A stretch of DNA of 64,000 bases, taken from contig CBDCTK010000002.1 of assembly GCA_965222225.1 (NCBI GenBank), positions 4,102,296-4,166,295 of the forward strand. Reading direction: 5' to 3'. Numbering within the stretch: position 1 is the first letter of the stretch; each line of letters starts with the position of its first letter. Both the position numbers and the translations under genes were made by a program. Source of the stretch: Candidatus Poribacteria bacterium (GTDB lineage Bacteria > Poribacteria > WGA-4E > JAJDTR01). Below the pieces are notes generated by a model. The model ran no database searches, was not told the origin of the DNA, and worked only from the letters and a program-made list of their open reading frames with translations. This document shows positions 1 through 64,000 of the stretch, one piece after another.

Positions 1-112
1 GCTGAGACAAGAGCACCGTACAACAATTGCAATCGTCACACACCACGAAGGATTGAAAAAAGATGCCGACCGAATCGTCCAGATGAAAGACGGCCGGATT
101 GTGTCGGAATAA
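1..112 (+). CDS. ABC transporter ATP-binding subunit, C-terminal fragment (gene starts upstream of window)
   Basis: Frame 2..112 reads LRQEHRTTIAIVTHHEGLKKDADRIVQMKDGRIVSE then TAA at 110-112; IVTHH...DRI..M.DGRIV is the conserved H-loop/C-terminal end of ABC ATPases. Confidence 0.6.
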   Translation, partial: LRQEHRTTIAIVTHHEGLKKDADRIVQMKDGRIVSE

Positions 113-217
113 AAGGAATTGGAAACGAGTATCGGGGTCGCAGGAAACGCATACCTTAGACATGGACAAATATTGAAATGGAGAAACAGTGAATCGAGGC
201 ATCGTCACACGGCTTGG

Positions 218-1606
218 ATGAGTATTTTGTTAATCCTTTTCACCTTACTCGTCCATGGACGAGCATTTGCTGAATTATACGAAGGTCCCCCGGATCTTGA
301 GGAATTGGCAATGGGGCAGGGAGGGCTAACCGGAGGTGGTTTGTCATTCATTGACGGCGATCCGTTCGTTCGTTTCCAAGTTCAGCCGGATATCGGAATC
401 GGTAAGGTCGGATTTGGGCTGGGTTTCGTGCTGCTCTATAATCCGGATGCGCAGGAGGGAGAGGATCAGATACTTGCTGAAGATGCGGAAATGTGGGATA
501 ATCCCGGCACGATGCTGCGCGCCATTCGTTACATACGTTATGCGCAGCCACGCGACCCGTTCTATGCACGTCTCGGTGAATTGGGTTTCGTGACGATCGG
601 GCATGGGTTAATCATGTCCGGGTATTCTAACTACGTCCGCCGCGGCATTAGAGCCAATCTCAGAACCGAATCACGTAGAATTGGAGCCGAATCGGTAATC
701 AATGACCTCGTAAATCCGAGGATATTTGGAGGTCGTTTATTCATCCGACCGCTACAGGGAATTAATACGGCATCAATGCTCGGCGGATTGGAACTCGGTG
801 CGACTTACCTGACCGACATCACGCCGGATATCATTCCCGATGACGAGACACCCGGCAAAGAGAATACAATCGATGAAGTTCCATTGATAGCATTGAGCGT
901 CGATGTTGGATTCCCTCTTATTGAGAACGAGCTGTTCCGGTTGGATTTATACGATGAGTTCGCGTTCCTCAACACGCAATCAAGCATCAAGGATTTAGCA
1001 GAATCTGAACCTCCGTCCGGGAACGCGATAGGGATCGGGTTGACATTCCCTAGTTCGCTCTTCAAAGTCGAGTACCGTACCTTTACCGCGGGTTTTATCC
1101 CGACGGTATTTGATTATTCCTACCAAGCTTCCGCCGTTGATTCCGTTCCCGTGTTCCTCGGACTAGGGCCAGACGTAGATAAAGGAAAGGCGAGGTACGG
1201 GTATTTCTCCATGTTTGCTTGGCAACCGATCCCGATGCTCCATATACTGGGGGCATTTGAGGACTACAATATCAGCTATCCGAAGTTGTACGCTGGTATT
1301 ACTGAATCCGGTATAGTTCAAAAAATATCGTTCCGGGCGTTCTATACCAAGCGAGACCTTGGTGAACCCGATATCGGATACCCCGACACCGAAGGCAGCG
1401 AGGACCCAAGCCTCCTCAAAGATTTGTTCCACCTTGATGAAAAATCCGCACTAATTGTTCGCGTCGAATACGAGCTATATAAGCCCGTCGTAGTAGCAGT
1501 CGTCCGTGAGTTTCGTTTTCGTCAGAGGGAAGACGCGGATGGTTTGACCGATTTTGAAACCATCCAAAAAACCACAGTCGAAGTCGGTCTTAATCTTCAG
1601 TTTTGA
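218..1606 (+). CDS. secreted protein, probable outer-membrane beta-barrel (unknown family)
   Basis: ORF track gives 119..1606 from a TTG; the in-frame ATG at 218 gives MSILLILFTLLVHGRAFA, a classical signal peptide; C-terminus TVEVGLNLQF has alternating hydrophobics ending in Phe, the OMP beta-barrel signature. Confidence 0.5.
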   Translation: MSILLILFTLLVHGRAFAELYEGPPDLEELAMGQGGLTGGGLSFIDGDPFVRFQVQPDIGIGKVGFGLGFVLLYNPDAQEGEDQILAEDAEMWDNPGTMLRAIRYIRYAQPRDPFYARLGELGFVTIGHGLIMSGYSNYVRRGIRANLRTESRRIGAESVINDLVNPRIFGGRLFIRPLQGINTASMLGGLELGATYLTDITPDIIPDDETPGKENTIDEVPLIALSVDVGFPLIENELFRLDLYDEFAFLNTQSSIKDLAESEPPSGNAIGIGLTFPSSLFKVEYRTFTAGFIPTVFDYSYQASAVDSVPVFLGLGPDVDKGKARYGYFSMFAWQPIPMLHILGAFEDYNISYPKLYAGITESGIVQKISFRAFYTKRDLGEPDIGYPDTEGSEDPSLLKDLFHLDEKSALIVRVEYELYKPVVVAVVREFRFRQREDADGLTDFETIQKTTVEVGLNLQF

Positions 1607-1765
1607 AAAATTACGAGAAGTTCCAACCGTCTTAATGGTACAAGATAGTTAGGAGATTACTTGGGCATGAGACGGTGTGCACCTGTTCTGAATCCTCGGC
1701 CTCCGGGACTTTACCATCCACCTCGCAATCACTATCGTATCCGAGTCATGATATAAGGACCAACC

Positions 1766-2785
1766 TTGCTCACCTACATCTTTAAGCGCTTACTTTCGAT
1801 GTTCCTTTCTCTTTTTGGTGTGTCGCTACTCGTGTTCTTCATGATTCACCTCATCCCCGGGGATGCAGCGCTTGCGATTTTGGGCGAGCGAGCAACGGAA
1901 GAGGCGTTGACGGAACTTCGGCAAGAGATGGGCCTTGATAAACCCCTTTACCACCAATATGGTGCATTCCTGTGGAATCTTGCCCATCTTGACCTAGGCA
2001 GATCGTTTAAGACGAGGCAGCCGGTCGTTGATGAAATTAAACGTTATTTTCCCGCTACGGTCGAATTGACAATGGCAGCCATGGCGTTTGCGATTCTGTT
2101 CGGAATGGCTGCCGGAATCATTGCTGCCGCTAATCGCGGCAAATTCTGGGATTACGCCACGATGTTCGGCTCACTTGCCGGTGTCTCAATGCCGATTTTC
2201 TGGCTTGGATTGATGCTAATTCTCCTGTTCGCGTATACCTTTCCGATTCTCCCAAGCTCGCAACGACTGGACGCGGTTTTAGATCTTGGTGTTCAGCACC
2301 GGACCCACTTCTACTTGATTGATACACTCCTCTCCGGAAATTTAACCGCGTTTCGCAGCGCGCTTTCGCACCTTATACTACCCGCCATCACACTTGGCAC
2401 CGTACCACTTGCGATTATCGCACGCATGACGCGGTCGAGCCTGCTTGAGGTGCTAAACCAACCGTATATCATGACTGCCCGTGCAAAGGGACTTCCCGAG
2501 CGGGTCGTTGTTCTCAAACATGCATTAAAAAATAGTATGATTTCTGTGTTGACAATTATCGGTCTACAGTTTGGATATCTGATGAGCGGCGCCATTCTAA
2601 CAGAACATATCTTTTCATGGCCCGGTCTAGGATCATGGTTGCGAGCTTCTGTGGAAGCCCGCGATATTCGTCCCATTCAGGGAGGCGTACTCTTTGTGGC
2701 TGCCGTGTTTATGACCGTGAACTTGGTAGTAGACCTGCTCTACGTCTACTTTGACCCGCGAATCAGGGTGGGAGAAAACGCGTGA
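1766..2785 (+). CDS. ABC transporter permease, DppB/OppB-like (peptide/nickel family)
   Basis: N-term MLTYIFKRLLSMF...IPGDAA is the conserved DppB/OppB start; multiple TM segments; 4-bp overlap with next permease. Confidence 0.85.
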   Translation: MLTYIFKRLLSMFLSLFGVSLLVFFMIHLIPGDAALAILGERATEEALTELRQEMGLDKPLYHQYGAFLWNLAHLDLGRSFKTRQPVVDEIKRYFPATVELTMAAMAFAILFGMAAGIIAAANRGKFWDYATMFGSLAGVSMPIFWLGLMLILLFAYTFPILPSSQRLDAVLDLGVQHRTHFYLIDTLLSGNLTAFRSALSHLILPAITLGTVPLAIIARMTRSSLLEVLNQPYIMTARAKGLPERVVVLKHALKNSMISVLTIIGLQFGYLMSGAILTEHIFSWPGLGSWLRASVEARDIRPIQGGVLFVAAVFMTVNLVVDLLYVYFDPRIRVGENA

Positions 2786-3624
2786 GCAATCGTGGTCGAC
2801 GGATGATAATAAGGTTGGTGAACCACAAATCGGCGGTGGCAGGAGCTTCCATACTACTCTTTTTCGTGATAATAGCAATTTTTGCTCCACTAATTGCCAC
2901 ACACGATCCTCGCGAAGCCGATGTAACGACACGCCTTGCAGGCTGGTCTACGGATCACTACTTCGGAACAGATGGCGTTGGGAGAGATATATTTAGCCGC
3001 ATAATTTATGGATCCCAAATTTCGTTGAAAATCGGTTTGGTTGCCATGACGCTGTCTATCTCCGTCGGCGCGATGTTGGGAATTCTTGCGGGCTATTACG
3101 GTGGTTGGCTCGACAACGCCATCATGCGTGTGATGGATATGATGCTTCCACTGCCGAGCATCCTGCTGGCGATGGTAATCGTAGCAATTCTGGGCACAAG
3201 TCTCACCAATGCGATAATCGCTGTTTCGATTGTGTATATTCCCCAGTACGCACGCATTTTACGCGCCTCCGTCCTCAAAATTCGCGAACAGGATTATGTA
3301 ACTGCGGCACGGGTGGTCGGCGCGAGTGACTTTCGAATCCTATGGAACGCAATCCTACCCAACTGCGTAGCACCACTGATTGTCCAATCAACGCTCGGAA
3401 TGGGTGAGGCAATTCTTGTCGCGGCTGGACTCAGCTTTTTGGGTCTCGGCGCTGAAGTCGGTGAACCCGAATGGGGGGCAATGTTGAATGAAAATCGCCA
3501 ACTCATCCGCCGTGCCCCTTGGACGGTGATGACACCGGGTATTGCCATATTCCTCACTGTTTTGGGGTTTAATTTACTCGGTGATGCCTTACGCGATGTT
3601 CTCGACCCCCAGCTTAAGACATAA
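2782..3624 (+). CDS. ABC transporter permease, DppC/OppC-like
   Basis: DHYFGTDGVGRDIFSRIIYGSQISL motif typical of DppC/OppC N-terminal region; TM-rich. Confidence 0.85.
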   Translation: MSNRGRRMIIRLVNHKSAVAGASILLFFVIIAIFAPLIATHDPREADVTTRLAGWSTDHYFGTDGVGRDIFSRIIYGSQISLKIGLVAMTLSISVGAMLGILAGYYGGWLDNAIMRVMDMMLPLPSILLAMVIVAILGTSLTNAIIAVSIVYIPQYARILRASVLKIREQDYVTAARVVGASDFRILWNAILPNCVAPLIVQSTLGMGEAILVAAGLSFLGLGAEVGEPEWGAMLNENRQLIRRAPWTVMTPGIAIFLTVLGFNLLGDALRDVLDPQLKT

Positions 3625-3745
3625 GGCGAAACAAAGTGGTTTTTATCCGAATGATTGATGAATCGCGCCACTATGAACAGACGCGCGTAATTCCCAATTG
3701 AAACTGGATGAAACGAGAGGGTTAAGAAATGGATAATTTGTACGG

Positions 3746-4639
3746 ATGAAAAACCCTGAAATTCCCAACGAGCAGCCGAATGCCAAGATGATTGCCTTCG
3801 CTTTGATGCTTGCGGTGCTTTGGGGTGGAAATTCGGTATCGATTAAAATTGGGCTGCAAGGTGTACCACCGTTGGCACTCGCCGGGTTTCGGTTCCTGCT
3901 CGCGCTCGTGGCGGTCACAGCGTGGTCTATCAGCCAACGTGTAACCATCCGTCTGAGCCGCGGAGAACTGGTTCCACTTATCCTATTGGGGATAGCATTC
4001 GTCCTGCAAATTATCACCCTAAATGTCGGCACACGTTTCACGTCGGCAGCGCGCTCCACAATCATGATTAACTTTTTTCCGTTCTTCACAGCACTGTTTG
4101 CGCATTATTGGGTGCCGGGCGACCGATTATCGTTTATAAAAATCATGGGAATCGGACTGGCATTTTGTGGTATTTTCATCACTTTCGCCCCAGCCCTCCA
4201 ACTTGGCGCTCACTCTTATCCCGTCGGCGATTTGATTGTTTTGATAAGCGCAAGCCTTCTCGGATTTCGAACAGTTGTCACTAAGCGTCTGATACAGTCC
4301 ATTCACCCTTATCGCTTACTCATCTGGTTGATGATTTTTAGCTTACCCTGTTTCTTCGGATTAAGTCTGCTTCTAGAAGATCAGTCCAACTACGCATTCT
4401 CGCCCGCGGTGATCGCCGCCATCCTGTATCAAGGACTCATCGTCGCGGGCTTCTGTTTTGTTTGCTGGACCTCTATTCTGAAAAAGCATAGCCCAAGCAA
4501 ATTGGTGGTTCTCTCTTTTGCGACACCGATCTCGGGAATAATTTTCAGCCACCTACTATTGGCTGACGAACTCGGTTTCAGTCTGATTGCCGGTGCCACA
4601 CTTGTTGCCTTCGGCATCTATCTGGTCAACAGACGATGA
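3746..4639 (+). CDS. EamA/DMT-family transporter
   Basis: 10-TM protein with two EamA-like halves (LWGGNSVSIKIGLQGVPPLALAGFRFLLA...). Confidence 0.8.
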   Translation: MKNPEIPNEQPNAKMIAFALMLAVLWGGNSVSIKIGLQGVPPLALAGFRFLLALVAVTAWSISQRVTIRLSRGELVPLILLGIAFVLQIITLNVGTRFTSAARSTIMINFFPFFTALFAHYWVPGDRLSFIKIMGIGLAFCGIFITFAPALQLGAHSYPVGDLIVLISASLLGFRTVVTKRLIQSIHPYRLLIWLMIFSLPCFFGLSLLLEDQSNYAFSPAVIAAILYQGLIVAGFCFVCWTSILKKHSPSKLVVLSFATPISGIIFSHLLLADELGFSLIAGATLVAFGIYLVNRR

Positions 4640-4755
4640 TAGTTGAAGTGCGGGCGTGTGGTGAAGAAAACGCTATTTGCTTGATTGGCTGCTTCCTCTC
4701 GCATAGGCGGGTTGTAAGATGAATTCTTGACGACGTCAACATCAATGAACACGGA

Positions 4756-4965
4756 GTGCGAATCGTGGAGGCGCTAAATTTTCATTGCAGAATTTGGAAT
4801 ACCGAACGAGAAGCCTACGGTAAACCGTTCAATGTTTGCGATCGGCACTTACAACAGATTCGAGAATCGCTTTCGGAAAACTTTGCCCCTTGCTGGATTG
4901 AACAGCTTAAGCGGACCGATGAGGCGTGTGAGGATTGCATGGCGGAGGAAGAGGAAGGATATTAA
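4756..4965 (+). CDS. small Cys-rich hypothetical protein (69 aa)
   Basis: ORF only; five Cys could form a metal site; no recognisable family. Confidence 0.2.
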   Translation: MRIVEALNFHCRIWNTEREAYGKPFNVCDRHLQQIRESLSENFAPCWIEQLKRTDEACEDCMAEEEEGY

Positions 4966-5106
4966 AGGCTATTTTCGGCGGCGCTAAGAGGCAATAATTT
5001 ATTGACCGGACGCACAGAATGGAGAGGCCTATAGATTAGTAATACCATTTCTCTATATTTACAGTGCATTGGTAGCGTCAATCAAATCTTTCTAATGCGG
5101 GGCAAG

Positions 5107-5146
5107 GGGATTTCTATCGCACTCGCTATCCGCTCGCTTGATCCCC
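5107..5146 (-). repeat. copy of modular dispersed repeat (GGGGATCAAGCGAGCGGATAGCGAGTGCGATAGAAATC, reverse orientation)
   Basis: matches the GATCAAG.GAG.GAATAGCGA.TGCGATAGAGATCC word family seen at 11.6, 27.8, 33.0, 36.2, 52-53.6, 58.7, 60.0 and 61.7 kb. Confidence 0.6.
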
Positions 5147-5405
5147 GCCTACCGGGCCTGGCGTGGAAGATAACGGTTGGTATCGGTTTTTTTATAGTTG
5201 TATAATTGAAAGACATTATACGCAATATCATTCAAGCGAAGTGGTATAAGCGTCCAGAGTCGTCGGCGCGAAAAGTGGGATGGACAATTCACTCGGTTTT
5301 TGATAGAATGGAAATAGCAATCTGAGTCCGCGTCCGGGACCTCATCGTGTGATGTGTTAAACATAGTACAATGGGTGAGGCGAATCCCCGAATGGAGAGG
5401 TTGTG

Positions 5406-6261
5406 ATATTATGACGCCAGTGCAACGATACCTGTTTTATACGACCAGTTCATCCACCTGAGATACGTTTTAAGCCCGGAGGAATTAGAAAGGGCACAAG
5501 AAGCTGCGGACCGTTACATCAATTCGCCGCCCGAAGAAATGCCGATTGGATTCGGCGAGTGCGATGTGCACGGCAATCATTGATGGTTTGCTCGCGGTTT
5601 TGCCTTTGGTAGGGCGCTGGAACACCTAACGATGCACCCGGCGGTCTGGCCCATTGTCAAAGAGATGACTGGAAACAAACCTTGCTTCTGTCGCGGCAAC
5701 TTGATGGTGGATACAGGCGAGCATACCCCTTTTCCGCTTCACGGTGGTGGAGTCGGACACACCATGGTTTTGGGAAACAATGCCGATGGAATAAACAGTC
5801 TGCGCGGCATCGGAAATCCAGGCAACCTTTACTGTGAACTATTTGACGCTTTCTGGTATTTGACCGACGTTAATCCCGGCGATGGCGGTTTCATAGTGGT
5901 GGTCGGATTACACAAAGCTGAATTCGAGTTGCCTTATGAGCAGAAGACGTATGCGTCTGCCGAAGATCTTTCAGACGGAGTGGTGAACATTACGCGCAAC
6001 GCTGGAGATTGAATCATTTCTCCCGAATCGGTCTTTCACGGCTCCCTGCAATGGGAACCCAAGGATGGAGATCATTGGTTTATTGTTAGGCGATACGCGT
6101 CTCAGTATCAACAAGCATTTCACCTTGAGGAGGATTGGCCCGAAAATCTGGCGCCGAAGTTTCTTGAGTGACTGCCTCCCGAAACACGAGACTTGCTAAA
6201 GGTCGCGTGGCGTCCGCACGACTATCATATTACCAAACGCGATGAAATCCGTTTGAAATAG
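5406..6261 (+). pseudogene. phytanoyl-CoA dioxygenase (PhyH) family gene, degraded (no start codon, in-frame TGA at about 5582, frameshift near 6010)
   Basis: Three frame pieces read YYDASATIPVLYDQFIHLRYVLSPEELERAQEAADRYI...HGNH*WFARGF...MHPAVWPIVKEMTGNKP...FWYLTDVNPGDGGFIVVVGLHKAEF (PGSH motif mutated to VGLH)... then in another frame ESVFHGSLQWEPKDGDHWFIVRRYAS (PhyH C-terminal RR.Y motif). Confidence 0.55.
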
Positions 6262-6344
6262 ATGTGATTTCTGTACAAGGGGCCTCGGTAAGGGGGCGCG
6301 AGGCACTTCTCGCTCGAATTGGATTTCAAATCCCGATTTCCTAA

Positions 6345-7520
6345 ATGAAGATAAAACAGCTACGCACCGTATCCGTCAAGATTCCCACACCCTCTCCCAA
6401 ATCGACGGCGCGGCGTCCCAGTTGGAACGAACGCGCCCCTCGCGCATTCCCGATTAACAAATACCCGGAGTTTTCCGGATTTCACACAACTACGCCCGGC
6501 TCCAAACTCAACACCCCTGTTTGGGTTCAGGTGACTGCGGACGATGGAACGTGGGGGTTAGGACGATGCGGTTTTGGAGAACCTGTTGCCGCGTTGATTG
6601 ACTCGCACTTTGCACCGTTGATCGAAGGTCGAGACCCAATGGCGTTGGAATACTTGAACGACCTTATGTGGCGTTCCACGCAACTCTTCGGGGCAAGCGG
6701 AATTTCGGCTGTGGCTCAGTCCGGCATCGACTTGGCTTTGTGGGATTTGAAAGGGAAGATACTCAATCAGCCGGTGTATAAGCTACTCGGCGGTCCTTCG
6801 CGAGAAAAAGTGGCGCTCTACTGCACATCGGATGACCTTGATTGGTCGAAAGAGTTGGGATTCAGGGCGTTCAAAATCAGCAATCCCGTGAATTATGAGA
6901 TGGGAGTTGAAGGCTTGGATCTCTTGGAGGAAAAAATCGCGAAAGCACGGGAGGAGGTTGGACCAAGCGCCGAGTTAATGTTTAATCCGGTGATGTCCTT
7001 CAATGTCGAATTTACGCTTCGGTTGGCTGAGCGGTTGAGACCATACGGGTTGCGCTGGCTGGAGGAGCCTTTAATTCCGAGCGATCTGGAAGGTCATATC
7101 GAGTTAAAACGTGCAATTACGTGGATACCTCTCGCCACAGGAGAGCACCATCACAGGCGTCAAACGTTCCGACAGTTGGTTGAGAACCGAGCGGTAGACA
7201 TCGTCCAGCCCGATATTGCCTGGTGTGGAGGGTTGTCCGAAGCTATCAAGATTTACACCATCGCGGAAGCCGCGGGTATTAGTACAATCCCGCATACGGG
7301 AGCCGGCACGCCTTGGGGACAGCACTTCGGAATTGCCATGCCCGAATCGCCGATGGCAGAGTTCTGGATGGGTTCGGATCCTGGTGTTCCGCTCGACGAA
7401 GTGTGCCCGATTCCGGGGGTGCCGATGCCCGTGAATGGCGATGTGATTCCGTCGGATGCCCCGGGCTTTGGCATGGAAATCGCCGCGGATTGGATTGAGC
7501 CTTATCGAGCCAATTCTTAA
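6345..7520 (+). CDS. enolase-superfamily dehydratase, L-rhamnonate dehydratase (RhmD)-like
   Basis: GIDLALWDLKGKILNQPVYKLLGG, ATGEHHH...VDIVQPDIAWCGGLSE and C-terminal PVNGDVIPSDAPGFGMEI all align with E. coli RhmD as I recall it. Confidence 0.8.
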   Translation: MKIKQLRTVSVKIPTPSPKSTARRPSWNERAPRAFPINKYPEFSGFHTTTPGSKLNTPVWVQVTADDGTWGLGRCGFGEPVAALIDSHFAPLIEGRDPMALEYLNDLMWRSTQLFGASGISAVAQSGIDLALWDLKGKILNQPVYKLLGGPSREKVALYCTSDDLDWSKELGFRAFKISNPVNYEMGVEGLDLLEEKIAKAREEVGPSAELMFNPVMSFNVEFTLRLAERLRPYGLRWLEEPLIPSDLEGHIELKRAITWIPLATGEHHHRRQTFRQLVENRAVDIVQPDIAWCGGLSEAIKIYTIAEAAGISTIPHTGAGTPWGQHFGIAMPESPMAEFWMGSDPGVPLDEVCPIPGVPMPVNGDVIPSDAPGFGMEIAADWIEPYRANS

Positions 7521-7655
7521 AACCGAATCCATAGGATTGACGGTACCTCTAACGTTGGAATGCCTCATAGGCTTGGTGTATAGCGGAATCGAACCGGAGA
7601 CATCTTTCGTGTTTCACGCCCCAAATCTCAATCTTTAACACAAAGGAAGTAATCA

Positions 7656-9206
7656 ATGCAATTTGACTACATCATCCAAGGCGGGAACGTTGTAGACGGT
7701 ACCGGCAAACGTGACCCGTTCCCAGCGGATGTCGGAGTCGTTCAGAACGAAATTGCCGCTATCGGGAAACTTGATGCCGCACAGGCGAGACGTATAATTT
7801 ATGCACAGGGCAAAGTTGTCAGTCCGGGGTTTATCGACGTTCACATTCATTCCGAGATTGCTCTATTGGGTGGAAGGGACCAAATGGGGAGTGTCCGTCA
7901 GGGGGTAACGACGCAACTTAGCGCACCCGACGGTTTTGGATGGGCACCTCTTCCCCCAAAACAGATAAGAGAGCTATGGCATTACACCCAGTTTGCTTAC
8001 GGGGATGCAGAACTTTCGTTCGATTGGAAGTGTGCCAAGGATTACCTGGGTATTTTTCCGGGGAACATTCCCGCGAACCTCTATCCACAAGTGCCGCATT
8101 GTGCCGTACGCTTGGAAGCGATGGGGTGGGATCCGCGACCTGCGACCGACGCAGATTTAACGCGCATGGAGGAAACTACCCGCGAATGGTTGGAGGCGGG
8201 GGCAGGTTGTCTCTGTCTGGGGCTTGACTATCAGCCTAGCGCGAACGCGGACCTTAGGGAACTTGTGACGCTGTCAAAACTTGCCGCCTCCTATGGCGCG
8301 ATATATGCCGCGCATATCCGTTACCAGCAGATTGGTCGAAAGAGAGCCTGGGAAGAGACTATCGAGTTGGCTAAGCAATCCGGGATTCCCGTTCATATTT
8401 CGCATGAGCGCGTGGATGCAGAGTCTGCGGAGTTGTTGGATCGCGTGGATAGCGAAGACATCGACCTGACCTTTGAATCCTACCTTTATCCGGCGGGAAT
8501 GACGCACCTCTCGATGATGTTGCCGCTGAGATTTCAGGTGGGAAACATGGAAGCACGGATGGAAGTTTTGAAGCAGCCGGAGACGCGACAAGAATCCCTC
8601 CCCCACCTCCAAGAAAGCCTAGGAGAGCGTGGCGATCAGATTATCGGTTATACGGCTTCCGGTCGTTATATCGGCATGACGCTCGCCGAAGCAGCGGAGA
8701 GCGAGAATAAGCCGTGGGTAGAGTTTGCTTACGATCTTACGATTGAAGAAAACGGAGTAGAGACATTAATCTTCCCGTGGCAGACACCACGTGAAGAATT
8801 TCAGTCAACCCTGGATCAGACGGCGGTACATCCTCGAATGATGATTGCGAGTGATGGGGTTTATAACATACCTCACCCTCATCCCCGTGGTTACGGTTGT
8901 TTTGTGCAATATCTCGGGCGCTATGTACGTGAACGGAAGCTAGTCTCGTTGGAGGAAGCCGTATACAAAATGAGCGGATTTCCGGCAGAACGTTTCGGAA
9001 TAAAGGACCGTGGGAGGATTGCCAAGGGGTTGGCGGCGGATGTGGTTGTCTTCGATCCGGAAACCGTTTCAGACCGTTCGACTTGGAAGAACCCGATAGA
9101 ACCACCCGTCGGCGTTGACTGGGTGTTGGTCAACGGCGTGCCGGTTGTGGAGGAGGGCAGTCTGACAGGAGCCTTGCCGGGACGTGTCCTGAGACACGAG
9201 TTTTGA
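7656..9206 (+). CDS. N-acyl-D-amino-acid deacylase (D-aminoacylase) family amidohydrolase
   Basis: FDYIIQGGNVVDGTG...VVSPGFIDVHIHSE start is the D-aminoacylase signature; about 516 aa amidohydrolase. Confidence 0.8.
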   Translation: MQFDYIIQGGNVVDGTGKRDPFPADVGVVQNEIAAIGKLDAAQARRIIYAQGKVVSPGFIDVHIHSEIALLGGRDQMGSVRQGVTTQLSAPDGFGWAPLPPKQIRELWHYTQFAYGDAELSFDWKCAKDYLGIFPGNIPANLYPQVPHCAVRLEAMGWDPRPATDADLTRMEETTREWLEAGAGCLCLGLDYQPSANADLRELVTLSKLAASYGAIYAAHIRYQQIGRKRAWEETIELAKQSGIPVHISHERVDAESAELLDRVDSEDIDLTFESYLYPAGMTHLSMMLPLRFQVGNMEARMEVLKQPETRQESLPHLQESLGERGDQIIGYTASGRYIGMTLAEAAESENKPWVEFAYDLTIEENGVETLIFPWQTPREEFQSTLDQTAVHPRMMIASDGVYNIPHPHPRGYGCFVQYLGRYVRERKLVSLEEAVYKMSGFPAERFGIKDRGRIAKGLAADVVVFDPETVSDRSTWKNPIEPPVGVDWVLVNGVPVVEEGSLTGALPGRVLRHEF

Positions 9207-9215
9207 ACTGCGCAA

Positions 9216-10022
9216 ATGGTTATTGAAGAGATGTTGGGGTGTCTGCGAATTGACGGATGGTGTGTGGTACCGGATGTCATTCCTCAAGTTCAAATCGCCC
9301 CCATACGCAAAAACGTTGAGGAAACGACATACGCGCACGGCATCAAGACTAGGGCAGATGGAGTGGCAGCCTGCAAGGGACTGTTGGCTTTTGACCAGTC
9401 GTTTGCTCCCTGTCTTGCCGACGAGCGTATCTTGGGGATAGCAGCGGCATTGTTCGGGCCACACGTACGAATCTCCTTTACGACTACCCACATCAACCTT
9501 CCCGGTAATGCGCGCGGCGGTTGGCACGCAGATTGGCCGTTCAATCAAAATAATGCGGGCCATATCCCTGCGCCCTATCCCGACGTCGTCATGCACCTGA
9601 CTGACGATATGGATGCTCTCGCCATTCACTACCGAGACGGGAGCTAACTTAATCGTGCCCGGCAGCCACCGAGCAAACAACAATCCCACCGGAAACAACG
9701 GAGTCGATCCCCTCGAACAGTATCCGGCGGAGACGCAGGCTATCGGAAATGCTGGGAGTGTGTGATGTTCGAGGGCCGGATGTGGCACGCCGCAGCAGTG
9801 AATCACAGTGACAAACCGAGGGTCGGACTAGTCGTGCGATACGCGCCATGGTGGCTGAACTTGGACGTCTTGGACGTATTGAGGCCCGGTTCGGTGGAGC
9901 GAAGACGCATGGTGGACGAAACAGGGCGACAAGATAATGAAGTCCTGCCGGTTCCCCTTCGTGTCTACGAGGCGCTCCCGGCAAACGTCCAGCCACTCTT
10001 CCGGCACTGGGTGGAACATTAG
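9216..10022 (+). pseudogene. PhyH-family Fe(II)/2OG dioxygenase with two compensating frameshifts about 130 bp apart (near 9625 and near 9760)
   Basis: frame0 ...GWHADWPF...VVMHLTDDMDAL, frame+1 TETGANLIVPGSHRANN...AIGNAGSV (the PGSH motif), then back to frame0 MFEGRMWHAAAVNHSDKPRVGLVVRYAPWW (the RxxxxY C-motif). Confidence 0.65.
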
Positions 10023-10090
10023 TTAAGTTTTTCGGCGCTTTCGCCACCTGTTACGATACAAAGATTGACAATTCGGGAAGGACAGAACCG

Positions 10091-11524
10091 ATGGCACAAC
10101 CCAATGTACTGCTTATCTGCACCGATCATTGGCCAGGACCGTTGTTGGGGACTATGGGACACGATCGGATTCTGACGCCAACGCTCAACGAACTTGCGAA
10201 CAATGGCGTATGCTTTACGCGAGCCTATACCGCGACGCCAACGTGTATCCCGGCCCGGCGCGCCTTGATGACGGGCACTACCGCCCAAACACACGGAGAT
10301 CGGGTTTTCAATGAATACCTCCCAATGGACCCCAAGCTGCCAACGATGCCGCAGACCTTCCGAAACGCGGGTTATCAAGCGTACGCAGTGGGTAAACTCC
10401 ACGTATACCCGCAACGCAATCGCATCGGTTTTGACGAAGTAATTCTCTGCGAGGAGGGGAGGCATCAATTCGGCGGGGTGGTAGACGATTTCGAGCGTTT
10501 TCTTGAACGGGAGGGCTACGCAGGATACGAATTTACCCACGCGATGGGCAGCAACGAATACTGTACGCGTCCGTGGCACTTGCCGGAGCATTGCCACCCA
10601 ACCAATTGGACCACGCGAGAAATGTGTTACACCATCCATCGCCGCGATCCCACCCGCTCAGCTTTCTGGTACTGCTCCTACACGGCACCGCATCCGCCGA
10701 TAACTCCGCCGCGCGACTATTTCGACATGTATCAACGCCCCGGTGTAGACGAACCTGTTGTCGGCGATTGGGCAAAAAATTTCGATAAGCTGCCCTATGC
10801 GCTCAAGATGCATATTGAGAGAATCTCTGCCCCGAATCCTACCGAGACGATTCTGGCTCGGATGGGATTCTATGCGCAGTGCACCTATATTGACCACCAG
10901 ATTCGACTCTTGATTGGAACACTGCGCGAAGAGGGGGTATTGGACAACACAATCGTTATGTTGGTTTCGGATCATGGCGACATGCTTGGCAACCACAATC
11001 TGTGGGCGAAACCACCAATGTTTGAGTGGTCTGCGAGAATCCCAATGGTTCTTATGCCAACAGCCGATTGTGATCGTATCGGACACCACCGGAGAGATGA
11101 TCGTCTAGCGGAGTTACGAGATGTGATGCCCACGCTGTTGGATCTGTGTGACATCCCGATACCGGGGACGGTGGAGGGGTATTCGTTGGCGTCGAACGAG
11201 CAGCGCGATCATCTTTACTGCGAACACTATGAAGACGAGAGAGCCATGCGAATGATTCGATCCGAGCAGTACAAACTCATCTGGTATCCAACCGGCAATC
11301 GAGTTCAACTCTTCGACCTCGAAAAGGATCCGCAGGAGATGTACAACCTCTCCGATTTCCCCAAATATGCGGATGTACGCGAGCGCTTAACAGATCTGCT
11401 AATTCAGAACCTCTATGGCCGCGATCTAGAGTGGGTAAAAGATGGACGGCTGGTGGGAGAGCCGGACAAACTGTTCGTGTCTTCACCAAATCGTGATTTG
11501 GCTGGGCAGCGCGGCTGGCGGTGA
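10091..11524 (+). CDS. sulfatase (arylsulfatase family, formylglycine-dependent)
   Basis: LLICTDH...TPTCIPARRALMTGT contains the C-x-P-x-R formylglycine motif; sulfatase N-terminal domain. Confidence 0.85.
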   Translation: MAQPNVLLICTDHWPGPLLGTMGHDRILTPTLNELANNGVCFTRAYTATPTCIPARRALMTGTTAQTHGDRVFNEYLPMDPKLPTMPQTFRNAGYQAYAVGKLHVYPQRNRIGFDEVILCEEGRHQFGGVVDDFERFLEREGYAGYEFTHAMGSNEYCTRPWHLPEHCHPTNWTTREMCYTIHRRDPTRSAFWYCSYTAPHPPITPPRDYFDMYQRPGVDEPVVGDWAKNFDKLPYALKMHIERISAPNPTETILARMGFYAQCTYIDHQIRLLIGTLREEGVLDNTIVMLVSDHGDMLGNHNLWAKPPMFEWSARIPMVLMPTADCDRIGHHRRDDRLAELRDVMPTLLDLCDIPIPGTVEGYSLASNEQRDHLYCEHYEDERAMRMIRSEQYKLIWYPTGNRVQLFDLEKDPQEMYNLSDFPKYADVRERLTDLLIQNLYGRDLEWVKDGRLVGEPDKLFVSSPNRDLAGQRGWR

Positions 11525-11569
11525 ATCAGGTTTTGTAGTGAAATCAATAACTGTTAATACACTGTGGTA

Positions 11570-11600
11570 GGTTCGGTTTCCTAACCGAACCGGTATTTAT
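11570..11600 (+). terminator. rho-independent terminator candidate downstream of the sulfatase gene
   Basis: perfect 9-bp stem GGTTCGGTT / AACCGAACC with TCCT loop (11570-11591) followed by GGTATTTAT. Confidence 0.45.
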
Positions 11601-11623
11601 CCAGTCTCGTAGAGCGGTTGGAA

Positions 11624-11668
11624 AGAGATCTCTGTCGCCCTTGCTGTTCACTCGGTTGATTGCCTACC
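11624..11668 (-). repeat. copy of modular dispersed repeat (reverse orientation)
   Basis: revcomp reads CGGTAGGCAATCAACCGAGTGAACAGCAAGGGCGACAGAGATCTCT. Confidence 0.5.
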
Positions 11669-11764
11669 GAAATATGTGTAAATATGAATGGAATTGACTA
11701 TAATCGGGAACGTGAATTGAAGGTGTGTCGTTTTGAAATGGTAAAGGTAGGGCTTACTTGATGC

Positions 11765-12776
11765 TTACTGCGCTGATTTGATGTCGTAGTCAACCAATTC
11801 TGCGATCCCGTTAGGAGTTTCGATTTTGACAGGGCCGACACTTGGGGCGAGCCACATCGTTTGCAAATTCAGGTTTTGCATTAGACTCGGAAGGAGTTTT
11901 GTTAGTTCGCTGTTAAGCTCATCTTCCAAATGCTCAAGGAGCGCCTTGTTTTGGTCTTTAGTATAATCGCGGGCATTCCACGCGCCTATTTCATACACCA
12001 GCGTTTCGACAGGCGTTGCCTCTGCGCTATATTCAAGTTTCAGACAGTTCTCGAATCTGCCTGTGGACGTCGTTACCGCGGGCTCAAAAGACGTAGTTCC
12101 CCATATACGTATGTCAACTTCAAAATCGTGGATGTAATTTCTAGGGATAAAGTTGTAGTACCCAGTTATCGTCATATGAATTACTTTTCTTTTTTGGGGG
12201 TAATCGGGTGGGAAATGCAGCAAAGTAAAATCACTGTGCTCAATGACCTTTATTTTGGAGTAAAACAGGAAGACTAAGACGCTGTCGTGTGCTTTTGGTG
12301 TGGTCCACACTCCGTTAATGTATACATGATGGCGTCTTCCAAAGCCCGAGGAATCGTCTTCGCTCTGCAGGACAGTTTGCCAAATAGCGTCGTTTATGTC
12401 GTTTTTCTTGTTTAGGAGGAAAATGCCGTCTGAGGCAACCACATTAGGTAGGTGATTTGATAAAATCGGGATGCTTGTCTGCGAGAGGCGGATTATAGGT
12501 GAAAGAATAGTAGGAATCGTGCTCAATAATTTCCGACTGGGCGACCTCGCGCGACCATTCGGAGCCGTCGGGATTTCGGTAAACCCAGCGGTTACCGAGA
12601 GACATGGGAAAATAAATGGTGGACGCGTCGGCACTACTTTCCCCGCCCAAGGTTGTACCTCTGATGTTGTCGATTGGTTCGTCACCACAGCCAAAAGACA
12701 ATAGGATAACGGCAAAGGCAACAACTAGCGTAAAACAGCGAGGAACTGTAGGTGTAAACGGGGTGCGATGGAGCAT
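11765..12776 (-). pseudogene. lipoprotein paralog A (frameshift near 12445 splits it into 12444..12776 and 11765..12724)
   Basis: N-terminal piece has lipobox LLSFGCGDEP and ends ...HPDFIKSPT, exactly where intact paralog B continues YVVAPDGIFLLNKKNDINDAVWQTVLQS; the continuation VVASDGIFLLNKKNDINDAIWQTVLQS is in the other frame. Confidence 0.55.
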
Positions 12777-12782
12777 CTCACT

Positions 12783-13796
12783 CTAGGGTGCTATCTGGTA
12801 GTCAATCAATTCGGCGATGCCGTTAGGAGTTTCGATTTTTACGGGACCGACGTCCGGGGCGAGCCACATGGTTTGCAAATTGAGGTTTTGCATTAGACTC
12901 GTAAGAAGCTTTGTTAGTTCGCTGTTAAGCTCATCTTCTAAATGCTCAAGAAGCGACTTGTGTTTGCCTTCATCCCAGCGGGCATTCCGCCCGCCTATTT
13001 CATACAGCAGCGTTTCGACAGGCGTTGCCTCCACGCTGTATTCAAGTTTCAGACAGTTCTCGAATCTGCCTATGGACGTCGTTACCACGGGCTCAAAAGA
13101 TGTGGTATTCCATATACGCACTTTAGCTTCAAAACCGTGGACGTAACTCCTAGGGTCGTGGTCGTCGTCGTTGTTCCCACTTATCGTCATACGGATTACT
13201 TTACTCGTTTGGGTGTAATGGGTGTAATCGGACGGGAAATGCAGCAAAGCAAAATCACTGTGCTCAGTAACCTTTATTCTGGAGTAACCCAGGAAGACTA
13301 ACATGTCTTCGTGCTCTCGTCGTGTGGTCCACACTCCTTTACTGTATTTCTGCGAAAATCCCCAGCCCGTGCCCAGGCTCTGCAGGACAGTTTGCCAAAC
13401 AGCGTCGTTTATGTCGTTTTTCTTGTTTAGGAGGAAAATGCCGTCTGGTGCAACGACATAGGTAGGCGATTTGATAAAATCGGGATGCTTGTCTGCGAGT
13501 GGCGGATTGTAGGTGAAAGAATGGTAGGAATTGTGCTCAATAATTTCCGACTGGACCTGGACGATCTCGCGCGACCATTCGGAGCCGTCGGGGGTTCGGT
13601 AAACCCAGCGGTTACCGGTAGACATGGGGAAGTAAATCGTGGAGGGTGGGTCGTCACTACTTTCCTCGTCCGAGGTTCTGGTGTTGTCGATTGGTTCGTC
13701 GCTGCATCCAAAAGACAGTAGGATAACAGCAAAGGCAACAACTAGCGTAAAATAGCGAGGGGTTGTAGGTGTAAACATTATTGCCTCCAAGGCCAT
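12783..13796 (-). CDS. lipoprotein paralog B (unknown function)
   Basis: signal peptide plus lipobox VAFAVILLSFGCSDEP; about 75% identical to paralog A over 300 aa; no recognised domain. Confidence 0.55.
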   Translation of the reverse strand: MALEAIMFTPTTPRYFTLVVAFAVILLSFGCSDEPIDNTRTSDEESSDDPPSTIYFPMSTGNRWVYRTPDGSEWSREIVQVQSEIIEHNSYHSFTYNPPLADKHPDFIKSPTYVVAPDGIFLLNKKNDINDAVWQTVLQSLGTGWGFSQKYSKGVWTTRREHEDMLVFLGYSRIKVTEHSDFALLHFPSDYTHYTQTSKVIRMTISGNNDDDHDPRSYVHGFEAKVRIWNTTSFEPVVTTSIGRFENCLKLEYSVEATPVETLLYEIGGRNARWDEGKHKSLLEHLEDELNSELTKLLTSLMQNLNLQTMWLAPDVGPVKIETPNGIAELIDYQIAP

Positions 13797-13853
13797 CTAG
13801 TAAACGCCTCGGTACGCCAAGGCGTTTACTAGACACCAAGTTATGCCCCATCT

Positions 13854-14248
13854 TTAGGGAAAATGATTCTCACACGCATTGGCCTCCTCCTCTATTTCTT
13901 CTCTTGTACCGTCGGGGTGTTGAATGGTGCGCCATCCATCGACGTGAGATGACGCATGAGCGTCGGTGTTTACGTGCTTCTTATGTTTATGGGCAGTAAT
14001 GGTGCCGCCGCCATTAGCATAGTTCCAACCCTCCTTGTCCTTGTCCTTGTCGGTACCAACTCTTGCATACACCTCCCAAAATCCATTGTTAAGCCCATAA
14101 TTAGACGCATAAGCGTCTGCATAAGTCCTAGGCGCACTACCGCTGTTTGTGATCCTGCACCTTGGTAAATACTCCATGAATATGCGATTTTGACGATTGT
14201 GAAGGCCAGGAATAAGGCTGGAATAGCGAACATAATGAGTTTCTTCAT
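13854..14248 (-). CDS. small secreted protein candidate; signal peptide (13970..14248 frame) and hydrophilic mature part (13854..14177 frame) lie in different frames
   Basis: MKKLIMFAIPALFLAFTIVKIAYS is a signal peptide; the overlapping frame encodes a Gly/Asn/His/Asp-rich hydrophilic polypeptide; either two genes or one frameshifted gene. Confidence 0.3.
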
Positions 14249-14274
14249 AGTATTTTTCCTTCTGTTAAAAGATG

Positions 14275-15183
14275 TTAATCTTCCTCAGCGAGAAAGGTGT
14301 CGGGGTAATACCCGGCATCTGCATAATCAACAAATTTCACACCCGGGTATTTGTTCTTCCACTCTCCCGTGATGAAATCGTCAGTGTCGAATGGCCTAGC
14401 CTGCGATCCTAATGAAGATACAATCATCCTGAATGTGACGACATTTCCATCTCCATTATCAATAATCTCGTCTGCCCATTGGACATACAGTACATCAGGG
14501 TAGATAGGATAGACTTTGCCATCGTTGTGTCCGAAAGCGCCATCTATAAAACCGCGTTCTCCCTGATTCCAGAGTTTTATCAAGACACGGCATATCAACT
14601 CGTGTTCGGGCATGTCTCCCTTTTTGTAGCCGGGCATGCCTAACCAGACGGGTATGAGGTGTGAGGGAAAACCTTCGGGAACGGGTGGGAAATCGCTGTT
14701 TTCCTCGGCGGCTTCCTCATCAAGCGCCAGCAACACGGCTTCAAAATCTGTATCATCAAAGTCGTTGTCTTGGCTTAACGACTCTGTGCTGGCGAATTCG
14801 AGACTGGCGGTGGTTGTACTATCCGTTGTAGATTCATCACCGGACGCCTTCGGTGCATAGGCGCGCTTTGGTGGCTGCAAAGCACGCTTGAGGATCTCGG
14901 CACGCTCCGGATTAGGCTTAGGCAAGGCATAAACCGTCTTGGGTTCGACAGGTTGGCTCGCACGCCATACCAAGAATGTACCTAGCGCGACACAAAGCAA
15001 CACAACTAGAACGCCGGCATATAGGCAGTACTTCTTAACGAAAACCATATTAGCTATCGCCCTCCCTATTCGGTCGGTTGATCCTTTCTCACTGAGTGGA
15101 ATTGAAGCACCGAGATCCATTAATGACAAATCAACGATTCTCCGCAAAGCAAAGAATCCGGTTTGAGATAACCATCCGTTCAT
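14275..15183 (-). CDS. membrane-anchored hypothetical protein (likely true start at internal Met, 15048)
   Basis: single N-terminal TM YCLYAGVLVVLLCVALGTFLVW after MVFVKK; acidic low-complexity linker; C-terminal globular domain of unknown family. Confidence 0.5.
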   Translation of the reverse strand: MNGWLSQTGFFALRRIVDLSLMDLGASIPLSEKGSTDRIGRAIANMVFVKKYCLYAGVLVVLLCVALGTFLVWRASQPVEPKTVYALPKPNPERAEILKRALQPPKRAYAPKASGDESTTDSTTTASLEFASTESLSQDNDFDDTDFEAVLLALDEEAAEENSDFPPVPEGFPSHLIPVWLGMPGYKKGDMPEHELICRVLIKLWNQGERGFIDGAFGHNDGKVYPIYPDVLYVQWADEIIDNGDGNVVTFRMIVSSLGSQARPFDTDDFITGEWKNKYPGVKFVDYADAGYYPDTFLAEED

Positions 15184-15549
15184 GCGGAACGGCTATCGAC
15201 TCACGTTTCGTTAATGTATTACCGCAAACCCTATGCCAAAACCGAAAACAGACACGAATTTGACGCCGGTGAAGCCGTTGCGTCTAGGCATGGTGCGGGT
15301 TCAGGAACTTTTCAGGCGAGGGAGACGGAATCCTACGGCAAGGCAGAAAGGGGTGGGATGTTTTGTCGAGTCAGTTCGGGAAAATGGGCTTAAGAGGTGT
15401 TTCAACTCTTGCCAGCAAAGGATTTCAAGCAAAATCAGACAAAATGTCCCCAAAAGCCACATTGTCACACCCTTTTGAGACGAGTGGTCGCGCGGCAGGA
15501 ATGAATGCGTATAGAACAGCAAGTGAAGTTGGGAAAAGCAAACACCTCC

Positions 15550-16090
15550 TCAGGCTTTGCCTTCAGACTTTCGCATGCGGTTTACGCGCTTGGTTAACGC
15601 CTCTCTTGAAATACTCAAGAGTCGAGCCGCAATGGTCTGCTTTCCATCGGCGCGCTTAAGCGCCTCCTCAATCACGAGTGGTTCTACTTCTTTCAACGAG
15701 GGCAGGTTTCGCGCGCGAGCTAATGTCTCGGTAAACCCGACCTCCCTCGCTCCGGTCACGGTGTCCTTGTGCAAAGCAGAAGTTTGTTCGTCAATCGCTT
15801 CCCGAAAAGGTTCTGTGGACAGTACGCCGCCTTTGTGCTGACTCACGGCGTCGTGCACCATCGCCTCAAGCTCTCTGATGTTTCCGGGGAAGTGGTAGGT
15901 CCCAAGCAGCGTAAAGAGCTCCGGTGGAGGCGTAGGCGTTTTTTGCCAAGCGCATTGCCGGATTGTTTGAGGAAATGGGATACGAGCAAAGGAATGTTCC
16001 CCTTGCGCTCACGCAGCGGAGGCAAAAGTACAGGTCTTCGCGGAAAGTTCCGCCCGCTGTCAGAAATTCAATCGTCCGATCCGTCGTCAC
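15550..16090 (-). pseudogene. sigma-54-dependent transcriptional activator (NtrC/Fis family), 5'-truncated and frameshifted remnant
   Basis: three frame pieces: GTFREDLYF (FREDLYYRL motif), PPLRERKGNIPLLVSHFLKQ (ESR/RER... sigma54-interaction C-region), and NIRELEAMVHDAVSQ...KQTIAARLLSISREALTKRVNRM (Fis-type HTH); Walker A, GAFTGA and receiver domain absent. Confidence 0.65.
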
Positions 16091-16294
16091 AACCGTTGGC
16101 GGCGCTCAATAATTAGCCGATTGATGCAGCCGCTTCTGGTCAAAAAATCGCCGTAGTCTCTCAATTGACGAGAAGCTAGGTTCAACCAAGTCATAATCGT
16201 TAAGATTAACCTCCTCATGCTTGACACTACTCCAAATCTATCCAGCCGAGGTACCACTGTCTGCTTTTCGGCGTAAGGCCTGGTTCTCTCCCCG

Positions 16295-18262
16295 TTACCA
16301 CCACGCGGTGAAGTTGTAGGTCTGGGTTTTAAACACAATTCCAAAAAGCGCCCAGAAACCCCCCACCGCAAATTCGCCCAAAATCATGCCGAAGAATAGG
16401 GGCAGCACTTGTCGATGCAACTTCAATCCGCCGTGTCTTAAAACCAGCCACTTAATCAGCCACGCCAGGAAGAACATCGACCAAAGATCCCGCATTCCGT
16501 ATGTACTGGATACTGCGTACCCCGCCGGGTGAAAGGGCCACCAGAGGAATTGCCACCGCATAACCATCAGGAAGATTCCGAACAACAGACCGTATGCAAA
16601 GAATCCCATGCCCATAAAATCTGTTGATGTCGGATAGGTCAACCATCCCTGTAAACGCTTGAACGGTTCTAGCCCGGCCCAAGTCATGGTAACGCCACTG
16701 TGTTGATACGCCGAATCCAATACCGCCCAAAAGGCGACCACCGTGCCAAGCACCGTGGCAATCAGCATAGCGAGAAGGACACGACGGTTGTTCATCCGCG
16801 ATTGATCGGCAAGCTTGAATCCCTCAAGTTGATGCGGCATGACATCGCTGTAGTGGGCACGGGTGAGGAACCAGAAGAAAGATAGAACAGACAGGTTACC
16901 CGGGCCTAATTTTCGTGTGCCCATTGCACCTACCATGAGGTATTCCGGTCCTGCGAAGTGTAGGTCGTGGATAGGGGAGCCTACCTCGGCACGGATCCGG
17001 GTAATGCCGATTTCCGTCATCAAGTACAGTGCGAAAAAGATTCCCGCTGCCCACATGGACATGCCCGCCTTCCAGCAGAACACCACTAGAAAAGCAAAGC
17101 CAAATATCAACCCAAGCACGGCGGTTCGATAACGAAGCGGCTCCGCAGCCCCAGCATCTCTGTGTTCTCGCGCACCAAGATGCAGTATCGATCTGAATAG
17201 TCGTGCCAAATGCCCTCGACCGATCCACAAGGCGATGACGAAAAGCGCGATGTACGCTCCCGTGCTCTGCTCCGGAAATTCCGGACGCTGGCGAAAGCCC
17301 ATCGCGCTGCCCAAGACTAACTGTGCTTTCCAAAAGAAGAAAAAGAACCAGCAGGAGAAAGCTATGTCGAGCGGAATGAGAAAGATGAGCCCCAACATAA
17401 ACGGACGGAAGGTCAGCGCCATATGACCTATGGCATCCCACGGCTTTGTTGTAAATAGAGTGCCTAGATTAATCGGTTTGAACCGAAGGTATGGAATCGA
17501 GGGAAAGAAGAAGTGAAACCCGTTAATCATTCCGATTAGGCTTACCACGCAGAAACTAATCAAAAACAGCCTATTCGTGAACAGTTTGGATGCGGGGTTC
17601 GTCATCTGGAAGGGGAGTTGAACAATCGGGAATGACAATCGCTCCCGATCCGACCACTGCTTGCGAATGATTATATTGACACAGATCATCACAAACATCA
17701 ATACACATATAAAGGCAGACCATATGAGTACCGGCGCTAGCCACGCTTCGATGTGTCGTGCGGTATAAAGGGACGATTCCGTTTTTACCCCTGTGATGTA
17801 CCCATCCAGAGTCCACTGGTCGGTGATGGCAAGCCATTTGGGAATGTAGCGGCCGAAGAGTTCGCTCCATTCGTTCTCCGGGGTGGCCAAGCCAAACGGG
17901 GCAGCCATAGTCGGCGGCAGGATTTGAATCATGCTGTGACCGACCAGCGCTGCCGACTGGCTCAGCATAATGTAGAGCGTGACCAGTTCGCCCTGGCGAA
18001 AAACCAGTTTGGGAGAGATTTTTCGCAGCGGGATGTTAAGAACGATTAGGATGAGTAGGTTGAAGACGACGTTGAAAAAGAGCGCAACGAGTGTCGAGTG
18101 GGCGGAATAGTAGATCGCTTCCATCTGCATGATCCAGTATGAGTTTAGCGGGATCAGCAGAATGGCGATCAGTATTGCGCGCCACGTCACAGCAGTGTCC
18201 TGATTTGGTTTGTCAAGGGTCATGTTCTGCGATTTTCCTCCGGCGTTCCGATAATCATCCAT
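16295..18262 (-). CDS. large polytopic integral membrane protein of unknown function (655 aa, at least 14 TM)
   Basis: continuous ORF, very hydrophobic, Trp/Phe-rich helices; no motif I can assign. Confidence 0.65.
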   Translation of the reverse strand: MDDYRNAGGKSQNMTLDKPNQDTAVTWRAILIAILLIPLNSYWIMQMEAIYYSAHSTLVALFFNVVFNLLILIVLNIPLRKISPKLVFRQGELVTLYIMLSQSAALVGHSMIQILPPTMAAPFGLATPENEWSELFGRYIPKWLAITDQWTLDGYITGVKTESSLYTARHIEAWLAPVLIWSAFICVLMFVMICVNIIIRKQWSDRERLSFPIVQLPFQMTNPASKLFTNRLFLISFCVVSLIGMINGFHFFFPSIPYLRFKPINLGTLFTTKPWDAIGHMALTFRPFMLGLIFLIPLDIAFSCWFFFFFWKAQLVLGSAMGFRQRPEFPEQSTGAYIALFVIALWIGRGHLARLFRSILHLGAREHRDAGAAEPLRYRTAVLGLIFGFAFLVVFCWKAGMSMWAAGIFFALYLMTEIGITRIRAEVGSPIHDLHFAGPEYLMVGAMGTRKLGPGNLSVLSFFWFLTRAHYSDVMPHQLEGFKLADQSRMNNRRVLLAMLIATVLGTVVAFWAVLDSAYQHSGVTMTWAGLEPFKRLQGWLTYPTSTDFMGMGFFAYGLLFGIFLMVMRWQFLWWPFHPAGYAVSSTYGMRDLWSMFFLAWLIKWLVLRHGGLKLHRQVLPLFFGMILGEFAVGGFWALFGIVFKTQTYNFTAWW

Positions 18263-18295
18263 TCTGAAAGGATCTCTATCGCCTTCGCTATCCGA

Positions 18296-19258
18296 TCAGT
18301 TGATTTGATTTACCGGACTGCGGGGTTTCTGACCTTGCAGAACACGCACTACCTCTTCCGCTCCTCTCGTTCGCATATCTTCCATCGATTCTTCCGAATA
18401 CCAGGCGCTGTGCGGCGTAATCCACACCCGTTCTTCGTGCAGAAGTGGATGGTCAACCGGTGGAGGTTCAGCCGACAGCACGTCAAGCGCTGCTCCTGCA
18501 ATCTGTCCGGACCTTACGGCTTCAAGCAACGCATCCTCGTCAATCAATGCACCGCGAGCGGTGTTGATTAGGAAGGCTGTGGGTTTCATCAATGAAAGCG
18601 ATTTGGAATTGATGATGTGCCGCGTTCCCTCTGTTAGCGGCACGTGTAGAGAGATATAATCCGATGTGCGCAGCAGCGTCTCCCAATCAACCAACTGAGC
18701 GTCGGAGGATTCAGGGGGCAACGAATCCAGGTAGGGATCGTGAACAACCACTTCTAGACCGAGACCGCGAGCCTTACTGCCTACTGCTCGACCAATACGC
18801 CCGAAACCCAACAAACCGAGCGTTTGTCCTTGAAGTCGGCGAATGGGCGCAACGACCTTGTTTCCCCATTCACCTCTACGAGTCGATTCGAGCAGACGTG
18901 GGAAACCGCGTGCGTGAGCCAATAGGGACGCGATGGCGTGAGTCGAAACCTCATCAACTGCGTAGTCGGGGACGTAGGTCACCCAAATACCGTGTTTGGT
19001 GGCTGCATCGATATCAATGGCATCAAGTCCGGTTCCCACCCTGCTGATAATCCGGCAACGCTCCATGGTGGCTATTAGCTCGGCAGGAACGGGTTGAAGG
19101 GTGACCATCAGTGCGTCAGCCTGTGCTACGACTTCACGTGAGGCAGGTGTGTCGAGACTACCTAGATGTGACACATTTGCGTCAATCGTACTTAACATTT
19201 CCTCCTCTATCCGGATGTCGCCGAATCCGGGATATGCAATTACAACAGTTGGTGCCAT
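18296..19258 (-). CDS. D-isomer-specific 2-hydroxyacid dehydrogenase (NAD-binding)
   Basis: GLLGFGRIGRAVGSKARGLGLEVVVHDP Rossmann motif and catalytic-domain architecture of the PGDH/glyoxylate reductase family. Confidence 0.85.
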   Translation of the reverse strand: MAPTVVIAYPGFGDIRIEEEMLSTIDANVSHLGSLDTPASREVVAQADALMVTLQPVPAELIATMERCRIISRVGTGLDAIDIDAATKHGIWVTYVPDYAVDEVSTHAIASLLAHARGFPRLLESTRRGEWGNKVVAPIRRLQGQTLGLLGFGRIGRAVGSKARGLGLEVVVHDPYLDSLPPESSDAQLVDWETLLRTSDYISLHVPLTEGTRHIINSKSLSLMKPTAFLINTARGALIDEDALLEAVRSGQIAGAALDVLSAEPPPVDHPLLHEERVWITPHSAWYSEESMEDMRTRGAEEVVRVLQGQKPRSPVNQIN

Positions 19259-19371
19259 TTGCTATATGCTCCTTCTTTATGGATTGTTTGGTAGTAACTC
19301 CCTGCGGTAGTTATTCGATTCTCCGCGTAATGGGGGCGATTGTCCGAAATTACTCCTGTCGTTCTCTACAA

Positions 19372-21351
19372 TTAAATTTGCGCATAAGTAATCAACAGCG
19401 AGCCTGGCGCTTTGTTGATTGTCACCTCAATCCCGTCGCTGAGAGCACTGCCTGTGACCGTTTCCACATCGCGCGAATCTTCGGATTTGAGTTCGTACCG
19501 TGCTTTTGGATCAAGCCCCCTTAAACTCAGTCGAGCTGAAAGGTAAGGGCTCTGCGGACGGCGAAATGCCAAGACCATGCCCTGTTTCAAGTCTTCACGG
19601 TGGAACTGGAACGCCATCCAAACGTCATCATTGGTCGAGTACGATGTCAGTGGATAGTAGTCTCCGTAAAAGAAGGGACGGATTCGTTTATATTCGGCTG
19701 CCGTCTTTTGAGCAATCTCGACCGGGAAGTTCGGGGAATGGACATCCCAGCCAAGAACGAATCCACTGTTCATCGCGCTACGTGATTCATAGGAATTTGG
19801 GTTGTTGCTACCGGTGCCGCTGCATGGCAGATAGTAGTGCAATCCATACGTGTGGCACTGGTATCCGTTCGGTTCATAGTAGTCGTAATCAGTGCGCCAG
19901 AGCGGCACGCTTCTGGAGGTGGTTTCAAGATCAATGCGCCGTCCGCCGCTGGCACAATTGTCGATGATTAACCCAGGATGTCGATTCAGCAGTTCATCCC
20001 AGAACGCATATAAACCTTCAATATGTCGGATTTCCGTCATTCCCTGGCGGTCCGGAGCGTCTGCCGTGCGCCAATGACGAAGCGGATCCATATTGAAATC
20101 CTGACGGTAGACGCTAATTCCCTGTCCTGTAATCATCCCGGAGATGTGCTCTATGAGCCAACGCCTCGCCTCAAGGTTCCCTAGATTTAACAATCCGTTT
20201 GGGTTGTCAGGAATCCTAAGAACCCAGTCGGGGTGTTCCCGGTCGAGCCACGATTCTTGATATACGCGCTCCGGTTCAAACCAGAGAAGGAATTTCATCT
20301 CAGCGTTCTTGGCGGCATCCGAAAGCGGCTTAAGCCGGTTGGGAAAATGATCTTCTCTAATGGTCCAATTCCCAACGCCGCTAGGCCAGCCGCCATCAAA
20401 CCACCCCGCGTCGAGCCACCAATTCTCGACATTCAATCCCAGCTCATGGTAACGTTGGGTAAATGCAATCTGATTGGACTCGGTCGATTCGTTTAGGGGA
20501 GAGCCACTGGCTGAAAAAGGCGTCGTCACGGGCTTACCGTCCTTTTGAGGGGTGTGGTGAGCCAAGATGAAACGCCTCAGCAGGTTGTGGCCTCGCATTC
20601 GATCTTCACCCTCCCAGAACAGCAAAAGTATCCGGGGTGTGCGAATTTCTTCGCCGGGATAAAGCTTCAGATGGGTCAATTCCATCCCGGATAGAATCCT
20701 CAGACTCTCCGCGTCGTCTCTGAGAAAGCTAATCGACCACTGCCCCGACCAGCCAATCCCCAGCATCACGCCTCCGCCGGGCGTTTCAGTGTTGAAAAAC
20801 GGAAGTGCTCGCGTATTGGAGGATCGTCCGCCTACCGGCGCAAGTTCAATCTTCGTGTTGGCGTGCAATACGTCTGTAATGGGGGCGAAATCGTTTCGGG
20901 AGGCCGAACTGCCCAAGGCACGATGGAGAACAAATTCGCCTTCCCCGTTGCGAGTGAAGACGGTATCTAGTGCCTGCACGTCCTCAAGGATGGGTGTGTG
21001 CGTAGCGCCCTCGTTCCTGAACTTAACAACCCACTCCACCGCCGGGAAGTCCGAGAAGATTTCCCATTCGCACTGGATAACAAGACCGGATTTGCTGTCT
21101 CTATAAGTCAGCAAGCCCGCTGTTTTCACGTCGTCATGGTGCGTCGTTTCCTTGCTGGATTCCCAGGTCTTGAGCAGGTTAGCGGAGGGTGTGCCACCAT
21201 AAGTGAATGAAAATGGTGGAAGGGTCTCTGTCGACAGGTGAGAATTTATCCACGATTGGACTTTGTTTTTTTCTTCTGTAGATTGCAGAAGCGACAAACT
21301 GCCCTCCTTGAGAATTCCTTCTGTGATGTCCTTCACTGGCGTGCGCGCCAT
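19372..21351 (-). CDS. glycoside hydrolase family 36-like (alpha-galactosidase-type) paralog 1
   Basis: GH36 signature motifs WWLDAGWF (DDGWF), KFLLWFEPERV (GLWFEPEMV), VYRQDFNMDP (KWDMN nucleophile) and IDNCASGGRRIDLE (CSGGGGR acid/base). Confidence 0.8.
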   Translation of the reverse strand: MARTPVKDITEGILKEGSLSLLQSTEEKNKVQSWINSHLSTETLPPFSFTYGGTPSANLLKTWESSKETTHHDDVKTAGLLTYRDSKSGLVIQCEWEIFSDFPAVEWVVKFRNEGATHTPILEDVQALDTVFTRNGEGEFVLHRALGSSASRNDFAPITDVLHANTKIELAPVGGRSSNTRALPFFNTETPGGGVMLGIGWSGQWSISFLRDDAESLRILSGMELTHLKLYPGEEIRTPRILLLFWEGEDRMRGHNLLRRFILAHHTPQKDGKPVTTPFSASGSPLNESTESNQIAFTQRYHELGLNVENWWLDAGWFDGGWPSGVGNWTIREDHFPNRLKPLSDAAKNAEMKFLLWFEPERVYQESWLDREHPDWVLRIPDNPNGLLNLGNLEARRWLIEHISGMITGQGISVYRQDFNMDPLRHWRTADAPDRQGMTEIRHIEGLYAFWDELLNRHPGLIIDNCASGGRRIDLETTSRSVPLWRTDYDYYEPNGYQCHTYGLHYYLPCSGTGSNNPNSYESRSAMNSGFVLGWDVHSPNFPVEIAQKTAAEYKRIRPFFYGDYYPLTSYSTNDDVWMAFQFHREDLKQGMVLAFRRPQSPYLSARLSLRGLDPKARYELKSEDSRDVETVTGSALSDGIEVTINKAPGSLLITYAQI

Positions 21352-21415
21352 CTATACGCTTTGGGAAGAGTCTTATTACACGCCAAGAACTCAGTCGGGA
21401 AATACAATCGACGTG

Positions 21416-23341
21416 TCATTGACGTCCTCGATATGTCACGAGAAGACTTGCTCGCGGTACGGGTTTGTCGATCGACAACCCTTCGGTCATTTCCGCCCCA
21501 CTGATTTGCCGATTGGTCCGGTTTCGAGATTCATCGCTCAAGGTGAGAAAATAATTTCCATCTGGGTTGAGTCTTCGCGGCAACACCTGAAGCGTGGAGG
21601 CGGAGCACTGTTCCCGTCGGAAGGCTAGGATGATTCCCTCGTCCAGATCCTGCCGATGCAACTGAAACGCGAGCCAGTCCTCGGGAGCAGATGAAGGTTT
21701 CGTTAGCGGGTAGAAATCGCGCAACCAGTAGGGGCGATTGACTCTCAATTCAGCCGTCGCTTCTCGCGCCAATTCAAATGGGAAATCGGCGTCCAACAAC
21801 TGCCACTGTGAAACGCCTCCGATGGTTGCGGAACTGCGGCAGTGATAAGTCTCGTGGCTATGCGTGCAGGCGAGATGCAACACAATGTAGGAACTCAATC
21901 CTATCGTCTGCACTTGGCGCCAGTCTGAATGATCGGAACCGCAACTCGTATCGCTCCGCCACATAGGAATGGCGCGCATACAGGTCTCAAGATCGATTCG
22001 TCTACCGCCGCTCGCGCAATTGTCAATTATTAAGTTCGGGCGCGCACCGAGAAGGTCGTCCCAAAACTGATAGAAACCCGCAACCCACATCATCTCGGTC
22101 ATCCCCTGCCGGTCCGCTGTATCCTTAGAACGCCAATAACCCAGCGGGTCAATGTTGAAATCTTCGCGGTAGATGTCTATTCCAAATTCGTCAATCAACC
22201 CTCCGATTCGTTCTGTCATCCATTGCCGGGCTTCGGGAATCCCAAAATTAAAAACACCGTGAGATTGATCCCACAACCTAAGCACTCATTGCGGGTGCTC
22301 CCCCCAAACCTCGGTTCCCTCATGGACACGCCCCGGCTCAAACCGCACGAGGAATCGCATCCCGTTCTCATGAACGGCATCTGCAATCGGTTTTAGCCCA
22401 TGTGGAAATTCCCGAGGTTTGGCGAACCAATTACCGACGCCGTGCGGAAAATCTCCTTCGAACCAAGCCGCGTCCAGCCAATAGGTATCTATTCCACACT
22501 GCGCAACCTTATCGATGAAATCAAGTTGGCCAGCCTCCGTGGGCCAGGTCGGGTGGCTGTGATAAACATCGAAGTTGTTCTCCGCAATCGGGACATCGGG
22601 CAACTCACCGCCTACCCTCGGGACATAATGCGCAAACATCAGTCGGCGAAATTGATTATGTGCTGCCGCCAATCCATCAGACCAAGGCATTAGAAGAATC
22701 CTAGGCGTTCTGATCTTCTCTCCGGGATGAAGCCGCAAGTGGGTGTGTGCCATCCCGGCTTGCAGATTCAGGCTTCCCGGTTGCGTTCGCGATAGCGAAA
22801 CTTTCCATTGACCCGTCCAGCCGATTGCGACGATTAGTCCCTCACCCCGATGTTCCGTAGTGAAATACGGAAATACGTTGTTAGACGATCGTCCACCCGT
22901 AGGTTGAAACGCGACTTTCTGACCGGCGTCCAATCGTGTTTCAAACGGGAGAAAACTCTGCTCGTTGCACGCATCACCATGAATTTGATGGAGCTTCACC
23001 GGTTCATCGGATTCTGTTGACAGGGCAATATCCAGTGGCAGAATCGTTTCTAGAATGGGCGTATCTTCTTCGCCTACGTTTTCGAAGTAAACAACCAACT
23101 CTACGGCAGTGAAGCCGCGATGTACCTTAACTTGCAACGTCACCACAAGATCGGTATCGGGTTCTTTGAGGGATTTCACAATCTGAAATTGGTCGCCGTC
23201 CGCTGCTTCTTCTTTGGTGCCTTCGGACGTGTGCGGCAACGCCTTGAAACGGGCATCCCCGTACCTGAATGAGAGCGGAATACTAGAGCACATTTCCGTC
23301 ACATCTCCCTCAAGCATGGTTCTGAATTCGCCCATCCACAT
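21416..23341 (-). pseudogene. GH36-like paralog 2 interrupted by an in-frame TGA at 22286..22288 (aligned to a Trp codon in paralog 1)
   Basis: minus strand reads ...GEHPQ*VLRLWDQSH versus paralog 1 ...REHPDWVLRIPDN; both halves (22286..23341 and 21416..22285) are the same frame and keep the GH36 motifs (YWLDAAWF, RFLVRFEPGRV, IYREDFNIDP, IDNCASGGRRIDLE). Confidence 0.7.
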
Positions 23342-23357
23342 ATTGCCTTTTTCCCTT

Positions 23358-25394
23358 CTATTCGACCCGTTTATAGGTGATTATCGCAGCGTGCGGTTTC
23401 TCGGCGATCCGGGTAACCAAGCCCTCTTCCATCAGTTCACGCCCAGTCATCTCGCGTGAGGTATCGGCGTCCATGTCCTCTAAGAGGTAACGCGCGTCTG
23501 CAACCAATTCGTGTAAGTGCAGCCGGGCGGATTCGTAGATGCTCTCTTCGCGTCGAAACGCTTGTACCATTCCTTCGCCATCCTCGGGCAGGTTGAATTG
23601 CCACGCCATCCAAACACCTTTATCTTGGCTGTACGATGTCAAAGGATAATAATCGCCGTAATAAAACTTGCGAATGTCGAGGTACTGCTCTAGCAGACAT
23701 CTCGCCTCCTCGCCCTGATCGCCGTCGGCCTCCTCCCACAATTGAGTCATCAATCCTGCGGTCATGACGCTACGAAATTCGTATTCATTTCCCTTTTTCA
23801 AAACGGCGCCACGTGCAGCCATGTGCAGCGGCACCCACTGAAAGAGGCCGTAGCTGTGGCATTGGGCGTGGATGCTGTCATGAGCCCAGTCTGTTCGATG
23901 CAGTGCGGTGCTGCGACCAATTGATTCGAGGTCGATGCGCCTCCCCCCGCTCGCGCAGTTATCTATCATCAGATGGGGGTGTCGTTGTATCAGGTTGTCC
24001 CAGAAGGCATAAAGCCCTTCAATATAGCGAATCTCCGTTATGCCCTGTCGGTCGGGCGCGTCGGCATGTCGCCAATATTCCAACGGCGCAATATTGGCAT
24101 CTTCACGATACCAATCAAGTCCAAATTCAACGATTCGGTCAGAGATAAAATCGGTCAAGAACGCTTGCGCATTGGGGTTGCCCATGTTGAACATCAGTTC
24201 GTCGGCGCTCATCTGGCTGCGCCGGCTCTCATAGACTATCCACCTGGGGTCGTCGTGGGGGATGGGCCAGCCGTTTGTTTTCCACTGTTTGTAGTTGTCC
24301 TCTCCGTTTCCAAGTTCCAGCAGCCAGTTAGGGCGCGCCTTGAACGAAGACCAAGGGGTATCTTTGCAAACGCGGTGCGGTTCAAACCAGAGCAGAAATT
24401 GACCACCGGATTGATGCAACATATCGGAGATTGGTCGGAAACCTTGGGGATAGAGGTCACTTTTCACCTCCCAATTTCCGGGCATGCTCCACCATGAACC
24501 TTTGCCGAACCATTCCGCATCAATCCAATAGCACGTAATGGGTAGTTCGTGCTTGACGACTCGTTGGAGGTTCGTCAGATGTTCGGCGGCTGGCGTTCCT
24601 CCCCAGCTACCGAGGATGACGGGCAAGGTGAGAGGTTCGCCGTTAGGTTGGGGTCGGTGGTGGGCAAGAATAAACCGACGGAGCAAGTTGTTTCCCCTGA
24701 TGCGTGCGCCGTGCCAGAATAACATCAGAATGCTCGGTGTTCGGATAGTTTCTTCCGGATGCAACTTCAGATGCGTTAAAGCCATGCCCGCACCAAGCCG
24801 CAGCGCGTTTTCTCCTTCCCGGCAGAAAGTAGCTTCCCACTCACCCGTCCAGCCGATTCCCGTAACAAATCCATTCGATCCTGACTCAACGTTAAAAAAC
24901 GGCAGTATTTCGCTGGACGATCTGCCTCCGCCGGGTTGGAGGTGTACCTGTTCTCCCGGTTCAAGCGGTTTTTCTACCGGCGCGAAATCATCAATGCAGC
25001 AAAGGGCGCCTTTGGAATAGTGCAAGACGGCTGACTCTTCGGCAAGCGGCAGGTTCGCATCAAGCGGAAGGATTTGCTCCAAGATTGGAGTATCGGTTGC
25101 GCCTCCATTCTTGAAATTCAGAACCCATTCGATGGCGGGAAAATGACGATAACTGATTGCCTCTACGTTTACTTCGAGGCGTGTATCGGGATCTGTGAAG
25201 GTGAGGGTGTGTGCGGTACGTTCCTCATCAAGCGTTTCTCTGCTATATACGGTCTCCCAACTCTTGATGAAATCTTCGGAGGAATGCCCGTCGTAGACAA
25301 AAGAGAATGCTCGTCGCGTTGCCTCGGGACAGAAACATTCCGCAATCCATGAATCTACCGCCGTCATTTCTTCCGATGCTGGCTCTACGGACAT
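23358..25394 (-). CDS. GH36-like paralog 3
   Basis: CYWIDAEWF, QFLLWFEPHRV, WYREDANIAP, IDNCASGGRRIDLE. Confidence 0.8.
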   Translation of the reverse strand: MSVEPASEEMTAVDSWIAECFCPEATRRAFSFVYDGHSSEDFIKSWETVYSRETLDEERTAHTLTFTDPDTRLEVNVEAISYRHFPAIEWVLNFKNGGATDTPILEQILPLDANLPLAEESAVLHYSKGALCCIDDFAPVEKPLEPGEQVHLQPGGGRSSSEILPFFNVESGSNGFVTGIGWTGEWEATFCREGENALRLGAGMALTHLKLHPEETIRTPSILMLFWHGARIRGNNLLRRFILAHHRPQPNGEPLTLPVILGSWGGTPAAEHLTNLQRVVKHELPITCYWIDAEWFGKGSWWSMPGNWEVKSDLYPQGFRPISDMLHQSGGQFLLWFEPHRVCKDTPWSSFKARPNWLLELGNGEDNYKQWKTNGWPIPHDDPRWIVYESRRSQMSADELMFNMGNPNAQAFLTDFISDRIVEFGLDWYREDANIAPLEYWRHADAPDRQGITEIRYIEGLYAFWDNLIQRHPHLMIDNCASGGRRIDLESIGRSTALHRTDWAHDSIHAQCHSYGLFQWVPLHMAARGAVLKKGNEYEFRSVMTAGLMTQLWEEADGDQGEEARCLLEQYLDIRKFYYGDYYPLTSYSQDKGVWMAWQFNLPEDGEGMVQAFRREESIYESARLHLHELVADARYLLEDMDADTSREMTGRELMEEGLVTRIAEKPHAAIITYKRVE

Positions 25395-25693
25395 GATATT
25401 TCCCTTCTGGATAACTCAGCAAAATCCATTTTATGTGTTCAGTGACTAGTGGTTAGTGCAAACCCGACAGACACTGATGGGCAACGCATGAGGATTCAAT
25501 CTACGATCTGATGATTGAAGATTTCAACTACGAATCAATCGGCGGCGGAATCGGAATGGAGGTTTAAATTTGATGCGCGGTAGAGGCAACGCGTTTTGAG
25601 ATGGTGGGCAATGTCCACCCTACAATAACTGGGTTCTACGAACATGATATTTCCTTCTGGAGAACTCGAATCTAGAACTGTGGACGGATCGAG

Positions 25694-27694
25694 TTAGTCA
25701 ACCCTCTTGTACCTTACTACTGCCGCGCCCGGGCAATCCTTGATAGGAATCGTAAAACCGTTTTCCATCAATTCCCTCCCGCTCATGACCGCTTCTCCAG
25801 CAACATCAAAAGTGTTTAGTTTGTAGTCGGACTCCGGTACTAATCCATGAAGGGTGAAGATGCAAGTGTCGGTCTCATTCTCGGGTCGGCGGAACGCCTG
25901 CACCATCCCCTCACCCGACTCCGGCATGTTGAACTGCCAGGCTATCCAGACGTTGTTCTCCAGGCTGTAGGGGGTAAGCGGATAAAAATCACCGTAATAG
26001 TAATCCACAATCTCCCGCCGCTGCCGGTGCAACTTTCGCAGCGCTTCGTAGTCAATCTCTTTGACACGTATGTCAATTGCACTGTTAATGCTCGGATAGC
26101 AGGTGCTCCAGAATGCGTACGATTCTACTGATGTATGGCCTGCTCCGCCGTAGTCGGCGCTCGCATCGGCGACGTTGCCGCCACCGTGGTAGGGAATCCA
26201 AAAAGAGATGCCGTAGGTCTGACACTGCTCTCCCACGGGTTCGTATTGATAGTCGGTCCGCCAAAGCGGCACGGCGCGGCGAAGGGTCTCAAGATCGTTC
26301 CGCCGTCCGCCGGAGGCGCAGGTGTCAATGAGCATATTTGGGCGGCGGCGGATCAACTCGTCCCAATATGCCAAATACCCGGTCACATGCTTGATTTCGG
26401 TGATGCCTTGCCTGTTTTCCGCGTCGTTTCCCCGCCAGTAATCTAGGGGATCCATATTGAAATCCTGCCGATAGACATCAATGCCCTGCAGGGTCAGGAG
26501 TTCATCAACGTGATTGGTTAACCAGTTCAAGGCGTCCGGATTTCCGAGGTCGAGCAGTCCGCCATCCGCGCCGCCCAACACCCATTCGGGATGATTCTCG
26601 GTGAGCCAGGTATTAGCGGAAACCCGCTCCGGCTCAAACCAAACCATCGTCTTGATGTCCTTGGAATGAGCGTAGTCGCTAATGGCACGCAATCCTCTCG
26701 GGAAACGCTCGGTGTCCACCTCCCATGTACCCACGTTTCCCCAGCCACCATCACAGGGATACCAGCCGGCATCCATCCACCAATATTGGAGTTTCAGGTT
26801 CTCCTCAATATAGCGATTGATAAACATGATTTGGTTCTCTTCGGTTGCGTTTACCATCTCGCCGTATACGCGGTAACTGGAACCGAGAACACGGGGTTCG
26901 GGAAGTTGCCCGTAGGGTTTGGGCATATTGTGATCCATCATCCACCGCCGCCAGACATTCTGCGAATCGATCCAGTCCCTGTTCTTCCAGAACAGAAGCG
27001 CAATCAACGGCGTGCGAACTTCTTCTTGGGGATGCAGCGTAAAGTGGGTAAGTTCCTGACCGGCGGTGACGTGCATTGTCTTATCCGAACTGCAACTGAA
27101 GTCGGCAGACCATTGACCGGGCCACCCAACAACCACAATAACGCCTTCATCTTTTCTACCTTCAAGGTTGAAGTAGGACATGTCCGTATTCGTCGGACGT
27201 CCCCCGGCACCGCTAAAGCGCTTGTTTGTGCCGGGTTGCATCACCGCTTGGAAGGGCCTGTAAGCGCTCGGTTCGGCGAATCCGCCCGCAAAGTGGTGCA
27301 GCACGACTCTGTCCTCGTTTTCCTCTGCCCCGAAATTCAAACCTATGTCCAAGGCTTGAATGTCTGAAAGAATGGGGATATCCGAGGTCCCGGTATTCTT
27401 GAAGTAGAGCGTCCACTCGACCACTGGAAAATCGTCGTATTCAACCGCCACGCATCGCACTTGCAAGCCCGTGTGTGAATCCGTGTATGTGAGTGTCCGC
27501 CTAGTGCGGCATTCGTCCAATTCCTCGGAAGCGTCTTCGGTGTCGCAATCTTTGAGAAAATCGGATGATGTCCTATCGCCGTACTTGAAGGAGAAAGGCG
27601 GAACAGACGCATCTCGTCCTAGATTTAAGGCGATCCACTCTCTCCCCGATGCCATCTCTTCAGCGGTTGGTTTTGCTGTGTTTTCAGCGCTCAT
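25694..27694 (-). CDS. GH36-like paralog 4
   Basis: QYWWMDAGWY, KTMVWFEPERV, VYRQDFNMDP, IDTCASGGRRNDLE. Confidence 0.8.
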   Translation of the reverse strand: MSAENTAKPTAEEMASGREWIALNLGRDASVPPFSFKYGDRTSSDFLKDCDTEDASEELDECRTRRTLTYTDSHTGLQVRCVAVEYDDFPVVEWTLYFKNTGTSDIPILSDIQALDIGLNFGAEENEDRVVLHHFAGGFAEPSAYRPFQAVMQPGTNKRFSGAGGRPTNTDMSYFNLEGRKDEGVIVVVGWPGQWSADFSCSSDKTMHVTAGQELTHFTLHPQEEVRTPLIALLFWKNRDWIDSQNVWRRWMMDHNMPKPYGQLPEPRVLGSSYRVYGEMVNATEENQIMFINRYIEENLKLQYWWMDAGWYPCDGGWGNVGTWEVDTERFPRGLRAISDYAHSKDIKTMVWFEPERVSANTWLTENHPEWVLGGADGGLLDLGNPDALNWLTNHVDELLTLQGIDVYRQDFNMDPLDYWRGNDAENRQGITEIKHVTGYLAYWDELIRRRPNMLIDTCASGGRRNDLETLRRAVPLWRTDYQYEPVGEQCQTYGISFWIPYHGGGNVADASADYGGAGHTSVESYAFWSTCYPSINSAIDIRVKEIDYEALRKLHRQRREIVDYYYGDFYPLTPYSLENNVWIAWQFNMPESGEGMVQAFRRPENETDTCIFTLHGLVPESDYKLNTFDVAGEAVMSGRELMENGFTIPIKDCPGAAVVRYKRVD

Positions 27695-27821
27695 GATGGT
27701 TTTCTCCCGTTACACAATTTATGTTAAGTGCGATGCAGGCAATACAGTTTGAACTGTTCAAGACTTACGCAAAAGCAGAAGTGCTAATTTCTGTGACAAT
27801 CTCATATTGCAGGGCTTTTGT

Positions 27822-27959
27822 GGGGAATAACGAGGGATCAAGGGAACGAATAGTGACTGCGATAGAGATCCATGAAGGTATATAGAAACACCAAAACCCC
27901 GTGCACATAAGCCCCAGCGCGGGATCAAACGAACGAATAGTGAGTGCGATAGAGATTCC
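27822..27959 (+). repeat. two copies of the modular dispersed repeat (27822-27871 and 27921-27959)
   Basis: GGGAATAACGAGGGATCAAGGGAACGAATAGTGACTGCGATAGAGATCC ... GGGATCAAACGAACGAATAGTGAGTGCGATAGAGATTCC. Confidence 0.6.
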
Positions 27960-28147
27960 GGCAGGTTGCAAGGTATCAGGAACCGCTTGAGACTTTTTCA
28001 ATGGTCAACCAAAAAGACCAAATGTCTAAAATCTCCCCCGCTTTTCTTCAACGCTTGATTGACACCGTTTGTTGTCTCGCTCAAATGTACAAAGTCGATC
28101 TAAGTCCGATTGTAACTTAATCAGGAATTGCGCGATTCGGTTTTATC

Positions 28148-29008
28148 TTAAGCTATCGTGGGGCCGTCGCCAACCAGTGTGGTACGGTGCAAGATACGTG
28201 CGTATTTGTTTCCATCCCATGGTCGAGCGCGGTGCAGGCAGCACATATTGTCATATACGACGAGATCATTCGCGCGCCATTTGTGGCTGTAGACGAACTG
28301 TGGTTGGGTAGACCAGTCCAGCAATTCCTTCAGCAACGCTTTGCCCTTTTCAAGGGGCAAACCGATAATGTGCGTTGCATAGGAACCCACCAGCAGCGCC
28401 TTTTTTCCCGTTTCCGGAATTGTCCGCACCAAGACTTGGTTCTGAGACGGTGTCTCCTCCAGAAAGGCTTTGCTCATCAAGTTCGGCGCAATCTGATCAC
28501 GTGAGTGTGCCAAGCTGTGTTCTGCGACCAACCCCTCAAGGCTCGCCTTCTTTTCCTCGGACAAGGTGGCGTAGGCGGCGCACAAGCTGGCGAATTCGGT
28601 CCCCCCGCCGTCCGGAGGAACGACCTTTGCCGCTAACAGTGATCCTCGCAACGGTACGCGCTTGAACGAGCCGTCGGAATGCCAAAGTCCGTTGCCCCGG
28701 TGATAGACCATCCGGGGGTCCTCTGGCGGAATGAGTTCCTCATTTTCATCGAGGTTCGTAAGAACACCGACGGGGCCGCCGTCGCCGATGGGATCATTCC
28801 GCATCGTCATTTCTATCTTGCCCAAGCCTTCCGTGAACGTGACATGCTGTTCGTCCGTGATTTCTTGATCGTGGAAGATCAGAACCGCGTGTTCAGCAAG
28901 CGTGGTGCGAAGTTGCGCGAACGTTTCTTGGCTAATTGGCGAAGTAAGGTCAATACCCTGTACCTCGGCTCCGATGTTTTCTGTCAGTTTACGAACGGTG
29001 AATGCCAT
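28148..29008 (-). CDS. TauD/TfdA-family Fe(II)/2-oxoglutarate dioxygenase
   Basis: WHSDGSF (HxD iron ligands) and overall 286 aa TauD-like layout. Confidence 0.8.
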   Translation of the reverse strand: MAFTVRKLTENIGAEVQGIDLTSPISQETFAQLRTTLAEHAVLIFHDQEITDEQHVTFTEGLGKIEMTMRNDPIGDGGPVGVLTNLDENEELIPPEDPRMVYHRGNGLWHSDGSFKRVPLRGSLLAAKVVPPDGGGTEFASLCAAYATLSEEKKASLEGLVAEHSLAHSRDQIAPNLMSKAFLEETPSQNQVLVRTIPETGKKALLVGSYATHIIGLPLEKGKALLKELLDWSTQPQFVYSHKWRANDLVVYDNMCCLHRARPWDGNKYARILHRTTLVGDGPTIA

Positions 29009-29738
29009 TGTCTCGTCTCATCAATCTTATCAACGCAGCCACGGGAAAACCCCTAGCGAGTCAGGTGTCAACTATATATTATCGGTGGGAAAAAAGCAAT
29101 AGAAAAATATGTGCTGTAGTGAGTAGCAAAGCAATCCTCCGGTTGTAGTGGATGTAGAAGTGTGTTATGGCTGCGACGAAATCTATTGGTAAGTCCACTT
29201 CCGTCCGGGATTCAGTTGTAGGAGCATTCATGGCTGCGTTGCGGGACTTGAGAGCAACCCTCGGGACGCCTACGGTTTCTTGTGGATCGACTATCATGAA
29301 CTATGGTATAATTACAGCGTTTCCGCACAGTAGTCATGTCCTTGAATCGTTAATCATGGAACAGAGCAATCGCTGATTCCTTTCCACTGCTCTTCGAAGT
29401 CACAGTCCATAATGTCCTCGAATCGGTTGGTATTGCCAAGAAATCTACCTGAATTCGCGGCGGATCGAAATGCTTCAAACCAGACTGACGATTTAACCCT
29501 CCAATGCACCACGCTTTCAGTCACGCTCGATTTGTAAGAAGCCGGATCGATACCCGTCGCTGATTCTCCTCTGCTCAGAAATTAACAAATCAAAGTACCG
29601 GGTAATGAGGTGCCGTCTTTGTGCACAGTCCCTCCCGTTTCTGAAGCCACGTTTATCTTTCCGGGGTAACTCGGCAGATTAGCATCCGGCTAGCGGTGAC
29701 CTTTACAAGTGATTGCCCCATTTTCGATAGGAGGAATC

Positions 29739-30731
29739 ATGCCGTTAAAATCGAACTACAGACTGCTGTTTTTCGCAGGACTTTTTGCCATTCTATTGAC
29801 TGAGGCGATGGTCGCGAGAAACGCGCTCGCCTTCAACACAAGTCGGATTGTTTTTGCATCCCTGAGAGATGGCAACAAGGAAATCTATGTAATGGATGCC
29901 GATGGAGGAAACCAAGAAAACCTGACAAACAATCCAGCGTATGACGGCCAGCCGGATTGGTCCCCTGACGGGACGAAGATTGCATTCGTTTCCCGCCGAG
30001 ACGGCGTTTCTCAAATCTACGTAATGAACGCCGATGGAAAGAACCCGATTAGACTGACAGATGGACCGCGGTGGAAGCGGGATCCAGACTGGTCTCCCGA
30101 TGGGGGTAAGATTGCATTCACCGTCAACGCAGATTGGAAAAAAGAAGAGTGGTTAGATCATATCGCCGTGATGGATGCTGATGGAAATAATCGTGTGAAG
30201 CATGAAGACCACGCGATGCAGCCATCATGGTCTCCTGATGGGGGTGAGATTGCATTCACATCCTGGAGAGATGATTGGAACTGGGATATTTACGTGATAG
30301 GCGCTGACAGACGGGGGCTTAAAAGGGTGACGCACGATTTAGCGCCTAAATTCAGACCAGCGTTTTCTCCCGACGGGGGACGGATTGCATACATGTCCGA
30401 GCACGAAGGATTCAATCACATCTATGTGGTGGGGGCGGATGGTAGAAATCGGGTGAGGCTTACGCACAATCAAGAGAATCATTTGGACCCCGCATGGTCT
30501 ACCGATGGACAGGCGATTGCATATTATCTCTCGGAGGGCATCTGGCCCGGGAACTTTCGCAGCACGATGCACTTGATGGCCTCCAATGGAAGGTATATTA
30601 GGCAACTTAGCGATGGCCGTAATGCGCGCGATCTCTACCCCGACATTAGCCCGCTAGGATTTGCTGTGTCCCCAGCCGCGAAGTTTGTCACCATCTGGGG
30701 CAAGATCAAAATGCTAACATTGGGTCGTTGA
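29739..30731 (+). CDS. TolB-like PD40 beta-propeller secreted protein, paralog 1
   Basis: AGGAGG 7 nt upstream of ATG 29739 (ORF track starts at GTG 29709); signal peptide; six or more PD40 units (P.WSPDG.KIAF.S.RDG...IYVMDADG.N..RLT); conserved C-terminal tail VTIWGKIKMLTLGR. Confidence 0.75.
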   Translation: MPLKSNYRLLFFAGLFAILLTEAMVARNALAFNTSRIVFASLRDGNKEIYVMDADGGNQENLTNNPAYDGQPDWSPDGTKIAFVSRRDGVSQIYVMNADGKNPIRLTDGPRWKRDPDWSPDGGKIAFTVNADWKKEEWLDHIAVMDADGNNRVKHEDHAMQPSWSPDGGEIAFTSWRDDWNWDIYVIGADRRGLKRVTHDLAPKFRPAFSPDGGRIAYMSEHEGFNHIYVVGADGRNRVRLTHNQENHLDPAWSTDGQAIAYYLSEGIWPGNFRSTMHLMASNGRYIRQLSDGRNARDLYPDISPLGFAVSPAAKFVTIWGKIKMLTLGR

Positions 30732-30785
30732 TGATGTGTGCGACGCGGTTGACACATCCGCTTATTTTCAAAATAGGAGGAACAG

Positions 30786-31763
30786 ATGTCATTCACAGCT
30801 AGACGATTCTTGACTACAATGCTTGTCGTCTCCGTGTTAATCCAGATGCAGTTTGCTAAAAGCGGTTACGCCGCTCAGAGACCCAAGATTGCCTTCAGCT
30901 CTACGAGAGATGGAAACAGCGAAATCTACGTCATGGATATTGACGGACGTAATCATGTAAGACTAACGTATGATCCGGCGATTGACTATGATCCGTCGTG
31001 GTCTCCGAATGGCGATAGGATTGCGTTTGTCTCCAACAGAGACAATGGAGTTGAACAAATCTACGTCTTGGATTCTGACGGACGGAATTTGATGAGACTG
31101 ACAAACGAAGCGGTAAATCGGGAGCCGACGTGGTCTCCCACCGGAGAAAAGATTGCGTACACTCGCAGCAGAGGAGGACGTCAGGTTTGGGTAATGGACG
31201 ACGACGGACAAAACCAGACACGTTTGACTCAAATAGGCAAGAACCTTCACCCAGCCTGGTCGCCTGATGGGGTACGAATTGCCTTCGTATCCGTTAGGGA
31301 CGGAAGGACCGGTATATACGCAATGGATAAGAACGGTAATAATCAGGAAAGAATCACCCTACACATGGTGATTCCGGGCCATCCATCGTGGTCTCCCGAC
31401 GGTAAATGGATTGCGTATGAATCTCTTGACGAAGAAAGCAAATTTCAAATCTTTCTCGTGAAAACCGATGGCAGCGGTCTTTCGAAAAGGCTAACACACA
31501 ATCCACCGAATAAATGGCGTCCTGCATGGTCCCCCGATGGCGACACGATTGCCTACGTGTCAGTAGAGCCCTTTCCCTTCCAAAATATGACGATTCACTT
31601 GATGACTGCCCGTGGAAATCATCTTAAACAACTCAGTGAGGAGCACAATGGTTCGGATAACGATCCCGATTGGTATGCTCCGGTAGGATGGTCGGTGTCT
31701 CCCGCCGCAAACTTCATTACCATGTGGGGCGAGATTAAAAAGCCAACATCGGCTCTCCGTTGA
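30786..31763 (+). CDS. TolB-like PD40 beta-propeller secreted protein, paralog 2
   Basis: AGGAGG RBS, signal peptide, PD40 repeats, tail ITMWGEIKKPTSALR. Confidence 0.75.
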   Translation: MSFTARRFLTTMLVVSVLIQMQFAKSGYAAQRPKIAFSSTRDGNSEIYVMDIDGRNHVRLTYDPAIDYDPSWSPNGDRIAFVSNRDNGVEQIYVLDSDGRNLMRLTNEAVNREPTWSPTGEKIAYTRSRGGRQVWVMDDDGQNQTRLTQIGKNLHPAWSPDGVRIAFVSVRDGRTGIYAMDKNGNNQERITLHMVIPGHPSWSPDGKWIAYESLDEESKFQIFLVKTDGSGLSKRLTHNPPNKWRPAWSPDGDTIAYVSVEPFPFQNMTIHLMTARGNHLKQLSEEHNGSDNDPDWYAPVGWSVSPAANFITMWGEIKKPTSALR

Positions 31764-31813
31764 TGTGTACGGCGCGCTTGAAACTGCAGCTTTTTTTAAA
31801 AAAGGAGGAACAG

Positions 31814-32790
31814 ATGTCATTCAAAGCTAGACAACTGACGGGGACAGCGCTTGTCATCTCCCTGCTAATCCAGATGCACATTGCAGCAAGCAGTTACGCC
31901 TCTCGCAGAACCAAGATAGCCTTCACCTCTACGCGTGACGGGAATACTGAAATTTATGTCATGGATGGTGACGGGAGTAACCAGAGAAGAGTAACGGTAA
32001 ATCCAGCAAGTGATGAATATCCGGCATGGTCTCCCGACGGCAAAAAGATTGCCTTTGTTTCCAATAGAAACAACGTAAACAAAGATCACAAGCAAATCTG
32101 GGTGATCGACGCCGACGGGTAGAACCCGATTAGACTGACGGACGGGTTGGTGGACTCTTATCCGGATTGGTCGCCAGACGGCACGAAAATTGTGTACGAC
32201 GCCCATCTTCATCCAGAGGAACATCATGTAGCCCCCGCCGGGATTACTGTAATGGATGCGGATGGGAACAACAAGAGACTACTTACGGGTGAAGGCGCAC
32301 ATGCGTCGTGGTCGCCCGATGGAAAACGAATAGCATTTGTCTCCGGTAGAAATGAAAAAGTCAGTCACATTTTCGTAATGGATGCCGACGGACAGAATCA
32401 GATAGAGTTAACGCATGACTTCGTGCATAAACGTCTGCCATCATGGTCACCCGACGGGAAGCGCATCGCGTATGTGGGCGATAACGTGATTTGGGTGGTG
32501 GATAGCGACGGAGCGAACCAGAGGCAACTCACCAATATAATTACGGAAGAACACCCTACATGGTCACCGGACAGTGAATCCATTGCTTTTCACTCTTTTA
32601 CAAGGGATCGTGGAACTGGGATTTACATGGTGGATGTAACTAACGGCGCTGTCGACGTTTTGCAAGTTGATCCCGCGTTCTTTAATCTCGACCCGATTGG
32701 CTCTATCCCGGAGGACTCTCCGTTTCGCCGGAAGGTAGCCGGATTACAATTTGGGGCAGGATGAAGAGTACCGCGCTCAGCCTCCGGTGA
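31814..32790 (+). pseudogene. TolB-like PD40 paralog 3 with in-frame TAG (32120..32122, Lys in paralog 4) and a 1-nt deletion near 32690
   Basis: IDADG*NPIRLTDG vs paralog 4 IDADGKNPIRLTDG; conserved tail ITIWGRMKSTALSLR only readable in the +1 frame after CCGATT vs CCGGATT difference. Confidence 0.7.
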
Positions 32791-32952
32791 GGGGTGCGCT
32801 TGGTCGGTGGCAGTTAACGTTGTCTGAACTGTGATTCATGAGAATACGGGATTACCTTGATTGTACGTGATTAGTTGCGAGTCATGAGGCGACTATTCCG
32901 CATCTTGCAGCCACTAGGAATTAGGGAAAAAACCTAGTCTATAAGAAAAAAG

Positions 32953-33105
32953 GGATGAACGGAGTGAACAGCGAGTGGGATGGACTATCGCACGGGATTT
33001 GCTATCGATCAAGTGAGCGAAAAGCGAACGCGATAGCCAGTCTTGCTCCTTATTCAGTCGCTTGATCGATATTCACTCACTTGACCGATAGAGGTCCCTT
33101 GCGCT
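32953..33105 (+). repeat. modular dispersed repeat, composite copy with internal inverted words
   Basis: GATCAAGTGAGCGAAAAGCGAACGCGATAG ... CGCTTGATCGAT ... TTCACTCACTTGACCGATAGAGGTCCC. Confidence 0.5.
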
Positions 33106-33175
33106 AAAAACTGTCGGTTGATGTCTAGAATATTGTAATTCGCATATTAATTTTGCTCTGACTAAGGAGGAAAAA

Positions 33176-34162
33176 ATGACATTCAAAGCTAGACGCTTGT
33201 CCGTGGCAGCGCGTGTCATGTCTCTGTTAATACAGATGCACATTGCAGAAAACGGTTACGCCTCTCGCAGAACCAAGATCGCCTTCTCCTCTATGCGTGA
33301 CGGGAATTTGGAAATTTATGTCATGGATGGCGACGGGAGAAACCAGAGAAGAGTAGCGGTAAATCCGGCAAGGGACGAATATCCGGCATGGTCTCCCGAC
33401 GGGAAAAAGATTGCGTTTGAATCCAATCGAAACAATGTAAACAAAGATCACAGGCAAATTTGGGTGATCGACGCCGACGGGAAGAACCCGATTCGACTGA
33501 CGGACGGGTTGGTGGACACTCATCCGGATTGGTCGCCAGACGGCACGAAAATTGTGTACGACGCCTATCTTGTTCCAGAGGACCATAATTTAGCACCCGG
33601 TGGGATTGCTGTAATGGATGCGGATGGGAACAACAAGAGGTTAGTTAAGAATGCAAGAGGCTCACAATCGTCCTGGTCGCCCGATGGAAAACGAATAGCA
33701 TTTATCGCCGGTAAAAATCCTGGTGACGACTCTCAAATTTACGTAATGGATGTCGACGGACGAAATCGGTTGCAGTTAACGCATGACTTTGTGCACAAAC
33801 GTTTGCCATCATGGTCACACGACGGGAAGCGCATCGCGTATGGTGGCGACAACGTGATTTGGGTGGTGGATAGCGACGGAGAGAATCCGAGGCAACTCAC
33901 GTGGCATGTTACGGAAGAACACCCTACATGGTCACCGGACAGCGAATCCATCGCGTTTCACTCTTTTGGAAGGGATCCTGGAATTGTTGGGATTTACACG
34001 GTGGATGTAACTATCGGCGCTGTCGACCCTTTGCCAAGTGATCCCGGCTTCCAGAATTACTATCCGGATTGGCTCTATCCCGGAGGACTCTCCGTTTCGC
34101 CGGAAGGTAGCCAGAATACAATTTGGGGCAGGATAAAGCAATTGGCGGTCAACCTGCGGTAG
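33176..34162 (+). CDS. TolB-like PD40 beta-propeller secreted protein, paralog 4
   Basis: AGGAGG RBS, signal peptide, PD40 repeats, tail NTIWGRIKQLAVNLR. Confidence 0.75.
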   Translation: MTFKARRLSVAARVMSLLIQMHIAENGYASRRTKIAFSSMRDGNLEIYVMDGDGRNQRRVAVNPARDEYPAWSPDGKKIAFESNRNNVNKDHRQIWVIDADGKNPIRLTDGLVDTHPDWSPDGTKIVYDAYLVPEDHNLAPGGIAVMDADGNNKRLVKNARGSQSSWSPDGKRIAFIAGKNPGDDSQIYVMDVDGRNRLQLTHDFVHKRLPSWSHDGKRIAYGGDNVIWVVDSDGENPRQLTWHVTEEHPTWSPDSESIAFHSFGRDPGIVGIYTVDVTIGAVDPLPSDPGFQNYYPDWLYPGGLSVSPEGSQNTIWGRIKQLAVNLR

Positions 34163-34305
34163 TTTGCACACCGAATCGGTGAAATCGAAGGGATTGCGGC
34201 GTGCCGCTCCGCTACCTAGTTCATTGGTGGTACATCCGTGCGGCAAGCTTACCACATTAAAGGAGGGAGAACATGCGAATCAAGTCGATAAATAAACGAG
34301 AGTAT

Positions 34306-34713
34306 TCACACAAAGATAGATAAGGCAATCTTCTGATACCGACGGAAGACCTCTGGGTTGGTCAAAGCAGTCCATAACTTCATGGCATTGTCCACCATCT
34401 CAAGTTTCTTGGATACTATTTTGGTGCGGCGTGTGAATCGTCCAAGATGATGGCGTGTATTGCTGTTATCACGTTCGACTGTTGCTGTCCCTGATTTCCC
34501 GATGTGATGACGCTCCGCAGGAAGTACCTTGGCAAACGCTTCCCAATTGTCAGTGTAATACTGGCAATCACTTAAGTGTTTCACTTTGTCGAATAGCCGT
34601 CTGAAGGTATCAGCATCACGACCACCGATAACCCAGGCAACGGTTTTGCCTGTTTCACGAGAAACTGCTTTGTGAATCCATCTTTTGTTTTTTTTGACCC
34701 GATAAAATGCCAC
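34306..34713 (-). CDS. insB: IS1-family InsB-like transposase ORF, expressed by -1 frameshift from insA
   Basis: KKNKRWIHKAVSRETGKTVAWVIGGRDADTF resembles IS1 InsB [26 protein letters not shown]; stop lies inside the terminal IR as in IS1. Confidence 0.7.
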   Translation of the reverse strand: MAFYRVKKNKRWIHKAVSRETGKTVAWVIGGRDADTFRRLFDKVKHLSDCQYYTDNWEAFAKVLPAERHHIGKSGTATVERDNSNTRHHLGRFTRRTKIVSKKLEMVDNAMKLWTALTNPEVFRRYQKIALSIFV

Positions 34714-35024
34714 ATCTCATCAAATTCCAATTCACGGGTATTGATTGGAATCTCAGGCTCCGACAACAGGGCTGCTTCCTTTGCAGGCCATTTTTGAACA
34801 GTACTTGGCGATACATTAAACAAGTTGGCAATAGTGCCGTAAGACGCTTTTGCAAGCGAGTAGAGAATTACTGCAAAAGCACGCTTGATGGTGGTTTGAG
34901 GGTTGGTTCTCTCGTCTCCCTCAACGAAATTATAACCGCACGTTTTACAACGGTATCGCTGTTTGGAACGAACGAATCCGTTTTTCGTGACTTCCGAACT
35001 TTGACAGTTCTTACAGTTTGACAT
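34581..35024 (-). CDS. insA: IS1-family InsA-like protein (zinc finger + HTH)
   Basis: CKNCQSSEVTKNGFVRSKQRYRCKTCGYNF zinc finger then HTH, then ELEFDEMWHFIGSKK at the slippery run, as in IS1 InsA/InsAB'. Confidence 0.7.
   Translation of the reverse strand: MSNCKNCQSSEVTKNGFVRSKQRYRCKTCGYNFVEGDERTNPQTTIKRAFAVILYSLAKASYGTIANLFNVSPSTVQKWPAKEAALLSEPEIPINTRELEFDEMWHFIGSKKTKDGFTKQFLVKQAKPLPGLSVVVMLIPSDGYSTK
34688..34695 (-). promoter_or_regulatory. programmed -1 ribosomal frameshift site (A8 run, TCAAAAAAAAC) between insA and insB
   Basis: minus strand UCA AAA AAA ACA in the insA frame becomes AAA AAA AAC AAA AGA UGG in the insB frame after -1 slip; same A6C-type site as in IS1. Confidence 0.6.
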
Positions 35025-35083
35025 AATATCTCCTTCCTGACCTTTCTGGTTAGTTAGAAGAATTATATCATAAATCTATCTAT

Positions 35084-36067
35084 ATGGCAATACTCTCAAG
35101 TAAACTTCTGTTTTTCATGGGACTATGCACATCCTTGGTGAGTGGGGAGCTATTGGTGGGAACCGGATTTACCTCGCACCACAAACCACAGATTGCATTC
35201 ACTTCTATAAAAGATAGGAATGCTGAAATCTATGTGATGGATGCCGATGGAGAAAACCAAATCAGGTTAACAAAACATGTGGCGAGTGACCGTCATCCCT
35301 CGTGGTCTCCCGATGGGGAGCGGATTGCATTCACTTCCAATAGAATTAGTATTGGCGGTGAAATGTACGTGATGGATAGCGATGGAAAGAATCTGATTAG
35401 GTTAACAAATGGAGAATGGGACACAAATCCAGCGTGGTCTCCTGACGGAAAAAAGATCGCCTTCGAGTCCTCTCCAGCGAAAGGTAATTCTGAGATATAC
35501 GTGATGGATGCCGATGGAAGAAATCAGACCCGACTAACAGATAGTCCGAGGTATGACGGACACCCGTCATGGTCGCCCGACGGTCAAAGGATTGCATTCG
35601 TATCGCAAAGGGGTGGTTTCAGGATTCAAATCTACGTGATGGACAGCAACGGCGAGAATCAGACGAGATTAACACACGATGGCGGGAATAAGCGTGAGCC
35701 CTCATGGTCTCCTGACGGGCAAAGCATCGCTTTCATGCTCAACAATTTTGCCTCGATTCAAATCTACGTGATGGATAGCGACGGCAAGAATCGGACAAGG
35801 TTAACAGACGGAAGGCACGACTGGAGTCCAGCTTGGTCGCCGGACGGCGAGATGATTGCATACGAGTCGTGGATAGGGGAAGACTTCCTTAGCAAAATCC
35901 ACTTGATGACTGCCGACGGAATGTACCTCAAACAACTCAGCGACTTGCACGAACGTGGAGATTACGATCCTGACTGGTTTGATCCTGCATCGCTTGGTGT
36001 GACTTCCGTAGGCATCACAATTACAATCTGGGGCAGGATCAAGAGATTAGCGTTGAACCTCCAGTAA
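35084..36067 (+). CDS. TolB-like PD40 beta-propeller secreted protein, paralog 5 (start codon lies inside the IS1 terminal repeat)
   Basis: signal peptide MAILSSKLLFFMGLCTSLVSG, PD40 repeats, tail ITIWGRIKRLALNLQ. Confidence 0.7.
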   Translation: MAILSSKLLFFMGLCTSLVSGELLVGTGFTSHHKPQIAFTSIKDRNAEIYVMDADGENQIRLTKHVASDRHPSWSPDGERIAFTSNRISIGGEMYVMDSDGKNLIRLTNGEWDTNPAWSPDGKKIAFESSPAKGNSEIYVMDADGRNQTRLTDSPRYDGHPSWSPDGQRIAFVSQRGGFRIQIYVMDSNGENQTRLTHDGGNKREPSWSPDGQSIAFMLNNFASIQIYVMDSDGKNRTRLTDGRHDWSPAWSPDGEMIAYESWIGEDFLSKIHLMTADGMYLKQLSDLHERGDYDPDWFDPASLGVTSVGITITIWGRIKRLALNLQ

Positions 36068-36244
36068 ATCGCACATTTACTCGACGTATTGCATTGTTTG
36101 AAACTGATTTAATTCAAATGAAAAATGTGCTCATGCGGATTAGAACCGATTGGCTGCCAGATTTATAGCCATTTTACCATCATATTTACACATATTAAAG
36201 AGAGAAATTGTCGATTTGAAGATTGTTACGACAAGCCTACTGTA

Positions 36245-36282
36245 GGGGATCAAAGGAGCGGATAGCGACTGCGATAGAGATC
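36245..36282 (+). repeat. copy of modular dispersed repeat
   Basis: GGGGATCAAAGGAGCGGATAGCGACTGCGATAGAGATC. Confidence 0.6.
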
Positions 36283-36418
36283 TTCTCCAGGCCGAGACTT
36301 CATATCGCGAGCAGAACTCGCTCCTACAGAAGACGCGCAGTAAATTGCACTACTACAAACTGACCAACGTAAATCCTATATGTAAAATTCTTAGTTATAG
36401 CGACTATAGTCGAAACCC

Positions 36419-37639
36419 CTAAACCGCTTTGCTTTCGAGCCAGTCCTTTGTCACCTCGATTCCGAATCCGGGCGCGTCGCTCGGCGTAAGGTAACCCCCT
36501 TTTATGACGGGTGTCCCCGGTAAAACGACCTGTTCTTCGAGTGGCACTCCCGGCGGTGACACACCCTCCGAGCGCTCACCCCACTGTATGGCGGGCATTG
36601 CGTACGAAACATGCTGCCCGTAAGGGTAATTCATGCCGGCATGGCTGATGACACTCAGACCGTGCGCTTCGGCGATGTGGCAAATCCGTACCAGCGCCGT
36701 GACGCCGCCGACCCACTGAATATCCGGCTGCAATATGTCGACCAATCCTTTCCCCGCCGCCAATGCGAATGGGTGAATAGTGTACCAATGTTCGCCGGTG
36801 GCGAGAATCTGCGACGGCACCCGCTCTCGCACTTTGAAGTAGCTGTCCAAATCTTCCGGCAGCAGGTAGTCTTCGAGCCACTTCAGGCGGTATGGTTTCA
36901 ACGCTTCGACGAGCCTCACGACGTATTCCACATTAAACGACATCCACGCATCCAGCATGAGTTCAACATCATCGCCTATCTGCTCCCGAGTCCTTGCAAC
37001 CAACTCTTCCGTCGCTCGGATTCCTTCGATTCCCGATTCAGGCCCATGTCGCGCGAAAAGTTTGACGGCTTTAAATCCCAGTTCCAAGAACCACGCGATA
37101 CTATTCTCCGTACCGTATGATATATCCGTATTGCTGGCGTAGCAGAATATTTTGTCCTTTTGGGGTCCGCCGAGAAGTTCGTAGACAGGGCGCTTGAGTA
37201 ATTTGCCTTTCAGGTCCCATAAGGCGTTGTCCACGGCGCTGATAGCGTAGCTAGCCAACCCCGCGCTATGGTACGGCGCAGAACCTCGACGCATCAAATC
37301 CCATATTTTCTCGGTGGCAACACAGTTTTGGCCGGTAAGCAAAGGAGCAAGTTGGTCGTTTATGATGCTGAGTACCGGGCCGCTATTCGTTGTCATTCCC
37401 AGTCCCCAGGTTCCGTCCTCGGCAGTCACAACGCAGGCGAGGCGCGTCCAATCGGCTGTCCAATCACTTCTCTTGAATTCGGAGTATCGCGCCATCGGAC
37501 TGGTGAACCCGTCGGTCTCAACGCGGGGAACACGAGGTTCGGTCTTGGACTCGGGGGTAAGGTTAACTGCAACAGCACGAATATCTTTTATCTTCACTTC
37601 TGTTGCTCCTTTATGAATGGAGAATGGCAACGTTAGCAA
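36419..37639 (-). CDS. enolase-superfamily dehydratase, RhmD-like, paralog of 6345..7520
   Basis: ISAVDNALWDLKGKLLKRPVYELLGGP, ATGEHWY, QPDIQWVGGVTAL motifs; about 45% identical to the other copy. Confidence 0.8.
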   Translation of the reverse strand: MLTLPFSIHKGATEVKIKDIRAVAVNLTPESKTEPRVPRVETDGFTSPMARYSEFKRSDWTADWTRLACVVTAEDGTWGLGMTTNSGPVLSIINDQLAPLLTGQNCVATEKIWDLMRRGSAPYHSAGLASYAISAVDNALWDLKGKLLKRPVYELLGGPQKDKIFCYASNTDISYGTENSIAWFLELGFKAVKLFARHGPESGIEGIRATEELVARTREQIGDDVELMLDAWMSFNVEYVVRLVEALKPYRLKWLEDYLLPEDLDSYFKVRERVPSQILATGEHWYTIHPFALAAGKGLVDILQPDIQWVGGVTALVRICHIAEAHGLSVISHAGMNYPYGQHVSYAMPAIQWGERSEGVSPPGVPLEEQVVLPGTPVIKGGYLTPSDAPGFGIEVTKDWLESKAV

Positions 37640-37912
37640 TCGCCGGTCTGCAAATCGATTGTCACAAGGTATCTCCCTTGCGCCTAGAATCTATACGCGC
37701 ATTGGATGCGGAAAATCATTATAACACGTCGTTGGACCAGAATCCAACACCGAACCTTTGGTCCCTGAAAGTTGCACCTAGTTTCGGAGAAGTAAGAGTT
37801 AATACCATCTGGTACTGACCAAAGTGACAAAGAACTAAGCGATAATGCCGGTGGCTGTGCCGTTTTTTGCTGTTGACACCCCTAAGCAAATTGGTATAAT
37901 TGGATTGACGAT

Positions 37913-39058
37913 TTGTTAGTTCCCAATTCCCCAGAACCGCGTAATAAGAGTATGCCAATGGAAATGAAATTTAACGTCGGAATTGTCGGAGCCCGTCGAG
38001 GCACTGGGCACATTCTACCGTTTAGCACGATTACTGAAACGGAGGTGGCTGCGCTCTGTGATTTGAATGAGGAAACACTTCACACCGTCGCGACAGCGCA
38101 CGGCATAGCCAAACAATTCACGGACTATGAGAAGCTACTTGAGGACGACGATATACAGATTGTGGTGTTGGCGACTCCCGAAAATCTCCACGTCCCACAG
38201 ACCATCGCGGCGTTAAACGCGGGAAAGCATGTAATCAGTGAAGTAACGGCAGCGGTATCGCTCGATCAGTGTGCGGAATTGGTTCGGGCGGTCAGACAGA
38301 GCCGCACGAAATATATGATGGCTGAGAATTACTGCTACCTCAAATCAAATGTGTTGATTGGCAACATGGTGCGGCAGGGGATGTTCGGGGAAATATATTT
38401 TGGCGAAGGGGAATACCTCCATAGTATCAAATCGCTTCATCACGATAGCGAAGGCAATCCAACGTGGCGCTACTACTGGCAAGTGGGCGTGAATCGTTGT
38501 AACTACGCGACACACCACCTCGGTCCTGTGCTGCAATGGTTTAACGAACGGGTCGTAAGCGTTTGTTGCTTGGGAACCGGTGTGCACACCGACCCTGAAC
38601 ACACAATGGAAGATACAGTGATGATGCTATGCAAGACGGATAGCGGCGCACTCATTAAGATCCGAGTAGATATGTTATCCAACCGTCCTGCCAACTCGTA
38701 CTACAGTCTTCAAGGCACAAAAGGCTGTTATGAAGGCACACGGGGCCTTGGAGATCAGCCGAAAATTTGGTTAGAAGAGTCAGGTCGTGGTGATGAGTGG
38801 ATGCCGCTTTCAGCGGTTGAGGAAGAATTCCTGCCCGAGCGATGGAAAAACCCGCCTCAAGAAGCCGCACATCTAACCGATGGACTCGGCGATTACTTCG
38901 AGCTACGGGACTTTGTGGATTGCATCCTCAAGGACACTGAACCGCCGCTGGATGTCTATACGGCGCTGGATTTTACGGTTCCGGGCTTGGTCTCTGAGCA
39001 GTCGATTGCCAATGGTGGCGCTCCGGTTGAAGTTCCTGACTTCCGAAACATGGACTGA
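37913..39058 (+). CDS. Gfo/Idh/MocA-family NAD(P)-dependent oxidoreductase (start probably Met at 37952/37958)
   Basis: KFNVGIVGARRGTGH Rossmann start and Gfo/Idh/MocA C-terminal domain. Confidence 0.8.
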   Translation: MLVPNSPEPRNKSMPMEMKFNVGIVGARRGTGHILPFSTITETEVAALCDLNEETLHTVATAHGIAKQFTDYEKLLEDDDIQIVVLATPENLHVPQTIAALNAGKHVISEVTAAVSLDQCAELVRAVRQSRTKYMMAENYCYLKSNVLIGNMVRQGMFGEIYFGEGEYLHSIKSLHHDSEGNPTWRYYWQVGVNRCNYATHHLGPVLQWFNERVVSVCCLGTGVHTDPEHTMEDTVMMLCKTDSGALIKIRVDMLSNRPANSYYSLQGTKGCYEGTRGLGDQPKIWLEESGRGDEWMPLSAVEEEFLPERWKNPPQEAAHLTDGLGDYFELRDFVDCILKDTEPPLDVYTALDFTVPGLVSEQSIANGGAPVEVPDFRNMD

Positions 39059-39345
39059 CTTCAGCCGGAGCCCATTCATGGTAGTCGTATTTGATATTCA
39101 GAGTTCCTACCCATAAAGGTGGCCTATCGCCCACCATGTCTATTAAGGCACGCTTCAGACGGCAAAACACACGGATTTAAACCAGGAATCCGAGACAACA
39201 AAACCGTTTGTTCACTGACGAAAGTATGGAAATGAATCTCCACGAAATGAAATGCAAAGCCCTGCGGGAAGAAATGAAAAGGCGTGGACTGAAGGGATAT
39301 TAATCGTTAAATAAAGCCCAACTCATCCAATATATTTCAACCGGC

Positions 39346-40215
39346 GTGCACCCGATTCGGCACGTTGCCGAATCTAGTGTGCGGTCGAATAAAAAGGTAC
39401 AGACAGTTATTCCAAGAGTTGAGAATCATTCACCTATATCTCCGGCAGCCACGCAGAATGGTTTTCCCATAAACCAAATCTTAGCCGGTGATTGTCTAAA
39501 TGTACTTCCTTCCCTTGCTAGCAATGTTTTTGATTGTTGTATCGCCGATCCCCCGTTCAATATGTCACAAAAAAAAGGATTGGGCTGGGCGTTCAGTTCC
39601 CATATTACGATGCAGGAAGGGTGGGATATCTTCTCAAAAGACGAATATTCCCAGTTCACACTCGATTGGGTCTCCGAGGTTCTGAGAGTCGTCAAGCCGA
39701 ACGGGAATATCTTTGTTTTCGGATCGTTTCACAGTATTTTTACGTTAGGATTTATCCTTCAGAACATATTTGATCGGCGCATTATCACCCAGATTGTATG
39801 GTATAAGCCGAATGCACAGCCCAATATCACCTGTCGCATGTTTACGGAATCAACTGAATTCATTATTTGGGCAGTTAACAATGAGCGTAAAAAGGCAAAA
39901 AACTGGACATTCAATTATCATGAGATGAAGGCGATGAATAATAACAAACAGATGCGAAACATGTGGGAAATCCCGCTGACGAAGCCGTCTGAACGAAAAT
40001 ACGGAAAACATCCTTCACAGAAACCGCTAGCAGTGGTTGAACGGCTAATTTTGGCGGGCACGAACGAAGACGACCTGATTCTAGATCCGTTTTCCGGAAC
40101 CGGAACAACCGGAATTGGTGCACAAAAGAACAATCGAAAATGGGTGATGATTGAGAAAGAAGAATTCTATAATCAGATTGCTCGACGGCGACTTGAAGAG
40201 TTAGCCGGCGAATAA
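39346..40215 (+). CDS. type II DNA methyltransferase, beta-class (N6-adenine or N4-cytosine)
   Basis: motif IV DCCIADPPFNM precedes motif I ILDPFSGTGTTG (beta permutation); markedly AT-rich relative to flanks; stop overlaps the start region of the endonuclease gene. Confidence 0.8.
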   Translation: MHPIRHVAESSVRSNKKVQTVIPRVENHSPISPAATQNGFPINQILAGDCLNVLPSLASNVFDCCIADPPFNMSQKKGLGWAFSSHITMQEGWDIFSKDEYSQFTLDWVSEVLRVVKPNGNIFVFGSFHSIFTLGFILQNIFDRRIITQIVWYKPNAQPNITCRMFTESTEFIIWAVNNERKKAKNWTFNYHEMKAMNNNKQMRNMWEIPLTKPSERKYGKHPSQKPLAVVERLILAGTNEDDLILDPFSGTGTTGIGAQKNNRKWVMIEKEEFYNQIARRRLEELAGE

Positions 40216-40242
40216 TGAGTGTTCATTATAGAGGAGTTTGAC

Positions 40243-40854
40243 ATGCAAAGGCAGGAAGCACTCTCGAAACTGTCAGAGCTTATCAACCAAGACCTGCGTT
40301 TTCTTGCGAATCAATATGAAGTAACGGTTTTCAAGGGAGACAAACCAAATAAGGGTTGGGCATGGCACGTTCTTGAGCGTCATCTTAACTTACCAATCAA
40401 CTCTGCTCAAGCACCAAACTTTGGTTCTTGGGAATTGAAGGTAGTTCCTCCGAAGTATCTAAAAAGTGGAAAGTTGACAATCAAGGAAACAATGGCAATT
40501 ACGATGATTGATGCCTACAATGTTGAACATACCGATTTCCAAGATAGCCATCTGTTCACCAAACTCAGGAAACTAATAGTTGCTGCCAGAATCTGGGAGA
40601 GTCAGCAGGAAGAACGATCTGTGCTTCATATTGTGACAACCTTTGACCTTGACAATCCCAAGATATACAGTCAAATTAAAGCGGATTATGATTTAGTCAG
40701 AGAGACAATCCGCACGAAAGGTTTTTCGGCTTTGACCGGAAAAATGGGGGTATATATTCAACCAAGGACAAAGGGGCCTGGACATGGTAGTATGTCACGA
40801 GCGTTTTACGCAAGAACCACCTTCCTTAAGCAGTTCATTTTTCCGTCGCTTTGA
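40243..40854 (+). CDS. MutH/Sau3AI-family endonuclease, predicted restriction enzyme partner of the methyltransferase
   Basis: NKGWAWHVLERHLNL...NFGSWELKVVP...KETMAITMID...GVYIQPRTKG...RAFYARTTFLKQF parallels E. coli MutH DKGWIGVLLEIWLG...LGVELKTIPV...ETTFVCVAP...EYLQIRPKAA...RGFYLKKNF including the D...E-x-K core; GAGGAG RBS before ATG 40243. Confidence 0.7.
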   Translation: MQRQEALSKLSELINQDLRFLANQYEVTVFKGDKPNKGWAWHVLERHLNLPINSAQAPNFGSWELKVVPPKYLKSGKLTIKETMAITMIDAYNVEHTDFQDSHLFTKLRKLIVAARIWESQQEERSVLHIVTTFDLDNPKIYSQIKADYDLVRETIRTKGFSALTGKMGVYIQPRTKGPGHGSMSRAFYARTTFLKQFIFPSL

Positions 40855-40968
40855 AGACATAAAATCCGCGCAAAAACAGATGCGTTGAATTGACAATTAG
40901 AACATATTCCGTTTTGAATCACGAGGAATCGCCAACCCTACCAACAGACCGGCGACAAACACTGTACG

Positions 40969-42927
40969 ATGGACACAAAACCAACCTTCCAGACCATTAC
41001 CCAGAGTAAAACTTCAACTCCAGTAGATCCTGTAGTAGCGGCGGAGGTTGGTCTAGAGAGGGGCAAAATCGGCAAACTGCATCTGGAGCGGAATGGCGCA
41101 GCCATCCCACCCTTGTCAACACCGATTTTGTACCCCGTAGTTTCATTCATGACCGGTTCGACGCCGCGCGGCGGGGGTTTGTGGAAGTACCTACTTCGAG
41201 ATTTCATGAAGAACGATGTGCCGATGTTGTCGCAAGTCCTGCACTTTCTGGATTTCCCTATCAACGGTAAGAGTTTGGCGAAATGGCGAAGTAAAACCGT
41301 TCGTGAGTGGTATCGTGAGGTCAATGGACCATACGAAGCGCCGCTCCTGCTCGATTCCGGCGGATTCAAACTGCTTTATAACACGGGGCTAGATCTCTCT
41401 GAGTTCGGCATTAACGCAGAAACGGAAGCGGATGATATACTCGCACTCCAGGACGACATGGGTGGGGACATGATTGCTTCTCTGGACTACCCGCTTCCAC
41501 CGGGGCTGGATCGATCGGAAGCCGAAAGGCGGATGAACCGCAGCCTGAAAAATGCCTTTAGGGTAGCGGAATGCATCGCCGATCGCCGTAACCCGCCATA
41601 TCTGTACATCTGTTGTCATGGACAATCCCGGGTTGACATTGAAGAGTACGTCCAGAAGGTTTTTGACAGGCTTCTGGGAGTCTTACCATCGTTTGGACTT
41701 GCGGTTGGCTCTCTCGTACCGCTGCGAGGAAAAAAGGATTCGGAAGTATTGGAGCGGATATTGGGAGTGGTAAACGGAATACCGGAATCGGAGCGACATC
41801 GGACGCCGATTCACGCCTTCGGCGTTTCAGGTGAACTTGCCCCCATACTCGCTTACATGGGAATTGATAGCTTTGACAGCACAAGTTACATTCAAGCTGC
41901 TCGCGGCCTCAACTATTCCCATCCCGAAACGCGGCGGAAGCAGAAAATTATGGAGTTAGACGAAACGGTGTGCACTTGCCGCATCTGCCGCGAGGTGTCG
42001 CTTGATGAAATGCACCTTGCCCTGTCGGATGCAGTAAGTTATAGGAAGACTTCAACCGGGAAGTACAAGAGCGAATACTATGCCGCCATCGCTTTGCACA
42101 ACTTTGAGATGGAAGCGGGGTTACTTTCCCGTATGAAAGAAGCTATTGAGAGCGAAGACTCGCTTGAAGAGTTGGTTCGTCACGCGCAGGTAGGACGAGG
42201 CATCAATAGAGCAGTAGGCTGGCTGCTTGAGAATGATGAGATTTTTGCCAGTAAGATGGCGAAAACTGTCTTTGAGGCCACCGATTCACGGGGCAAATCC
42301 GCCCTTCCAATTGGGCGGAATCCGTATCAACTCGAACTCTTCACGGGATCCTTGACAGCGGAAGGAAATGGCGAGGAATCGCGATCAATCTCGCTCAATT
42401 ATACACCTGATTCCTTTTCCATTCCCGATGATTATGCTCCCCCTAAGGACAAAGACGTACTGCTGGTTATTCCGTGTGCCGGGAAAAAGCCGTATTCACT
42501 GTCGCGCACACACGCTATTGTCAATACCAAACTTCAGACGGCCTTCGGTGAAGCGGGAACTTCCATCCACAGAATTACCCTTTCGGGACTTTACGGACCC
42601 GTGCCGGAGGAATATGAATCTGAAGAAGCTGTCCTCCGATACGATTTTCAGTTGTCACCGAGAAATACCGCGAAAATACAGCTCGGTGCGGATCGGCTCT
42701 GCGCCTATCTGGAGAAGTATGCCAATCACTACAAGCTGATTGTCGGATACGCGACAAGCCAAGCTTATCGCAAAGTGTTTGAACTCACCCGATCCAGACG
42801 GTCAGACTTTGTTTTGCTGCCGACGAAACCGAAACAGAATCGACTCACCGAGTTTTTCCGGCACGTTCACCTTGATGAACTCGTTGAGGTTTTGTCAACT
42901 GTAGCGCAACCACTGAGCAAAGAATAA
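40969..42927 (+). CDS. tRNA-guanine-transglycosylase (TGT) superfamily protein with 250-aa C-terminal extension; candidate DNA/RNA 7-deazaguanine base-exchange enzyme
   Basis: LLLDSGGFKL (TGT DSGGFQ Asp), DMIASLDYPL (substrate Asp), YMGIDSFDST (nucleophile GxDxFD), zinc site VCTCRICREV ... IALHNF (CxCxxC...HN); C-terminal 400-652 carries a PCAGKKPYS motif of unknown function. Confidence 0.75.
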   Translation: MDTKPTFQTITQSKTSTPVDPVVAAEVGLERGKIGKLHLERNGAAIPPLSTPILYPVVSFMTGSTPRGGGLWKYLLRDFMKNDVPMLSQVLHFLDFPINGKSLAKWRSKTVREWYREVNGPYEAPLLLDSGGFKLLYNTGLDLSEFGINAETEADDILALQDDMGGDMIASLDYPLPPGLDRSEAERRMNRSLKNAFRVAECIADRRNPPYLYICCHGQSRVDIEEYVQKVFDRLLGVLPSFGLAVGSLVPLRGKKDSEVLERILGVVNGIPESERHRTPIHAFGVSGELAPILAYMGIDSFDSTSYIQAARGLNYSHPETRRKQKIMELDETVCTCRICREVSLDEMHLALSDAVSYRKTSTGKYKSEYYAAIALHNFEMEAGLLSRMKEAIESEDSLEELVRHAQVGRGINRAVGWLLENDEIFASKMAKTVFEATDSRGKSALPIGRNPYQLELFTGSLTAEGNGEESRSISLNYTPDSFSIPDDYAPPKDKDVLLVIPCAGKKPYSLSRTHAIVNTKLQTAFGEAGTSIHRITLSGLYGPVPEEYESEEAVLRYDFQLSPRNTAKIQLGADRLCAYLEKYANHYKLIVGYATSQAYRKVFELTRSRRSDFVLLPTKPKQNRLTEFFRHVHLDELVEVLSTVAQPLSKE

Positions 42928-42933
42928 GTTGAT

Positions 42934-43428
42934 ATGTACCAATATCGAATGGCGAAAACAGACGATTTGAAGCGAATTGTGGAAATCGAGATGCGATCGG
43001 AGATCCAATCCAATCCATCTTGTCGAGAGAAGCATCAGATTGGCTTCGATACTCGCTACCGTTGGTGGACCGATTATTTTAATCGCACCAGCCACACCGA
43101 AACGATCAGTGTTCATCGGACGATATACGTTGCTATGATTAAGCTGAATATTGTCGGATACATCGCCGGACATCTGACCTCTCAACCCGATCCGCAAGGC
43201 GAGATTCAGTCGATGAACGTCCTGAAACCGCAGTGGGGAAAAGGAGCGGGAGTAAACCTGCTTAGGAATCTGGCAAGGTGGTTCAAGAAGCAAGGCGTCG
43301 CGTCCGTCTGTGTGCATGTGCCAGAGCATAGCCCATATAAGGAATTCTATGCCCAACACGGTGCTACGGCTGTGAATGACTCCCTTTGTCGGTGGGATAA
43401 CATCGGCGAGGTGACAGAAGAATCGTAA
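42934..43428 (+). CDS. GNAT-family N-acetyltransferase
   Basis: QSMNVLKPQWGKGAGVNLLRNL is the acetyl-CoA-binding motif A (Q/R-x-x-G-x-G/A); 164 aa. Confidence 0.7.
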   Translation: MYQYRMAKTDDLKRIVEIEMRSEIQSNPSCREKHQIGFDTRYRWWTDYFNRTSHTETISVHRTIYVAMIKLNIVGYIAGHLTSQPDPQGEIQSMNVLKPQWGKGAGVNLLRNLARWFKKQGVASVCVHVPEHSPYKEFYAQHGATAVNDSLCRWDNIGEVTEES

Positions 43429-43444
43429 CACCCATAACGAGATA

Positions 43445-44503
43445 ATGAGTAGCCCTTGGTTAATCTCTCAAAAAGCCGATCTAAGCTTTTTTTTCTTGCC
43501 CCTAATCGTTATTTGGGTGGTAATATTCCTGTTGCCGTCTTCCGTCCTTGACCACGATTTGCCCTTGTGGGCATGGGCAGTATTCATCCTGGGATTTGAT
43601 GTAAGCCATGTTTGGAGCACGTTGTTCCGAACCTACATCGACAAGGATGAAACCGAGAGGTTGGGACGAAAGGCGTGGTCGATCCCGCTCCTCTCTTTTC
43701 TTGCCGTTTTCGTCGTATGCTCATTGTCGATTGACGTGTTTTGGCGATTATTGGCATATCTCGCTGTTTCTCATTTCGCGAAACAGCAGTTCGGTTTTCT
43801 CGCTCTTTACCGAATCAGACAGGGAAGAATTAGCAAACGTATTCCGGACAAACTAGCAATTTACCTAGCGGTTCTTTATCCTGTCGTCTACTGGCATTTG
43901 GCTCAAGACAGGTCATTTGAATGGTTTGTGTCGGGCGATTTCGTGTTTCTTAAGCACTTCCAACTACCGCATCAAAAACTAATCATTACCAATGTATTGT
44001 ACTGGACGATCTTGGCAGGTTGGTTAATAGAGGAATGCATTACTTCTGTCAAACAGGTCGGCAAGATAGCTTATGGCAAAATCGCTTGGGTATTGGTCAC
44101 CGCGTTCAACTGGTATTTCGGGATTGTACACTTCAACTCCGACATTGTTTTCTCCGTTACCAACGTAGTTGCGCACGGTCTACCGTATATGACATTGGTT
44201 GTTTGGTATAACATAAGGAAAAACGCGAGTTTGAATCAATCTGTGCCGATATTCCAAATGATTTTCACCGTTGTATTTGGAGCTATATTGTTGGCATATA
44301 TTGAGGAGTTTGGCTGGGATATGCTGCTATTTAGAGAGAGAGGCGAGTTATTTCCGGCTTATTTCATCGGTCTCTTTGAAGGTTCACTGGCGATTGCTTT
44401 TGCGTATGCGCTACTGGCTTTGCCACAAATCACTCATTACATTCTTGATGGAATCATCTGGAAAAACAGCGCATCAAATCCTCACGTGAAACAGATGCTG
44501 TAG
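43445..44503 (+). CDS. polytopic membrane protein of unknown function (352 aa, about 10 TM)
   Basis: hydrophobic ORF tightly following the GNAT gene (16-bp gap). Confidence 0.55.
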   Translation: MSSPWLISQKADLSFFFLPLIVIWVVIFLLPSSVLDHDLPLWAWAVFILGFDVSHVWSTLFRTYIDKDETERLGRKAWSIPLLSFLAVFVVCSLSIDVFWRLLAYLAVSHFAKQQFGFLALYRIRQGRISKRIPDKLAIYLAVLYPVVYWHLAQDRSFEWFVSGDFVFLKHFQLPHQKLIITNVLYWTILAGWLIEECITSVKQVGKIAYGKIAWVLVTAFNWYFGIVHFNSDIVFSVTNVVAHGLPYMTLVVWYNIRKNASLNQSVPIFQMIFTVVFGAILLAYIEEFGWDMLLFRERGELFPAYFIGLFEGSLAIAFAYALLALPQITHYILDGIIWKNSASNPHVKQML

Positions 44504-44531
44504 GCCGGTGCGAAGGAGAAAGAAGCACATT

Positions 44532-45254
44532 ATGGAGTTGTACCCGATTCGCCACGGTCAGTCGACCAACAACCGTGGAGATGCGCGTGTCTCTGATCCA
44601 TCGCTGACGGAGCTCGGGAGGCAGCAAGCGACCAGAGCAGGACTGGCGCTGAGAAACCTGGGTATCACGCGCCTTTAATGTAGTGCGATGCTTCGTGCGG
44701 TGCAAACCGCCACAATTGTTGGAGAACACTTGGGACATGCCCCGCATGTTTTCGTGGGAATTCACGAGTGGGGCGGCGTTTGGGAAGATCGGGTTGATGG
44801 TGGTATGGATCAACTGCCGGGACTAACACGATCGCAGTTGCGCGATGCCTGTCCGACAGCCGTGTTGCCAGATGATGTAACGGACGAAGGTTGGTGCATT
44901 CAAGCATTCGACGCCCACGAACTAGCGTACGGAGGGAACGATGAACAAATGCTGGGCTTGGCACACGAAAATTGCCTTCGATTCATCGCCCACTTGGACC
45001 ACCACCACCACGCAAGAGAACATGAAAAGGTCGGGGCAATTTTGCACGGTGGATCCGGATCAATGCTGCTCGGTGCATTTTTTGGTTTGCTACCAAATGA
45101 AACTCAAAATCGCTTCCCGCACAACAACGCCGGAATCACGAAAATTATTAGAACTCCGAAGTATACCCAGTTGCTTTATCAAAACCAGACCAGCCATCTA
45201 TTGAAAGAGAGTGAATTCGACCTAGAAGCCAGTTCTCCCATGGTAATTTGGTGA
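44532..45254 (+). pseudogene. histidine phosphatase (phosphoglycerate mutase family) tandem copy 1, in-frame TAA at 44676..44678
   Basis: MELYPIRHGQSTNNRGD (RHG catalytic motif) ... ITRL*CSAMLRAVQ where copy 2 has VTRLYFSAMLRAVQ (TAT to TAA). Confidence 0.7.
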
Positions 45255-45408
45255 AACGAGTACTGAATGACCAACACCGCCTAGACGGAATTATTTGAAA
45301 AAACAGTGCATCGAATCCCCACCTGAAACAGATGCTAAAATCCGATACCGTGATAAAGCAGTGCATGATTGCCGGAACCGTTTTCAAGCTGAAAGGAAAT
45401 AACAGATT

Positions 45409-46131
45409 ATGGAATTGTACCTAATTCGCCACGGTCAGTCGACCAACAACCGTGGAGATGCGCGTGTTCCTGAGACACCGCTGACAGAGATCGGAAAGCA
45501 GCAAGCGGACAGATCGGGACGGGCGTTGAAGAACTTGGGTGTCACGCGCCTTTATTTCAGCGCGATGCTCCGTGCGGTGCAAACCGCCACAATTGTTGGA
45601 GAACACTTGGGACATGCCCCGCATGTATTCGTGGGAATTCACGAGTGGGGCGGCCTTTGGGAAGATCGGGTTGATGGTGGTATGGATCAGCTACCGGGAC
45701 TAACACGATCGCAGTTGCGCGATCTCTGTCCAAAAGTGGTGTTACCAAATGATGTGACAGACAACGGTTGGTGGTTTCCATCGTCTGTCAATGATAAACC
45801 GGTATCGGCATGGGACTATGCGCAGATGCTCCAATTGATTCACAGAAACTGCCGTGGGTTCATCGCGCATTTGGAGCAACACCACGGTGGGGAAGCTGAG
45901 AAGATCGGAGCAATTATACACGGAGGCTCCGGCTCAATCCTAATCGGAGCCCTGCTAGGGATGCCACTGCCAAACGAATTTCCAGAGCGCTTCCCACACA
46001 ATAACACCGGCATCACGAAAATTCGAAGAACCCACGAGCACACACAGTTACTGTATCATAACCAAACCGGTCATCTACTGAAGAATTGTGAGTTCAGTCA
46101 AGAAGCTAGCTCCCCATTACTAACATGGTGA
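45409..46131 (+). CDS. histidine phosphatase (phosphoglycerate mutase family), tandem copy 2, intact
   Basis: MELYLIRHGQSTNN...; 240 aa; about 85% identical to copy 1. Confidence 0.75.
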   Translation: MELYLIRHGQSTNNRGDARVPETPLTEIGKQQADRSGRALKNLGVTRLYFSAMLRAVQTATIVGEHLGHAPHVFVGIHEWGGLWEDRVDGGMDQLPGLTRSQLRDLCPKVVLPNDVTDNGWWFPSSVNDKPVSAWDYAQMLQLIHRNCRGFIAHLEQHHGGEAEKIGAIIHGGSGSILIGALLGMPLPNEFPERFPHNNTGITKIRRTHEHTQLLYHNQTGHLLKNCEFSQEASSPLLTW

Positions 46132-46264
46132 GACATTCGATTGACTCAATATTTAGGCGGTATCGCATTATTCAATCGGCTCTTGGCCGTACAATTAGGG
46201 TCGGAATATGCACCCGTACAAATCACTACTCCGTTCTTATCCGTGAGGGAAGGATACAGACGAA

Positions 46265-46963
46265 GTGAATCGCAATCGTATAATCACCGTGGGATATCTC
46301 ATCATCGTTGGAGGGATGTTTGCGCTTAAAGAATTCCTTAATGGAGATATATACCGCGCTGCGTTAACCGCCATGGCGTTTGTATTATTTGGAGTCCTAA
46401 CGTTTTTCTACGACGATTTGCAACATTGGATTAAGCCTTTTGCCCTGACTTTACCGTTAATCGTCCTAGGGTCATCAGTTTATCGAGATTTCAGAGTGGG
46501 CGATGTCTCCTTAGCGATGCTAGGCGTAGCCATGATTGGGGGCGGTGCAATCATATTTTTCCAATCCCAACCGCTCGCAGCAATTAAGGCAATGTTTCTC
46601 ATGAATGTAGGAGGATTATTCGCTTATAGACAATCCTTTGACGGAAACATCGAAAACACAATTCGCATGGGCATCCTGTTTACCTTCTTCTTCGTTCTGT
46701 TCTTTTATGAGAGTGTACCGGCATGGATTAGACCTTTTGTGATGCTACTACCCATAAACCTCTTGGGGTTATCTGCCTATAGAGATTTCCGACTTGGAAA
46801 TACGTCCTGCGTTATTTTAGATATAGTCTTGATTGCAGGGGGCGCTCTGATGTTGGTTCAAGACGCACCGTTCATAAAAGGGAAATTGCGGTCCTCTTTC
46901 AGTTTAATTCCGGTCATCGCATTTACCGTTTTCCTCCTCTGGGATATACTTCTGCTCTCCTGA
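46265..46963 (+). CDS. small membrane protein built from an internal tandem duplication (about 6 TM)
   Basis: two similar halves: FALTLPLIVLGSSVYRDFRVGDVSLAMLGVAMIGGGAIIFFQ and FVMLLPINLLGLSAYRDFRLGNTSCVILDIVLIAGGALMLVQ. Confidence 0.5.
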   Translation: MNRNRIITVGYLIIVGGMFALKEFLNGDIYRAALTAMAFVLFGVLTFFYDDLQHWIKPFALTLPLIVLGSSVYRDFRVGDVSLAMLGVAMIGGGAIIFFQSQPLAAIKAMFLMNVGGLFAYRQSFDGNIENTIRMGILFTFFFVLFFYESVPAWIRPFVMLLPINLLGLSAYRDFRLGNTSCVILDIVLIAGGALMLVQDAPFIKGKLRSSFSLIPVIAFTVFLLWDILLLS

Positions 46964-47770
46964 AACAAAATCCTCTACACAGGGATGGGATGAAGTTCAT
47001 TTAAGTTATCAAGAAACGTAGACGCATCTGGAACGAGCAGAATACGTGATGCGTTTTCCTCGTGTAGCACGGTATCCACAACATCTAACAAGGCCCCGTT
47101 CAATCGGCAACGCGTATATGAAGCAACACGTTGCATTGAGCTAATCCGAGAGATTATGGCGCACTACAAACAGCTAGAGCTTGATTACAATGGACCAGAA
47201 ATGGAGGAGACAAACTTAAAAGAAGAGGACTACATCGTTCTGAGTTTGTAACCGGAATCATACGAAGGAATCTTATCGAGTGAAAATACATACGAGTACC
47301 GTATCCAGTTTAGAAAAAGACCAACAATAGCCTTTGTCTATTTAATGTCACCGGTAAAATGTATCAGTGGCATCATTCGATTCGACACACCACTTATCGA
47401 TTCGCCGGAAGAAGAGGAACAGAAGCTTGGCAACTGCAAGCCCGTAATTGAATACCTATCAAGATATAAGTTGGGATATGCTATTCCCATCGCAAGGTGA
47501 CGGAAATCACACCTGTGTCGTTGGCTAGTTTGCAATCGAAATACAATTTCACACCGCCTCAGGCGTTCCTGTATTTGAAGAACAACAGACCTCTCTTTGA
47601 TTTCTTGGTTATCCAATGAAATTTGGAAACCTTAATCGCAGGGGAAATTCTCTCCCAGATTCTACCTCATTAGCTGCTTTTTTATGACCACTGTTTTCAT
47701 CGGAAGGAATCCCCATAGAAATTTTGAGAGAATTGAAGTTTGACCGCGCGGTAGGGGAGCATTCTCGAAG

Positions 47771-48244
47771 ATGACCATGAAGAGACGAAAGACAGTATAC
47801 CTTGCGAATCCCTACGGTTTCTCGGAGCAACAGCGGGAATACCTATTACCAGCCCTGATTCAGGCACTGGAAGCTATTGGCTTAGAGGTATGGGAGCCGT
47901 TTGAGCGAAACAACAATGAAGACATTTCGTTACCCGGCTGGGCATACCGAATTGGACAACGAGACAAGAATGATGTCGTTGAAGCGGACGCGATTTTTGC
48001 CGTCGTGAACGGTGTCCCGCCCGACGAAGGGGTTATGGTCGAATTAGGAATCGCGATTGCGCTCGGAAAGCCCACATTCCTATTCCGCGACGACTTTCGG
48101 GGTGCCGCCGATTCCGATGAATACCCACTCAACCTCATGGTCTTCACTGGCTTACCCCGCTGTGGATGGGAGCGGTACTACTTCAAATCGATAACTGAGA
48201 TTTCATCGCCCGACAAAGCATTGGCGCCTTGGGCAAAAATATAG
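47771..48244 (+). CDS. nucleoside 2-deoxyribosyltransferase-family protein
   Basis: TVYLANPYGF ... DAIFAVVNG ... MVELGIAIALGKPTFLF matches the NDT fold signature (YLAGPFF ... E.G.A.A.GKP). Confidence 0.7.
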   Translation: MTMKRRKTVYLANPYGFSEQQREYLLPALIQALEAIGLEVWEPFERNNNEDISLPGWAYRIGQRDKNDVVEADAIFAVVNGVPPDEGVMVELGIAIALGKPTFLFRDDFRGAADSDEYPLNLMVFTGLPRCGWERYYFKSITEISSPDKALAPWAKI

Positions 48245-48287
48245 GCAAGATTTTATTTCACATATATGATTACGAACTGGAGGTCTT

Positions 48288-49493
48288 ATGAAACTGATCG
48301 GTGGCGGAATTACGGCTGTTCCCGGTATTCGGGCATCGGGCGCGCACGGCGGCTTAAAGTCGGATAACCAGAGAGATGTCGCGTTGATTGTTGCGGATTC
48401 GCCGGCAGTGGCAGCAGGGGTATTTACGCGAAATCGTGTATGTGCCGCAACAGTTCTGCTTTCCCGTGAACACCTGAAAGATCCGGTCGCCCAAGCAATA
48501 GTCGTCAACAGTGGCAATGCAAACGCCTGCACCGGGGAACAAGGACTCGACAATGCTCGAAAAATGGCAGCCTTGGTTGGGGAGCAGCTTAACTTGGAGT
48601 CGAAAAACGTATTGGTTTCTTCAACGGGTGTGATTGGTGTACAATTGCCGATGGATGCAATCAGAAAGGGCATTGAGCGTGCTGCCGATACGTTGCGCGA
48701 AGATGGCGGATACGATGCGGCACAAGCCATTATGACCACTGACACCGTGCCGAAAGAGATTGCAGTGGAGATTGAGGTTGGCGGAGAAAAGGTCAAGATT
48801 GGGGGAATGACAAAAGGCTCGGGCATGATTGCGCCGAACATGGCGACGATGCTTGCGTTTCTGGCGGCGGATGTGAATATTGCAGCTGCGCCGTTACAGG
48901 AAGCTCTCCGGAAATCGGTCAATAAATCATTCAACCGGGTAACGGTTGACACAGACAGAAGTACCAACGACACAGTACAAATCTTGGCGACCGGATCGGC
49001 ACGCAATTCTGAAATCACCGAAGCATCAGGCGACGATTTTGATGCCTTCTACACAGCACTTGAGTTTGTCTGCATTGAGTTGGCGAAGAAGATAGCGCGG
49101 GACGGAGAAGGAGCCACAAAGATGATTGAAGTGGTTGTCAAGAATGCGAAGACCGAGGCAGAAGCCGAATTAGCAGCGCGAGCTACCGCCGAATCCCCGC
49201 TTGTAAAAACTGCCGTTTTCGGGAAGGATGCCAACTGGGGACGTATAATGATGGCGGTTGGAAAATCTGAAGCGCAGTTCGATCCTTACCAAGTGGATGT
49301 TTGGCTGGGTGATTACCAACTGGTGAAGGCAGGCATGGACTCGGGTTTTGATGAGGAGAAGGCTACACAGCTTTTCTCTGAGGACACGGTTGTAATCACT
49401 ATAGATCTTGCCGCAGGTGATGCAGAGGCGACGATGTGGACGTGCGACTATTCCTACGACTATATCAAGATAAACGCAGATTATCGGACATAA
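48288..49493 (+). CDS. argJ: bifunctional glutamate N-acetyltransferase / amino-acid N-acetyltransferase ArgJ
   Basis: autoproteolytic site PNMATMLAFLAAD and overall ornithine acetyltransferase family layout. Confidence 0.9.
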   Translation: MKLIGGGITAVPGIRASGAHGGLKSDNQRDVALIVADSPAVAAGVFTRNRVCAATVLLSREHLKDPVAQAIVVNSGNANACTGEQGLDNARKMAALVGEQLNLESKNVLVSSTGVIGVQLPMDAIRKGIERAADTLREDGGYDAAQAIMTTDTVPKEIAVEIEVGGEKVKIGGMTKGSGMIAPNMATMLAFLAADVNIAAAPLQEALRKSVNKSFNRVTVDTDRSTNDTVQILATGSARNSEITEASGDDFDAFYTALEFVCIELAKKIARDGEGATKMIEVVVKNAKTEAEAELAARATAESPLVKTAVFGKDANWGRIMMAVGKSEAQFDPYQVDVWLGDYQLVKAGMDSGFDEEKATQLFSEDTVVITIDLAAGDAEATMWTCDYSYDYIKINADYRT

Positions 49494-49546
49494 AGACGCT
49501 CAACTAGATTCAGAAATATGCCTCTGCCCGTCATTGCCGAATCCGT

Positions 49547-49586
49547 CGAGACCGAGGTTTTTGCGAATAACTCGGTCTCTCTTGCG
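49547..49586. terminator. possible bidirectional terminator hairpin between convergent argJ and isomerase genes
   Basis: GAGACCGAG ... CTCGGTCTC 9-bp stem with 14-nt loop containing GTTTTT; the loop is longer than ideal. Confidence 0.3.
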
Positions 49587-49612
49587 CAATTTCTTAACAC
49601 GAGCCCTTTAGG

Positions 49613-50611
49613 TTAGTCTTCAAATGGCGCATCAAACGCAATGTCTGACGGTTCAAAGTCATACGCTTTGACCGCGGCGCATGATTCGCGCGCGCCGTGC
49701 TCGCGGTCCATGCCACTATCCTCCCACTCAATCGATAAGGGGCCATCGTGCCCAATGCGGTTGAGCGCTCGGATAATCTCCTCAAAGTTGATATTCCCGC
49801 GGCCGATTGAACGGAAATCCCAGTATCGTTGACCATCTCCGAAATCGAGGTTTCCGCCGAAAACGCCGGAAAGACGCGGCGTGGATGACCACCAGACATC
49901 CTTCATGTGGACATGGTAGATTCGGCTGCCGAGACGCTCGATAAACGCGACGTAATCAACCCCCTGATATCCAAGGTGGCTAGGATCGTAGTTGAAACCG
50001 AAGGTTTCACGACCGTCAAGCGCTTCGATTGCCCGCTCGGCGGTCACAATATCGAAAGCAATCTCGGTCGGGTGAACCTCAAGCCCAAACTGGACACCCA
50101 CTTCATCGAATACGTCAAGGATCGGATTCCAGCGGTTGGCGAAGTCCTCATATCCCGCATCAATCTGGGCGGGATCGTTCGGCGGGAAGGAATAAAGCAG
50201 ATGCCAGATGCTGCTGCCTGTAAATCCGTTAACCACGCTTGCTCCCAGTTTTGCCGCCGCGCGTGCAGTTGCCTTCATTTCATCGGCGGCGCGTTGACGG
50301 ACGCCTTCCGGATCGCCATCGCCCCAGATATTTGGAGCAAGAATGGCTTGATGTCGGCCGTCAATATTGTCGCAGACCGCCTGACCGACAAGGTGATTAC
50401 TGATTGACCAGACTTTAAGTCCGTACTTCGCCAGAAGGTCGTGTTTTCCCTGACAGTAATCGGGATCTTCCAAAGCTTTGTCAACCTCGAAGTGATCGCC
50501 CCAGCAAGCTAGTTCCAAGCCGTCAAAACCCCAGTCGCTTGCTTTCTGCGCCAAATCTTCCAGTGTCAAATCCGCCCACTGGCCAGTGAACAGTGTAACA
50601 GGTCTCGCCAT
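49613..50611 (-). CDS. sugar phosphate isomerase/epimerase (xylose isomerase-like TIM barrel)
   Basis: [23 protein letters not shown] ... [10 protein letters not shown] pattern of the AP-endonuclease-2/xylose-isomerase-like TIM barrel family. Confidence 0.75.
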
Positions 50612-50741
50612 TTTGCTGCCTCCTTTGATTCTAATATTTTGATTCTAATATATGGTATTCTTTTTGGAAGGATCGCCTTCAGAAAATTGAACGGTCAACG
50701 CTATATTGAAAAGTTGGTTTCCAAAAACACCAAATGTCGGA

Positions 50742-51914
50742 TTACGAAGGTGGTGTATAGCAAGCGTCGATCCAGGCGCGTTTTGTACCGCTTTCGACCG
50801 CTTTATGTATGAAATGAACGCCGCGCGCCCCGTCCTGCACCGTCGGAAAGTCTGTATCGAATTCACCCGGCTGCTCGCCAGCAATTTTTGCCGCCATTGT
50901 GCGTGCTGCGTTGACGTAGATATTCGCGAAAGCCTCTATGAATCCTTCGGGGTGGCCAAACGGAATGCGGGAGTTGTGCTGCGCGATTTCGGCGACATAG
51001 CCGTTTCCTCGTTTGTAAACTTGCTCGGGGCCGTCCGGAAAACGAACGTAGAGGTAGTTCGGGTTCTCTTGATGCCAGTCTAACGAAGCGTCAGTACCGT
51101 AAACACGGATGCGAAGGTTGTTTTCCTCTCCCACCGACACTTGAGATGCGTAGAGGATTCCTCTCGCGCCGTGTTCGAAACCCACCAAGACGTTTCCGTC
51201 GTCTTCCAATTTGCGTCCCGGCACAAACGTCGTCAGATCGGCGCAAATTTCTTCTATCCCCAAGCCGGTGATGTAGTGAGCGAGGTTTTCCGCGTGCGAA
51301 CCAATGTCGCCGATACAAGAAGAAACACCTGTTTGATTGGGGTCTGTGCGCCAGACAGCCTGTTTGGTACCTTCCGCTTCCAAGAGAGTTGACAGCCAGC
51401 CCTGCGGGTATTCGACCACAATTTTTCGAACCGTTCCAAGCTGTCCGCCTCGAACCAACTCGCGTGCCTGCTTGACCATCGGATAGCCGGTATAATTATG
51501 GGTAAGTGCGAAGACGGCATCGTGTTGCGTCACTAGCCGACATAATTCCTCCGCGTCCTCTACCGTCGTTGTCATTGGTTTGTCGCAAACGACGTGGAAT
51601 CCCGCTTCGAGAAAAGTCTTCGCCGCATCAAAATGAATATTATTTGGTGTAACAATAGATACAAAATCGATTCGATCTCCTTCAGGTAGTTGGCTCTCCT
51701 TCTCTGCCATCTCCTTATACGAGCCGTACACTCGACTGGCGTCAAGTAGAAGCTCTTCGCCCTGTTGACGCGATTTGTCGGCGGATGAGGAGAACGCACC
51801 CGCGACTAGCTCAATTTCGCCGTCAAGTGCCGCCGCCTGCCGATGGACGGCACCAATAAACGCGTCCGGACCACCTCCTACCATCCCGTAACGTATTTTT
51901 CTTCCGAGTGGCAT
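50742..51914 (-). CDS. Gfo/Idh/MocA-family oxidoreductase
   Basis: [18 protein letters not shown] Rossmann start and conserved C-terminal alpha/beta domain. Confidence 0.8.
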
Positions 51915-52137
51915 ATTGGTATCTCCTTTGATGTTATGTATGCCAACAATCGTGTTGACCGAATCATTTTGAGACTGCTTTCGTAAGTCCTATCTATCTA
52001 GCAAATTACTGCATCCAAAATATCGATCCAATATAGCACGGTGGTGGGTTGCTGTCAATCACATAAAAAACGTAAATCGGAGCAATTGTCTCTATTCATG
52101 TGTGGAAATCCGTTATCTTGCACTCCTAATTCTCCGT

Positions 52138-53620
52138 AGGGGATCAAGTGAGTGAATAGCGAATGATCAACTGAGCGAACAGCGAAGGCGATAGAGTTCC
52201 CATAGAGATCCCTCCTCGCCCGCTCCCTTTCGGCAGAAATCCCTATATCCAACCACGCCCAGTCCATTGCGAACCACAATCCTGCGAGGCTATATGTAGG
52301 GTGCGCACCGCGCACCAGCCTTTTCGTCGTACTCGCGCGATAGAGTTCCTACCAGCCTTCCTATGCACCCGTAGGAGCGGCCTCGCGGTCTCGCTTGCGC
52401 AAGCCGGAGCGTCTGTCGTGAATATGCAGGTTGCGGGGCGGTGGAAATCCCCTCGGATGCCGGCGCATTATGCCCGCGCCGAGTTGGCAGAGCAAGGAGC
52501 AATTGCACGCTTCAAATACGGGAAAGACGGTGGGGGGTAGCGAACCGGGAAGGATAGTTGAGGGAAAGTACATATGTAGGGTGGGCACTGCCCACCATTT
52601 TTCTTAGGTGCGATTAACCGCCTGTTTAAGCCCGTGGGTTGGGATGAACGAAACCGAGAATTCCGGTGTCGACACACCAAACTTCCTCAAACTGGCTGAC
52701 CCGTCGGATAGCATCAAGGAAAGAGTGAAACCCAACTTCACCCCCTACGTCATCGGACACCTCCCCGGCAAACGTTGGGTTTCACTAGGATCACCGAGAA
52801 TTTATTCCGAATAGCGTCCCACAATCGTCGTGTCATGCTTGGTGTTTTTGCTTGTTACCGTTCAACCCAACCTACGCGCTTCCCACCATCTCTTATGGGG
52901 TACGATAGCCGATCCCGATAGAAATCCCTCAAGCAAACCAGATCGTGGGGGCGAGGTCTCCTCGCCCATTCTGTTGCGCACCCTAATCCCGTGCGGTAGA
53001 GCGTCCATTCCGCCAACCCCACACCTCCGCCACACCAATAAACGGCACATGCTCCTCCCACCGCCGACTCAACCCGCCGTTCCTAATCCACGTAATCCAA
53101 TAATCCATCAAGCGAGTGAATAGATCGTGTGACCGAAAAGGATCAAGGGCGCGAATAGCGACCGCGATAGAGATCCGCCATGTCTGTCGCAAACCGATAG
53201 CCCCGTCTTGCACTCCAGCTGAGAACAAGCGACTGAATGAGGAGTGATCGAACCAATGGACACTGAATACGATAGGGAATCCTGATAGTATTTCCCACTG
53301 CGATGGAGTTCTTAAAATGAAGTTAAACGTCGCGCCTTGCACTCCAGCGGAGTGCGATGTCGATAGAACTGCAATGCGTACAATCTTCGCGCTCCAAAGG
53401 AGCGCAATGTCGGTAGGATGGCGATTCGATAAGGATCAAACGAGTGAACAGTGGTCTCCGTAGGGGCGCGATCAACTGACTAGATAAGGAAGGATCAAGT
53501 AAGTGAATAACGATCAACCGACTGATTAGGGAGGACGATAGTAGATTCTGCGCGATAGAATTCCTATAGAGATCCCCCCGCGCCCAATCCCGCGCGATAG
53601 ATTTCTCATAGCAATCACGA
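52138..53620. repeat. 1.5-kb gene-poor tract densely packed with the modular dispersed repeat (at least six copies in both orientations)
   Basis: e.g. 52138-52212 GGGGATCAAGTGAGTGAATAGCGAATGATCAACTGAGCGAACAGCGAAGGCGATAGAGTTCCCATAGAGATCCC; 53107-53180; 53222-53290; 53410-53620; only short overlapping ORFs. Confidence 0.6.
52301..52540 (+). pseudogene. C-terminal fragment of a tyrosine recombinase (integrase) gene
   Basis: SGLAVSLAQAGASVVNMQVAGRWKSPRMPAHYARAE...ARFKYGKDG parallels the C-terminus of the intact integrase at 58873..59784 (GHSLRIGSAVSLAEAGASVKEVQRAGRWQEPTMPARYVREA...ARYKAGK). Confidence 0.55.
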
Positions 53621-53907
53621 CCGGGTTTCCATGACGGCCTGACTTCCAACAGCAAATCGAATCTTCCTCTTTATAGCCAAACGCCCTGCAGTAGTTCTAT
53701 TTGCTTGTTCGCTTTCCTCGGTGCTATACTTGCCACGCTATTCTACTTCGGTACAATAGCTGTTGTCAAATAAGCGATAGAGCAATTTAGCGCCATCGTC
53801 GGTTTCACGAGGCGCGCTGCTGACAGAAATCGAACCCAATGTGTCTTATCATACGTTCTATCGACTAATCGACTCCCGCGGCAAAACCAATCCGTGAAGG
53901 AAAAAAC

Positions 53908-54993
53908 TTGAGAATTGAAAACGTCGACTTTCCCAAACCGTTGATAGAAGCCTTGCATGACAACGAACTCGTAGTGTTCGCTGGGGCTGGCGTTTCAATC
54001 GGTAAACCTGCCCGTCTGCCCAGTTTCAGATCGTTGACCAATATTATCGCCGAAGGTACCGGGAAAACGGCGCGCGATGGCGAGACGCCTGAGCAATTCC
54101 TCGGAAGATTAAAAGACCAAGGCGTAAAAGTGCATGTGCGCGCTGCGCGACCGCTTTCTCAAGAAGGTTTGCAGGCTACGGCCCTTCATCAAGATCTTCT
54201 TAGACTCTATCCTAAAACAGCGCCCGTTCGCCTCGTCACCACTAATTTCGATCCCCTGTTTGAGCAGGCAGCCTTTGAGCAGGCAGCCGAGGAAATATTC
54301 GACAGTTCGCCAGAAGTATTCCGGGCACCCGCGCTGCCTTTGGGACGTGAGTTCGACGGCATTGTTCATGTTCACGGTTCAGTCCGTCGCCCTAACGAGA
54401 TGTTACTTACGGATAGAGATTTTGCTCGCGCTTATCTGACCGATGGCTGGGCTCGACGCTTTCTCGTCGAACTTTTCAGTAATTTCCGAATCCTCTTTGT
54501 TGGCTACAGTCATGACGACACGATTATGAATTATCTGGCCCGCGCGCTTCCTGCCGGTTCGGAATACCAACGTTTCATTTTGACCGGTTCCGAAGACAAG
54601 AAACCCTCTGATGATTGGCGTTCACTAGGGATTGAACCGATAGTCTACCCTCAGGCTAACGAAAATGACTATAGTGAACTCGACACAAGCATTCATGGCC
54701 TCGCCGAACTTGTACAGCGACGCGTTGTTGTTTGGAATGATGAAATAACCAATATAGCGCAAGTTCCGCCTCCCACTGACGAGAATAAGGCAGATCTCAT
54801 TGAGTACGCGCTAAGCGATGAAGTAAACACAAGGTTCTTTGCAAAAGCGGCTTCAGATCCTGATTGGATTGACTGGCTCGACGAGCGTGGACATTTGACC
54901 GCGCTATTCCGCGACGATATACTCACCGCGCAAGCCAAAACCTTGTCTTGGTGGTTGGCAGATCGATTTCTTTTCGGAATTAGTAGCTTGTAG
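53908..54993 (+). CDS. SIR2-like (DHS-like NAD-binding, SIR2_2 type) domain protein; candidate NADase defence effector, probably the 5' part of an IS-disrupted longer gene
   Basis: LVVFAGAGVSIGKPARLPSF (GAGxS), VTTNFDPLFE (TTNYD) and VHVHGSV (catalytic His) are the three SIR2_2 hallmarks; ORF ends abruptly 20 bp before an IS1595 element. Confidence 0.75.
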   Translation: MRIENVDFPKPLIEALHDNELVVFAGAGVSIGKPARLPSFRSLTNIIAEGTGKTARDGETPEQFLGRLKDQGVKVHVRAARPLSQEGLQATALHQDLLRLYPKTAPVRLVTTNFDPLFEQAAFEQAAEEIFDSSPEVFRAPALPLGREFDGIVHVHGSVRRPNEMLLTDRDFARAYLTDGWARRFLVELFSNFRILFVGYSHDDTIMNYLARALPAGSEYQRFILTGSEDKKPSDDWRSLGIEPIVYPQANENDYSELDTSIHGLAELVQRRVVVWNDEITNIAQVPPPTDENKADLIEYALSDEVNTRFFAKAASDPDWIDWLDERGHLTALFRDDILTAQAKTLSWWLADRFLFGISSL

Positions 54994-54999
54994 CTTTTA

Positions 55000-56215
55000 G
55001 ACTGACGACAAACATAAAACTTGGTACCCTGTCGTAAATCTTTTCGTCACACGTAGATGTCCATAGTGACTATTCTTCTCGTAGGAGTTTGCTATGGACA
55101 TTTTGAATCTTATGAAAGAGTTTCCAAATCAAGAATCTTGTCTCAGATTTATAGAGGAAAAACGTTGGAAGGACGGTGTTTGCTGTATCCACTGTGGCAG
55201 TGAAAAAGTTGGACGCAAGAACAAAAACGACATTACTACTGGTTGGAATTGCTACGATTGTGAATCTAGCTTTTCGGCTACAGCAGGAACCATCTTCCAT
55301 GGTACCAAGATACCTCTCCAGAAATGGTTTTTGGCTATCTCAATTCTTTCCAATGCCAAGAAAAGCATATCGAGTTGTCAGCTTGCTCGTGACTTGGACA
55401 TGAATCAAAAGTCCGCTTGGTATATGGCAATGCGCCTCCGTGAGAAAATGAGTGATAGTGATGAATTGCTGAAAGGGATAGTTGAAGCGGACGAAACCTA
55501 TGTCGGCGGCAAACCCAGAGCAAAATCTAAGAGAGGTAGAGGCACAAATAAATCTCCCGTCATCGGCGTAGTCGAGAGAGGCGGTCGGGTGGTTGCTAAA
55601 TTCATGAAGGTTCTATCTGGTGAAAATATCAGAGAATTCATCCTTAGCAATGTCTCACCCGATGAGTCTATTCTTATGACTGATGAATTTCGCTCTTACA
55701 ATAGTCTGGACGAAGATATCGAAAGACATGTTATCCATCACCAAGAGAGATATGTTTCTGAGGACGGCGTAACTCACACCAACACCATCGAGTCGTTTTG
55801 GGCTTGTGTCAAGAGGTCATTCTACGGAACGCATCATCACTACAGCAAGAAGTGGCTGCCACTGTATATCATGGAGTCTTGCTGGAAATATAATCGCAGA
55901 AAAGATGATGAGATTTTCATAAGATTTTTTGATGAATGCTTCACCTGAGCCACATGAATTGTTTGGCTATCGGTATATTCTGTCAACGACAACATCATGG
56001 TGTGCTGAAAATCCCATAGTGTTGGAAATTAAAATCCCGCAGATAACCCGCAATGCTCCCGCGAGCATGTACAAACGCTTGGTCAACATGATATGCCTCC
56101 ATTTCTCTCTTATAGAGATGTATTTTAGTGTGAATCAAGATTCCGAACACTGTCTAAAATGATTGTACATTAAGAAGAGAAAAGCAAGCAAATCGACCAA
56201 AAAGCAGTTAACTAC
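55000..56215 (+). mobile_element. IS1595-family insertion sequence (boundaries approximate)
   Basis: single transposase gene with N-terminal CxxC zinc ribbon and E-x-DETYVGG motif; I could not define the terminal inverted repeats by eye. Confidence 0.55.
55094..55948 (+). CDS. IS1595-family transposase
   Basis: CIHCGSEKVGRK...CYDCESSF zinc ribbon; EADETYVGGKPRAKSKRGRG; DDE-type C-terminal region. Confidence 0.8.
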   Translation: MDILNLMKEFPNQESCLRFIEEKRWKDGVCCIHCGSEKVGRKNKNDITTGWNCYDCESSFSATAGTIFHGTKIPLQKWFLAISILSNAKKSISSCQLARDLDMNQKSAWYMAMRLREKMSDSDELLKGIVEADETYVGGKPRAKSKRGRGTNKSPVIGVVERGGRVVAKFMKVLSGENIREFILSNVSPDESILMTDEFRSYNSLDEDIERHVIHHQERYVSEDGVTHTNTIESFWACVKRSFYGTHHHYSKKWLPLYIMESCWKYNRRKDDEIFIRFFDECFT

Positions 56216-56274
56216 TAAGTCCCTTTCTTTTCAACCATGCAAACAGACTTTTCCTGCTCATTGGTAAGCATAAT

Positions 56275-58626
56275 ATGCGCTTGCATCCGCAGCTCTGGCG
56301 CGATATGGGTTGGAAACTTGCGAGGAATGGTGAAGTTTTTTCTGATAAAGACACGCTTCGCCGCTGGTTTTCACTGTTGCTTACCTCTCTTCGAGAGAAA
56401 ATAAGCATGAACGATCTGATGCATGTCGACACGGACTATCTCCTGCCTCAGATGGGTGAACTTTGCATAGCAAACGAAATGCTGGATGATTTATTGCAGA
56501 TATTCGATTGGATGATGGAAAGTCGCATTCGGATTAACAAAGGATACTCGTGGCCTTCTGCCGACGATGACAGGGAAATACCCTCTGTTGATGCTGAATT
56601 AATTCCAATTAGCGAACAACACGAATTGAATGAACTGTGGGAAGTGGGACTGAAGCCTAAGCTACCTCAAGTAGCCAAGCCGTTACTCGATCGGGTAATC
56701 AGGCGGCTAGAAGGACAATATCTCACACTGTGTACTTGGGGAAAGGTGCACGGCACATGGGATCCAATGAGCGAGGGACGTTCTGCCATTGAGCCTGAAG
56801 AAGGGGATGGTAATACCGAATCGATTGATGTGATGATCAATGCGGCCCGCGATTGCCTCTTATGGCTGGCTTCCAATCAGGTAGAAACAGCGACACAATG
56901 GTGTAATCGGCATGTGCGTTCGGGAGTAACTCTGCTACGCAGACTTGCGGTACATGGGGTGTACAAACGCGAAGATTTAACAGCAGACGACAAAATTGAT
57001 TGGTTACAAACACACATAAATCAGATTGGGTTGTCGGTTGGCGCCGAAGTGTTCCCGTTACTACAGCAAGCCTATCCCGAAGCCTGCCCGGCACATCGAA
57101 GCTCGCTTATTGAAGCCATGTGGACTTACCGTTGGCCTAAGGAAACAGCTTCGGACGGAGATAAGCATGCGGCAAGGCAACAATTCGACTGGTTTAATTG
57201 CATCCATCGATGTGTTCCTGACTGCCTCTTGGCTAAAGCAGCGTTGGATAAAGTGTTGGCGCGGTACCCAGAATTCAAGTCGATGGTACCTCAACCTCCG
57301 ACACAAGGAGGCATATCAGGTCCAATCGCGCCGCAAAGTGCTCCGCCCCCTGAAGAACTACCGCCAACACCTTCCGCCGATCAACTACACGAGTTACTGT
57401 CAAATCAAACTGCAGCGTGGGATGAAGCTAAACATAGTCAAGTATTCCAGAGGCTTGTCAGAATTGAGTTGTATCCAAAATATAGTCACGCGATTGCCAA
57501 TGCGCTCTATGCACTGGTAGAGAACGGTGGTCCCTCCTATGCCTTAAAACTACTCCCGCAAGCCCAGCGAATCGCTTCGGCACTGTGGCCCCATCTTGAC
57601 CGGACCGCGCCAATCGATGCAAGAGGAGACTGGCTATTCGCCGCCATGAATCACCCGGCAGGGCTCCTGGCTTACTTCTGGATATCTGCACTCTCACTCT
57701 GGCGCGAGCACCACGATCCTAAACCTACAATTCTCAACGATGACTATCGTAGGGCGCTGTCCGACATTGTGGTGGACCGGTCGCCGGCAGGTACGCTCGG
57801 GCGGACGGTTCTCGCCAGCAAATTGCATATTCTCTTGGACGCTGACCAGGTATGGACACGTGAATATCTTCTTCCGCTTTTTGACCCGTGCAGCGATGAC
57901 TTCCAAAGTGCGTGGGACGGTTTCGTAAAATGGGGAAAGCTCAATCCTTCGGTCGCTAAAGCCATGACTGATCTATTCCTCAAGGCAGTTACGCGGATCG
58001 GCACCGACCTCTTCAACCAACGTGATTCATTCGTAAAACACTACATCGCTATGCTCATAGATTCCATTTATATCGCCGAAGACCCTCTCAGCGAATGGAT
58101 TCCTAAGATATTCAATCACGGCAGCCAAGATAGTCCTTCTGCCGATAGCGAACCTACGCTTTTTCCCCGCGCCAATCGATCTATTGCGGAGATCTTTGCA
58201 TCAGTTATGAGTAGCCGCTTACGGAATATGCCTGAAACCGAGCAGCGGGAGTTGTGGGAGCACTGGCTCAAGGATTACTGGCAGAATCGCCTGGAAGGTG
58301 TGCCCTCCCCACTTATGTCTAGCGAAGCTAAACTCATGCTCGATTGGCTGACGGCTTTGACTGCGGTATTTCCCGATGCCGTCGCGCTTGCTGTCCAGAT
58401 GCCATCGACTTCGTTGGAGCGTACGAGGATTCTATCTTCTCTGGTGAAAAATAGTACATGGTTGAGCCATCCCGATGCGGTCGCGAAGTTATTGATTTAT
58501 CTGTGGCAATGCGGTATACCGGCACACTATTGGCACTTAGTGCAGAAGATCGTTGCCCCCCTCGTCGAGTCGAAAATCCCGGCAGAACTTCAGCAGAAAC
58601 TGGAGGACATCAGAATCCAACTCTAG
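56275..58626 (+). CDS. large all-alpha-helical protein (783 aa), possibly the displaced C-terminal sensor part of the SIR2 gene
   Basis: reading frame is open upstream of the annotated Met back to 56217 with no RBS; highly helical, Leu/Ala/Trp-rich repeats. Confidence 0.5.
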   Translation: MRLHPQLWRDMGWKLARNGEVFSDKDTLRRWFSLLLTSLREKISMNDLMHVDTDYLLPQMGELCIANEMLDDLLQIFDWMMESRIRINKGYSWPSADDDREIPSVDAELIPISEQHELNELWEVGLKPKLPQVAKPLLDRVIRRLEGQYLTLCTWGKVHGTWDPMSEGRSAIEPEEGDGNTESIDVMINAARDCLLWLASNQVETATQWCNRHVRSGVTLLRRLAVHGVYKREDLTADDKIDWLQTHINQIGLSVGAEVFPLLQQAYPEACPAHRSSLIEAMWTYRWPKETASDGDKHAARQQFDWFNCIHRCVPDCLLAKAALDKVLARYPEFKSMVPQPPTQGGISGPIAPQSAPPPEELPPTPSADQLHELLSNQTAAWDEAKHSQVFQRLVRIELYPKYSHAIANALYALVENGGPSYALKLLPQAQRIASALWPHLDRTAPIDARGDWLFAAMNHPAGLLAYFWISALSLWREHHDPKPTILNDDYRRALSDIVVDRSPAGTLGRTVLASKLHILLDADQVWTREYLLPLFDPCSDDFQSAWDGFVKWGKLNPSVAKAMTDLFLKAVTRIGTDLFNQRDSFVKHYIAMLIDSIYIAEDPLSEWIPKIFNHGSQDSPSADSEPTLFPRANRSIAEIFASVMSSRLRNMPETEQRELWEHWLKDYWQNRLEGVPSPLMSSEAKLMLDWLTALTAVFPDAVALAVQMPSTSLERTRILSSLVKNSTWLSHPDAVAKLLIYLWQCGIPAHYWHLVQKIVAPLVESKIPAELQQKLEDIRIQL

Positions 58627-58680
58627 CAATCAATGTGACCAGTTTCAATCTGATGAATCAGATTGATGACTATTATTGTA

Positions 58681-58810
58681 GGGTGGAATCTGCGATCAAG
58701 CGACTGAATAAGGAGCGATCAAAGGAATGGATTATGACTGCGATAGGAATCTCTATAGAAAATCCCACGCGATAGAGCTCCCATAGCAAATCGCGTACGA
58801 TAGAAAGTCC
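58681..58810 (+). repeat. modular dispersed repeat, multi-word copy
   Basis: GGGTGGAATCTGCGATCAAGCGACTGAATAAGGAGCGATCAAAGGAATGG...GCGATAGAGCTCCCATAGCAAATCGCGTACGATAGAAAGTCC. Confidence 0.6.
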
Positions 58811-58872
58811 TTTGGCGCCAGTAGGGCGTGATTCGATACTGTTCAAATTCGTCGTATTCCGCTCTCGCCTTC

Positions 58873-59784
58873 TTACTTCCCAGCCTTATACCGCGCCACT
58901 GGACTCCGTTCCGACGGTGCCTCCCTCACATACCGCGCCGGCATCGTCGGCTCCTGCCACCGCCCCGCTCGTTGCACCTCCTTCACGCTTGCCCCGGCCT
59001 CTGCAAGCGACACCGCAGACCCGATACGAAGCGAGTGTCCGCTAATCAATCCCGTCACTCCCGCTTCCGCCGCCCGCCGCTGTATCGCCGCGCGCCCCCC
59101 CTTCACCCCCAGCCGATCGTCAGTCACATGATTCTGGAAGCGTATCCTCCGGAACAAAGCCCCCGACGCAATCCCCGCTCTCGTTCGATACCGCTCTATC
59201 AACCGCCGTGTCGATTCACAGATATACAGATTCTCGCCCTGGTCCTCCCCGCTTGTCCTCTTGCCGTAGACCTGAAGCCCCTCGGCTCTAACATCCTCCA
59301 CATCCACTGCAACCGCCTCCGAGATGCGTAACAGGCAATCGCTCATCAGCCTAATCATGGCGGCATCACGGGTGCCCGCCGCGGTATCTGACGATTCCGC
59401 CGCCGCACACACCCGCTCCACTTCGTGCCACGTAAGCCCGTCTACCTGGCGCCGCCCGCGCCCTTTACCTTCGCCGCGGATATCAGACAATGCGCGAGCG
59501 GTGATGTCCCCAACCACATTGCCAACCCCACGGTACTCCGCCATCCACTTCACCGCGGACACGACCAGCTTGATCGTCGCCGGCGATTTCCCCTGTGCAT
59601 ACAGAAACCTGATATATTCCGCCAGCACCGCATCCGATAGGGCACGTCCGTCTAGCCAAGCTTCCAGCTTGCGGCTCGCGTGCTCATACGCCTTGAGCGT
59701 GTTATCCGCCACGTTTGCCCGAATCTCCTGCCCCGTACCCGCGGCGATTCGCAACCCCCTATCCGATTCCTTGCCTTGCTTCAT
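58873..59784 (-). CDS. tyrosine recombinase / phage-type integrase
   Basis: C-terminal catalytic box GHSLRIGSAVSLAEAGA...AGRWQEPTMPARY (H-x-x-R ... Y) and N-terminal SAM-like core-binding region. Confidence 0.85.
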   Translation of the reverse strand: MKQGKESDRGLRIAAGTGQEIRANVADNTLKAYEHASRKLEAWLDGRALSDAVLAEYIRFLYAQGKSPATIKLVVSAVKWMAEYRGVGNVVGDITARALSDIRGEGKGRGRRQVDGLTWHEVERVCAAAESSDTAAGTRDAAMIRLMSDCLLRISEAVAVDVEDVRAEGLQVYGKRTSGEDQGENLYICESTRRLIERYRTRAGIASGALFRRIRFQNHVTDDRLGVKGGRAAIQRRAAEAGVTGLISGHSLRIGSAVSLAEAGASVKEVQRAGRWQEPTMPARYVREAPSERSPVARYKAGK

Positions 59785-59956
59785 GATAAACCCCTCGTCA
59801 GATTTATACCACCGTTGCCATATTCATCGACCGCCCAAGCCGTCGAGCATAACTGGCACCCCAAGTGAACATGGCAACACGAATATCGTTACATACAGCC
59901 AGTGTTGAGGAATCTCGACCTTTCTGCCTTGGAGCCTGTTTGAAAAGTACAGTTTG

Positions 59957-60225
59957 TAGGGTGCGATCAAAGGAATGAATAATGACTCCGATAGAGATCC
60001 CCTGCGATCAAGCGAATGAATAATAAGCGATCAACTGAACGAATAGTGAAGGAGCAACTGACCGATAGGGAAGGCGGTAGAGATCCCATAGAAAGTCCTG
60101 ATAGAGATCCTACCAGCCTCTAAAAGCCCCCAGAGTGGGATCAAGGGAGATCCAATGAGCGAATAGCGAATGCGATAGGGATCCCTGATAGAGACTGCGA
60201 TAGAGATCCTAACAGGTATGTAGCA
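59957..60225 (+). repeat. modular dispersed repeat, long multi-word copy
   Basis: GGGTGCGATCAAAGGAATGAATAATGACTCCGATAGAGATCCCCTGCGATCAAGCGAATGAATAATAAGCGATCAACTGAACGAATAGTGAAGGAGCAACTGACCGATAGGG...GCGATAGAGATCC. Confidence 0.6.
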
Positions 60226-60301
60226 GCCAACAATGAAAACATGAAAAAACTCTCTACAAATGACCAAAAATGGCTTTGCCACCGATTATTCAAACAGGCT
60301 C

Positions 60302-61155
60302 TTAGAACACACCCTCCCTTACCATCGTTCGGTTCAACTTCTTCACCACCGCCGGCGTCACCGGATCGTTGTCCGGGAGGAATCCCTCTCCCTTCTTTAG
60401 TTTAACAGCCGCAACACTGTCCAACTCAGCCAGCTTCTTAGCCCCTTGCACCGCCTTCAGATCGCCCCCGTAGTACTCGTACCAAGGCAGCTTCGCGTTT
60501 GTGTAATCCTGAGCCGTCGGCGGCTTCCCTGGCGGCTCGCAACCCGTCACTTTGAGGAGCTCCACGCGCTATTCACGATATGAACGAAGCAGCGCGAGCC
60601 GGTCGACGTGTCCCACGCATCGATGCCGTATTCGTCCTCGTATATCTCCTGCCGCATAAGACCGCCCGGCGCCAACCCCATCCGCGGTTCCTCGCGAAGT
60701 ACATAGTAGTCTGCTCTGCTCAGGTTCTTATCAAGTGGCAGTTCCTCGTATATCGACCGCTTCATCGGATAGACAGCAATCTGGAGCCCGCCGTGCTCCG
60801 CCTCGCCCGTTAGCTGCTCCTCCGCCGTGAAACCCTCACCCAGCGGCATCGCCACGAACTGCCGAATTAGCCCCTTCTCCACGCAGAACCCGTCCAACCA
60901 CGGTTGACCCGGCACCACCAAGTAATCCTGCCGCTCCCCGCTGAGCTCCTCCTCCCATGCCCCCCCGGTCACCGTGTTGACTTTGCCCGCTGCTATCTTC
61001 ACCGCCATCGGATAGTCGCCGTGGAAACAGATCCACATCGCCTCCGCTTGATACATCGGGGTGAACACCCCGCCATGTTTCCTCCACGTTTCCGGCAAGT
61101 TATCCGGGTAGTCGTCCACTCGACTCAGCGGGAATCTCCCAAGCCCCGGCGGCAA
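60302..61155 (-). CDS. hypothetical protein, apparently frameshifted (60547..61155 and 60302..60565 overlap by 19 nt in different frames)
   Basis: ORFs only; no recognisable motif; the two pieces abut as expected for a single disrupted gene. Confidence 0.3.
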
Positions 61156-61727
61156 ATAATGTTTTCGGTTGTCGTCCGGAATCCGCAGCGTACGCTGGAA
61201 TTCAATCGCGAGCTCGGCAAATCCGTATATCTCCGGAAATCGAAATATAATCTAATCGTTTCTCAGTTCAATAGTTTTTTTCCCGTTCCTAGTCCTATTA
61301 GCCATAATCATAGACCTCTCTGTTTTTTAATTCCTGATGAGCAAAACACTTCAACACGTAATATGTATTATAACAGGATTTATATAACTTAACAACCGAA
61401 AACATCAAGCCCTTTCCAATTCAGCCCCGCCGCCCTTGTAGCCCCTCTTCTACGGTCGCAATCCCCCGGCGGACGCGCCCGCTGTTCGTGGCGTGGGGTA
61501 CGCTGCACACTGCTATCAAGCCAGCTAGCCGGCGAATACCGAGTGCGGTAGACATCCCCTCCAGCCGGCGCCGCGCAAATACGCCTAAGCAACGGGCAAC
61601 GGCAACCCTCGAAGCGATGCGGGCTGCTTTGGTGTCGTGCCGAGGCGCCGCCCTGCGCCACCAACTGATCGAACATATTGATGGATTGAAAAACGATAAA
61701 GCGAATGGCCAACTGACTGGATAATGA

Positions 61728-61805
61728 AGGATCCACTGAGATCAACCGACTGATTAGGGAGGACGATAGTAGATCCTGCGCGATAGAGTTCCCATAGAGA
61801 TTCCA
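61728..61805 (+). repeat. copy of modular dispersed repeat
   Basis: GAGATCAACCGACTGATTAGGGAGGACGATAGTAGATCCTGCGCGATAGAGTTCCCATAGAGATTCC. Confidence 0.55.
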
Positions 61806-62161
61806 TGAATCCTAGTTCGGACAATCCCGTCCCCTTCCCCACTCTCCACCGCTCTCTCAAGTGCAAAAGATTTACGGAGTTGGTAGTTAGAGACTGGCAA
61901 TATTGAACAAGCACGTATACGTATGAGTGGGAGTGTAGTTATTTTCTGACACCTGCACATAAACGTGCTATTATACGGTAAGTATCAAGAAGTTCATCCG
62001 CTATCAGGGAAGGGTGGCATACGATAACAGCACACGACACAACAGCGAATTTATTATAGCGCTTCTCTATTGGCTTAGGTATAGTATAATGGGGCGGTTG
62101 CAACACAGTGGCGATTGATTCGATACATGCAACACATGAAGATAAAAGAAGGGATAAACCA

Positions 62162-64000
62162 ATGACACGCTTTATTTGTATCCTAGCCTTGCTCCTAGGC
62201 CTGATGACATGGGTATACGCCCAACCCGTCAACATGCCCGACCCAAACCTACGCACCGCAGTGCGCGAATCTCTTGATCTTCCAAATGGCGCACCGATTA
62301 CGCGTGATGCTATGCTTCAGTTGATTAAGCTTCGTCCTGGAAGCCGCGGCATTGAAAATCTATCCGGTGTGGAGTTCGCAAAAAACCTCAGAGAACTATC
62401 AATCTGGGGCAACCCCATAACCGATCTCAGTCCTATCGCCGGACTAACTAAGTTGGAACTGCTGTACATGTGGGGGACACCGATTTCGGATATTACACCA
62501 CTAGCGAATCTGGCGAATCTGATAAATTTGCGTCTGAACTATTGCAACGTTGCCGATATAAGCCCAGTTGCACATTTGCTTAAACTTGAGAAACTGTCAT
62601 TAGCCGGAAATGGGATCACCGACGTTGGACCTCTTGCCAACTTAACGCAACTCCGACTCCTCAACCTCGAAAACAATGGCATTGTGGATGTGCGTCCGTT
62701 GGCGGGCCTGCGTCGATTAGAAACATTAACAATAGAGGGCAACCGTATAACAGACCACAGTCCACTTGATGGATTGTCGTTGGAACACTTTACACATGAC
62801 CTCGAAACGCCGTGCGACATGGCGCCGCTTCCTTTGGAGCCTCGTATAGAGAATAGAAACTTCCCCTCCCTCTTTTCCGCCTGGATCGATCGGAATAAAT
62901 ACTCGGCATACGATTTGATCTTCTGCTGCCCTCGGTTCGAGAGTTGGCTTGTTGAAACGGCCGACGGTTTTCAATTCCGTACCGCGCATTCATCGTGGGA
63001 TGGACCGGTTCAGATACGCGACGGCTACCTAGAACAAAACCCGACTATGGTATTTTTGCACGGACTATCTGTAATTTGGCATGAGCTGGACTCCCTGCCC
63101 GAAGATTCTCCTTGGTGGCTGCGTGATGAACAAGGGAACATACTTCCAGCCTGGGATATGGGCTTAATGAATCTTAATCATCCGGGTTGGCAGCAGCGGA
63201 TGATTGACATAGCGGCGACTATAGATCAATGCGGTTTGTACGACGGGATTTTCATCGACGGCTGGAGTGAATGGCATAACGAACGGCGCGGGCAACTACC
63301 GGGGCAGGTGGCTATTCTCAAAGGGATACGCGAAAGGGTGCGGGACGATTTTCTTATCATGGTGAACACAAATACCTGGACAGCACCGGTGTCGGCACCT
63401 TACATCAACGGACTGTTTTTGGAATCCGGCTTTCCGGGCGATAGCAACTCACCTGAAGATCTTGAAGAACGTCTGTCGGAACTAGAGGATACGCTGAGAT
63501 GGGCTGAGACCACACTGCTGGAGCCTCGAATCACCGGACTCGAAGGAAGCAACTACCGTGACGAACCGCCAGACAACCCAAAGAATATGCGGTGGATGCG
63601 GGCGACTACCACTTTGGCGCTCACGTTTAGCGACGGTTATGTTGCTTTCCCGTTACGAGGAGGACCTTGGTACGATTTCTGGAATGCCGACCTCGGACGC
63701 CCCGTCGGAGAGACTTTGCAGCTCTATGAACACCGCCCAGGTCTCTACATCCGTGAATTCACGAACGGTTGGGCGGTATACAACCACAGCGGCGCGGCGC
63801 AGGTTGTGACATTGCCGGAAGATGTACAATCAGTAGCTAGCGGATTGAGCAACACGGAACATGCCGTGCTTAACCTGGACGGCGATATTTTTTTGCGGGT
63901 GACGCCGAAGAATCCAGCGGACGTGAACGGGGACGGGGTAGTGAATATCTTGGATTTGACGTTGGTGGCACAGGGGTTCGGCGGCGATCGACCGGGCGCC
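62162..64000 (+). CDS. secreted leucine-rich-repeat protein with central TIM-barrel-like (glycosidase-like) region and dockerin-like C-terminal repeat; runs off the window end
   Basis: my own translation from ATG 62162 (GAAGGG RBS) is open for 613 codons to 64000; signal peptide MTRFICILALLLGLMTWVYA; 22-residue LRR units L..L..L.L..N.I.D..PLA; DVNGDGVVNILDLTLVAQ matches the dockerin type I Ca-binding repeat. Confidence 0.6.
   Translation, partial: MTRFICILALLLGLMTWVYAQPVNMPDPNLRTAVRESLDLPNGAPITRDAMLQLIKLRPGSRGIENLSGVEFAKNLRELSIWGNPITDLSPIAGLTKLELLYMWGTPISDITPLANLANLINLRLNYCNVADISPVAHLLKLEKLSLAGNGITDVGPLANLTQLRLLNLENNGIVDVRPLAGLRRLETLTIEGNRITDHSPLDGLSLEHFTHDLETPCDMAPLPLEPRIENRNFPSLFSAWIDRNKYSAYDLIFCCPRFESWLVETADGFQFRTAHSSWDGPVQIRDGYLEQNPTMVFLHGLSVIWHELDSLPEDSPWWLRDEQGNILPAWDMGLMNLNHPGWQQRMIDIAATIDQCGLYDGIFIDGWSEWHNERRGQLPGQVAILKGIRERVRDDFLIMVNTNTWTAPVSAPYINGLFLESGFPGDSNSPEDLEERLSELEDTLRWAETTLLEPRITGLEGSNYRDEPPDNPKNMRWMRATTTLALTFSDGYVAFPLRGGPWYDFWNADLGRPVGETLQLYEHRPGLYIREFTNGWAVYNHSGAAQVVTLPEDVQSVASGLSNTEHAVLNLDGDIFLRVTPKNPADVNGDGVVNILDLTLVAQGFGGDRPGA

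Follow-up and report, generated by a model that had tools for sequence, protein, structure and literature searches.

The region at about 51.9–62.2 kb of the window (the whole 64-kb stretch of Candidatus Poribacteria chromosome that was analysed) is decayed and holds a defence gene between two integrase sequences. Does it represent one integrative element with eroded ends, as an earlier note had proposed, or several independent ones? Our preferred reading, which we regard as probable, is that these 10 kb form a variable islet, mosaic and largely dead, of two independent modules, each with a Cre-like integrase. Insertions and mutations have inactivated almost all of its genes, so that as a defence islet it is ordinary and dead.

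The region is bordered on one side by a conserved core gene for a GFO/IDH/MocA oxidoreductase (50742–51914, minus strand; Pfam PF22725, PF01408 and PF02894), which lies outside the island, and on the other by a gene with LRR, GHL15 and dockerin domains (62162–64000, plus strand) that continues past the window end. The GFO protein is 83–85% identical to its counterparts in six Candidatus Poribacteria genomes, in all of which a TIM-barrel gene adjoins it, and this match of the flanking gene supports the assignment of the host, a sponge symbiont, to the Poribacteria. The island is absent at the same position in these species-level relatives: all six retain the GFO–TIM-barrel pair, and neither an integrase nor Dsr1 lies within 10 kb of it. 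With a protein identity of just about 85% and little synteny beyond the two genes, however, absence in these relatives is a weak test. The comparison supports the earlier view of a non-core, decayed tract with a defence gene that came with an integrase. A closer strain showing the empty site was not retrieved, and exact look-ups of three window proteins gave no match. The GC content of both integrases (0.62) and of the insertion sequence (0.42) deviates from the window average of 0.504.

The SIR2 gene and the IS1595 element had both been recognized correctly; overlooked were the position of the second inside the first and a 783-aa ORF (56275–58626) that is the C-terminal portion of the SIR2 gene. 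The 5′ part of this gene (53908–54975, plus strand, start codon TTG) encodes a SIR2_2 domain (PF13289, 9e-23), matches positions 8–353 of the PADLOC Dsr1 profile (1.3e-36) and is 94% identical in DNA to a related contig, L001. The 3′ part (56233–58626, plus strand) encodes DUF4020 (PF13212, 1.4e-11; PADLOC Dsr1, 5e-14). Between them lies a 1,248-bp IS1595-family insertion sequence (54976–56223, plus strand; GC 0.417), whose transposase ORF (55094–55948) matches PF12762 (1.2e-36) and passes the NCBIfam equivalog-domain cut-off for transpos_IS1595 (188.6 bits vs 75). Its short terminal inverted repeats, GGAATTAGTAG and GGGACTTAGTAG, start with GG as is typical of the family, and it is flanked by a target duplication, TTTCTTTTC (54967–54975 and 56224–56232). 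The duplication in this family is usually 8 bp but here reads 9 bp. The empty site, TTTCTATTC, is present in L001, and a search of the window and the fetched loci gave no second copy of the element. When the insertion sequence was removed in silico, Dsr1 read stop-free through 1,153 codons and was 94.9% identical to its relative P0001. The insertion is therefore the sole lesion in Dsr1, and the knock-out is probably recent.

The restored protein resembles DSR1, the defence-associated sirtuin 1 of Gao et al. (2020), in combining an N-terminal SIR2_2 domain and a C-terminal DUF4020 in one large polypeptide, in matching the PADLOC Dsr1 models, and in its size, 1,153 aa beside the 1,227–1,275 of the models. 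It differs in its sponge-symbiont host, and in that its relatives form a 5-kb unit with a Cre-like integrase. Dsr1, a single-protein anti-phage system, is reported to deplete NAD+ through its SIR2 domain on infection and to defend against phage phi29 (Garb et al., bioRxiv 10.1101/2021.12.14.472415). Interrupted by IS1595, the gene here is presumably inactive.

Close Dsr1 relatives occur in three other genomic contexts. In L001 and L002 an intact integrase gene, int321, is followed by Dsr1; this segment alone is common to the two contigs (89% identity over 5.0 kb) and their flanks are unrelated. The unit of about 5 kb is referred to below as module A. L003 carries Dsr1 without int321 in a third context, split by an IS1 element. 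In the window, int321 is reduced to its last 52 codons and stop (52385–52540, plus strand). The DNA of this remnant is 93% identical to L001 4586–4786, the 3′ end of the intact integrase, and 88% identical to L002; its protein is 94.5% identical to int321 residues 267–321. The ORF reported earlier at 52301–52540 does end in an integrase C-terminus, but only 52385–52540 is integrase-derived. The spacer from the remnant to Dsr1 (52541–53907) measures 1,367 bp and contains an 836-bp insertion (52586–53421) relative to the spacer of L001 and L002, the window positions 52585 and 53422 corresponding to L001 4786 and 4803. To describe this spacer as 1.5 kb of repeats was an overstatement: about a third of it recurs elsewhere, and about 0.5 kb (52586–53106), without matches elsewhere in the window and related loci, is unique sequence. 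The insertion is part unique and part repeats; the small ORFs of the spacer and the insertion had zero Pfam matches.

Module B is a conserved pair, unk333 (333 aa) followed by int303. The tyrosine integrase of the earlier note, int303 (58873–59784, minus strand; GC 0.623), held up as an intact Cre-like recombinase of 303 aa (PF00589, 1.9e-15), and its closest relatives (P0121–P0124) are 92–94% identical. Its best solved relative is Cre of phage P1, aligned over residues 54–298; the residues aligned to Cre R173, H289, R292, Y324 and the Cre-typical W315 are conserved, and int303, at about 300 aa, likewise is without an arm-binding domain. The match is weak, however (E = 5e-13, about 50 bits), and nothing resembling the inverted-repeat site of lox was identified. 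A conserved 63-nt non-coding element directly 3′ of int303 (58810–58872, minus strand) holds direct, not inverted, repeats. Paralogous copies share 94% identity over this element, compared with 77% over the coding sequence; the window contains it a single time, and its RNA fold is unremarkable (z = −0.5).

Upstream of int303 lies unk333 (60302–61305, minus strand), a pseudogene overlooked previously, whose protein is 96–98% identical to intact 333-aa orthologues. It carries a TAG nonsense codon at codon 18 (61252–61254) and a frameshift from a 2-nt GC insertion near 60566. An assembly error might in principle explain the frameshift; the nonsense codon and a 370-bp MITE in the spacer before int303 (59932–60301, no strand assigned) are lesions independent of it. 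The assignment of the MITE rests on perfect 13-bp terminal inverted repeats (GAGCCTGTTTGAA), an empty site in L084 and L086 with a 2–3-bp duplication, and further copies in L002, L084 and L086. We found unk333 next to int303 in six contexts (the window, L084, L085, L086, L087 and L088–L097), with the gene beside int303 varying from one to the next, and 24 contigs are apparently common to the best 120 matches of each protein. Among the matches listed, some genomes hold at least two copies of the module B genes.

The spacers of the region are occupied by REP-like hairpins and short repeat arrays, and three repeat motifs exceed chance: 24 matches to GCGATAGAGATCC (≤2 mismatches) vs 1.7 expected, 20 to GATCAAGYGAGTGAATAG (≤3 mismatches) vs 0.09, and eight to TGTAGGGTG in the window vs 0.17. 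A REP-like element of TGTAGGGTG and a GC hairpin, then ACCAGCCT (52295–52321, plus strand), abuts the truncation point of int321; its hairpin folds at −18 kcal/mol (z = −2.4), and the element matches copies in L084, L086 and L002 at 96% identity. Just 3′ of the remnant, TGTAGGGTG stands with a terminator-like hairpin (52575–52597, plus strand), located by a terminator scan at 52580–52596 and followed by ATTTTTCTTA. A further TGTAGGGTG site (58677–58685, plus strand) forms the 3′ boundary of the Dsr1 unit, and homology with L001, L002 and L003 stops 12–25 bp past it. At the left border, an array of 23-nt and 11–12-nt units (52138–52230, plus strand) matched only dispersed copies in the window and related loci. 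The hairpins resemble REP elements in their 5′ GTAG and GC-rich palindrome just 3′ of genes; they differ in that long non-folding arrays of 11–23-nt units (z = +0.6) often take the hairpin's place, and in that the families are confined to one Poribacteria lineage. These repeats are genome-wide, lineage-specific REP-like hairpins, MITEs and short arrays, not att sites or erosion scars.

The same sites could be read as those of an integron-like cassette platform, in which cassettes the size of a gene would be recombined by int303 or int321 at TGTAGGGTG-type sites to give variable arrays of defence genes beside the integrase, a reading that we consider unlikely. Homology does break at or just after TGTAGGGTG, 3′ of int321, Dsr1 and hsdR; the Dsr1 unit of L003 spans 25 bp before the start codon to a TGTAGGGTG site, as a cassette would; L085 and L086 have type I restriction-modification genes in the DNA after int303, where the window has Dsr1; and half of the eight TGTAGGGTG sites fall inside this 10 kb. 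However, TGTAGGGTG and its hairpin also come after an ordinary gene (25616) and occur inside MITEs, and look like a REP or terminator family. The integrases lack an integron-integrase signature and gave weak Xer matches only (67 bits vs cut-offs of 220–330), and neighbouring genes do not share one orientation. Defence cargo is missing from half of the int303 contexts (L084, L087 and L088–L097), and in the case of more distant relatives PADLOC matched only about 4 neighbours in 45.

That a single classical integrative island was inserted here, with the second integrase and the repeats as its eroded ends, is in our view very unlikely, even though the defence gene is bracketed by two integrase sequences and parts of the tract have an atypical GC content. 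The two integrases are 52–58% identical and lie on opposite strands, and each has a different partner gene in other contigs, where the modules occur independently. The window holds no tRNA within its 64 kb and no unique flanking direct-repeat pair, every border repeat belonging to a dispersed family. The earlier interpretation thus stands for a decayed, non-core tract with a defence gene and fails for a single element ending in integrases and bordered by att repeats or a tRNA.

An ancestral, non-acquired locus, whose old resident genes decayed in place, we hold to be highly improbable. Among the matches listed, int303 and unk333 occur widely in the Poribacteria, their identity falling smoothly from 94% to 72%, and at least 10 assemblies show a stable P0240 locus; against this, the six genomes lack all these genes beside GFO, both modules occupy differing contexts among close relatives, and the integrases and insertion sequence are atypical in GC. 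It is hardly credible that the modules were mis-joined at short repeats in a chimeric assembly: their junction (58691–58710) is a dispersed repeat copy at which homology to the Dsr1 contigs ends and that to the int303 contigs begins, but the common repeat is only about 20–60 bp, independent contigs confirm the inner structure of each module, and the layout recurs in L085 and L086, where convergent cargo likewise ends in TGTAGGGTG beside the int303 3′ spacer.

Under the preferred reading of two independent modules, int321 and Dsr1 would have entered as one unit, in which int321 is now truncated, the 836-bp segment has been added to the spacer, and IS1595 splits Dsr1. The unk333–int303 unit, recurrent across Poribacteria, would have arrived separately; its unk333 is lost to the nonsense codon and frameshift, and the MITE parts it from an int303 that is intact. 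The anatomy, the lesions and the modular make-up are shown directly by the sequence comparisons. Att sites, target duplications and excised forms were not found for module A or module B, and that each arrived by site-specific recombination via its own integrase is therefore something we infer. The ends of the modules coincide with REP-like repeats, so homologous recombination between repeats could have moved them instead. Nothing in the region would appear to confer defence now.

The locus resembles a defence island or integrase hotspot in its variable, partly defence-related cargo beside a conserved integrase (type I restriction-modification, AAA_15/DUF3696 and Dsr1) and in its high load of insertion sequences and MITEs. 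It differs in covering 10 kb only and in having no tRNA target, att repeats, or phage or conjugation genes.

The conserved region upstream of unk333 (61306–61775, minus strand) is 95% identical in DNA to L084 and L086 and includes an AT-rich promoter-like patch (61367–61395) with a TTGTTA-17-TATAAT match, which for the whole region is not above chance. The AT-rich segment previously described at 61.2–62.1 kb did not hold as such: GC in 100-bp steps is 0.38, 0.31, 0.65, 0.62, 0.57, 0.49, 0.50, 0.38, 0.45 and 0.42, and the sequence is AT-rich only in two short patches beside gene starts.

The oxidoreductase gene GFO (50742-51914) lies on the left; on the right is an LRR/GHL15/dockerin gene, which begins at 62162 and continues past the window end. 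These flanking genes therefore set the tract at approximately 51.9-62.2 kb, the extent proposed in the earlier note, which had described one eroded element bracketed by two integrases. One intact integrase gene and one integrase remnant were indeed found, and since the features are real the label of a decayed defence island is a fair one; what did not hold is the picture of a single element with two eroded ends. Two small integrase modules, independent of each other, make up the islet, the first consisting of the Cre-like integrase int321 and Dsr1 and the second of the 333-aa protein unk333 and the 303-aa Cre-like integrase int303. IS, MITE and REP-like activity has been superimposed on them. 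The only genes still intact in the islet are int303 and the IS transposase.

A single gene, Dsr1, is divided between the ORFs at 53908-54993 and 56275-58626. The N-terminal part carries a SIR2_2 domain (PF13289 at 9.1e-23, residues 109-245) and matches the PADLOC Dsr1 profile PDLC02183 at 1.3e-36, while the C-terminal part matches the PADLOC profile PDLC04167 at 5e-14 and DUF4020 (PF13212) at 1.4e-11. Full-length relatives recovered by homology search were approximately 1,150-1,210 aa, the best being P0001, the 1,148-aa orthologue on the related contig L001 (95% identity). An uninterrupted gene would be expected to span about 1,100-1,250 codons, and here an IS splits it. DNA alignment with L001 revealed that 54976-56223 is an insertion, a 1,248-bp IS1595-family element whose transposase has the domains PF12762 (1.2e-36) and zinc ribbon PF12760 (9.2e-07) and scores 188.6 bits with NF033547, for which the cut-off is 75. 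The element has terminal inverted repeats GGAATTAGTAG and GGGACTTAGTAG and a 9-bp target-site duplication, TTTCTTTTC; its empty site in L001 is TTTCTATTC. Removal of the IS and one duplication copy in silico restored a stop-free reading frame of 1,153 codons with 94.9% identity to P0001. The IS is therefore the sole lesion, and its insertion is probably recent. Because the gene is split and can be read only after this removal, Dsr1 is a pseudogene in the window.

The 361-aa translation of the SIR2 part contains the motifs TTNFD and HVHGS, which may correspond to the catalytic Asn and His motifs of ThsA. The Dsr1 ORF starts at 53908 with TTG, which may be a weakened start codon; the 95%-identical P0001 begins with Met (MRIENV...). 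In Bacillus, DSR1 is reported to deplete NAD+ and to protect from phage phi29 (bioRxiv 10.1101/2021.12.14.472415).

L001 and a second related contig, L002, each encode an intact integrase (275-321 aa) immediately 5' of Dsr1 and in the same orientation. The window retains only the last 52 codons of int321 (52385-52540, 93% DNA identity), preceded by a REP-like element. The spacer between this remnant and Dsr1 carries an 836-bp insertion relative to both L001 and L002, within which approximately 0.5 kb (52586-53106) is unique: none of the fetched loci matches it, and its small ORFs gave no Pfam match. The int321-Dsr1 segment (5.0 kb at 89%) is the sole stretch common to L001 and L002, the flanks being unrelated, and its ends are ATAGTATTTCTA... 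on the left and ...TGTAGGGTGGAATCTGC on the right. In the third related contig, L003, Dsr1 stands alone between housekeeping genes and is split by an IS1 element (12648-13420) that is 95% identical to the IS1-family element on the minus strand of the window at 34298-35097 (PF03400, two overlapping ORFs with a T-run between them). Thus, with the window and L001-L003 taken together, the Dsr1 unit is known from at least four contexts, and on two occasions an IS, each time a different one, has inactivated it. The integrase-plus-Dsr1 unit appears to move as a compact 5 kb. Inactivation of the same Dsr1 lineage by IS1595 here and by IS1 in L003 illustrates strain-level turnover of defence genes. This fits the enrichment of defence and mobile-element features reported for sponge microbiomes (PMC5099237).

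The integrase of the second module, int303 (58873-59784), is intact. It matches PF00589, has Cre as its best relative among solved structures, and shows the tyrosine-recombinase catalytic signature R..HxxR..[H/W]..Y, with the residues aligned to Cre R173, H289, R292, W315 and Y324 conserved. Its scores fall far short of the XerD and XerC cut-offs (67.4 bits versus 329.6 for XerD, 58.9 versus 335 for XerC). The integron integrase (IntI) signature was absent from int303, and NCBIfam gave only weak Xer-type matches (best 67 bits against cut-offs of 220-335). Identity between int303 and int321 is only 52-58%. Homologues of int303 form a large Poribacteria family (1,727 at E <= 1e-10), the best 120 of which are 73-94% identical.

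On the related contigs L084, L085, L086, L087 and L088-L097, int303 is preceded, at a distance of 40-145 bp and on the same strand, by a gene of 330-337 aa that lacks Pfam domains. L001 and L084-L093 stem from sponge-metagenome assemblies of the ENA ERZ2506-ERZ2507 series. The best-120 match lists of unk333 and int303 have 24 contig sizes in common, and several long contigs in these lists carry two copies. The unk333 copy in the window (60302-61305) is 96-98% identical to intact orthologues and has two lesions: codon 18 reads TAG, and two nucleotides, GC, have been inserted near 60566. The spacer between unk333 and int303 holds a 370-bp MITE that has perfect 13-bp terminal inverted repeats, a target duplication, several copies and no coding capacity, and for which L084 and L086 have the empty site.

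The genes on the other side of int303 vary. Type I restriction-modification genes are found there in L085 and L086, together with AAA_15/DUF3696 or AAA_16 proteins; an adhesin gene in L084; DUF6884 and transport genes in L087; cupin and glycosidase genes in L088-L097; and Dsr1 in the window. Accordingly, the link between int303 and defence is partial only. That Cre-like integrases are generally linked to defence was rejected on 54 more distant JGI sponge-metagenome loci, which have neither unk333 nor Dsr1 nearby and in which approximately 4/45 integrase neighbours matched PADLOC. In L088-L097, from another Poribacteria species, a 151-aa fragment with the IS1595 zinc ribbon only (4382-4837, minus strand) lies immediately upstream of the unk334-int303 pair.

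Searches of unk333 against Pfam, NCBIfam, PADLOC and PHROGs gave no match, and sequence and profile searches against solved structures found nothing. The family is nevertheless large, with 3,034 cluster representatives (50% identity) at E <= 1e-3, and some members are fused to ubiquitin + RING, Sel1, TPR, VWA or DUF932. With a diverse alignment AlphaFold produced a confident, beta-rich model of unk333 (mean pLDDT 82.6, pTM 0.82), and with a shallow alignment the pLDDT was 37. Foldseek of the model against the PDB returned nothing below E = 0.07, and against BFVD it matched uncharacterised viral proteins only, mostly from giant viruses.

Outside Poribacteria, an XRE-type HTH gene lies directly upstream of the unk333 homologue at 15 of 34 viral-collection loci (L153, L154/L158, L157 and 12 further), and the same arrangement is found on two megaplasmids, L187 (Euzebya) and L188 (Bosea). 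One such pair is WP_114594674/WP_114594673 of Euzebya pacifica. A large serine recombinase follows the homologue in two or three distinct viral contigs. No HTH homologue was found in the Poribacteria unk333 loci. XRE-HTH plus unk333 is a widespread, unannotated two-gene operon of plasmids and proviruses. As a hypothesis only, unk333 might be an HTH-regulated effector carried by mobile elements, and if it is an effector it would add one more family to the defence or toxin catalogue. We consider it rather unlikely that unk333 followed by int303 is a new kind of minimal mobile module, in which a Cre-like integrase would travel with a single cargo gene and unk333 would be an unrecognised mobile-element effector that may act in defence or exclusion.

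Immediately 3' of the int303 stop, 63 nt (58810-58872, minus strand) are 94% identical between paralogous copies, against only 77% for the coding sequence. This element is also present in L085, L086 and L087 (10913-10975) and is missing from L084 and L090. Neither a notable RNA fold nor a lox-like inverted repeat was seen in it. It could serve as a site of recombination or be bound by a protein.

Three kinds of repeat were distinguished. In the first, TGTAGGGTG is followed by a 7-bp GC hairpin (8 copies versus 0.17 expected); it sits just 3' of genes, on the strand of the gene, and also occurs at an ordinary gene, at 25616. REP elements have a GTAG-palindrome pattern just 3' of genes, which these extragenic hairpins, with GTAG and then a palindrome, match. 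Three TGTAGGGTG matches lie inside ORFs on the minus strand (31355, 32552 and 33920; ORFs 30786-34162 and near 35084-36067) and are coding coincidences, not REP-like sites. The DNA around 32552 and around 33920 is closely similar, which makes those two ORFs look paralogous; a repeated motif of the WSPDG type is present in the neighbouring ORF at 35084-36067. The second kind consists of MITEs that carry the TGTAGGGTG motif. The third consists of arrays of 11-23-nt units in intergenic DNA, including GATCAAGYGAGTGAATAG and GCGATAGAGATCC, that show no folding (z = +0.6) and that lie, outside the islet, at 5108-5143, 11626-11661, 18270-18304, 27836-27958, 33007-33097 and 36247-36283.

Repeats are intergenic throughout the window and concentrated in the islet, which holds 15 of the 24 GCGATAGAGATCC matches, all 15 on the plus strand. 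They are lineage-specific: L001-L003 and L084-L087 have them, whereas 106 kb from six other Poribacteria genomes contain none and 1.1 Mb of non-Poribacteria loci almost none. HIP1 or STRR-type repeats of cyanobacteria were ruled out, as the flanking genes are those of Poribacteria. Where homology between related contigs breaks off, the break tends to fall at TGTAGGGTG. Cassette exchange is one live explanation of these breaks, and recombination between dispersed repeats explains them equally well. Tied to the rather unlikely reading of unk333-int303 as a minimal mobile module is the possibility that the 63-nt element or the TGTAGGGTG sites are recombination sites for the exchange of cargo such as Dsr1 or restriction-modification genes.

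Evidence for one integration event was sought at the borders. ARAGORN found no tRNA or tmRNA target in the 64 kb, and the window search against Rfam families gave no match. No unique direct-repeat pair that would serve as attL/attR was present, every border repeat belonging to dispersed families. The longest, a 65-nt direct repeat at 53512/61740, has further copies in L084 and L086, which places it in a dispersed family, and the 21-nt pair at 58819/62106 and the 20-nt pair at 52339/60100 are members of such families or weak 10-mer-seed matches. L002 was also rejected as an empty site of the second module, because the segment that it carries directly after Dsr1, corresponding to 61549-61775 of the window, is itself a dispersed, repeat-flanked element. 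The AT-richness reported for 61.2-62.1 kb was confirmed only in two patches near gene starts (61.2-61.4 and 61.9-62.16 kb) and not in the remainder; the GC content of the window is 50.4%.

In relatives, the islet is absent from this position. GFO is 83-85% identical in protein to its counterparts in six Candidatus Poribacteria genomes, which keep it beside the TIM-barrel gene TIM, keep nothing else of the neighbourhood and have none of the islet genes. This test is weak, since these genomes are only approximately 85% identical in protein and the synteny is short. No closer strain was recovered by searching for identical copies of three window proteins, GFO, TIM and the IS transposase.

A decayed defence islet is of a known kind and of modest interest, and this one, whose Dsr1 locus is dead and whose host is an uncultured sponge symbiont, adds little by itself. 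The more useful leads are side products, namely the unk333 family with its XRE-HTH operon and the compact integrase-cargo units, that is the 5-kb integrase-Dsr1 unit and the recurrent unk333-integrase pair. Elsewhere in the window, a nucleoside 2-deoxyribosyltransferase-family gene on the plus strand (47771-48244; PF05014, 1.4e-26) adjoins argJ.

Follow-up and report, generated by a model that had tools for sequence, protein, structure and literature searches.

Candidatus Poribacteria, a sponge symbiont, carries in its non-coding DNA a previously undescribed hairpin-forming repeat of 35-36 nt, here named U, whose arrays are nested (H^nC^n) rather than tandem and of which entire units come and go between strains that are ~96-98% identical. 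We regard it as an even call whether U is a miniature insertion element of REP type that a putative trans-acting enzyme recognises in the form of single-stranded DNA, and the evidence bearing on this reading and on its alternatives is set out below for a 64-kb stretch of DNA (the window) and for related loci in other genomes.

The repeat unit and its distribution in the window

U reads 5'-(G)ATCAA / xyGAzw / G(A/G)A(T/C)A / w'z'GAy'x' / GCGATAGAGATCC-3'. Its left part, module H, is a strand-specific hairpin made of 2 bp, a tandem G.A/A.G, 2 bp and a 5-nt G(A/G)A(T/C)A loop, and its right part, module C, is the conserved unpaired motif GCGATAGAGATCC 3' of the hairpin. The 5' flank of the stem is the invariant (G)ATCAA, (G/A)TAG lies on its 3' side, 3 nt past the stem, and the words GATC, GATAG and GAATAG are invariant in the aligned units. 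A covariance model derived from 108 distinct units recognises 16 full units in the window at a cut-off of E<1e-5, of which 4 are on the minus and 12 on the plus strand, with partial modules besides (Table 1). An earlier note on this DNA had described a dispersed modular family of short words present on both strands, and this description is borne out: GATAGAGATCC (<=1 mismatch) has 19 matches in the window against 1.1 expected, GAGTGAATAG (<=1 mismatch) 11 against 3.2 and GGATCAAG (exact) 8 against 2.5, TRF at 52142-52212 gives a period of 22-23 nt for H and of 11 nt for C, and a repeat search of the window sorts the copies into families D5, D14, D16 and D20. The covariance model recovers every copy position named in that note and adds those at 15.05 kb and 18.27 kb, which had been missed. 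The observation that some copies form hairpins also stands, the conserved covarying hairpin and the H^nC^n grammar having gone unnoticed.

Table 1. Copies of U, their modules and adjoining host repeats in the window (positions in nt; E, covariance model)
Position	Strand	Feature	Repeat family	Full unit and E
5105..5145	-	single HC unit within palindrome CGGTAGGCGGGG..TTGCCCCGC		6e-14
11623..11663	-	single HC unit within CGGTAGGCA..TTTCCAACCGCTCTACG, adjoining empty REP GGTAGGTTCGGTTTCCTAACCGAACC		8e-7
15045..15100	-	HC unit (AAGGATCAACCGACCGAATAGGGAGGGCGATAG...)	I1, I8	1.5e-6
18267..18307	-	single HC unit, fills the 2-Hacid_dh/DUF6785 gene spacer		2.5e-10
27834..27961	+	two HC units with recurrent spacer ATGAAGGTATATAGAAACACCAAAACCCCGTGCACATAAGCCCCAGCGC between		6e-12, 1e-12
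32954..33100	+	mixed-orientation cluster: HC unit, reverse-complement H modules, terminal C	I13, I15	33005-33045, 6.5e-6
36246..36286	+	single HC unit immediately 3' of CTGTAGG		5e-13
52136..52215	+	GTAGG head, then nested HHCC array; H1 GATCAAGTGAGTGAATAGCGAAT, H2 GATCAACTGAGCGAACAGCGAAG, C1 GCGATAGAGTTCC, C2 CATAGAGATCC		52163-52203, 6e-11
52292..52325	+	empty GTAG-headed REP TGTAGGGTGCGCACCGCGCACCAGCC, host repeat type		
52336..52350	+	lone C module GCGATAGAGTTCC		
52572..52600	+	empty GTAG-headed REP TGTAGGGTGGGCACTGCCCACCATT	I23	
52916..52930	+	lone C module CGATAGAAATCCC		
53107..53179	+	truncated H (ATCAAGCGAGTGAATAG), then full HC unit AGGATCAAGGGCGCGAATAGCGACCGCGATAGAGATCC		53139-53179, 6e-10
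53213..53296	+	GCACTCCAG host hairpin arm, then degenerate HHCC array	D14, D16	
53432..53453	+	partial H module (GGATCAAACGAGTGAACAGTGG)		0.024
53460..53585	+	GTAGGGGCGC...CCCCGCGCCC palindrome, nested HHHCCC in loop	D14, D20	53510-53551, 4e-6
53590..53612	+	two degenerate C modules (GCGATAGATTTCTCATAGCAATC)	D20	
58678..58810	+	TGTAGGGTGG REP arm, then HH array and ~5 C modules	D14, D16, D20	58715-58755, 2e-8
59925..60300	+	composite element with 13-bp inverted repeats GAGCCTGTTTGAA / TTCAAACAGGCTC at its ends; inside, REP arm, HC unit (59963-60003), HHHCCC array (60004-60110), spacer TACCAGCCTCTAAAAGCCCCCAGAG, array (60138-60210)		8e-12, 4e-8, 5e-10
61705..61804	+	degenerate HHH + CCC array (also TRF)	D14, D20	61738-61779, 4e-7
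5105, 11623, 15045, 18267	-	full U units (covariance model)		
27834, 27921, 33005, 36246, 52163, 53139, 53510	+	full U units, 27-53 kb (covariance model)		
58715, 59963, 60050, 60147, 61738	+	full U units, 58-62 kb (covariance model)		

In agreement with the earlier note, which had called the copies intergenic, no full unit of the 16 is within a predicted gene; the one at 15045 touches an ORF, but only its 5' extension, and the homologues of this ORF align to the window no further than ~15010. Across the window and 110 related 8-kb loci, 263 U matches are intergenic and 11 genic (n=274 classifiable) in sequence that is 74% coding, as judged by a crude codon-usage gene caller made for this analysis. 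The same note had placed the copies mainly next to degraded genes and mobile elements. Of the 16 units, 8 are in the 52-62 kb region together with an IS1595 transposase (gene 55094-55948) and an integrase; the remaining units of the window and the densest related U loci, on the other hand, lie between ordinary housekeeping genes, and a specific tie of U to mobile or degraded genes was rejected on this ground. Relative to flanking co-directional genes the orientation of U is near random (63 sense vs 48 antisense regions), and such transcription-independent orientation fits a role at the DNA rather than the mRNA level. There is only a slight tendency (59%) for U to be near stop codons. Orientation is locally clustered, without two replichore-like halves in three chromosomes (a small, pattern-selected sample of 8-kb pieces), and pieces of this kind gave no link to local GC skew. 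The mixed-orientation cluster at 32954..33100 could form a long hairpin.

When 185,579 species genomes were scanned for the exact pattern, at least 110 stretches carrying U were found; among the matches listed, all are from Candidatus Poribacteria, and all but 2 of the ~15 matching genomes resemble long-read, chromosome-scale MAGs. Viral contigs gave 0 matches to the U pattern, and a phage origin was rejected on this basis. JGI metagenomes likewise gave 0 matches to the full pattern; 4 matches to a shorter pattern were set aside as chance, the left half of the unit being missing. Against Rfam, the window has no match at gathering score, and at E up to 5 the part 51900-53900 gives only matches at chance level; no tRNA or tmRNA is present in the window, and an exact look-up of its 783-aa protein gave no match. 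Our literature search found no paper connecting Poribacteria with REP, RAYT or MITE-type repeats.

A covarying, strand-specific hairpin

In the 108 distinct units, 95.4% of cells in the hairpin are paired, and each of the 4 pairs has changed on both sides. The covariation score of the stem is 0.427, compared with 0.204 for shuffled alignments (0 of 500 shuffles reach the observed value) and at most 0.17 for slid controls, and RNAalifold arrives at these four pairs independently. Both the tandem GA and the loop are (near-)invariant in the aligned units, but these positions had been fixed by the selecting regex; under a looser anchor, the tandem G.A/A.G is present in ~80% of 450 matches. GU combinations outnumber AC ones by 64:8 in the U alignment and by 213:58 in the looser set, and because GU wobbles so far exceed AC, only the sense strand of U folds; on the opposite strand, C.T would take the place of the tandem G.A. 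The idea that the hairpin arms are direct repeats was rejected, as arms such as AGGAGC/GCGACT are complementary, not identical. Fold z-scores are unremarkable for RNA (-0.6 to -1.6) and ~0 for DNA; nearest-neighbour models may treat tandem G.A pairs poorly. The 6-bp termini GGGATC/GATCCC are paired in 77% of cases with little covariation, and GATC is self-complementary anyway.

Nested arrays, host repeats and RAYT genes

The U arrays are nested. The architectures are HC (168), HHCC (23) and HHHCCC (3), as against HHC (6), HCHC (4) and HCC (20), and within nested arrays the H and C subtypes pair up in bracket order. We attribute the H^nC^n order to targeting by U of the H|C junction of earlier copies, although the 20 HCC arrays are at odds with simple nesting. 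Tandem slippage was rejected as the main source of the arrays because H^nC^n far exceeds (HC)n.

U occupies the tips of other palindromic repeats, mostly GTAG-headed REPs, or positions close to them, as well as H|C junctions of earlier copies. Host-repeat counterparts with only 0-3 nt in place of U exist for 46 arrays and belong to at least 7 host repeat types. These filled/empty comparisons show 0-3 host bases replaced at the U junctions and no target-site duplication; most of the pairs are paralogues, and the change may be insertion or precise deletion. The base preceding U is G in 80% of arrays, with no longer target motif seen, and U is co-oriented with the GTAG head at ~5:1. The statement in the earlier note that the copies resemble no REP or BIME consensus has to be withdrawn: many copies are inside GTAG-headed REP hairpins, and such palindromes flank RAYT genes in related genomes. 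Because many copies sit in this way, the U clusters are BIME-like mosaics; in the region 52136-53612, for example, REPs are mixed with U arrays, with lone C modules and with further host hairpins.

RAYT-like Y1_Tnp genes are present in two loci of related genomes, L072 (gene 2655-3233, chromosome OZ244829.1) and L025, where they are bordered by GTAG REPs of the form GTAGGGTG(C/G)GCA, the inverted orientation of which is clear for L072. The REP type found empty at 52292..52325 also flanks the RAYT genes in both loci. Several of the RAYT-flanking REPs of L072 carry U in their loop, once reversed, and none of those of L025 does; the RAYT association is with the host REPs. No Y1 transposase is encoded in the 64-kb window.

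Differences between strains

The differences seen between strains ~96-98% identical amount to precisely one inner unit, one tandem unit and one REP carrying a unit. For example, the HHCC array at 52136..52215 corresponds to HC in the close relative L111, the 34-nt indel being equal to the inner unit, and L111 has an extra 62-nt REP with U in its loop directly upstream of the REP at 52292..52325. Another close relative, L114, harbors an extra tandem unit at the 5.1 kb site and a near-identical version of the pair at 27834..27961, with one spacer substitution. The orthologous spacer at 18.27 kb is filled in the window, empty in L116 and occupied by a different array in L115, and this site shows microhomology (ATCAA). 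Only 4 indels of >=4 nt occur in ~30 kb of aligned strain sequence (BLAST), 2 of which are at U loci. Because copies lie within other palindromic repeats and within each other, and differ between near-identical strains, U behaves like a tiny mobile element.

How U may spread

If U is a miniature insertion element, it would be non-autonomous and consist of little more than two ends, H as the left end and C as the right end, and would be bound and moved as single-stranded DNA by an enzyme acting in trans. Among candidates, a Y1/HUH transposase is the most plausible, for example the RAYT of related Poribacteria genomes, and accessible targets would be the single-stranded loops of REP hairpins and the 3' foot of U's own hairpin. 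A more specific version, which we put forward tentatively and hold to be doubtful, is that U is the smallest known self-nesting transposable unit, consisting solely of a hairpin with a tandem sheared G.A stem and a GNANA loop as its left end and of a motif as its right end; it would be moved as single-stranded DNA via a RAYT-type Y1 transposase and would target exposed REP hairpin tips and its own H|C junction. The 1-3 host bases replaced at U junctions are not predicted by peel-and-paste insertion. These replaced bases, which leave no clean insertion, favor instead an account in which U is not itself mobile but is a variable loop module of REP-type palindromes, passively spread and resized through gene conversion, through template switching at stalled hairpins or through unequal recombination between the many repeat copies. 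The ATCAA microhomology at 18.27 kb, the local clustering of orientation, the co-orientation with the GTAG head and the polymorphism of whole REP-plus-U units point the same way. We nevertheless consider such passive spread unlikely, because U is found in no fewer than 7 unrelated types of host repeat as well as in unique spacers (e.g. that of the operon at 18.27 kb), H^nC^n dominates where slippage or unequal exchange would give (HC)n, the H and C subtypes move together in bracket order, and the conserved unpaired motifs with a covarying stem suggest specific recognition.

A structured RNA motif, transcribed with neighbouring mRNAs or alone and spread only secondarily, is to our mind just as improbable as passive spread. 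Its tandem-GA hairpin with a GNRNA-like loop would bind protein and stabilise or process transcripts, as REP RNAs can, and this would agree with the richness of the covariation in G-U pairs, the folding of one strand only, the recovery of P1 and P2 in the RNA minimum-energy fold and the sense orientation of some copies in operon spacers, such as 18267-18307. G.T wobbles and tandem sheared G.A pairs are, however, also stable in DNA hairpins; the near-random orientation, the weak fold z-scores and the failure of Rfam to give more than chance matches even at E up to 5 also argue against an RNA function, for which the placing of units within other repeats and within each other suggests no positional logic. 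It is far less probable still that the words represent double-stranded DNA binding sites arrayed at helical (11-12 bp) spacing, with a nucleoid-associated protein, a regulator or a GATC-directed system as the binding factor. The periods of 11 nt for C and 22-23 nt for H and the invariance of GATC, GATAG and GAATAG would suit such sites, whereas the compensatory changes preserve intra-strand pairing and not sequence, the GU vs AC asymmetry between strands is strong, the arms are not direct repeats and sites occur in insertion-like filled and empty states. Finally, a unit of ~36 nt matches the length of CRISPR repeats and equals 12 codons, and an in-frame array is found in an unannotated 818-aa ORF of the related locus L106 (1319-1468). 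That the copies are degenerate CRISPR arrays, or what is left of a coding tandem repeat of 12 residues, is nonetheless effectively refuted by the absent spacers and the pairing pattern, and we give it almost no weight. As the earlier note had rightly argued with respect to CRISPR, there is no repeat/spacer periodicity: modules abut without unique spacers, and no cas family was found among the ten ORFs tested (48.3-61.2 kb). For a coding repeat, stop codons interrupt 2 of the 3 sense frames of typical units, variable positions track the helix and not codon phase, and genic matches are as rare as noted above despite the high coding density.

How REP-type repeats spread is still an open matter in bacterial genome biology, and U leaves an unusually legible record of it. 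Because nested arrays, filled/empty pairs and strain differences can all be read, the insertion rules of U and its enzyme could be derived from long-read genomes of an uncultured phylum. If the proposed mobility is correct, U would provide a natural system in which RAYT-driven movement, a process poorly understood in REPs, leaves behind nested insertion records that can be read. Its covarying hairpin with tandem G.A is a compact candidate recognition structure. From a practical point of view, U repeats probably break short-read Poribacteria assemblies and could act as strain markers for sponge symbionts.

Relation to known repeat systems

The suggestion of a MITE-like element in the earlier note holds in part. 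Like MITEs, U is short, non-coding and dispersed, is polymorphic for presence and absence, and has insertion-like filled and empty sites, and its 6-bp termini (GGGATC/GATCCC) may count as weak inverted ends, but it makes no target-site duplication and is far below the usual MITE size, and no parent insertion sequence with ends of this kind was noticed. The BOX elements of Streptococcus pneumoniae are built as boxA-boxB(n)-boxC from modules of 45-59 nt, of which only the middle one varies in number. U shares with them a modular build, a variable module number, an intergenic location and the lack of coding capacity, whereas both U modules multiply together in nested order and there is no sequence similarity. 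IS200/IS605-type transposons and their miniature derivatives (PATEs) rely on strand-specific hairpin recognition and insert into single-stranded or hairpin DNA, and IS1397 and ISKpn1 insert into REP loops. A strand-specific hairpin, no need for terminal inverted repeats and no target duplication are common to the IS200/IS605 group and U. On the other hand, U is ~5-10x smaller and has one hairpin, not two, and neither a defined tetranucleotide target nor, in a small pattern-selected sample, a replication-strand bias was found for it.

U also has parallels with REPs. REPs of the GTAG superfamily have a GT(A/G)G head at the 5' end beside the stem (PMC2817692; PMC3733652), and some REP families insert inside small palindromes (PMC3733652). 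With REP/REPIN sequences and their RAYTs (PMC2817692, PMC3733652, PMC3116915) U shares its small size (20-40 nt), a high copy number and an extragenic position; further common features are a stem-loop maintained by compensatory changes and bordered by conserved unpaired motifs, clustering into mosaics and the presence of RAYT genes in the same lineage. U differs in that no GT(A/G)G head lies 5' of its stem, (G/A)TAG being 3' instead, in that this stem has only 4 Watson-Crick pairs interrupted by the tandem G.A, and in that U is a guest inside true GTAG REPs and not the repeat flanking RAYT. To our knowledge, nested H^nC^n self-insertion has not been described for REPs. The U clusters at 52.1-53.6 and 58.7-61.8 kb are, like Escherichia coli BIMEs, mosaics of REPs and short conserved motifs in long intergenic regions. 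BIMEs consist of regularly spaced, alternating REPs, whereas the two clear REPs here (52292 and 52572) are on the same strand with irregular spacing, and BIME motifs are linkers between REPs, whereas the U module sits inside the REP loop with a conserved hairpin of its own.

Results

Copies of the unit in the window

The family of dispersed short words described in the earlier note stands far above expectation: at up to one mismatch, GATAGAGATCC has 19 matches in the window where 1.1 are expected and GAGTGAATAG has 11 where 3.2 are expected, and GGATCAAG has 8 exact matches against 2.5. Repeat finding places the copies in families D5, D14, D16 and D20, and a covariance model, whose E-values are rough, detects 16 full units at E<1e-5, which include every site that the note had listed as well as two that it had overlooked, at 15.05 and 18.27 kb. 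The interval 52138-53620, which holds nested arrays of the left (H) and right (C) modules of the unit, lies within a 2-kb non-coding stretch with an oxidoreductase gene on one side and a SIR2-like gene on the other.

Units, arrays and host repeats (window coordinates)
Feature	Position	Strand	Basis or detail
Full units	5105, 11623, 15045, 18267	minus (n=4)	covariance model
Full units	27834, 27921, 33005, 36246, 52163, 53139	plus (6 of 12)	covariance model
Full units	53510, 58715, 59963, 60050, 60147, 61738	plus (other 6 of 12)	covariance model
HHCC array	in 52138-53620		
Empty REPs (n=2)	in 52138-53620		
Lone C modules	in 52138-53620		
Truncated unit and full unit	in 52138-53620		
Degenerate HHCC array	in 52138-53620		
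HHHCCC array within palindrome GTAGGGGCGC...CCCCGCGCCC	in 52138-53620		
Second host hairpin family, 2 empty copies: GCACTCCAGCGGAGTGC, GCGCTCCAAAGGAGCGC	53336-53412		AATGTCGAT/GGTAG-like sequence after each
GTAG-headed REP family TGTAGGGTG(C/G)GCAnnGC(G/C)CACC	52292-52325, 52572-52600 (+); 25601-24 (-)		
Host type 1, TGTAGGGTGCG^CA^CTGCGCACC			filled/empty comparison
Host type, GGTAGGTGCG^G^TTTCCTAACCGCACC			filled/empty comparison
Host type, CCGTAGGCGGGG^C^ATCTTGCCCCGC			filled/empty comparison
Host type, TTGTAGG^A^GCGATCTCC			filled/empty comparison
Host type, GCACTCCAGAGG^A^GTGC			filled/empty comparison
Host type, AGCCCCAGAGGGG^CG^GAAGG			filled/empty comparison

Unit anatomy and nesting

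The unit is a discrete element of 35-36 nt that combines a strand-specific, covarying hairpin with conserved unpaired motifs. Its consensus, from an alignment of 108 distinct single units, is GGGATCAAGCGAGTGAATAGCGAGTGCGATAGAGATCCC; H comprises GATCAA and the hairpin, and C is GCGATAGAGATCC. In the H hairpin, xyGAzw forms the pairs x-x', y-y', z-z' and w-w' with w'z'GAy'x' on either side of a G.A/A.G tandem that is invariant among the pattern-selected units, and the loop reads G(A/G)A(T/C)A. Across the 108 units, 95.4% of stem cells are paired, and in each of the four pairs both positions have undergone compensatory change. Covariation, scored over repeat-family copies and hence over non-independent events, reaches 0.427 compared with 0.204 after shuffling (0 of 500 shuffles reach the observed value) and at most 0.17 when the partners are slid. 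Because the collecting patterns left every stem position free, this covariation is not a product of ascertainment, and RNAalifold, unprompted, returned the same four pairs. GU exceeds AC in these pairs (64 versus 8 in the 108-unit alignment; 213 versus 58 in a looser unit set), and since a tandem G.A is C.T on the opposite strand, folding is that of the sense strand only. The tandem is flanked on both arms by a pyrimidine 5' and a purine 3', a context that favors sheared tandem G.A pairs. For an outer helix, GGGATC/GATCCC, pairing stands at 77% and covariation is slight, and the predicted fold energies of the unit are unremarkable.

Units also self-nest. The chains HC (168), HHCC (23) and HHHCCC (3) dominate over HHC (6), HCHC (4) and HCC (20), so that the number of C modules follows that of H modules in an order that is bracket-like rather than tandem. 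Subtypes of H and C pair up in the same bracket order, the CTGAAC...GTGAAG hairpin and GATAGTAGATCC, for example, forming the inner pair in HHCC and the middle pair in HHHCCC. This order would be expected if whole HC units had inserted again and again at the point where H meets C in a pre-existing unit.

Intergenic placement and host palindromes

Units are placed between genes and within palindromic hosts. Of the matches in the window and in 110 related loci of 8 kb each, 263 fall between genes and 11 count as "genic," against a coding share of 74% by the approximate calls of a crude custom codon-usage caller, in agreement with the location proposed in the earlier note. In one related locus (L106, 1319-1468, minus strand), an array lies in frame within an 818-aa ORF that has a good codon score but no Pfam match. 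In translation the array reads ...SSERIASAIENPSSERIASAIENP...; as 36 nt make up 12 codons, the reading frame can survive the insertion of a unit.

The host repeat of 46 arrays also exists in a copy that bears just 0-3 bases instead of the unit. Within the host palindrome, the unit occupies the tip or a position close to it, a G precedes it in 80% of arrays, and 1-3 host bases are replaced at the junctions; these filled/empty comparisons revealed neither a target motif longer than the preceding G nor a target duplication. The change within such paralogous pairs may be an insertion or a deletion. In other genomes, copies of the hairpin family of 53336-53412 and units alternate along tandem runs that are long and irregular (e.g. 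eight pattern matches in 2.5 kb at locus L071).

Host type 1 has the GT(A/G)G head and the palindrome by which REPs are defined (PMC2817692; PMC3733652), and certain REP families elsewhere sit within small palindromes (PMC3733652). Genes for RAYT-like Y1 transposases occur in two related loci, L072 (2655-3233) and L025 (~5520-6140), both bordered by GTAG-headed REPs, which are inverted at L072; the loops of several L072 REPs contain a unit, which is reversed in one case, and those at L025 contain none. Together, these REPs and genes appear to constitute an undescribed REP-RAYT system in Poribacteria.

A composite non-coding element of ~375 nt (59925-60300) has 13-bp inverted repeats at its ends (GAGCCTGTTTGAA / TTCAAACAGGCTC) and, between them, a REP arm together with unit arrays and conserved spacers. 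Its conserved inner parts recur in at least seven other Poribacteria loci (L020, L039, L040, L042, L048, L090 and L095), several of which also have the right-hand inverted repeat, and no copy is followed by a long ORF.

Strain turnover

The close relatives of the window are contigs of one ENA sample with ~96-98% identity, of which L111 aligns to 44199-52303 and L114 to 1613-11529 and 16296-28286. Whole units have been gained or lost on short evolutionary time scales: BLAST gave four indels of at least 4 nt in ~30 kb of aligned strain blocks, and two of the four fall at unit loci. L111 carries HC at 52.2 kb where the window carries HHCC; a single 34-nt block that matches the inner unit, together with one base change, makes up the difference. 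At 5.1 kb L114 has an additional tandem unit in the same host palindrome. The spacer between two operon genes at 18.27 kb contains a unit in the window and in L114 and none in L116 (GGTAAATCAAATACAGAATGG), and a different array occupies it in L115. The unit pair at 27.8 kb is identical in the window and L114 save one substitution in the intervening spacer. Immediately outside the aligned block that includes the 52.2-kb site, where synteny with L111 breaks off, that contig carries an additional REP of 62 nt whose loop contains a unit.

A 27-nt indel relative to L114 near 25524, in a spacer between two glycoside hydrolase genes with CGTAG-containing flanks, is not a unit. The 4.77-kb segment 11530-16295, in which several genes lie on the minus strand, two tandem paralogues among them (11765-12724 and 12783-13796), is missing from the 97%-identical L114, where just 80 nt separate sulfatase and DUF6785 genes. 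Synteny with L111 stops at 52303; from there to 59800, the window encodes SIR2_2, an IS1595 transposase, DUF4020 and a tyrosine integrase, L111 having an AAA_21/ABC ATPase and DUF4435 instead, and this stretch resembles a variable island of the defence or mobile type. The paralogous genes at 29709-36067, with 126-147-nt internal repeats (D1-D8) and the motif W-S-P-D-G...I-A-F, probably encode beta-propeller repeat proteins; a TAG in one repeat copy (32093-32127) and an ORF split into 31760-32122 and 32147-32764 suggest a pseudogene.

Taxonomic distribution

Two proteins encoded in the window have homologues that indicate Candidatus Poribacteria as its source. In every scan run, the unit is confined to Poribacteria among the matches listed. 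An exact scan with GATCAANNGANNGRAYAGYGANNGCGATAG, a pattern that chance should not produce (no match in shuffles of the window), covered one genome for each of 185,579 species and gave at least 110 stretches in ~15 assemblies, all Candidatus Poribacteria among the matches listed, a lineage known from sponges. Viral contigs had no match to the unit pattern and JGI metagenome contigs none to the full pattern; a shorter pattern gave four chance matches in the latter, all without the left half of the unit. A literature search returned no paper tying Poribacteria to repeats of this sort.

Discussion

Our analyses are compatible with a REP-like miniature insertion element, a reading to which we give about even chances, that would be recognized as single-stranded DNA and mobilized by an enzyme acting in trans, a Y1/HUH transposase like the RAYT of this lineage being the most plausible candidate, with hairpin loops as the accessible insertion targets. 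Two alternatives are less probable. In one, units would spread passively from REP loop to REP loop through gene conversion or template switching. In the other, the unit, with its sense-strand fold, would be a structured RNA motif, against which speaks that units point almost at random with respect to co-directional flanking genes (63 versus 48 regions). Units lie slightly nearer to the upstream stop codon (59%). These values, like the densities, are biased because the related loci were picked by the unit pattern itself. In pattern-selected 8-kb pieces along three complete chromosomes, orientation is regionally clustered with no two-replichore pattern, and it has no relation to local GC skew.

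The pairing pattern and module grammar contradict arrays of duplex binding sites, coding repeats and CRISPR remnants; the earlier note had already set CRISPR aside, the modules abut without spacers, and the ten ORFs tested between 48.3 and 61.2 kb include no cas gene. Its suggestion of a MITE-like element agrees with the gain and loss of whole units between strains, but the unit differs from MITEs in size and in the lack of target duplication. On the other hand, the view that the family resembles no REP or BIME does not hold, because units lie inside GT(A/G)G-headed REPs and are themselves like REPs in size, location and stem conservation. The unit lacks the REP head, and its relation to RAYT is indirect; it nevertheless works like REP/BIME systems, and we file it as an element of the REP/BIME kind that belongs to no named family.

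Follow-up and report, generated by a model that had tools for sequence, protein, structure and literature searches.

Very probable inactivation of a DSR1-type defence-associated sirtuin gene by an IS1595-family insertion in Candidatus Poribacteria

The locus described here raises the question of whether a 361-residue SIR2 protein and a 783-residue helical protein, encoded on either side of an IS1595-family transposase gene, are the products of two genes or the halves of one, and, if they are halves, to which family the original gene belonged. The window analyzed, that is, the whole stretch of 64,000 nucleotides of Candidatus Poribacteria DNA, contains all three open reading frames on which a preliminary description had based its proposal of a split gene (53908-54993, 55094-55948, and 56275-58626). 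As argued below, the two outer frames very probably derive from one DSR1-type defence-associated sirtuin gene that was inactivated by insertion of an IS1595-family element at codon 356. The features of the locus are as follows.

52373..52537, + strand: remnant of a tyrosine-recombinase gene (last 55 codons)
53908..54974, + strand: 5' part of the DSR1-like gene (codons 1-355 and the first two bases of codon 356)
54259..54288, + strand: perfect tandem duplication of 15 bp (TTTGAGCAGGCAGCC x2), adding FEQAA
54967..54974, no strand: left copy of the target-site duplication (TSD), 8 bp, TTTCTTTT
54975..56223, + strand: IS1595-family element, 1,249 bp, with the ends CGGAATTAG...CTAAGTCCC
about 54975-54998 and 56200-56223: imperfect terminal inverted repeats of the element (detected as a pair at 54976-54998 and 56200-56222)
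55094..55948, + strand: intact IS1595 transposase gene (284 aa; Zn ribbon and DDE domain)
56224..56231, no strand: right TSD copy, 8 bp, TTTCTTTT, perfectly matching the left copy
56232..58626, + strand: 3' part of the DSR1-like gene (third base of codon 356 to the stop; restored residues 357-1153)
56275-58626, + strand: 783-aa ORF, with a C-terminal DUF4020 (Pfam, 1e-11) and nearly all helical in the AF2 model
58873..59784, - strand: second tyrosine-recombinase gene, intact, downstream; 52-56% identical to the upstream-type integrase

The 5' part holds the whole SIR2_2 domain, including the catalytic motifs TTNFD (N113) and HVHG (H154/H156). The earlier assignment of SIR2_2 motifs to the 361-aa ORF is borne out both by Pfam (E 9e-23) and by an alignment of 25 sequences, the window allele and its homologues, in which these motifs and residues are invariant. 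The ORF starts with TTG at 53908, with GAAGGA at 53896-53901 ahead of the start codon. Its stop codon (54991-54993), previously placed 20 bp before the transposase gene, is actually located 100 bp ahead of the transposase ATG and 17-19 bp inside the left end of the IS, so that the last five residues of the ORF, GISSL, are encoded by the IS. The 3' part corresponds to the helical-repeat sensor region with DUF4020 at its end. The 783-aa ORF had been described as helical, open in frame upstream of its Met, and lacking a ribosome-binding site, in full agreement with the AF2 model, with the frame check (the frame is open beyond the nominal ATG at 56275), and with the search of the region before the ORF, where neither a Shine-Dalgarno sequence nor a sigma-70-like outward promoter was found. 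The AF2 model is of modest quality (pLDDT 71, pTM 0.46), with the SIR2 core poorly modelled, and its Foldseek comparison with the PDB returned only generic HEAT/ARM alpha-solenoids at a TM of ~0.2, which therefore do not discriminate between families.

The inserted element shows nothing unusual for the IS1595 family, with which it shares a Zn-ribbon plus DDE_Tnp_IS1595 transposase, a length of ~1.25 kb, short imperfect inverted repeats, and multi-copy occurrence, as well as an 8-bp target duplication, the hallmark of the family. The transposase matches Pfam DDE_Tnp_IS1595 (1.2e-36) and Zn_ribbon_IS1595 (9e-7), and scores 188.6 bits against NCBIfam transpos_IS1595 (cut-off 75). Mapping of the IS ends against IS-free alleles, a check suggested in the preliminary description, gave an unambiguous outcome: the window aligns with the alleles L001, L002, and L092 up to 54975 and again from 56224, the empty site in L001 and L002 reads TTTCTATT, and the 8-bp TSD is perfect. 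The ends were confirmed independently by eight other copies with 98.6-99.2% identity, and 8-bp TSDs were also found at the independent copies L083, L085, and L089. The element is multi-copy in related assemblies, its 90% transposase cluster having 155 members, one variant of which was found on 16 contigs, and transposases at least 90% identical to that of the window occur in a Poribacteria chromosome. Together with a Poribacteria locus as the best DNA match and a lineage-specific repeat, this points indirectly to a Poribacteria-like sponge symbiont as the probable source. A scan of JGI metagenomes for the IS junction and the empty site gave no match, an uninformative outcome because the related contigs sit in ENA assemblies.

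When the IS and one TSD copy are removed in silico, the frame of the 783-aa ORF continues that of the SIR2 ORF, and a single open frame of 1,153 aa results, close to the sum of about 1150 aa estimated earlier. The proposed splitting of a gene by IS1595 is thus upheld by the IS ends (54975/56223), the TSD, and the restored frame. The peptide across the junction, ...WWLADRFLF|NHANRLFLLIGKHNMRLHPQLW, is unbroken in 24 of 24 aligned homologues and contains many invariant positions. An independent conserved start for the helical ORF was looked for in the homologues, in most of which its "start" Met proved to be an internal Met within the conserved motif LLIGKHNMRLHP.

The same picture emerges from intact alleles and more distant homologues. 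IS-free alleles with about 94-97% nucleotide identity to the window (91-97% in the aligned parts of L001 and L002) are single ORFs of 1,134-1,148 aa, and L092, one of these, occupies the corresponding place on the chromosome, where ArgJ, a TIM-barrel gene, GFO/IDH/MocA (96.7% identity), an integrase gene, and the 1,148-aa gene are found. Relatives are encoded in 515 genome stretches from one-per-species genomes. More than 100 full-length SIR2_2+DUF4020 proteins were found, with 1,117-1,212 aa apart from two shorter ones. Consistent with the expectation that homologues would be single genes, 74 of the 82 loci examined have one uninterrupted ORF; frameshifts or stops at the other 8, which could be long-read errors, complete the set, and no conserved two-gene arrangement occurs in any of the 82. 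No neighbouring gene is conserved either, the top neighbour cluster being present in at most 8 of these loci. The family members found here come mainly from MAGs of Poribacteria, Latescibacterota, Chloroflexota, and others, for the most part lineages known as sponge symbionts. In the alignment, ~40 residues present in other members are missing from the subclade of the window. A literature search for "DUF4020" found no papers.

As for the identity of the restored gene, the best PADLOC and NCBIfam matches for both fragments are Dsr1 models. N-terminal residues 7-326 match positions 9-353 of the Dsr1 model, and the 783-aa ORF alone is collinear with its C-terminal half (80-278 with 526-730, and 448-589 with 952-1091). 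Alignment by hhalign of the family profile A2 with PGAP-annotated Pantoea Dsr1 gave a probability of 100% (E 1.5e-49, 24% identity) over 1,070 aligned columns (Q5-1154/T7-1225). The restored protein is to be regarded as a divergent DSR1 relative or clade, not an equivalog, because its score of 204.4 bits against the NCBIfam Dsr1 equivalog NF041818 is far under the cut-off of 1,400 bits; with tblastn, the family detected annotated Dsr1 proteins through the SIR2 third only. The resemblance to DSR1 comprises a single-gene system without a conserved partner, a size of ~1,150-1,270 aa, a SIR2_2 domain with the conserved Asn/His at the N-terminus, a long stretch of helical repeats making up the C-terminal region, and collinear homology along nearly the entire length, whereas the window family is only 24% identical to annotated Dsr1, has a C-terminus matching Pfam DUF4020, and in the window is broken by an IS. 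Judged by sequence homology, the family of the window gene is a divergent clade of DSR1.

The earlier suggestion of a DSR1/DSR2-like protein thus stands for DSR1, with its full-length homology and best-matching models, and falls for DSR2. DSR2 of Bacillus subtilis, for which the tail tube protein is the trigger and abortive infection the outcome, has the same overall logic, a SIR2 NADase at the N-terminus joined to an alpha-solenoid at the C-terminus that recognizes a structural protein of the phage; this identity was rejected, as PADLOC (E <= 0.01) gave no match to a Dsr2 model and a sequence search of the PDB none to a solved DSR2 chain. The PDB search yielded matches to the SIR2 domain only (ThsA with E 1e-4, FAM118B, and a SIR2 deacetylase-like chain) and nothing for the helical part. 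ThsA and SIR2-HerA contain a related SIR2 NADase domain. Thoeris ThsA was rejected since the SLOG/STALD domain is absent, the match to the PADLOC ThsA models (E 5e-8) is confined to the SIR2 region (4-211), and a ThsB/TIR neighbour is neither found in the window nor conserved across the homologous loci. SIR2-HerA was rejected since the window neighbours are IS and integrase genes and no HerA is conserved across the homologous loci.

The intact protein would consist of a SIR2 NADase at the N-terminus and, behind it, a helical-repeat sensor of ~800 residues with DUF4020 at its end. According to published work on DSR1 and its relatives, the SIR2 domain would be silent until the sensor binds a phage structural protein, which in the case of E. 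coli Dsr1 is the major capsid protein, and the triggered sensor would then cause NAD+ hydrolysis and stalling of phage replication. DSR1 has been reported as a single-gene defence acting by transient NAD+ depletion without culture collapse (bioRxiv 10.1101/2021.12.14.472415), and the TPR sensor of Dsr1/Avs7 as triggered by the major capsid protein, with defence requiring the effector domain (PMC12803255). Phage-triggered NAD+ depletion, protection, and capsid triggering are documented only for B. subtilis-expressed DSR1 and E. coli Dsr1 (bioRxiv 10.1101/2021.12.14.472415; PMC12803255), and the trigger and outcome suggested here are extrapolated from DSR1. The alternative that the SIR2_2-DUF4020 proteins form a functionally distinct DSR1-like clade, with a trigger specificity or outcome of its own, and that the window carries a natural "effector-only" allele, not a dead pseudogene, in which the free SIR2 fragment has been kept for some other NAD-related purpose, appears unlikely. 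Of the earlier notion of an NAD-depleting abortive-infection gene, the inactivated DSR1-type gene is retained; the label "abortive infection" may be wrong because of the transient depletion without culture collapse reported for DSR1.

With the IS landing at codon 356, just past the SIR2 domain, the DSR1-type gene would be inactivated; the defence function of the window allele is most likely lost because the effector (356 native residues plus GISSL) is parted from the sensor. From its sequence characters the insertion is a recent one: stops and frameshifts are absent from both halves, no difference separates the two TSD copies, and other intact copies of the IS match it at ~99% identity.

A persisting function has nevertheless to be weighed: the free SIR2 fragment might act as an NADase with altered regulation or none at all, or the halves might reassociate non-covalently, so that defence or another NAD-related function survives the split. 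Judging from sequence, the 361-aa fragment may have some residual activity and the 783-aa fragment may be expressed. The SIR2 fragment does keep its domain entire, catalytic residues included, the promoter-like site and Shine-Dalgarno sequence upstream of 53908 are those kept in intact alleles, and neither half has acquired a stop or frameshift; however, the lack of decay is equally accounted for by the recency of the insertion, the 783-aa ORF has no outward promoter or Shine-Dalgarno sequence of its own, toxicity would be expected of an NADase that escapes regulation, and the FEQAA duplication by the catalytic Asn, unique to this allele, may already impair the enzyme. We regard such a functional split as quite improbable.

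Still less probable is a two-component system of separate genes, comparable to SIR2-HerA or ThsA/ThsB, with the IS in an intergenic spacer. Deposition as separate 361-aa (P0138) and 783-aa (P0137) proteins and the presence of an ATG on the 783-aa ORF would fit this arrangement, but the frames fuse exactly once the IS is excised, that ATG corresponds to the internal Met of the conserved motif in most homologues, the final five codons and stop of the SIR2 ORF are IS sequence, the syntenic allele L092 and the 74 homologous loci have single ORFs, and neither HerA nor TIR is encoded next to the gene. The source being probably a metagenome-assembled chromosome, an assembly chimera formed at a repeated IS also deserves consideration, the more so as related assemblies carry the IS in multiple copies (the 155-member cluster, with a variant on 16 contigs) and the 8 disrupted homologous loci could reflect long-read errors. 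Against such an artefact, both flanks come from one gene and agree in orientation and frame, and a mis-join would not create a TSD, here perfect and also seen at three other copies; we therefore hold it to be very improbable.

Inactivation of a single DSR1-type gene being the preferred reading, the deposited 361-aa "SIR2" and 783-aa hypothetical proteins would be annotated as halves of one DSR1-like defence gene, and censuses of defence systems should count the pair as a pseudogene. The locus offers a clean, datable instance of IS activity leading to the loss of a defence gene in a decaying integrase-associated island; as an ordinary and well-explained IS knock-out, it raises no new mechanistic question. 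The intact orthologous allele (P0001/P0139) is available for experiments on the divergent DSR1 clade.

The surrounding island is decaying in further ways, as seen in the truncated integrase and in the 15-bp duplication within the catalytic domain. The added FEQAA directly follows the catalytic TNFD and occurs in the window allele only among the 25 aligned sequences. Substitutions specific to the window in a three-taxon count amount to 13 nonsynonymous and 9 synonymous, too few to show relaxed selection. PADLOC detected no other defence genes among nine neighbouring ORFs, and no defence island is recognizable beyond the integrases; an Rfam scan of 51-64 kb and a tRNA scan found nothing, and the island therefore has no identified attachment site of the tRNA type. 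The tyrosine-recombinase gene, of which only the remnant at 52373..52537 is left here, is directly upstream of the intact gene in full form in L001, L002, and L092; in comparison with these alleles, the window is missing the rest of this integrase and ~6 kb of island DNA. The second, intact recombinase gene (58873..59784) belongs to the variable island and lies outside the DSR1-like gene.

The defence gene of the window is a single SIR2_2-DUF4020 reading frame cut by an IS1595-family element. The three ORFs named in the preliminary description are all present, and together with the IS and its target duplication they lie as follows:

53908-54993, + strand, SIR2 ORF, 361 aa, TTG start, GAAGGA 6 nt upstream
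54967-54974 and 56224-56231, target duplication TTTCTTTT on both sides of the IS
54975-56223, IS1595-family element, 1,249 bp, CGGAATTAG...CTAAGTCCC
55094-55948, + strand, transposase ORF, 284 aa, DDE_Tnp_IS1595 and Zn_ribbon_IS1595
56275-58626, + strand, helical ORF, 783 aa, DUF4020 at the C-terminus

Pfam assigns SIR2_2 to the 361-aa ORF (E 9e-23), DDE_Tnp_IS1595 (E 1e-36) plus Zn_ribbon_IS1595 to the 284-aa ORF, and a C-terminal DUF4020 to the 783-aa ORF (E 1e-11); NCBIfam likewise identifies the 284-aa product as an IS1595-family transposase (188.6 bits; cut-off, 75). The catalytic N113 (TTNFD) and H154/H156 (HVHG) are invariant in a 25-sequence alignment. The gap between the SIR2 stop and the transposase gene, initially put at 20 bp, is in fact 100 bp when counted to the transposase ATG, and the stop lies inside the IS, which supplies the last five codons of the SIR2 ORF as well. 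In the annotation of the source contig (5,635,097 bp) the two fragments are entered as separate proteins (P0138 and P0137).

The limits of the element follow from eight further copies on other contigs (98.6-99.2% identity), whose similarity to the window ends at 54975 and 56223, and from the perfect 8-bp target duplications flanking three of the eight (L083, TAAGTTAT; L085, ATTGACTT; L089, TAGAGATT). Imperfect inverted-repeat arms at 54976-54998 and 56200-56222 enclose the transposase gene, and GC falls from ~50% to 41-44% over 54.75-56.5 kb, consistent with foreign DNA. The window duplication matches at a ninth base only by chance, the IS happening to begin with the same nucleotide. Both the ends and the duplication, for which the preliminary description had looked to an IS-free allele, are thus fixed to the base, and in silico removal of the IS with one duplicate restores a single stop-free frame of 1,153 codons. 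The five other copies (L084, L086, L087, L088 and L090) are without matching 8-bp duplications; some of them have one flank in common and not the other (for example L084 with L090, and L086 with L087 and L088), a pattern pointing to recombination between copies or to rearrangements mediated by the IS.

That the two halves might always be separate genes, the reading that the preliminary description had set against its own, does not survive comparison with IS-free alleles. Searching with the restored sequence retrieved P0001 (1,148 aa, 95% identity, 100% coverage), P0002 (1,134 aa, 90% identity) and over 100 full-length SIR2_2+DUF4020 proteins, all but two of them (which are shorter) 1,117-1,212 aa long. 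The DNA of the IS-free loci L001 and L002 matches the window at 91-97% identity on either side of the IS, to 54975 and from 56224, with the empty site TTTCTATT occurring once only. A third IS-free locus, L092, is syntenic with the window and encodes P0139 (1,148 aa); because its first 3 kb (ArgJ, a xylose-isomerase-like TIM-barrel gene and GFO/IDH/MocA) are 96.7% identical to window 49073-52106 and are followed by an island containing the intact gene, it is a true orthologous uninterrupted allele. Moreover, the junction peptide ...WWLADRFLF|NHANRLFLLIGKHNMRLHPQLW is unbroken in all 24 homologues of the alignment, with many invariant positions, and most of them share, as an internal residue, the Met at which the 783-aa ORF nominally starts. 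When one genome of each species was scanned, 515 stretches proved to encode a relative; among the best 80, the match spans query residues 1 to ~1153 almost throughout. The match is one uninterrupted ORF at 74 of 82 loci examined, the other eight (L007, L011, L018, L035, L064, L071, L076 and L079) having frameshifts or internal stops and no conserved split, which reflects either frequent pseudogenisation in these MAGs or long-read indel errors. When all flanking ORFs within 4 kb were clustered across loci, no neighbour gene was common to more than eight, implying that the protein works without a dedicated partner.

The architecture was previously likened to DSR1/DSR2; the DSR1 half of this comparison holds, and no Dsr2 model was matched among the PADLOC models, of which the best three were Dsr1 (E down to 3e-48). 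The sole NCBIfam match of the restored protein is Dsr1 (NF041818), at 204 bits against an equivalog cut-off of 1,400, and the 783-aa ORF alone aligns collinearly with Dsr1 models (residues 80-278 to positions 526-730, and 448-589 to 952-1091). Combined in a profile, 82 family members match the PGAP-annotated Dsr1 of Pantoea agglomerans (WP_158132494.1, locus L091) with 100% probability (E 1.5e-49, 1,070 columns, Q5-1154/T7-1225), collinear over the full length yet at 24% identity. These results place the window gene in a divergent clade of full-length DSR1 homologues that is no equivalog. The PADLOC models of ThsA, LmuA and SIR2-pAgo match the restored protein weakly and in the SIR2 core only. 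An AF2 model of P0001, of modest confidence (pLDDT 71, pTM 0.46), is all-helical from residue ~250 to the end, and Foldseek relates it to generic alpha-solenoids only (CAP-G, karyopherins, Avs4; TM ~0.2). The window allele, P0001 and P0002 are without ~40 helical-region residues present in other homologues (alignment columns 783-842, after window protein residue ~743); this deletion in the putative sensor is specific to their clade.

Four features together indicate a recent insertion: neither gene half contains a stop or frameshift, the target duplication has not diverged between its two copies, the transposase gene is intact, and the IS is ~99% identical to its other copies. Relative to L001 and L002, 13 nonsynonymous and 9 synonymous window-specific substitutions were counted, too few to show relaxed selection. 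The locus bears further damage, in part upstream of the gene (see below) and in part inside the SIR2 domain:

54259-54288, perfect 15-bp tandem duplication, TTTGAGCAGGCAGCC x2

It adds FEQAA straight after the catalytic TNFD motif, is missing from all 24 aligned homologues, and may be a second lesion or one that predates the IS.

In B. subtilis, DSR1, a lone SIR2 protein, gives protection against phi29 with transient NAD+ depletion and no culture collapse (bioRxiv 10.1101/2021.12.14.472415). For the C-terminal region of Dsr1, a 2026 preprint describes a TPR sensor that Avs7 also has, with the phage major capsid protein as its trigger, and finds that both toxicity and defence need the N-terminal effector (PMC12803255). 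By homology, the helical region of the intact protein would recognise a structural protein of the phage and thereby activate the SIR2 NADase. The IS in the window separates this effector, of which 356 native residues remain with GISSL added, from its sensor, and upstream of the 783-aa ORF there is neither a sigma-70-like promoter nor a Shine-Dalgarno sequence, so that loss of defence function is most likely. The proposed insertional inactivation is thus supported, and the locus is a textbook case in a known kind of defence gene, useful for annotation and not surprising.

The surroundings of the gene differ among alleles:

52373-52537, remnant of the upstream tyrosine recombinase, reduced to its last 55 codons
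52586-53576, repeat-rich insertion of ~0.9 kb upstream of the SIR2 gene, extra relative to L092
58710-61549, ~2.8-kb module
58873-59784, - strand, second, intact tyrosine recombinase, in the module
60302-60565 and 60547-61155, - strand, two module ORFs with no Pfam or PADLOC match

A tyrosine-recombinase gene lies directly upstream of the SIR2-DUF4020 gene in L001, L002 and L092. Compared with L092 (3031-9642), the window (52107-53576) is without ~6.3 kb of island DNA holding an AlpA-like gene, several small ORFs and most of this recombinase. The ~2.8-kb module, edged by repeat arrays, is missing from L002, which resumes after the gene with sequence resembling window 61549-61775. About 350 bp downstream of the intact gene, L092 carries another IS1595-family transposase gene (13800-14513, 237 aa) without DNA similarity to the window IS; this appears to be a locus prone to IS insertion.

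Most homologues are from MAGs of lineages known as sponge symbionts (Poribacteria, Latescibacterota, Chloroflexota, Ca. Synechococcus spongiarum and the like), with weaker ones (34-36% identity) in Pseudomonas, Variovorax, Luteimonas and Kluyvera. The sole non-allelic DNA match is one Poribacteria locus, and transposases at least 90% identical are found on a Poribacteria chromosome. With the distribution of the repeat core described next, these matches suggest a Poribacteria-like host.

A dispersed intergenic repeat with the core GCGATAGAGATCC (14 matches at ≤1 mismatch, 0.11 expected) has no Rfam match and lies within degenerate arrays of ~11/22-nt periodicity (GATCAAnnGAnnGAATAG...):

52138-52230, 53141-53280, 53468-53591, 58690-58752, 59957-60210 and 61522-61820, repeat sites
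5108, 18270, 27859, 27946 and 36271, further repeat sites

The arrays bracket island gene modules, and homology to L001 and L002 runs roughly from array to array. Of the 90 loci compared, 83 lack the exact core; those that have it are L001, L002, L003 and L053 (both Poribacteria), and the IS-bearing contigs L084, L087 and L090, so that among these loci it is shared with Poribacteria-type ones only.
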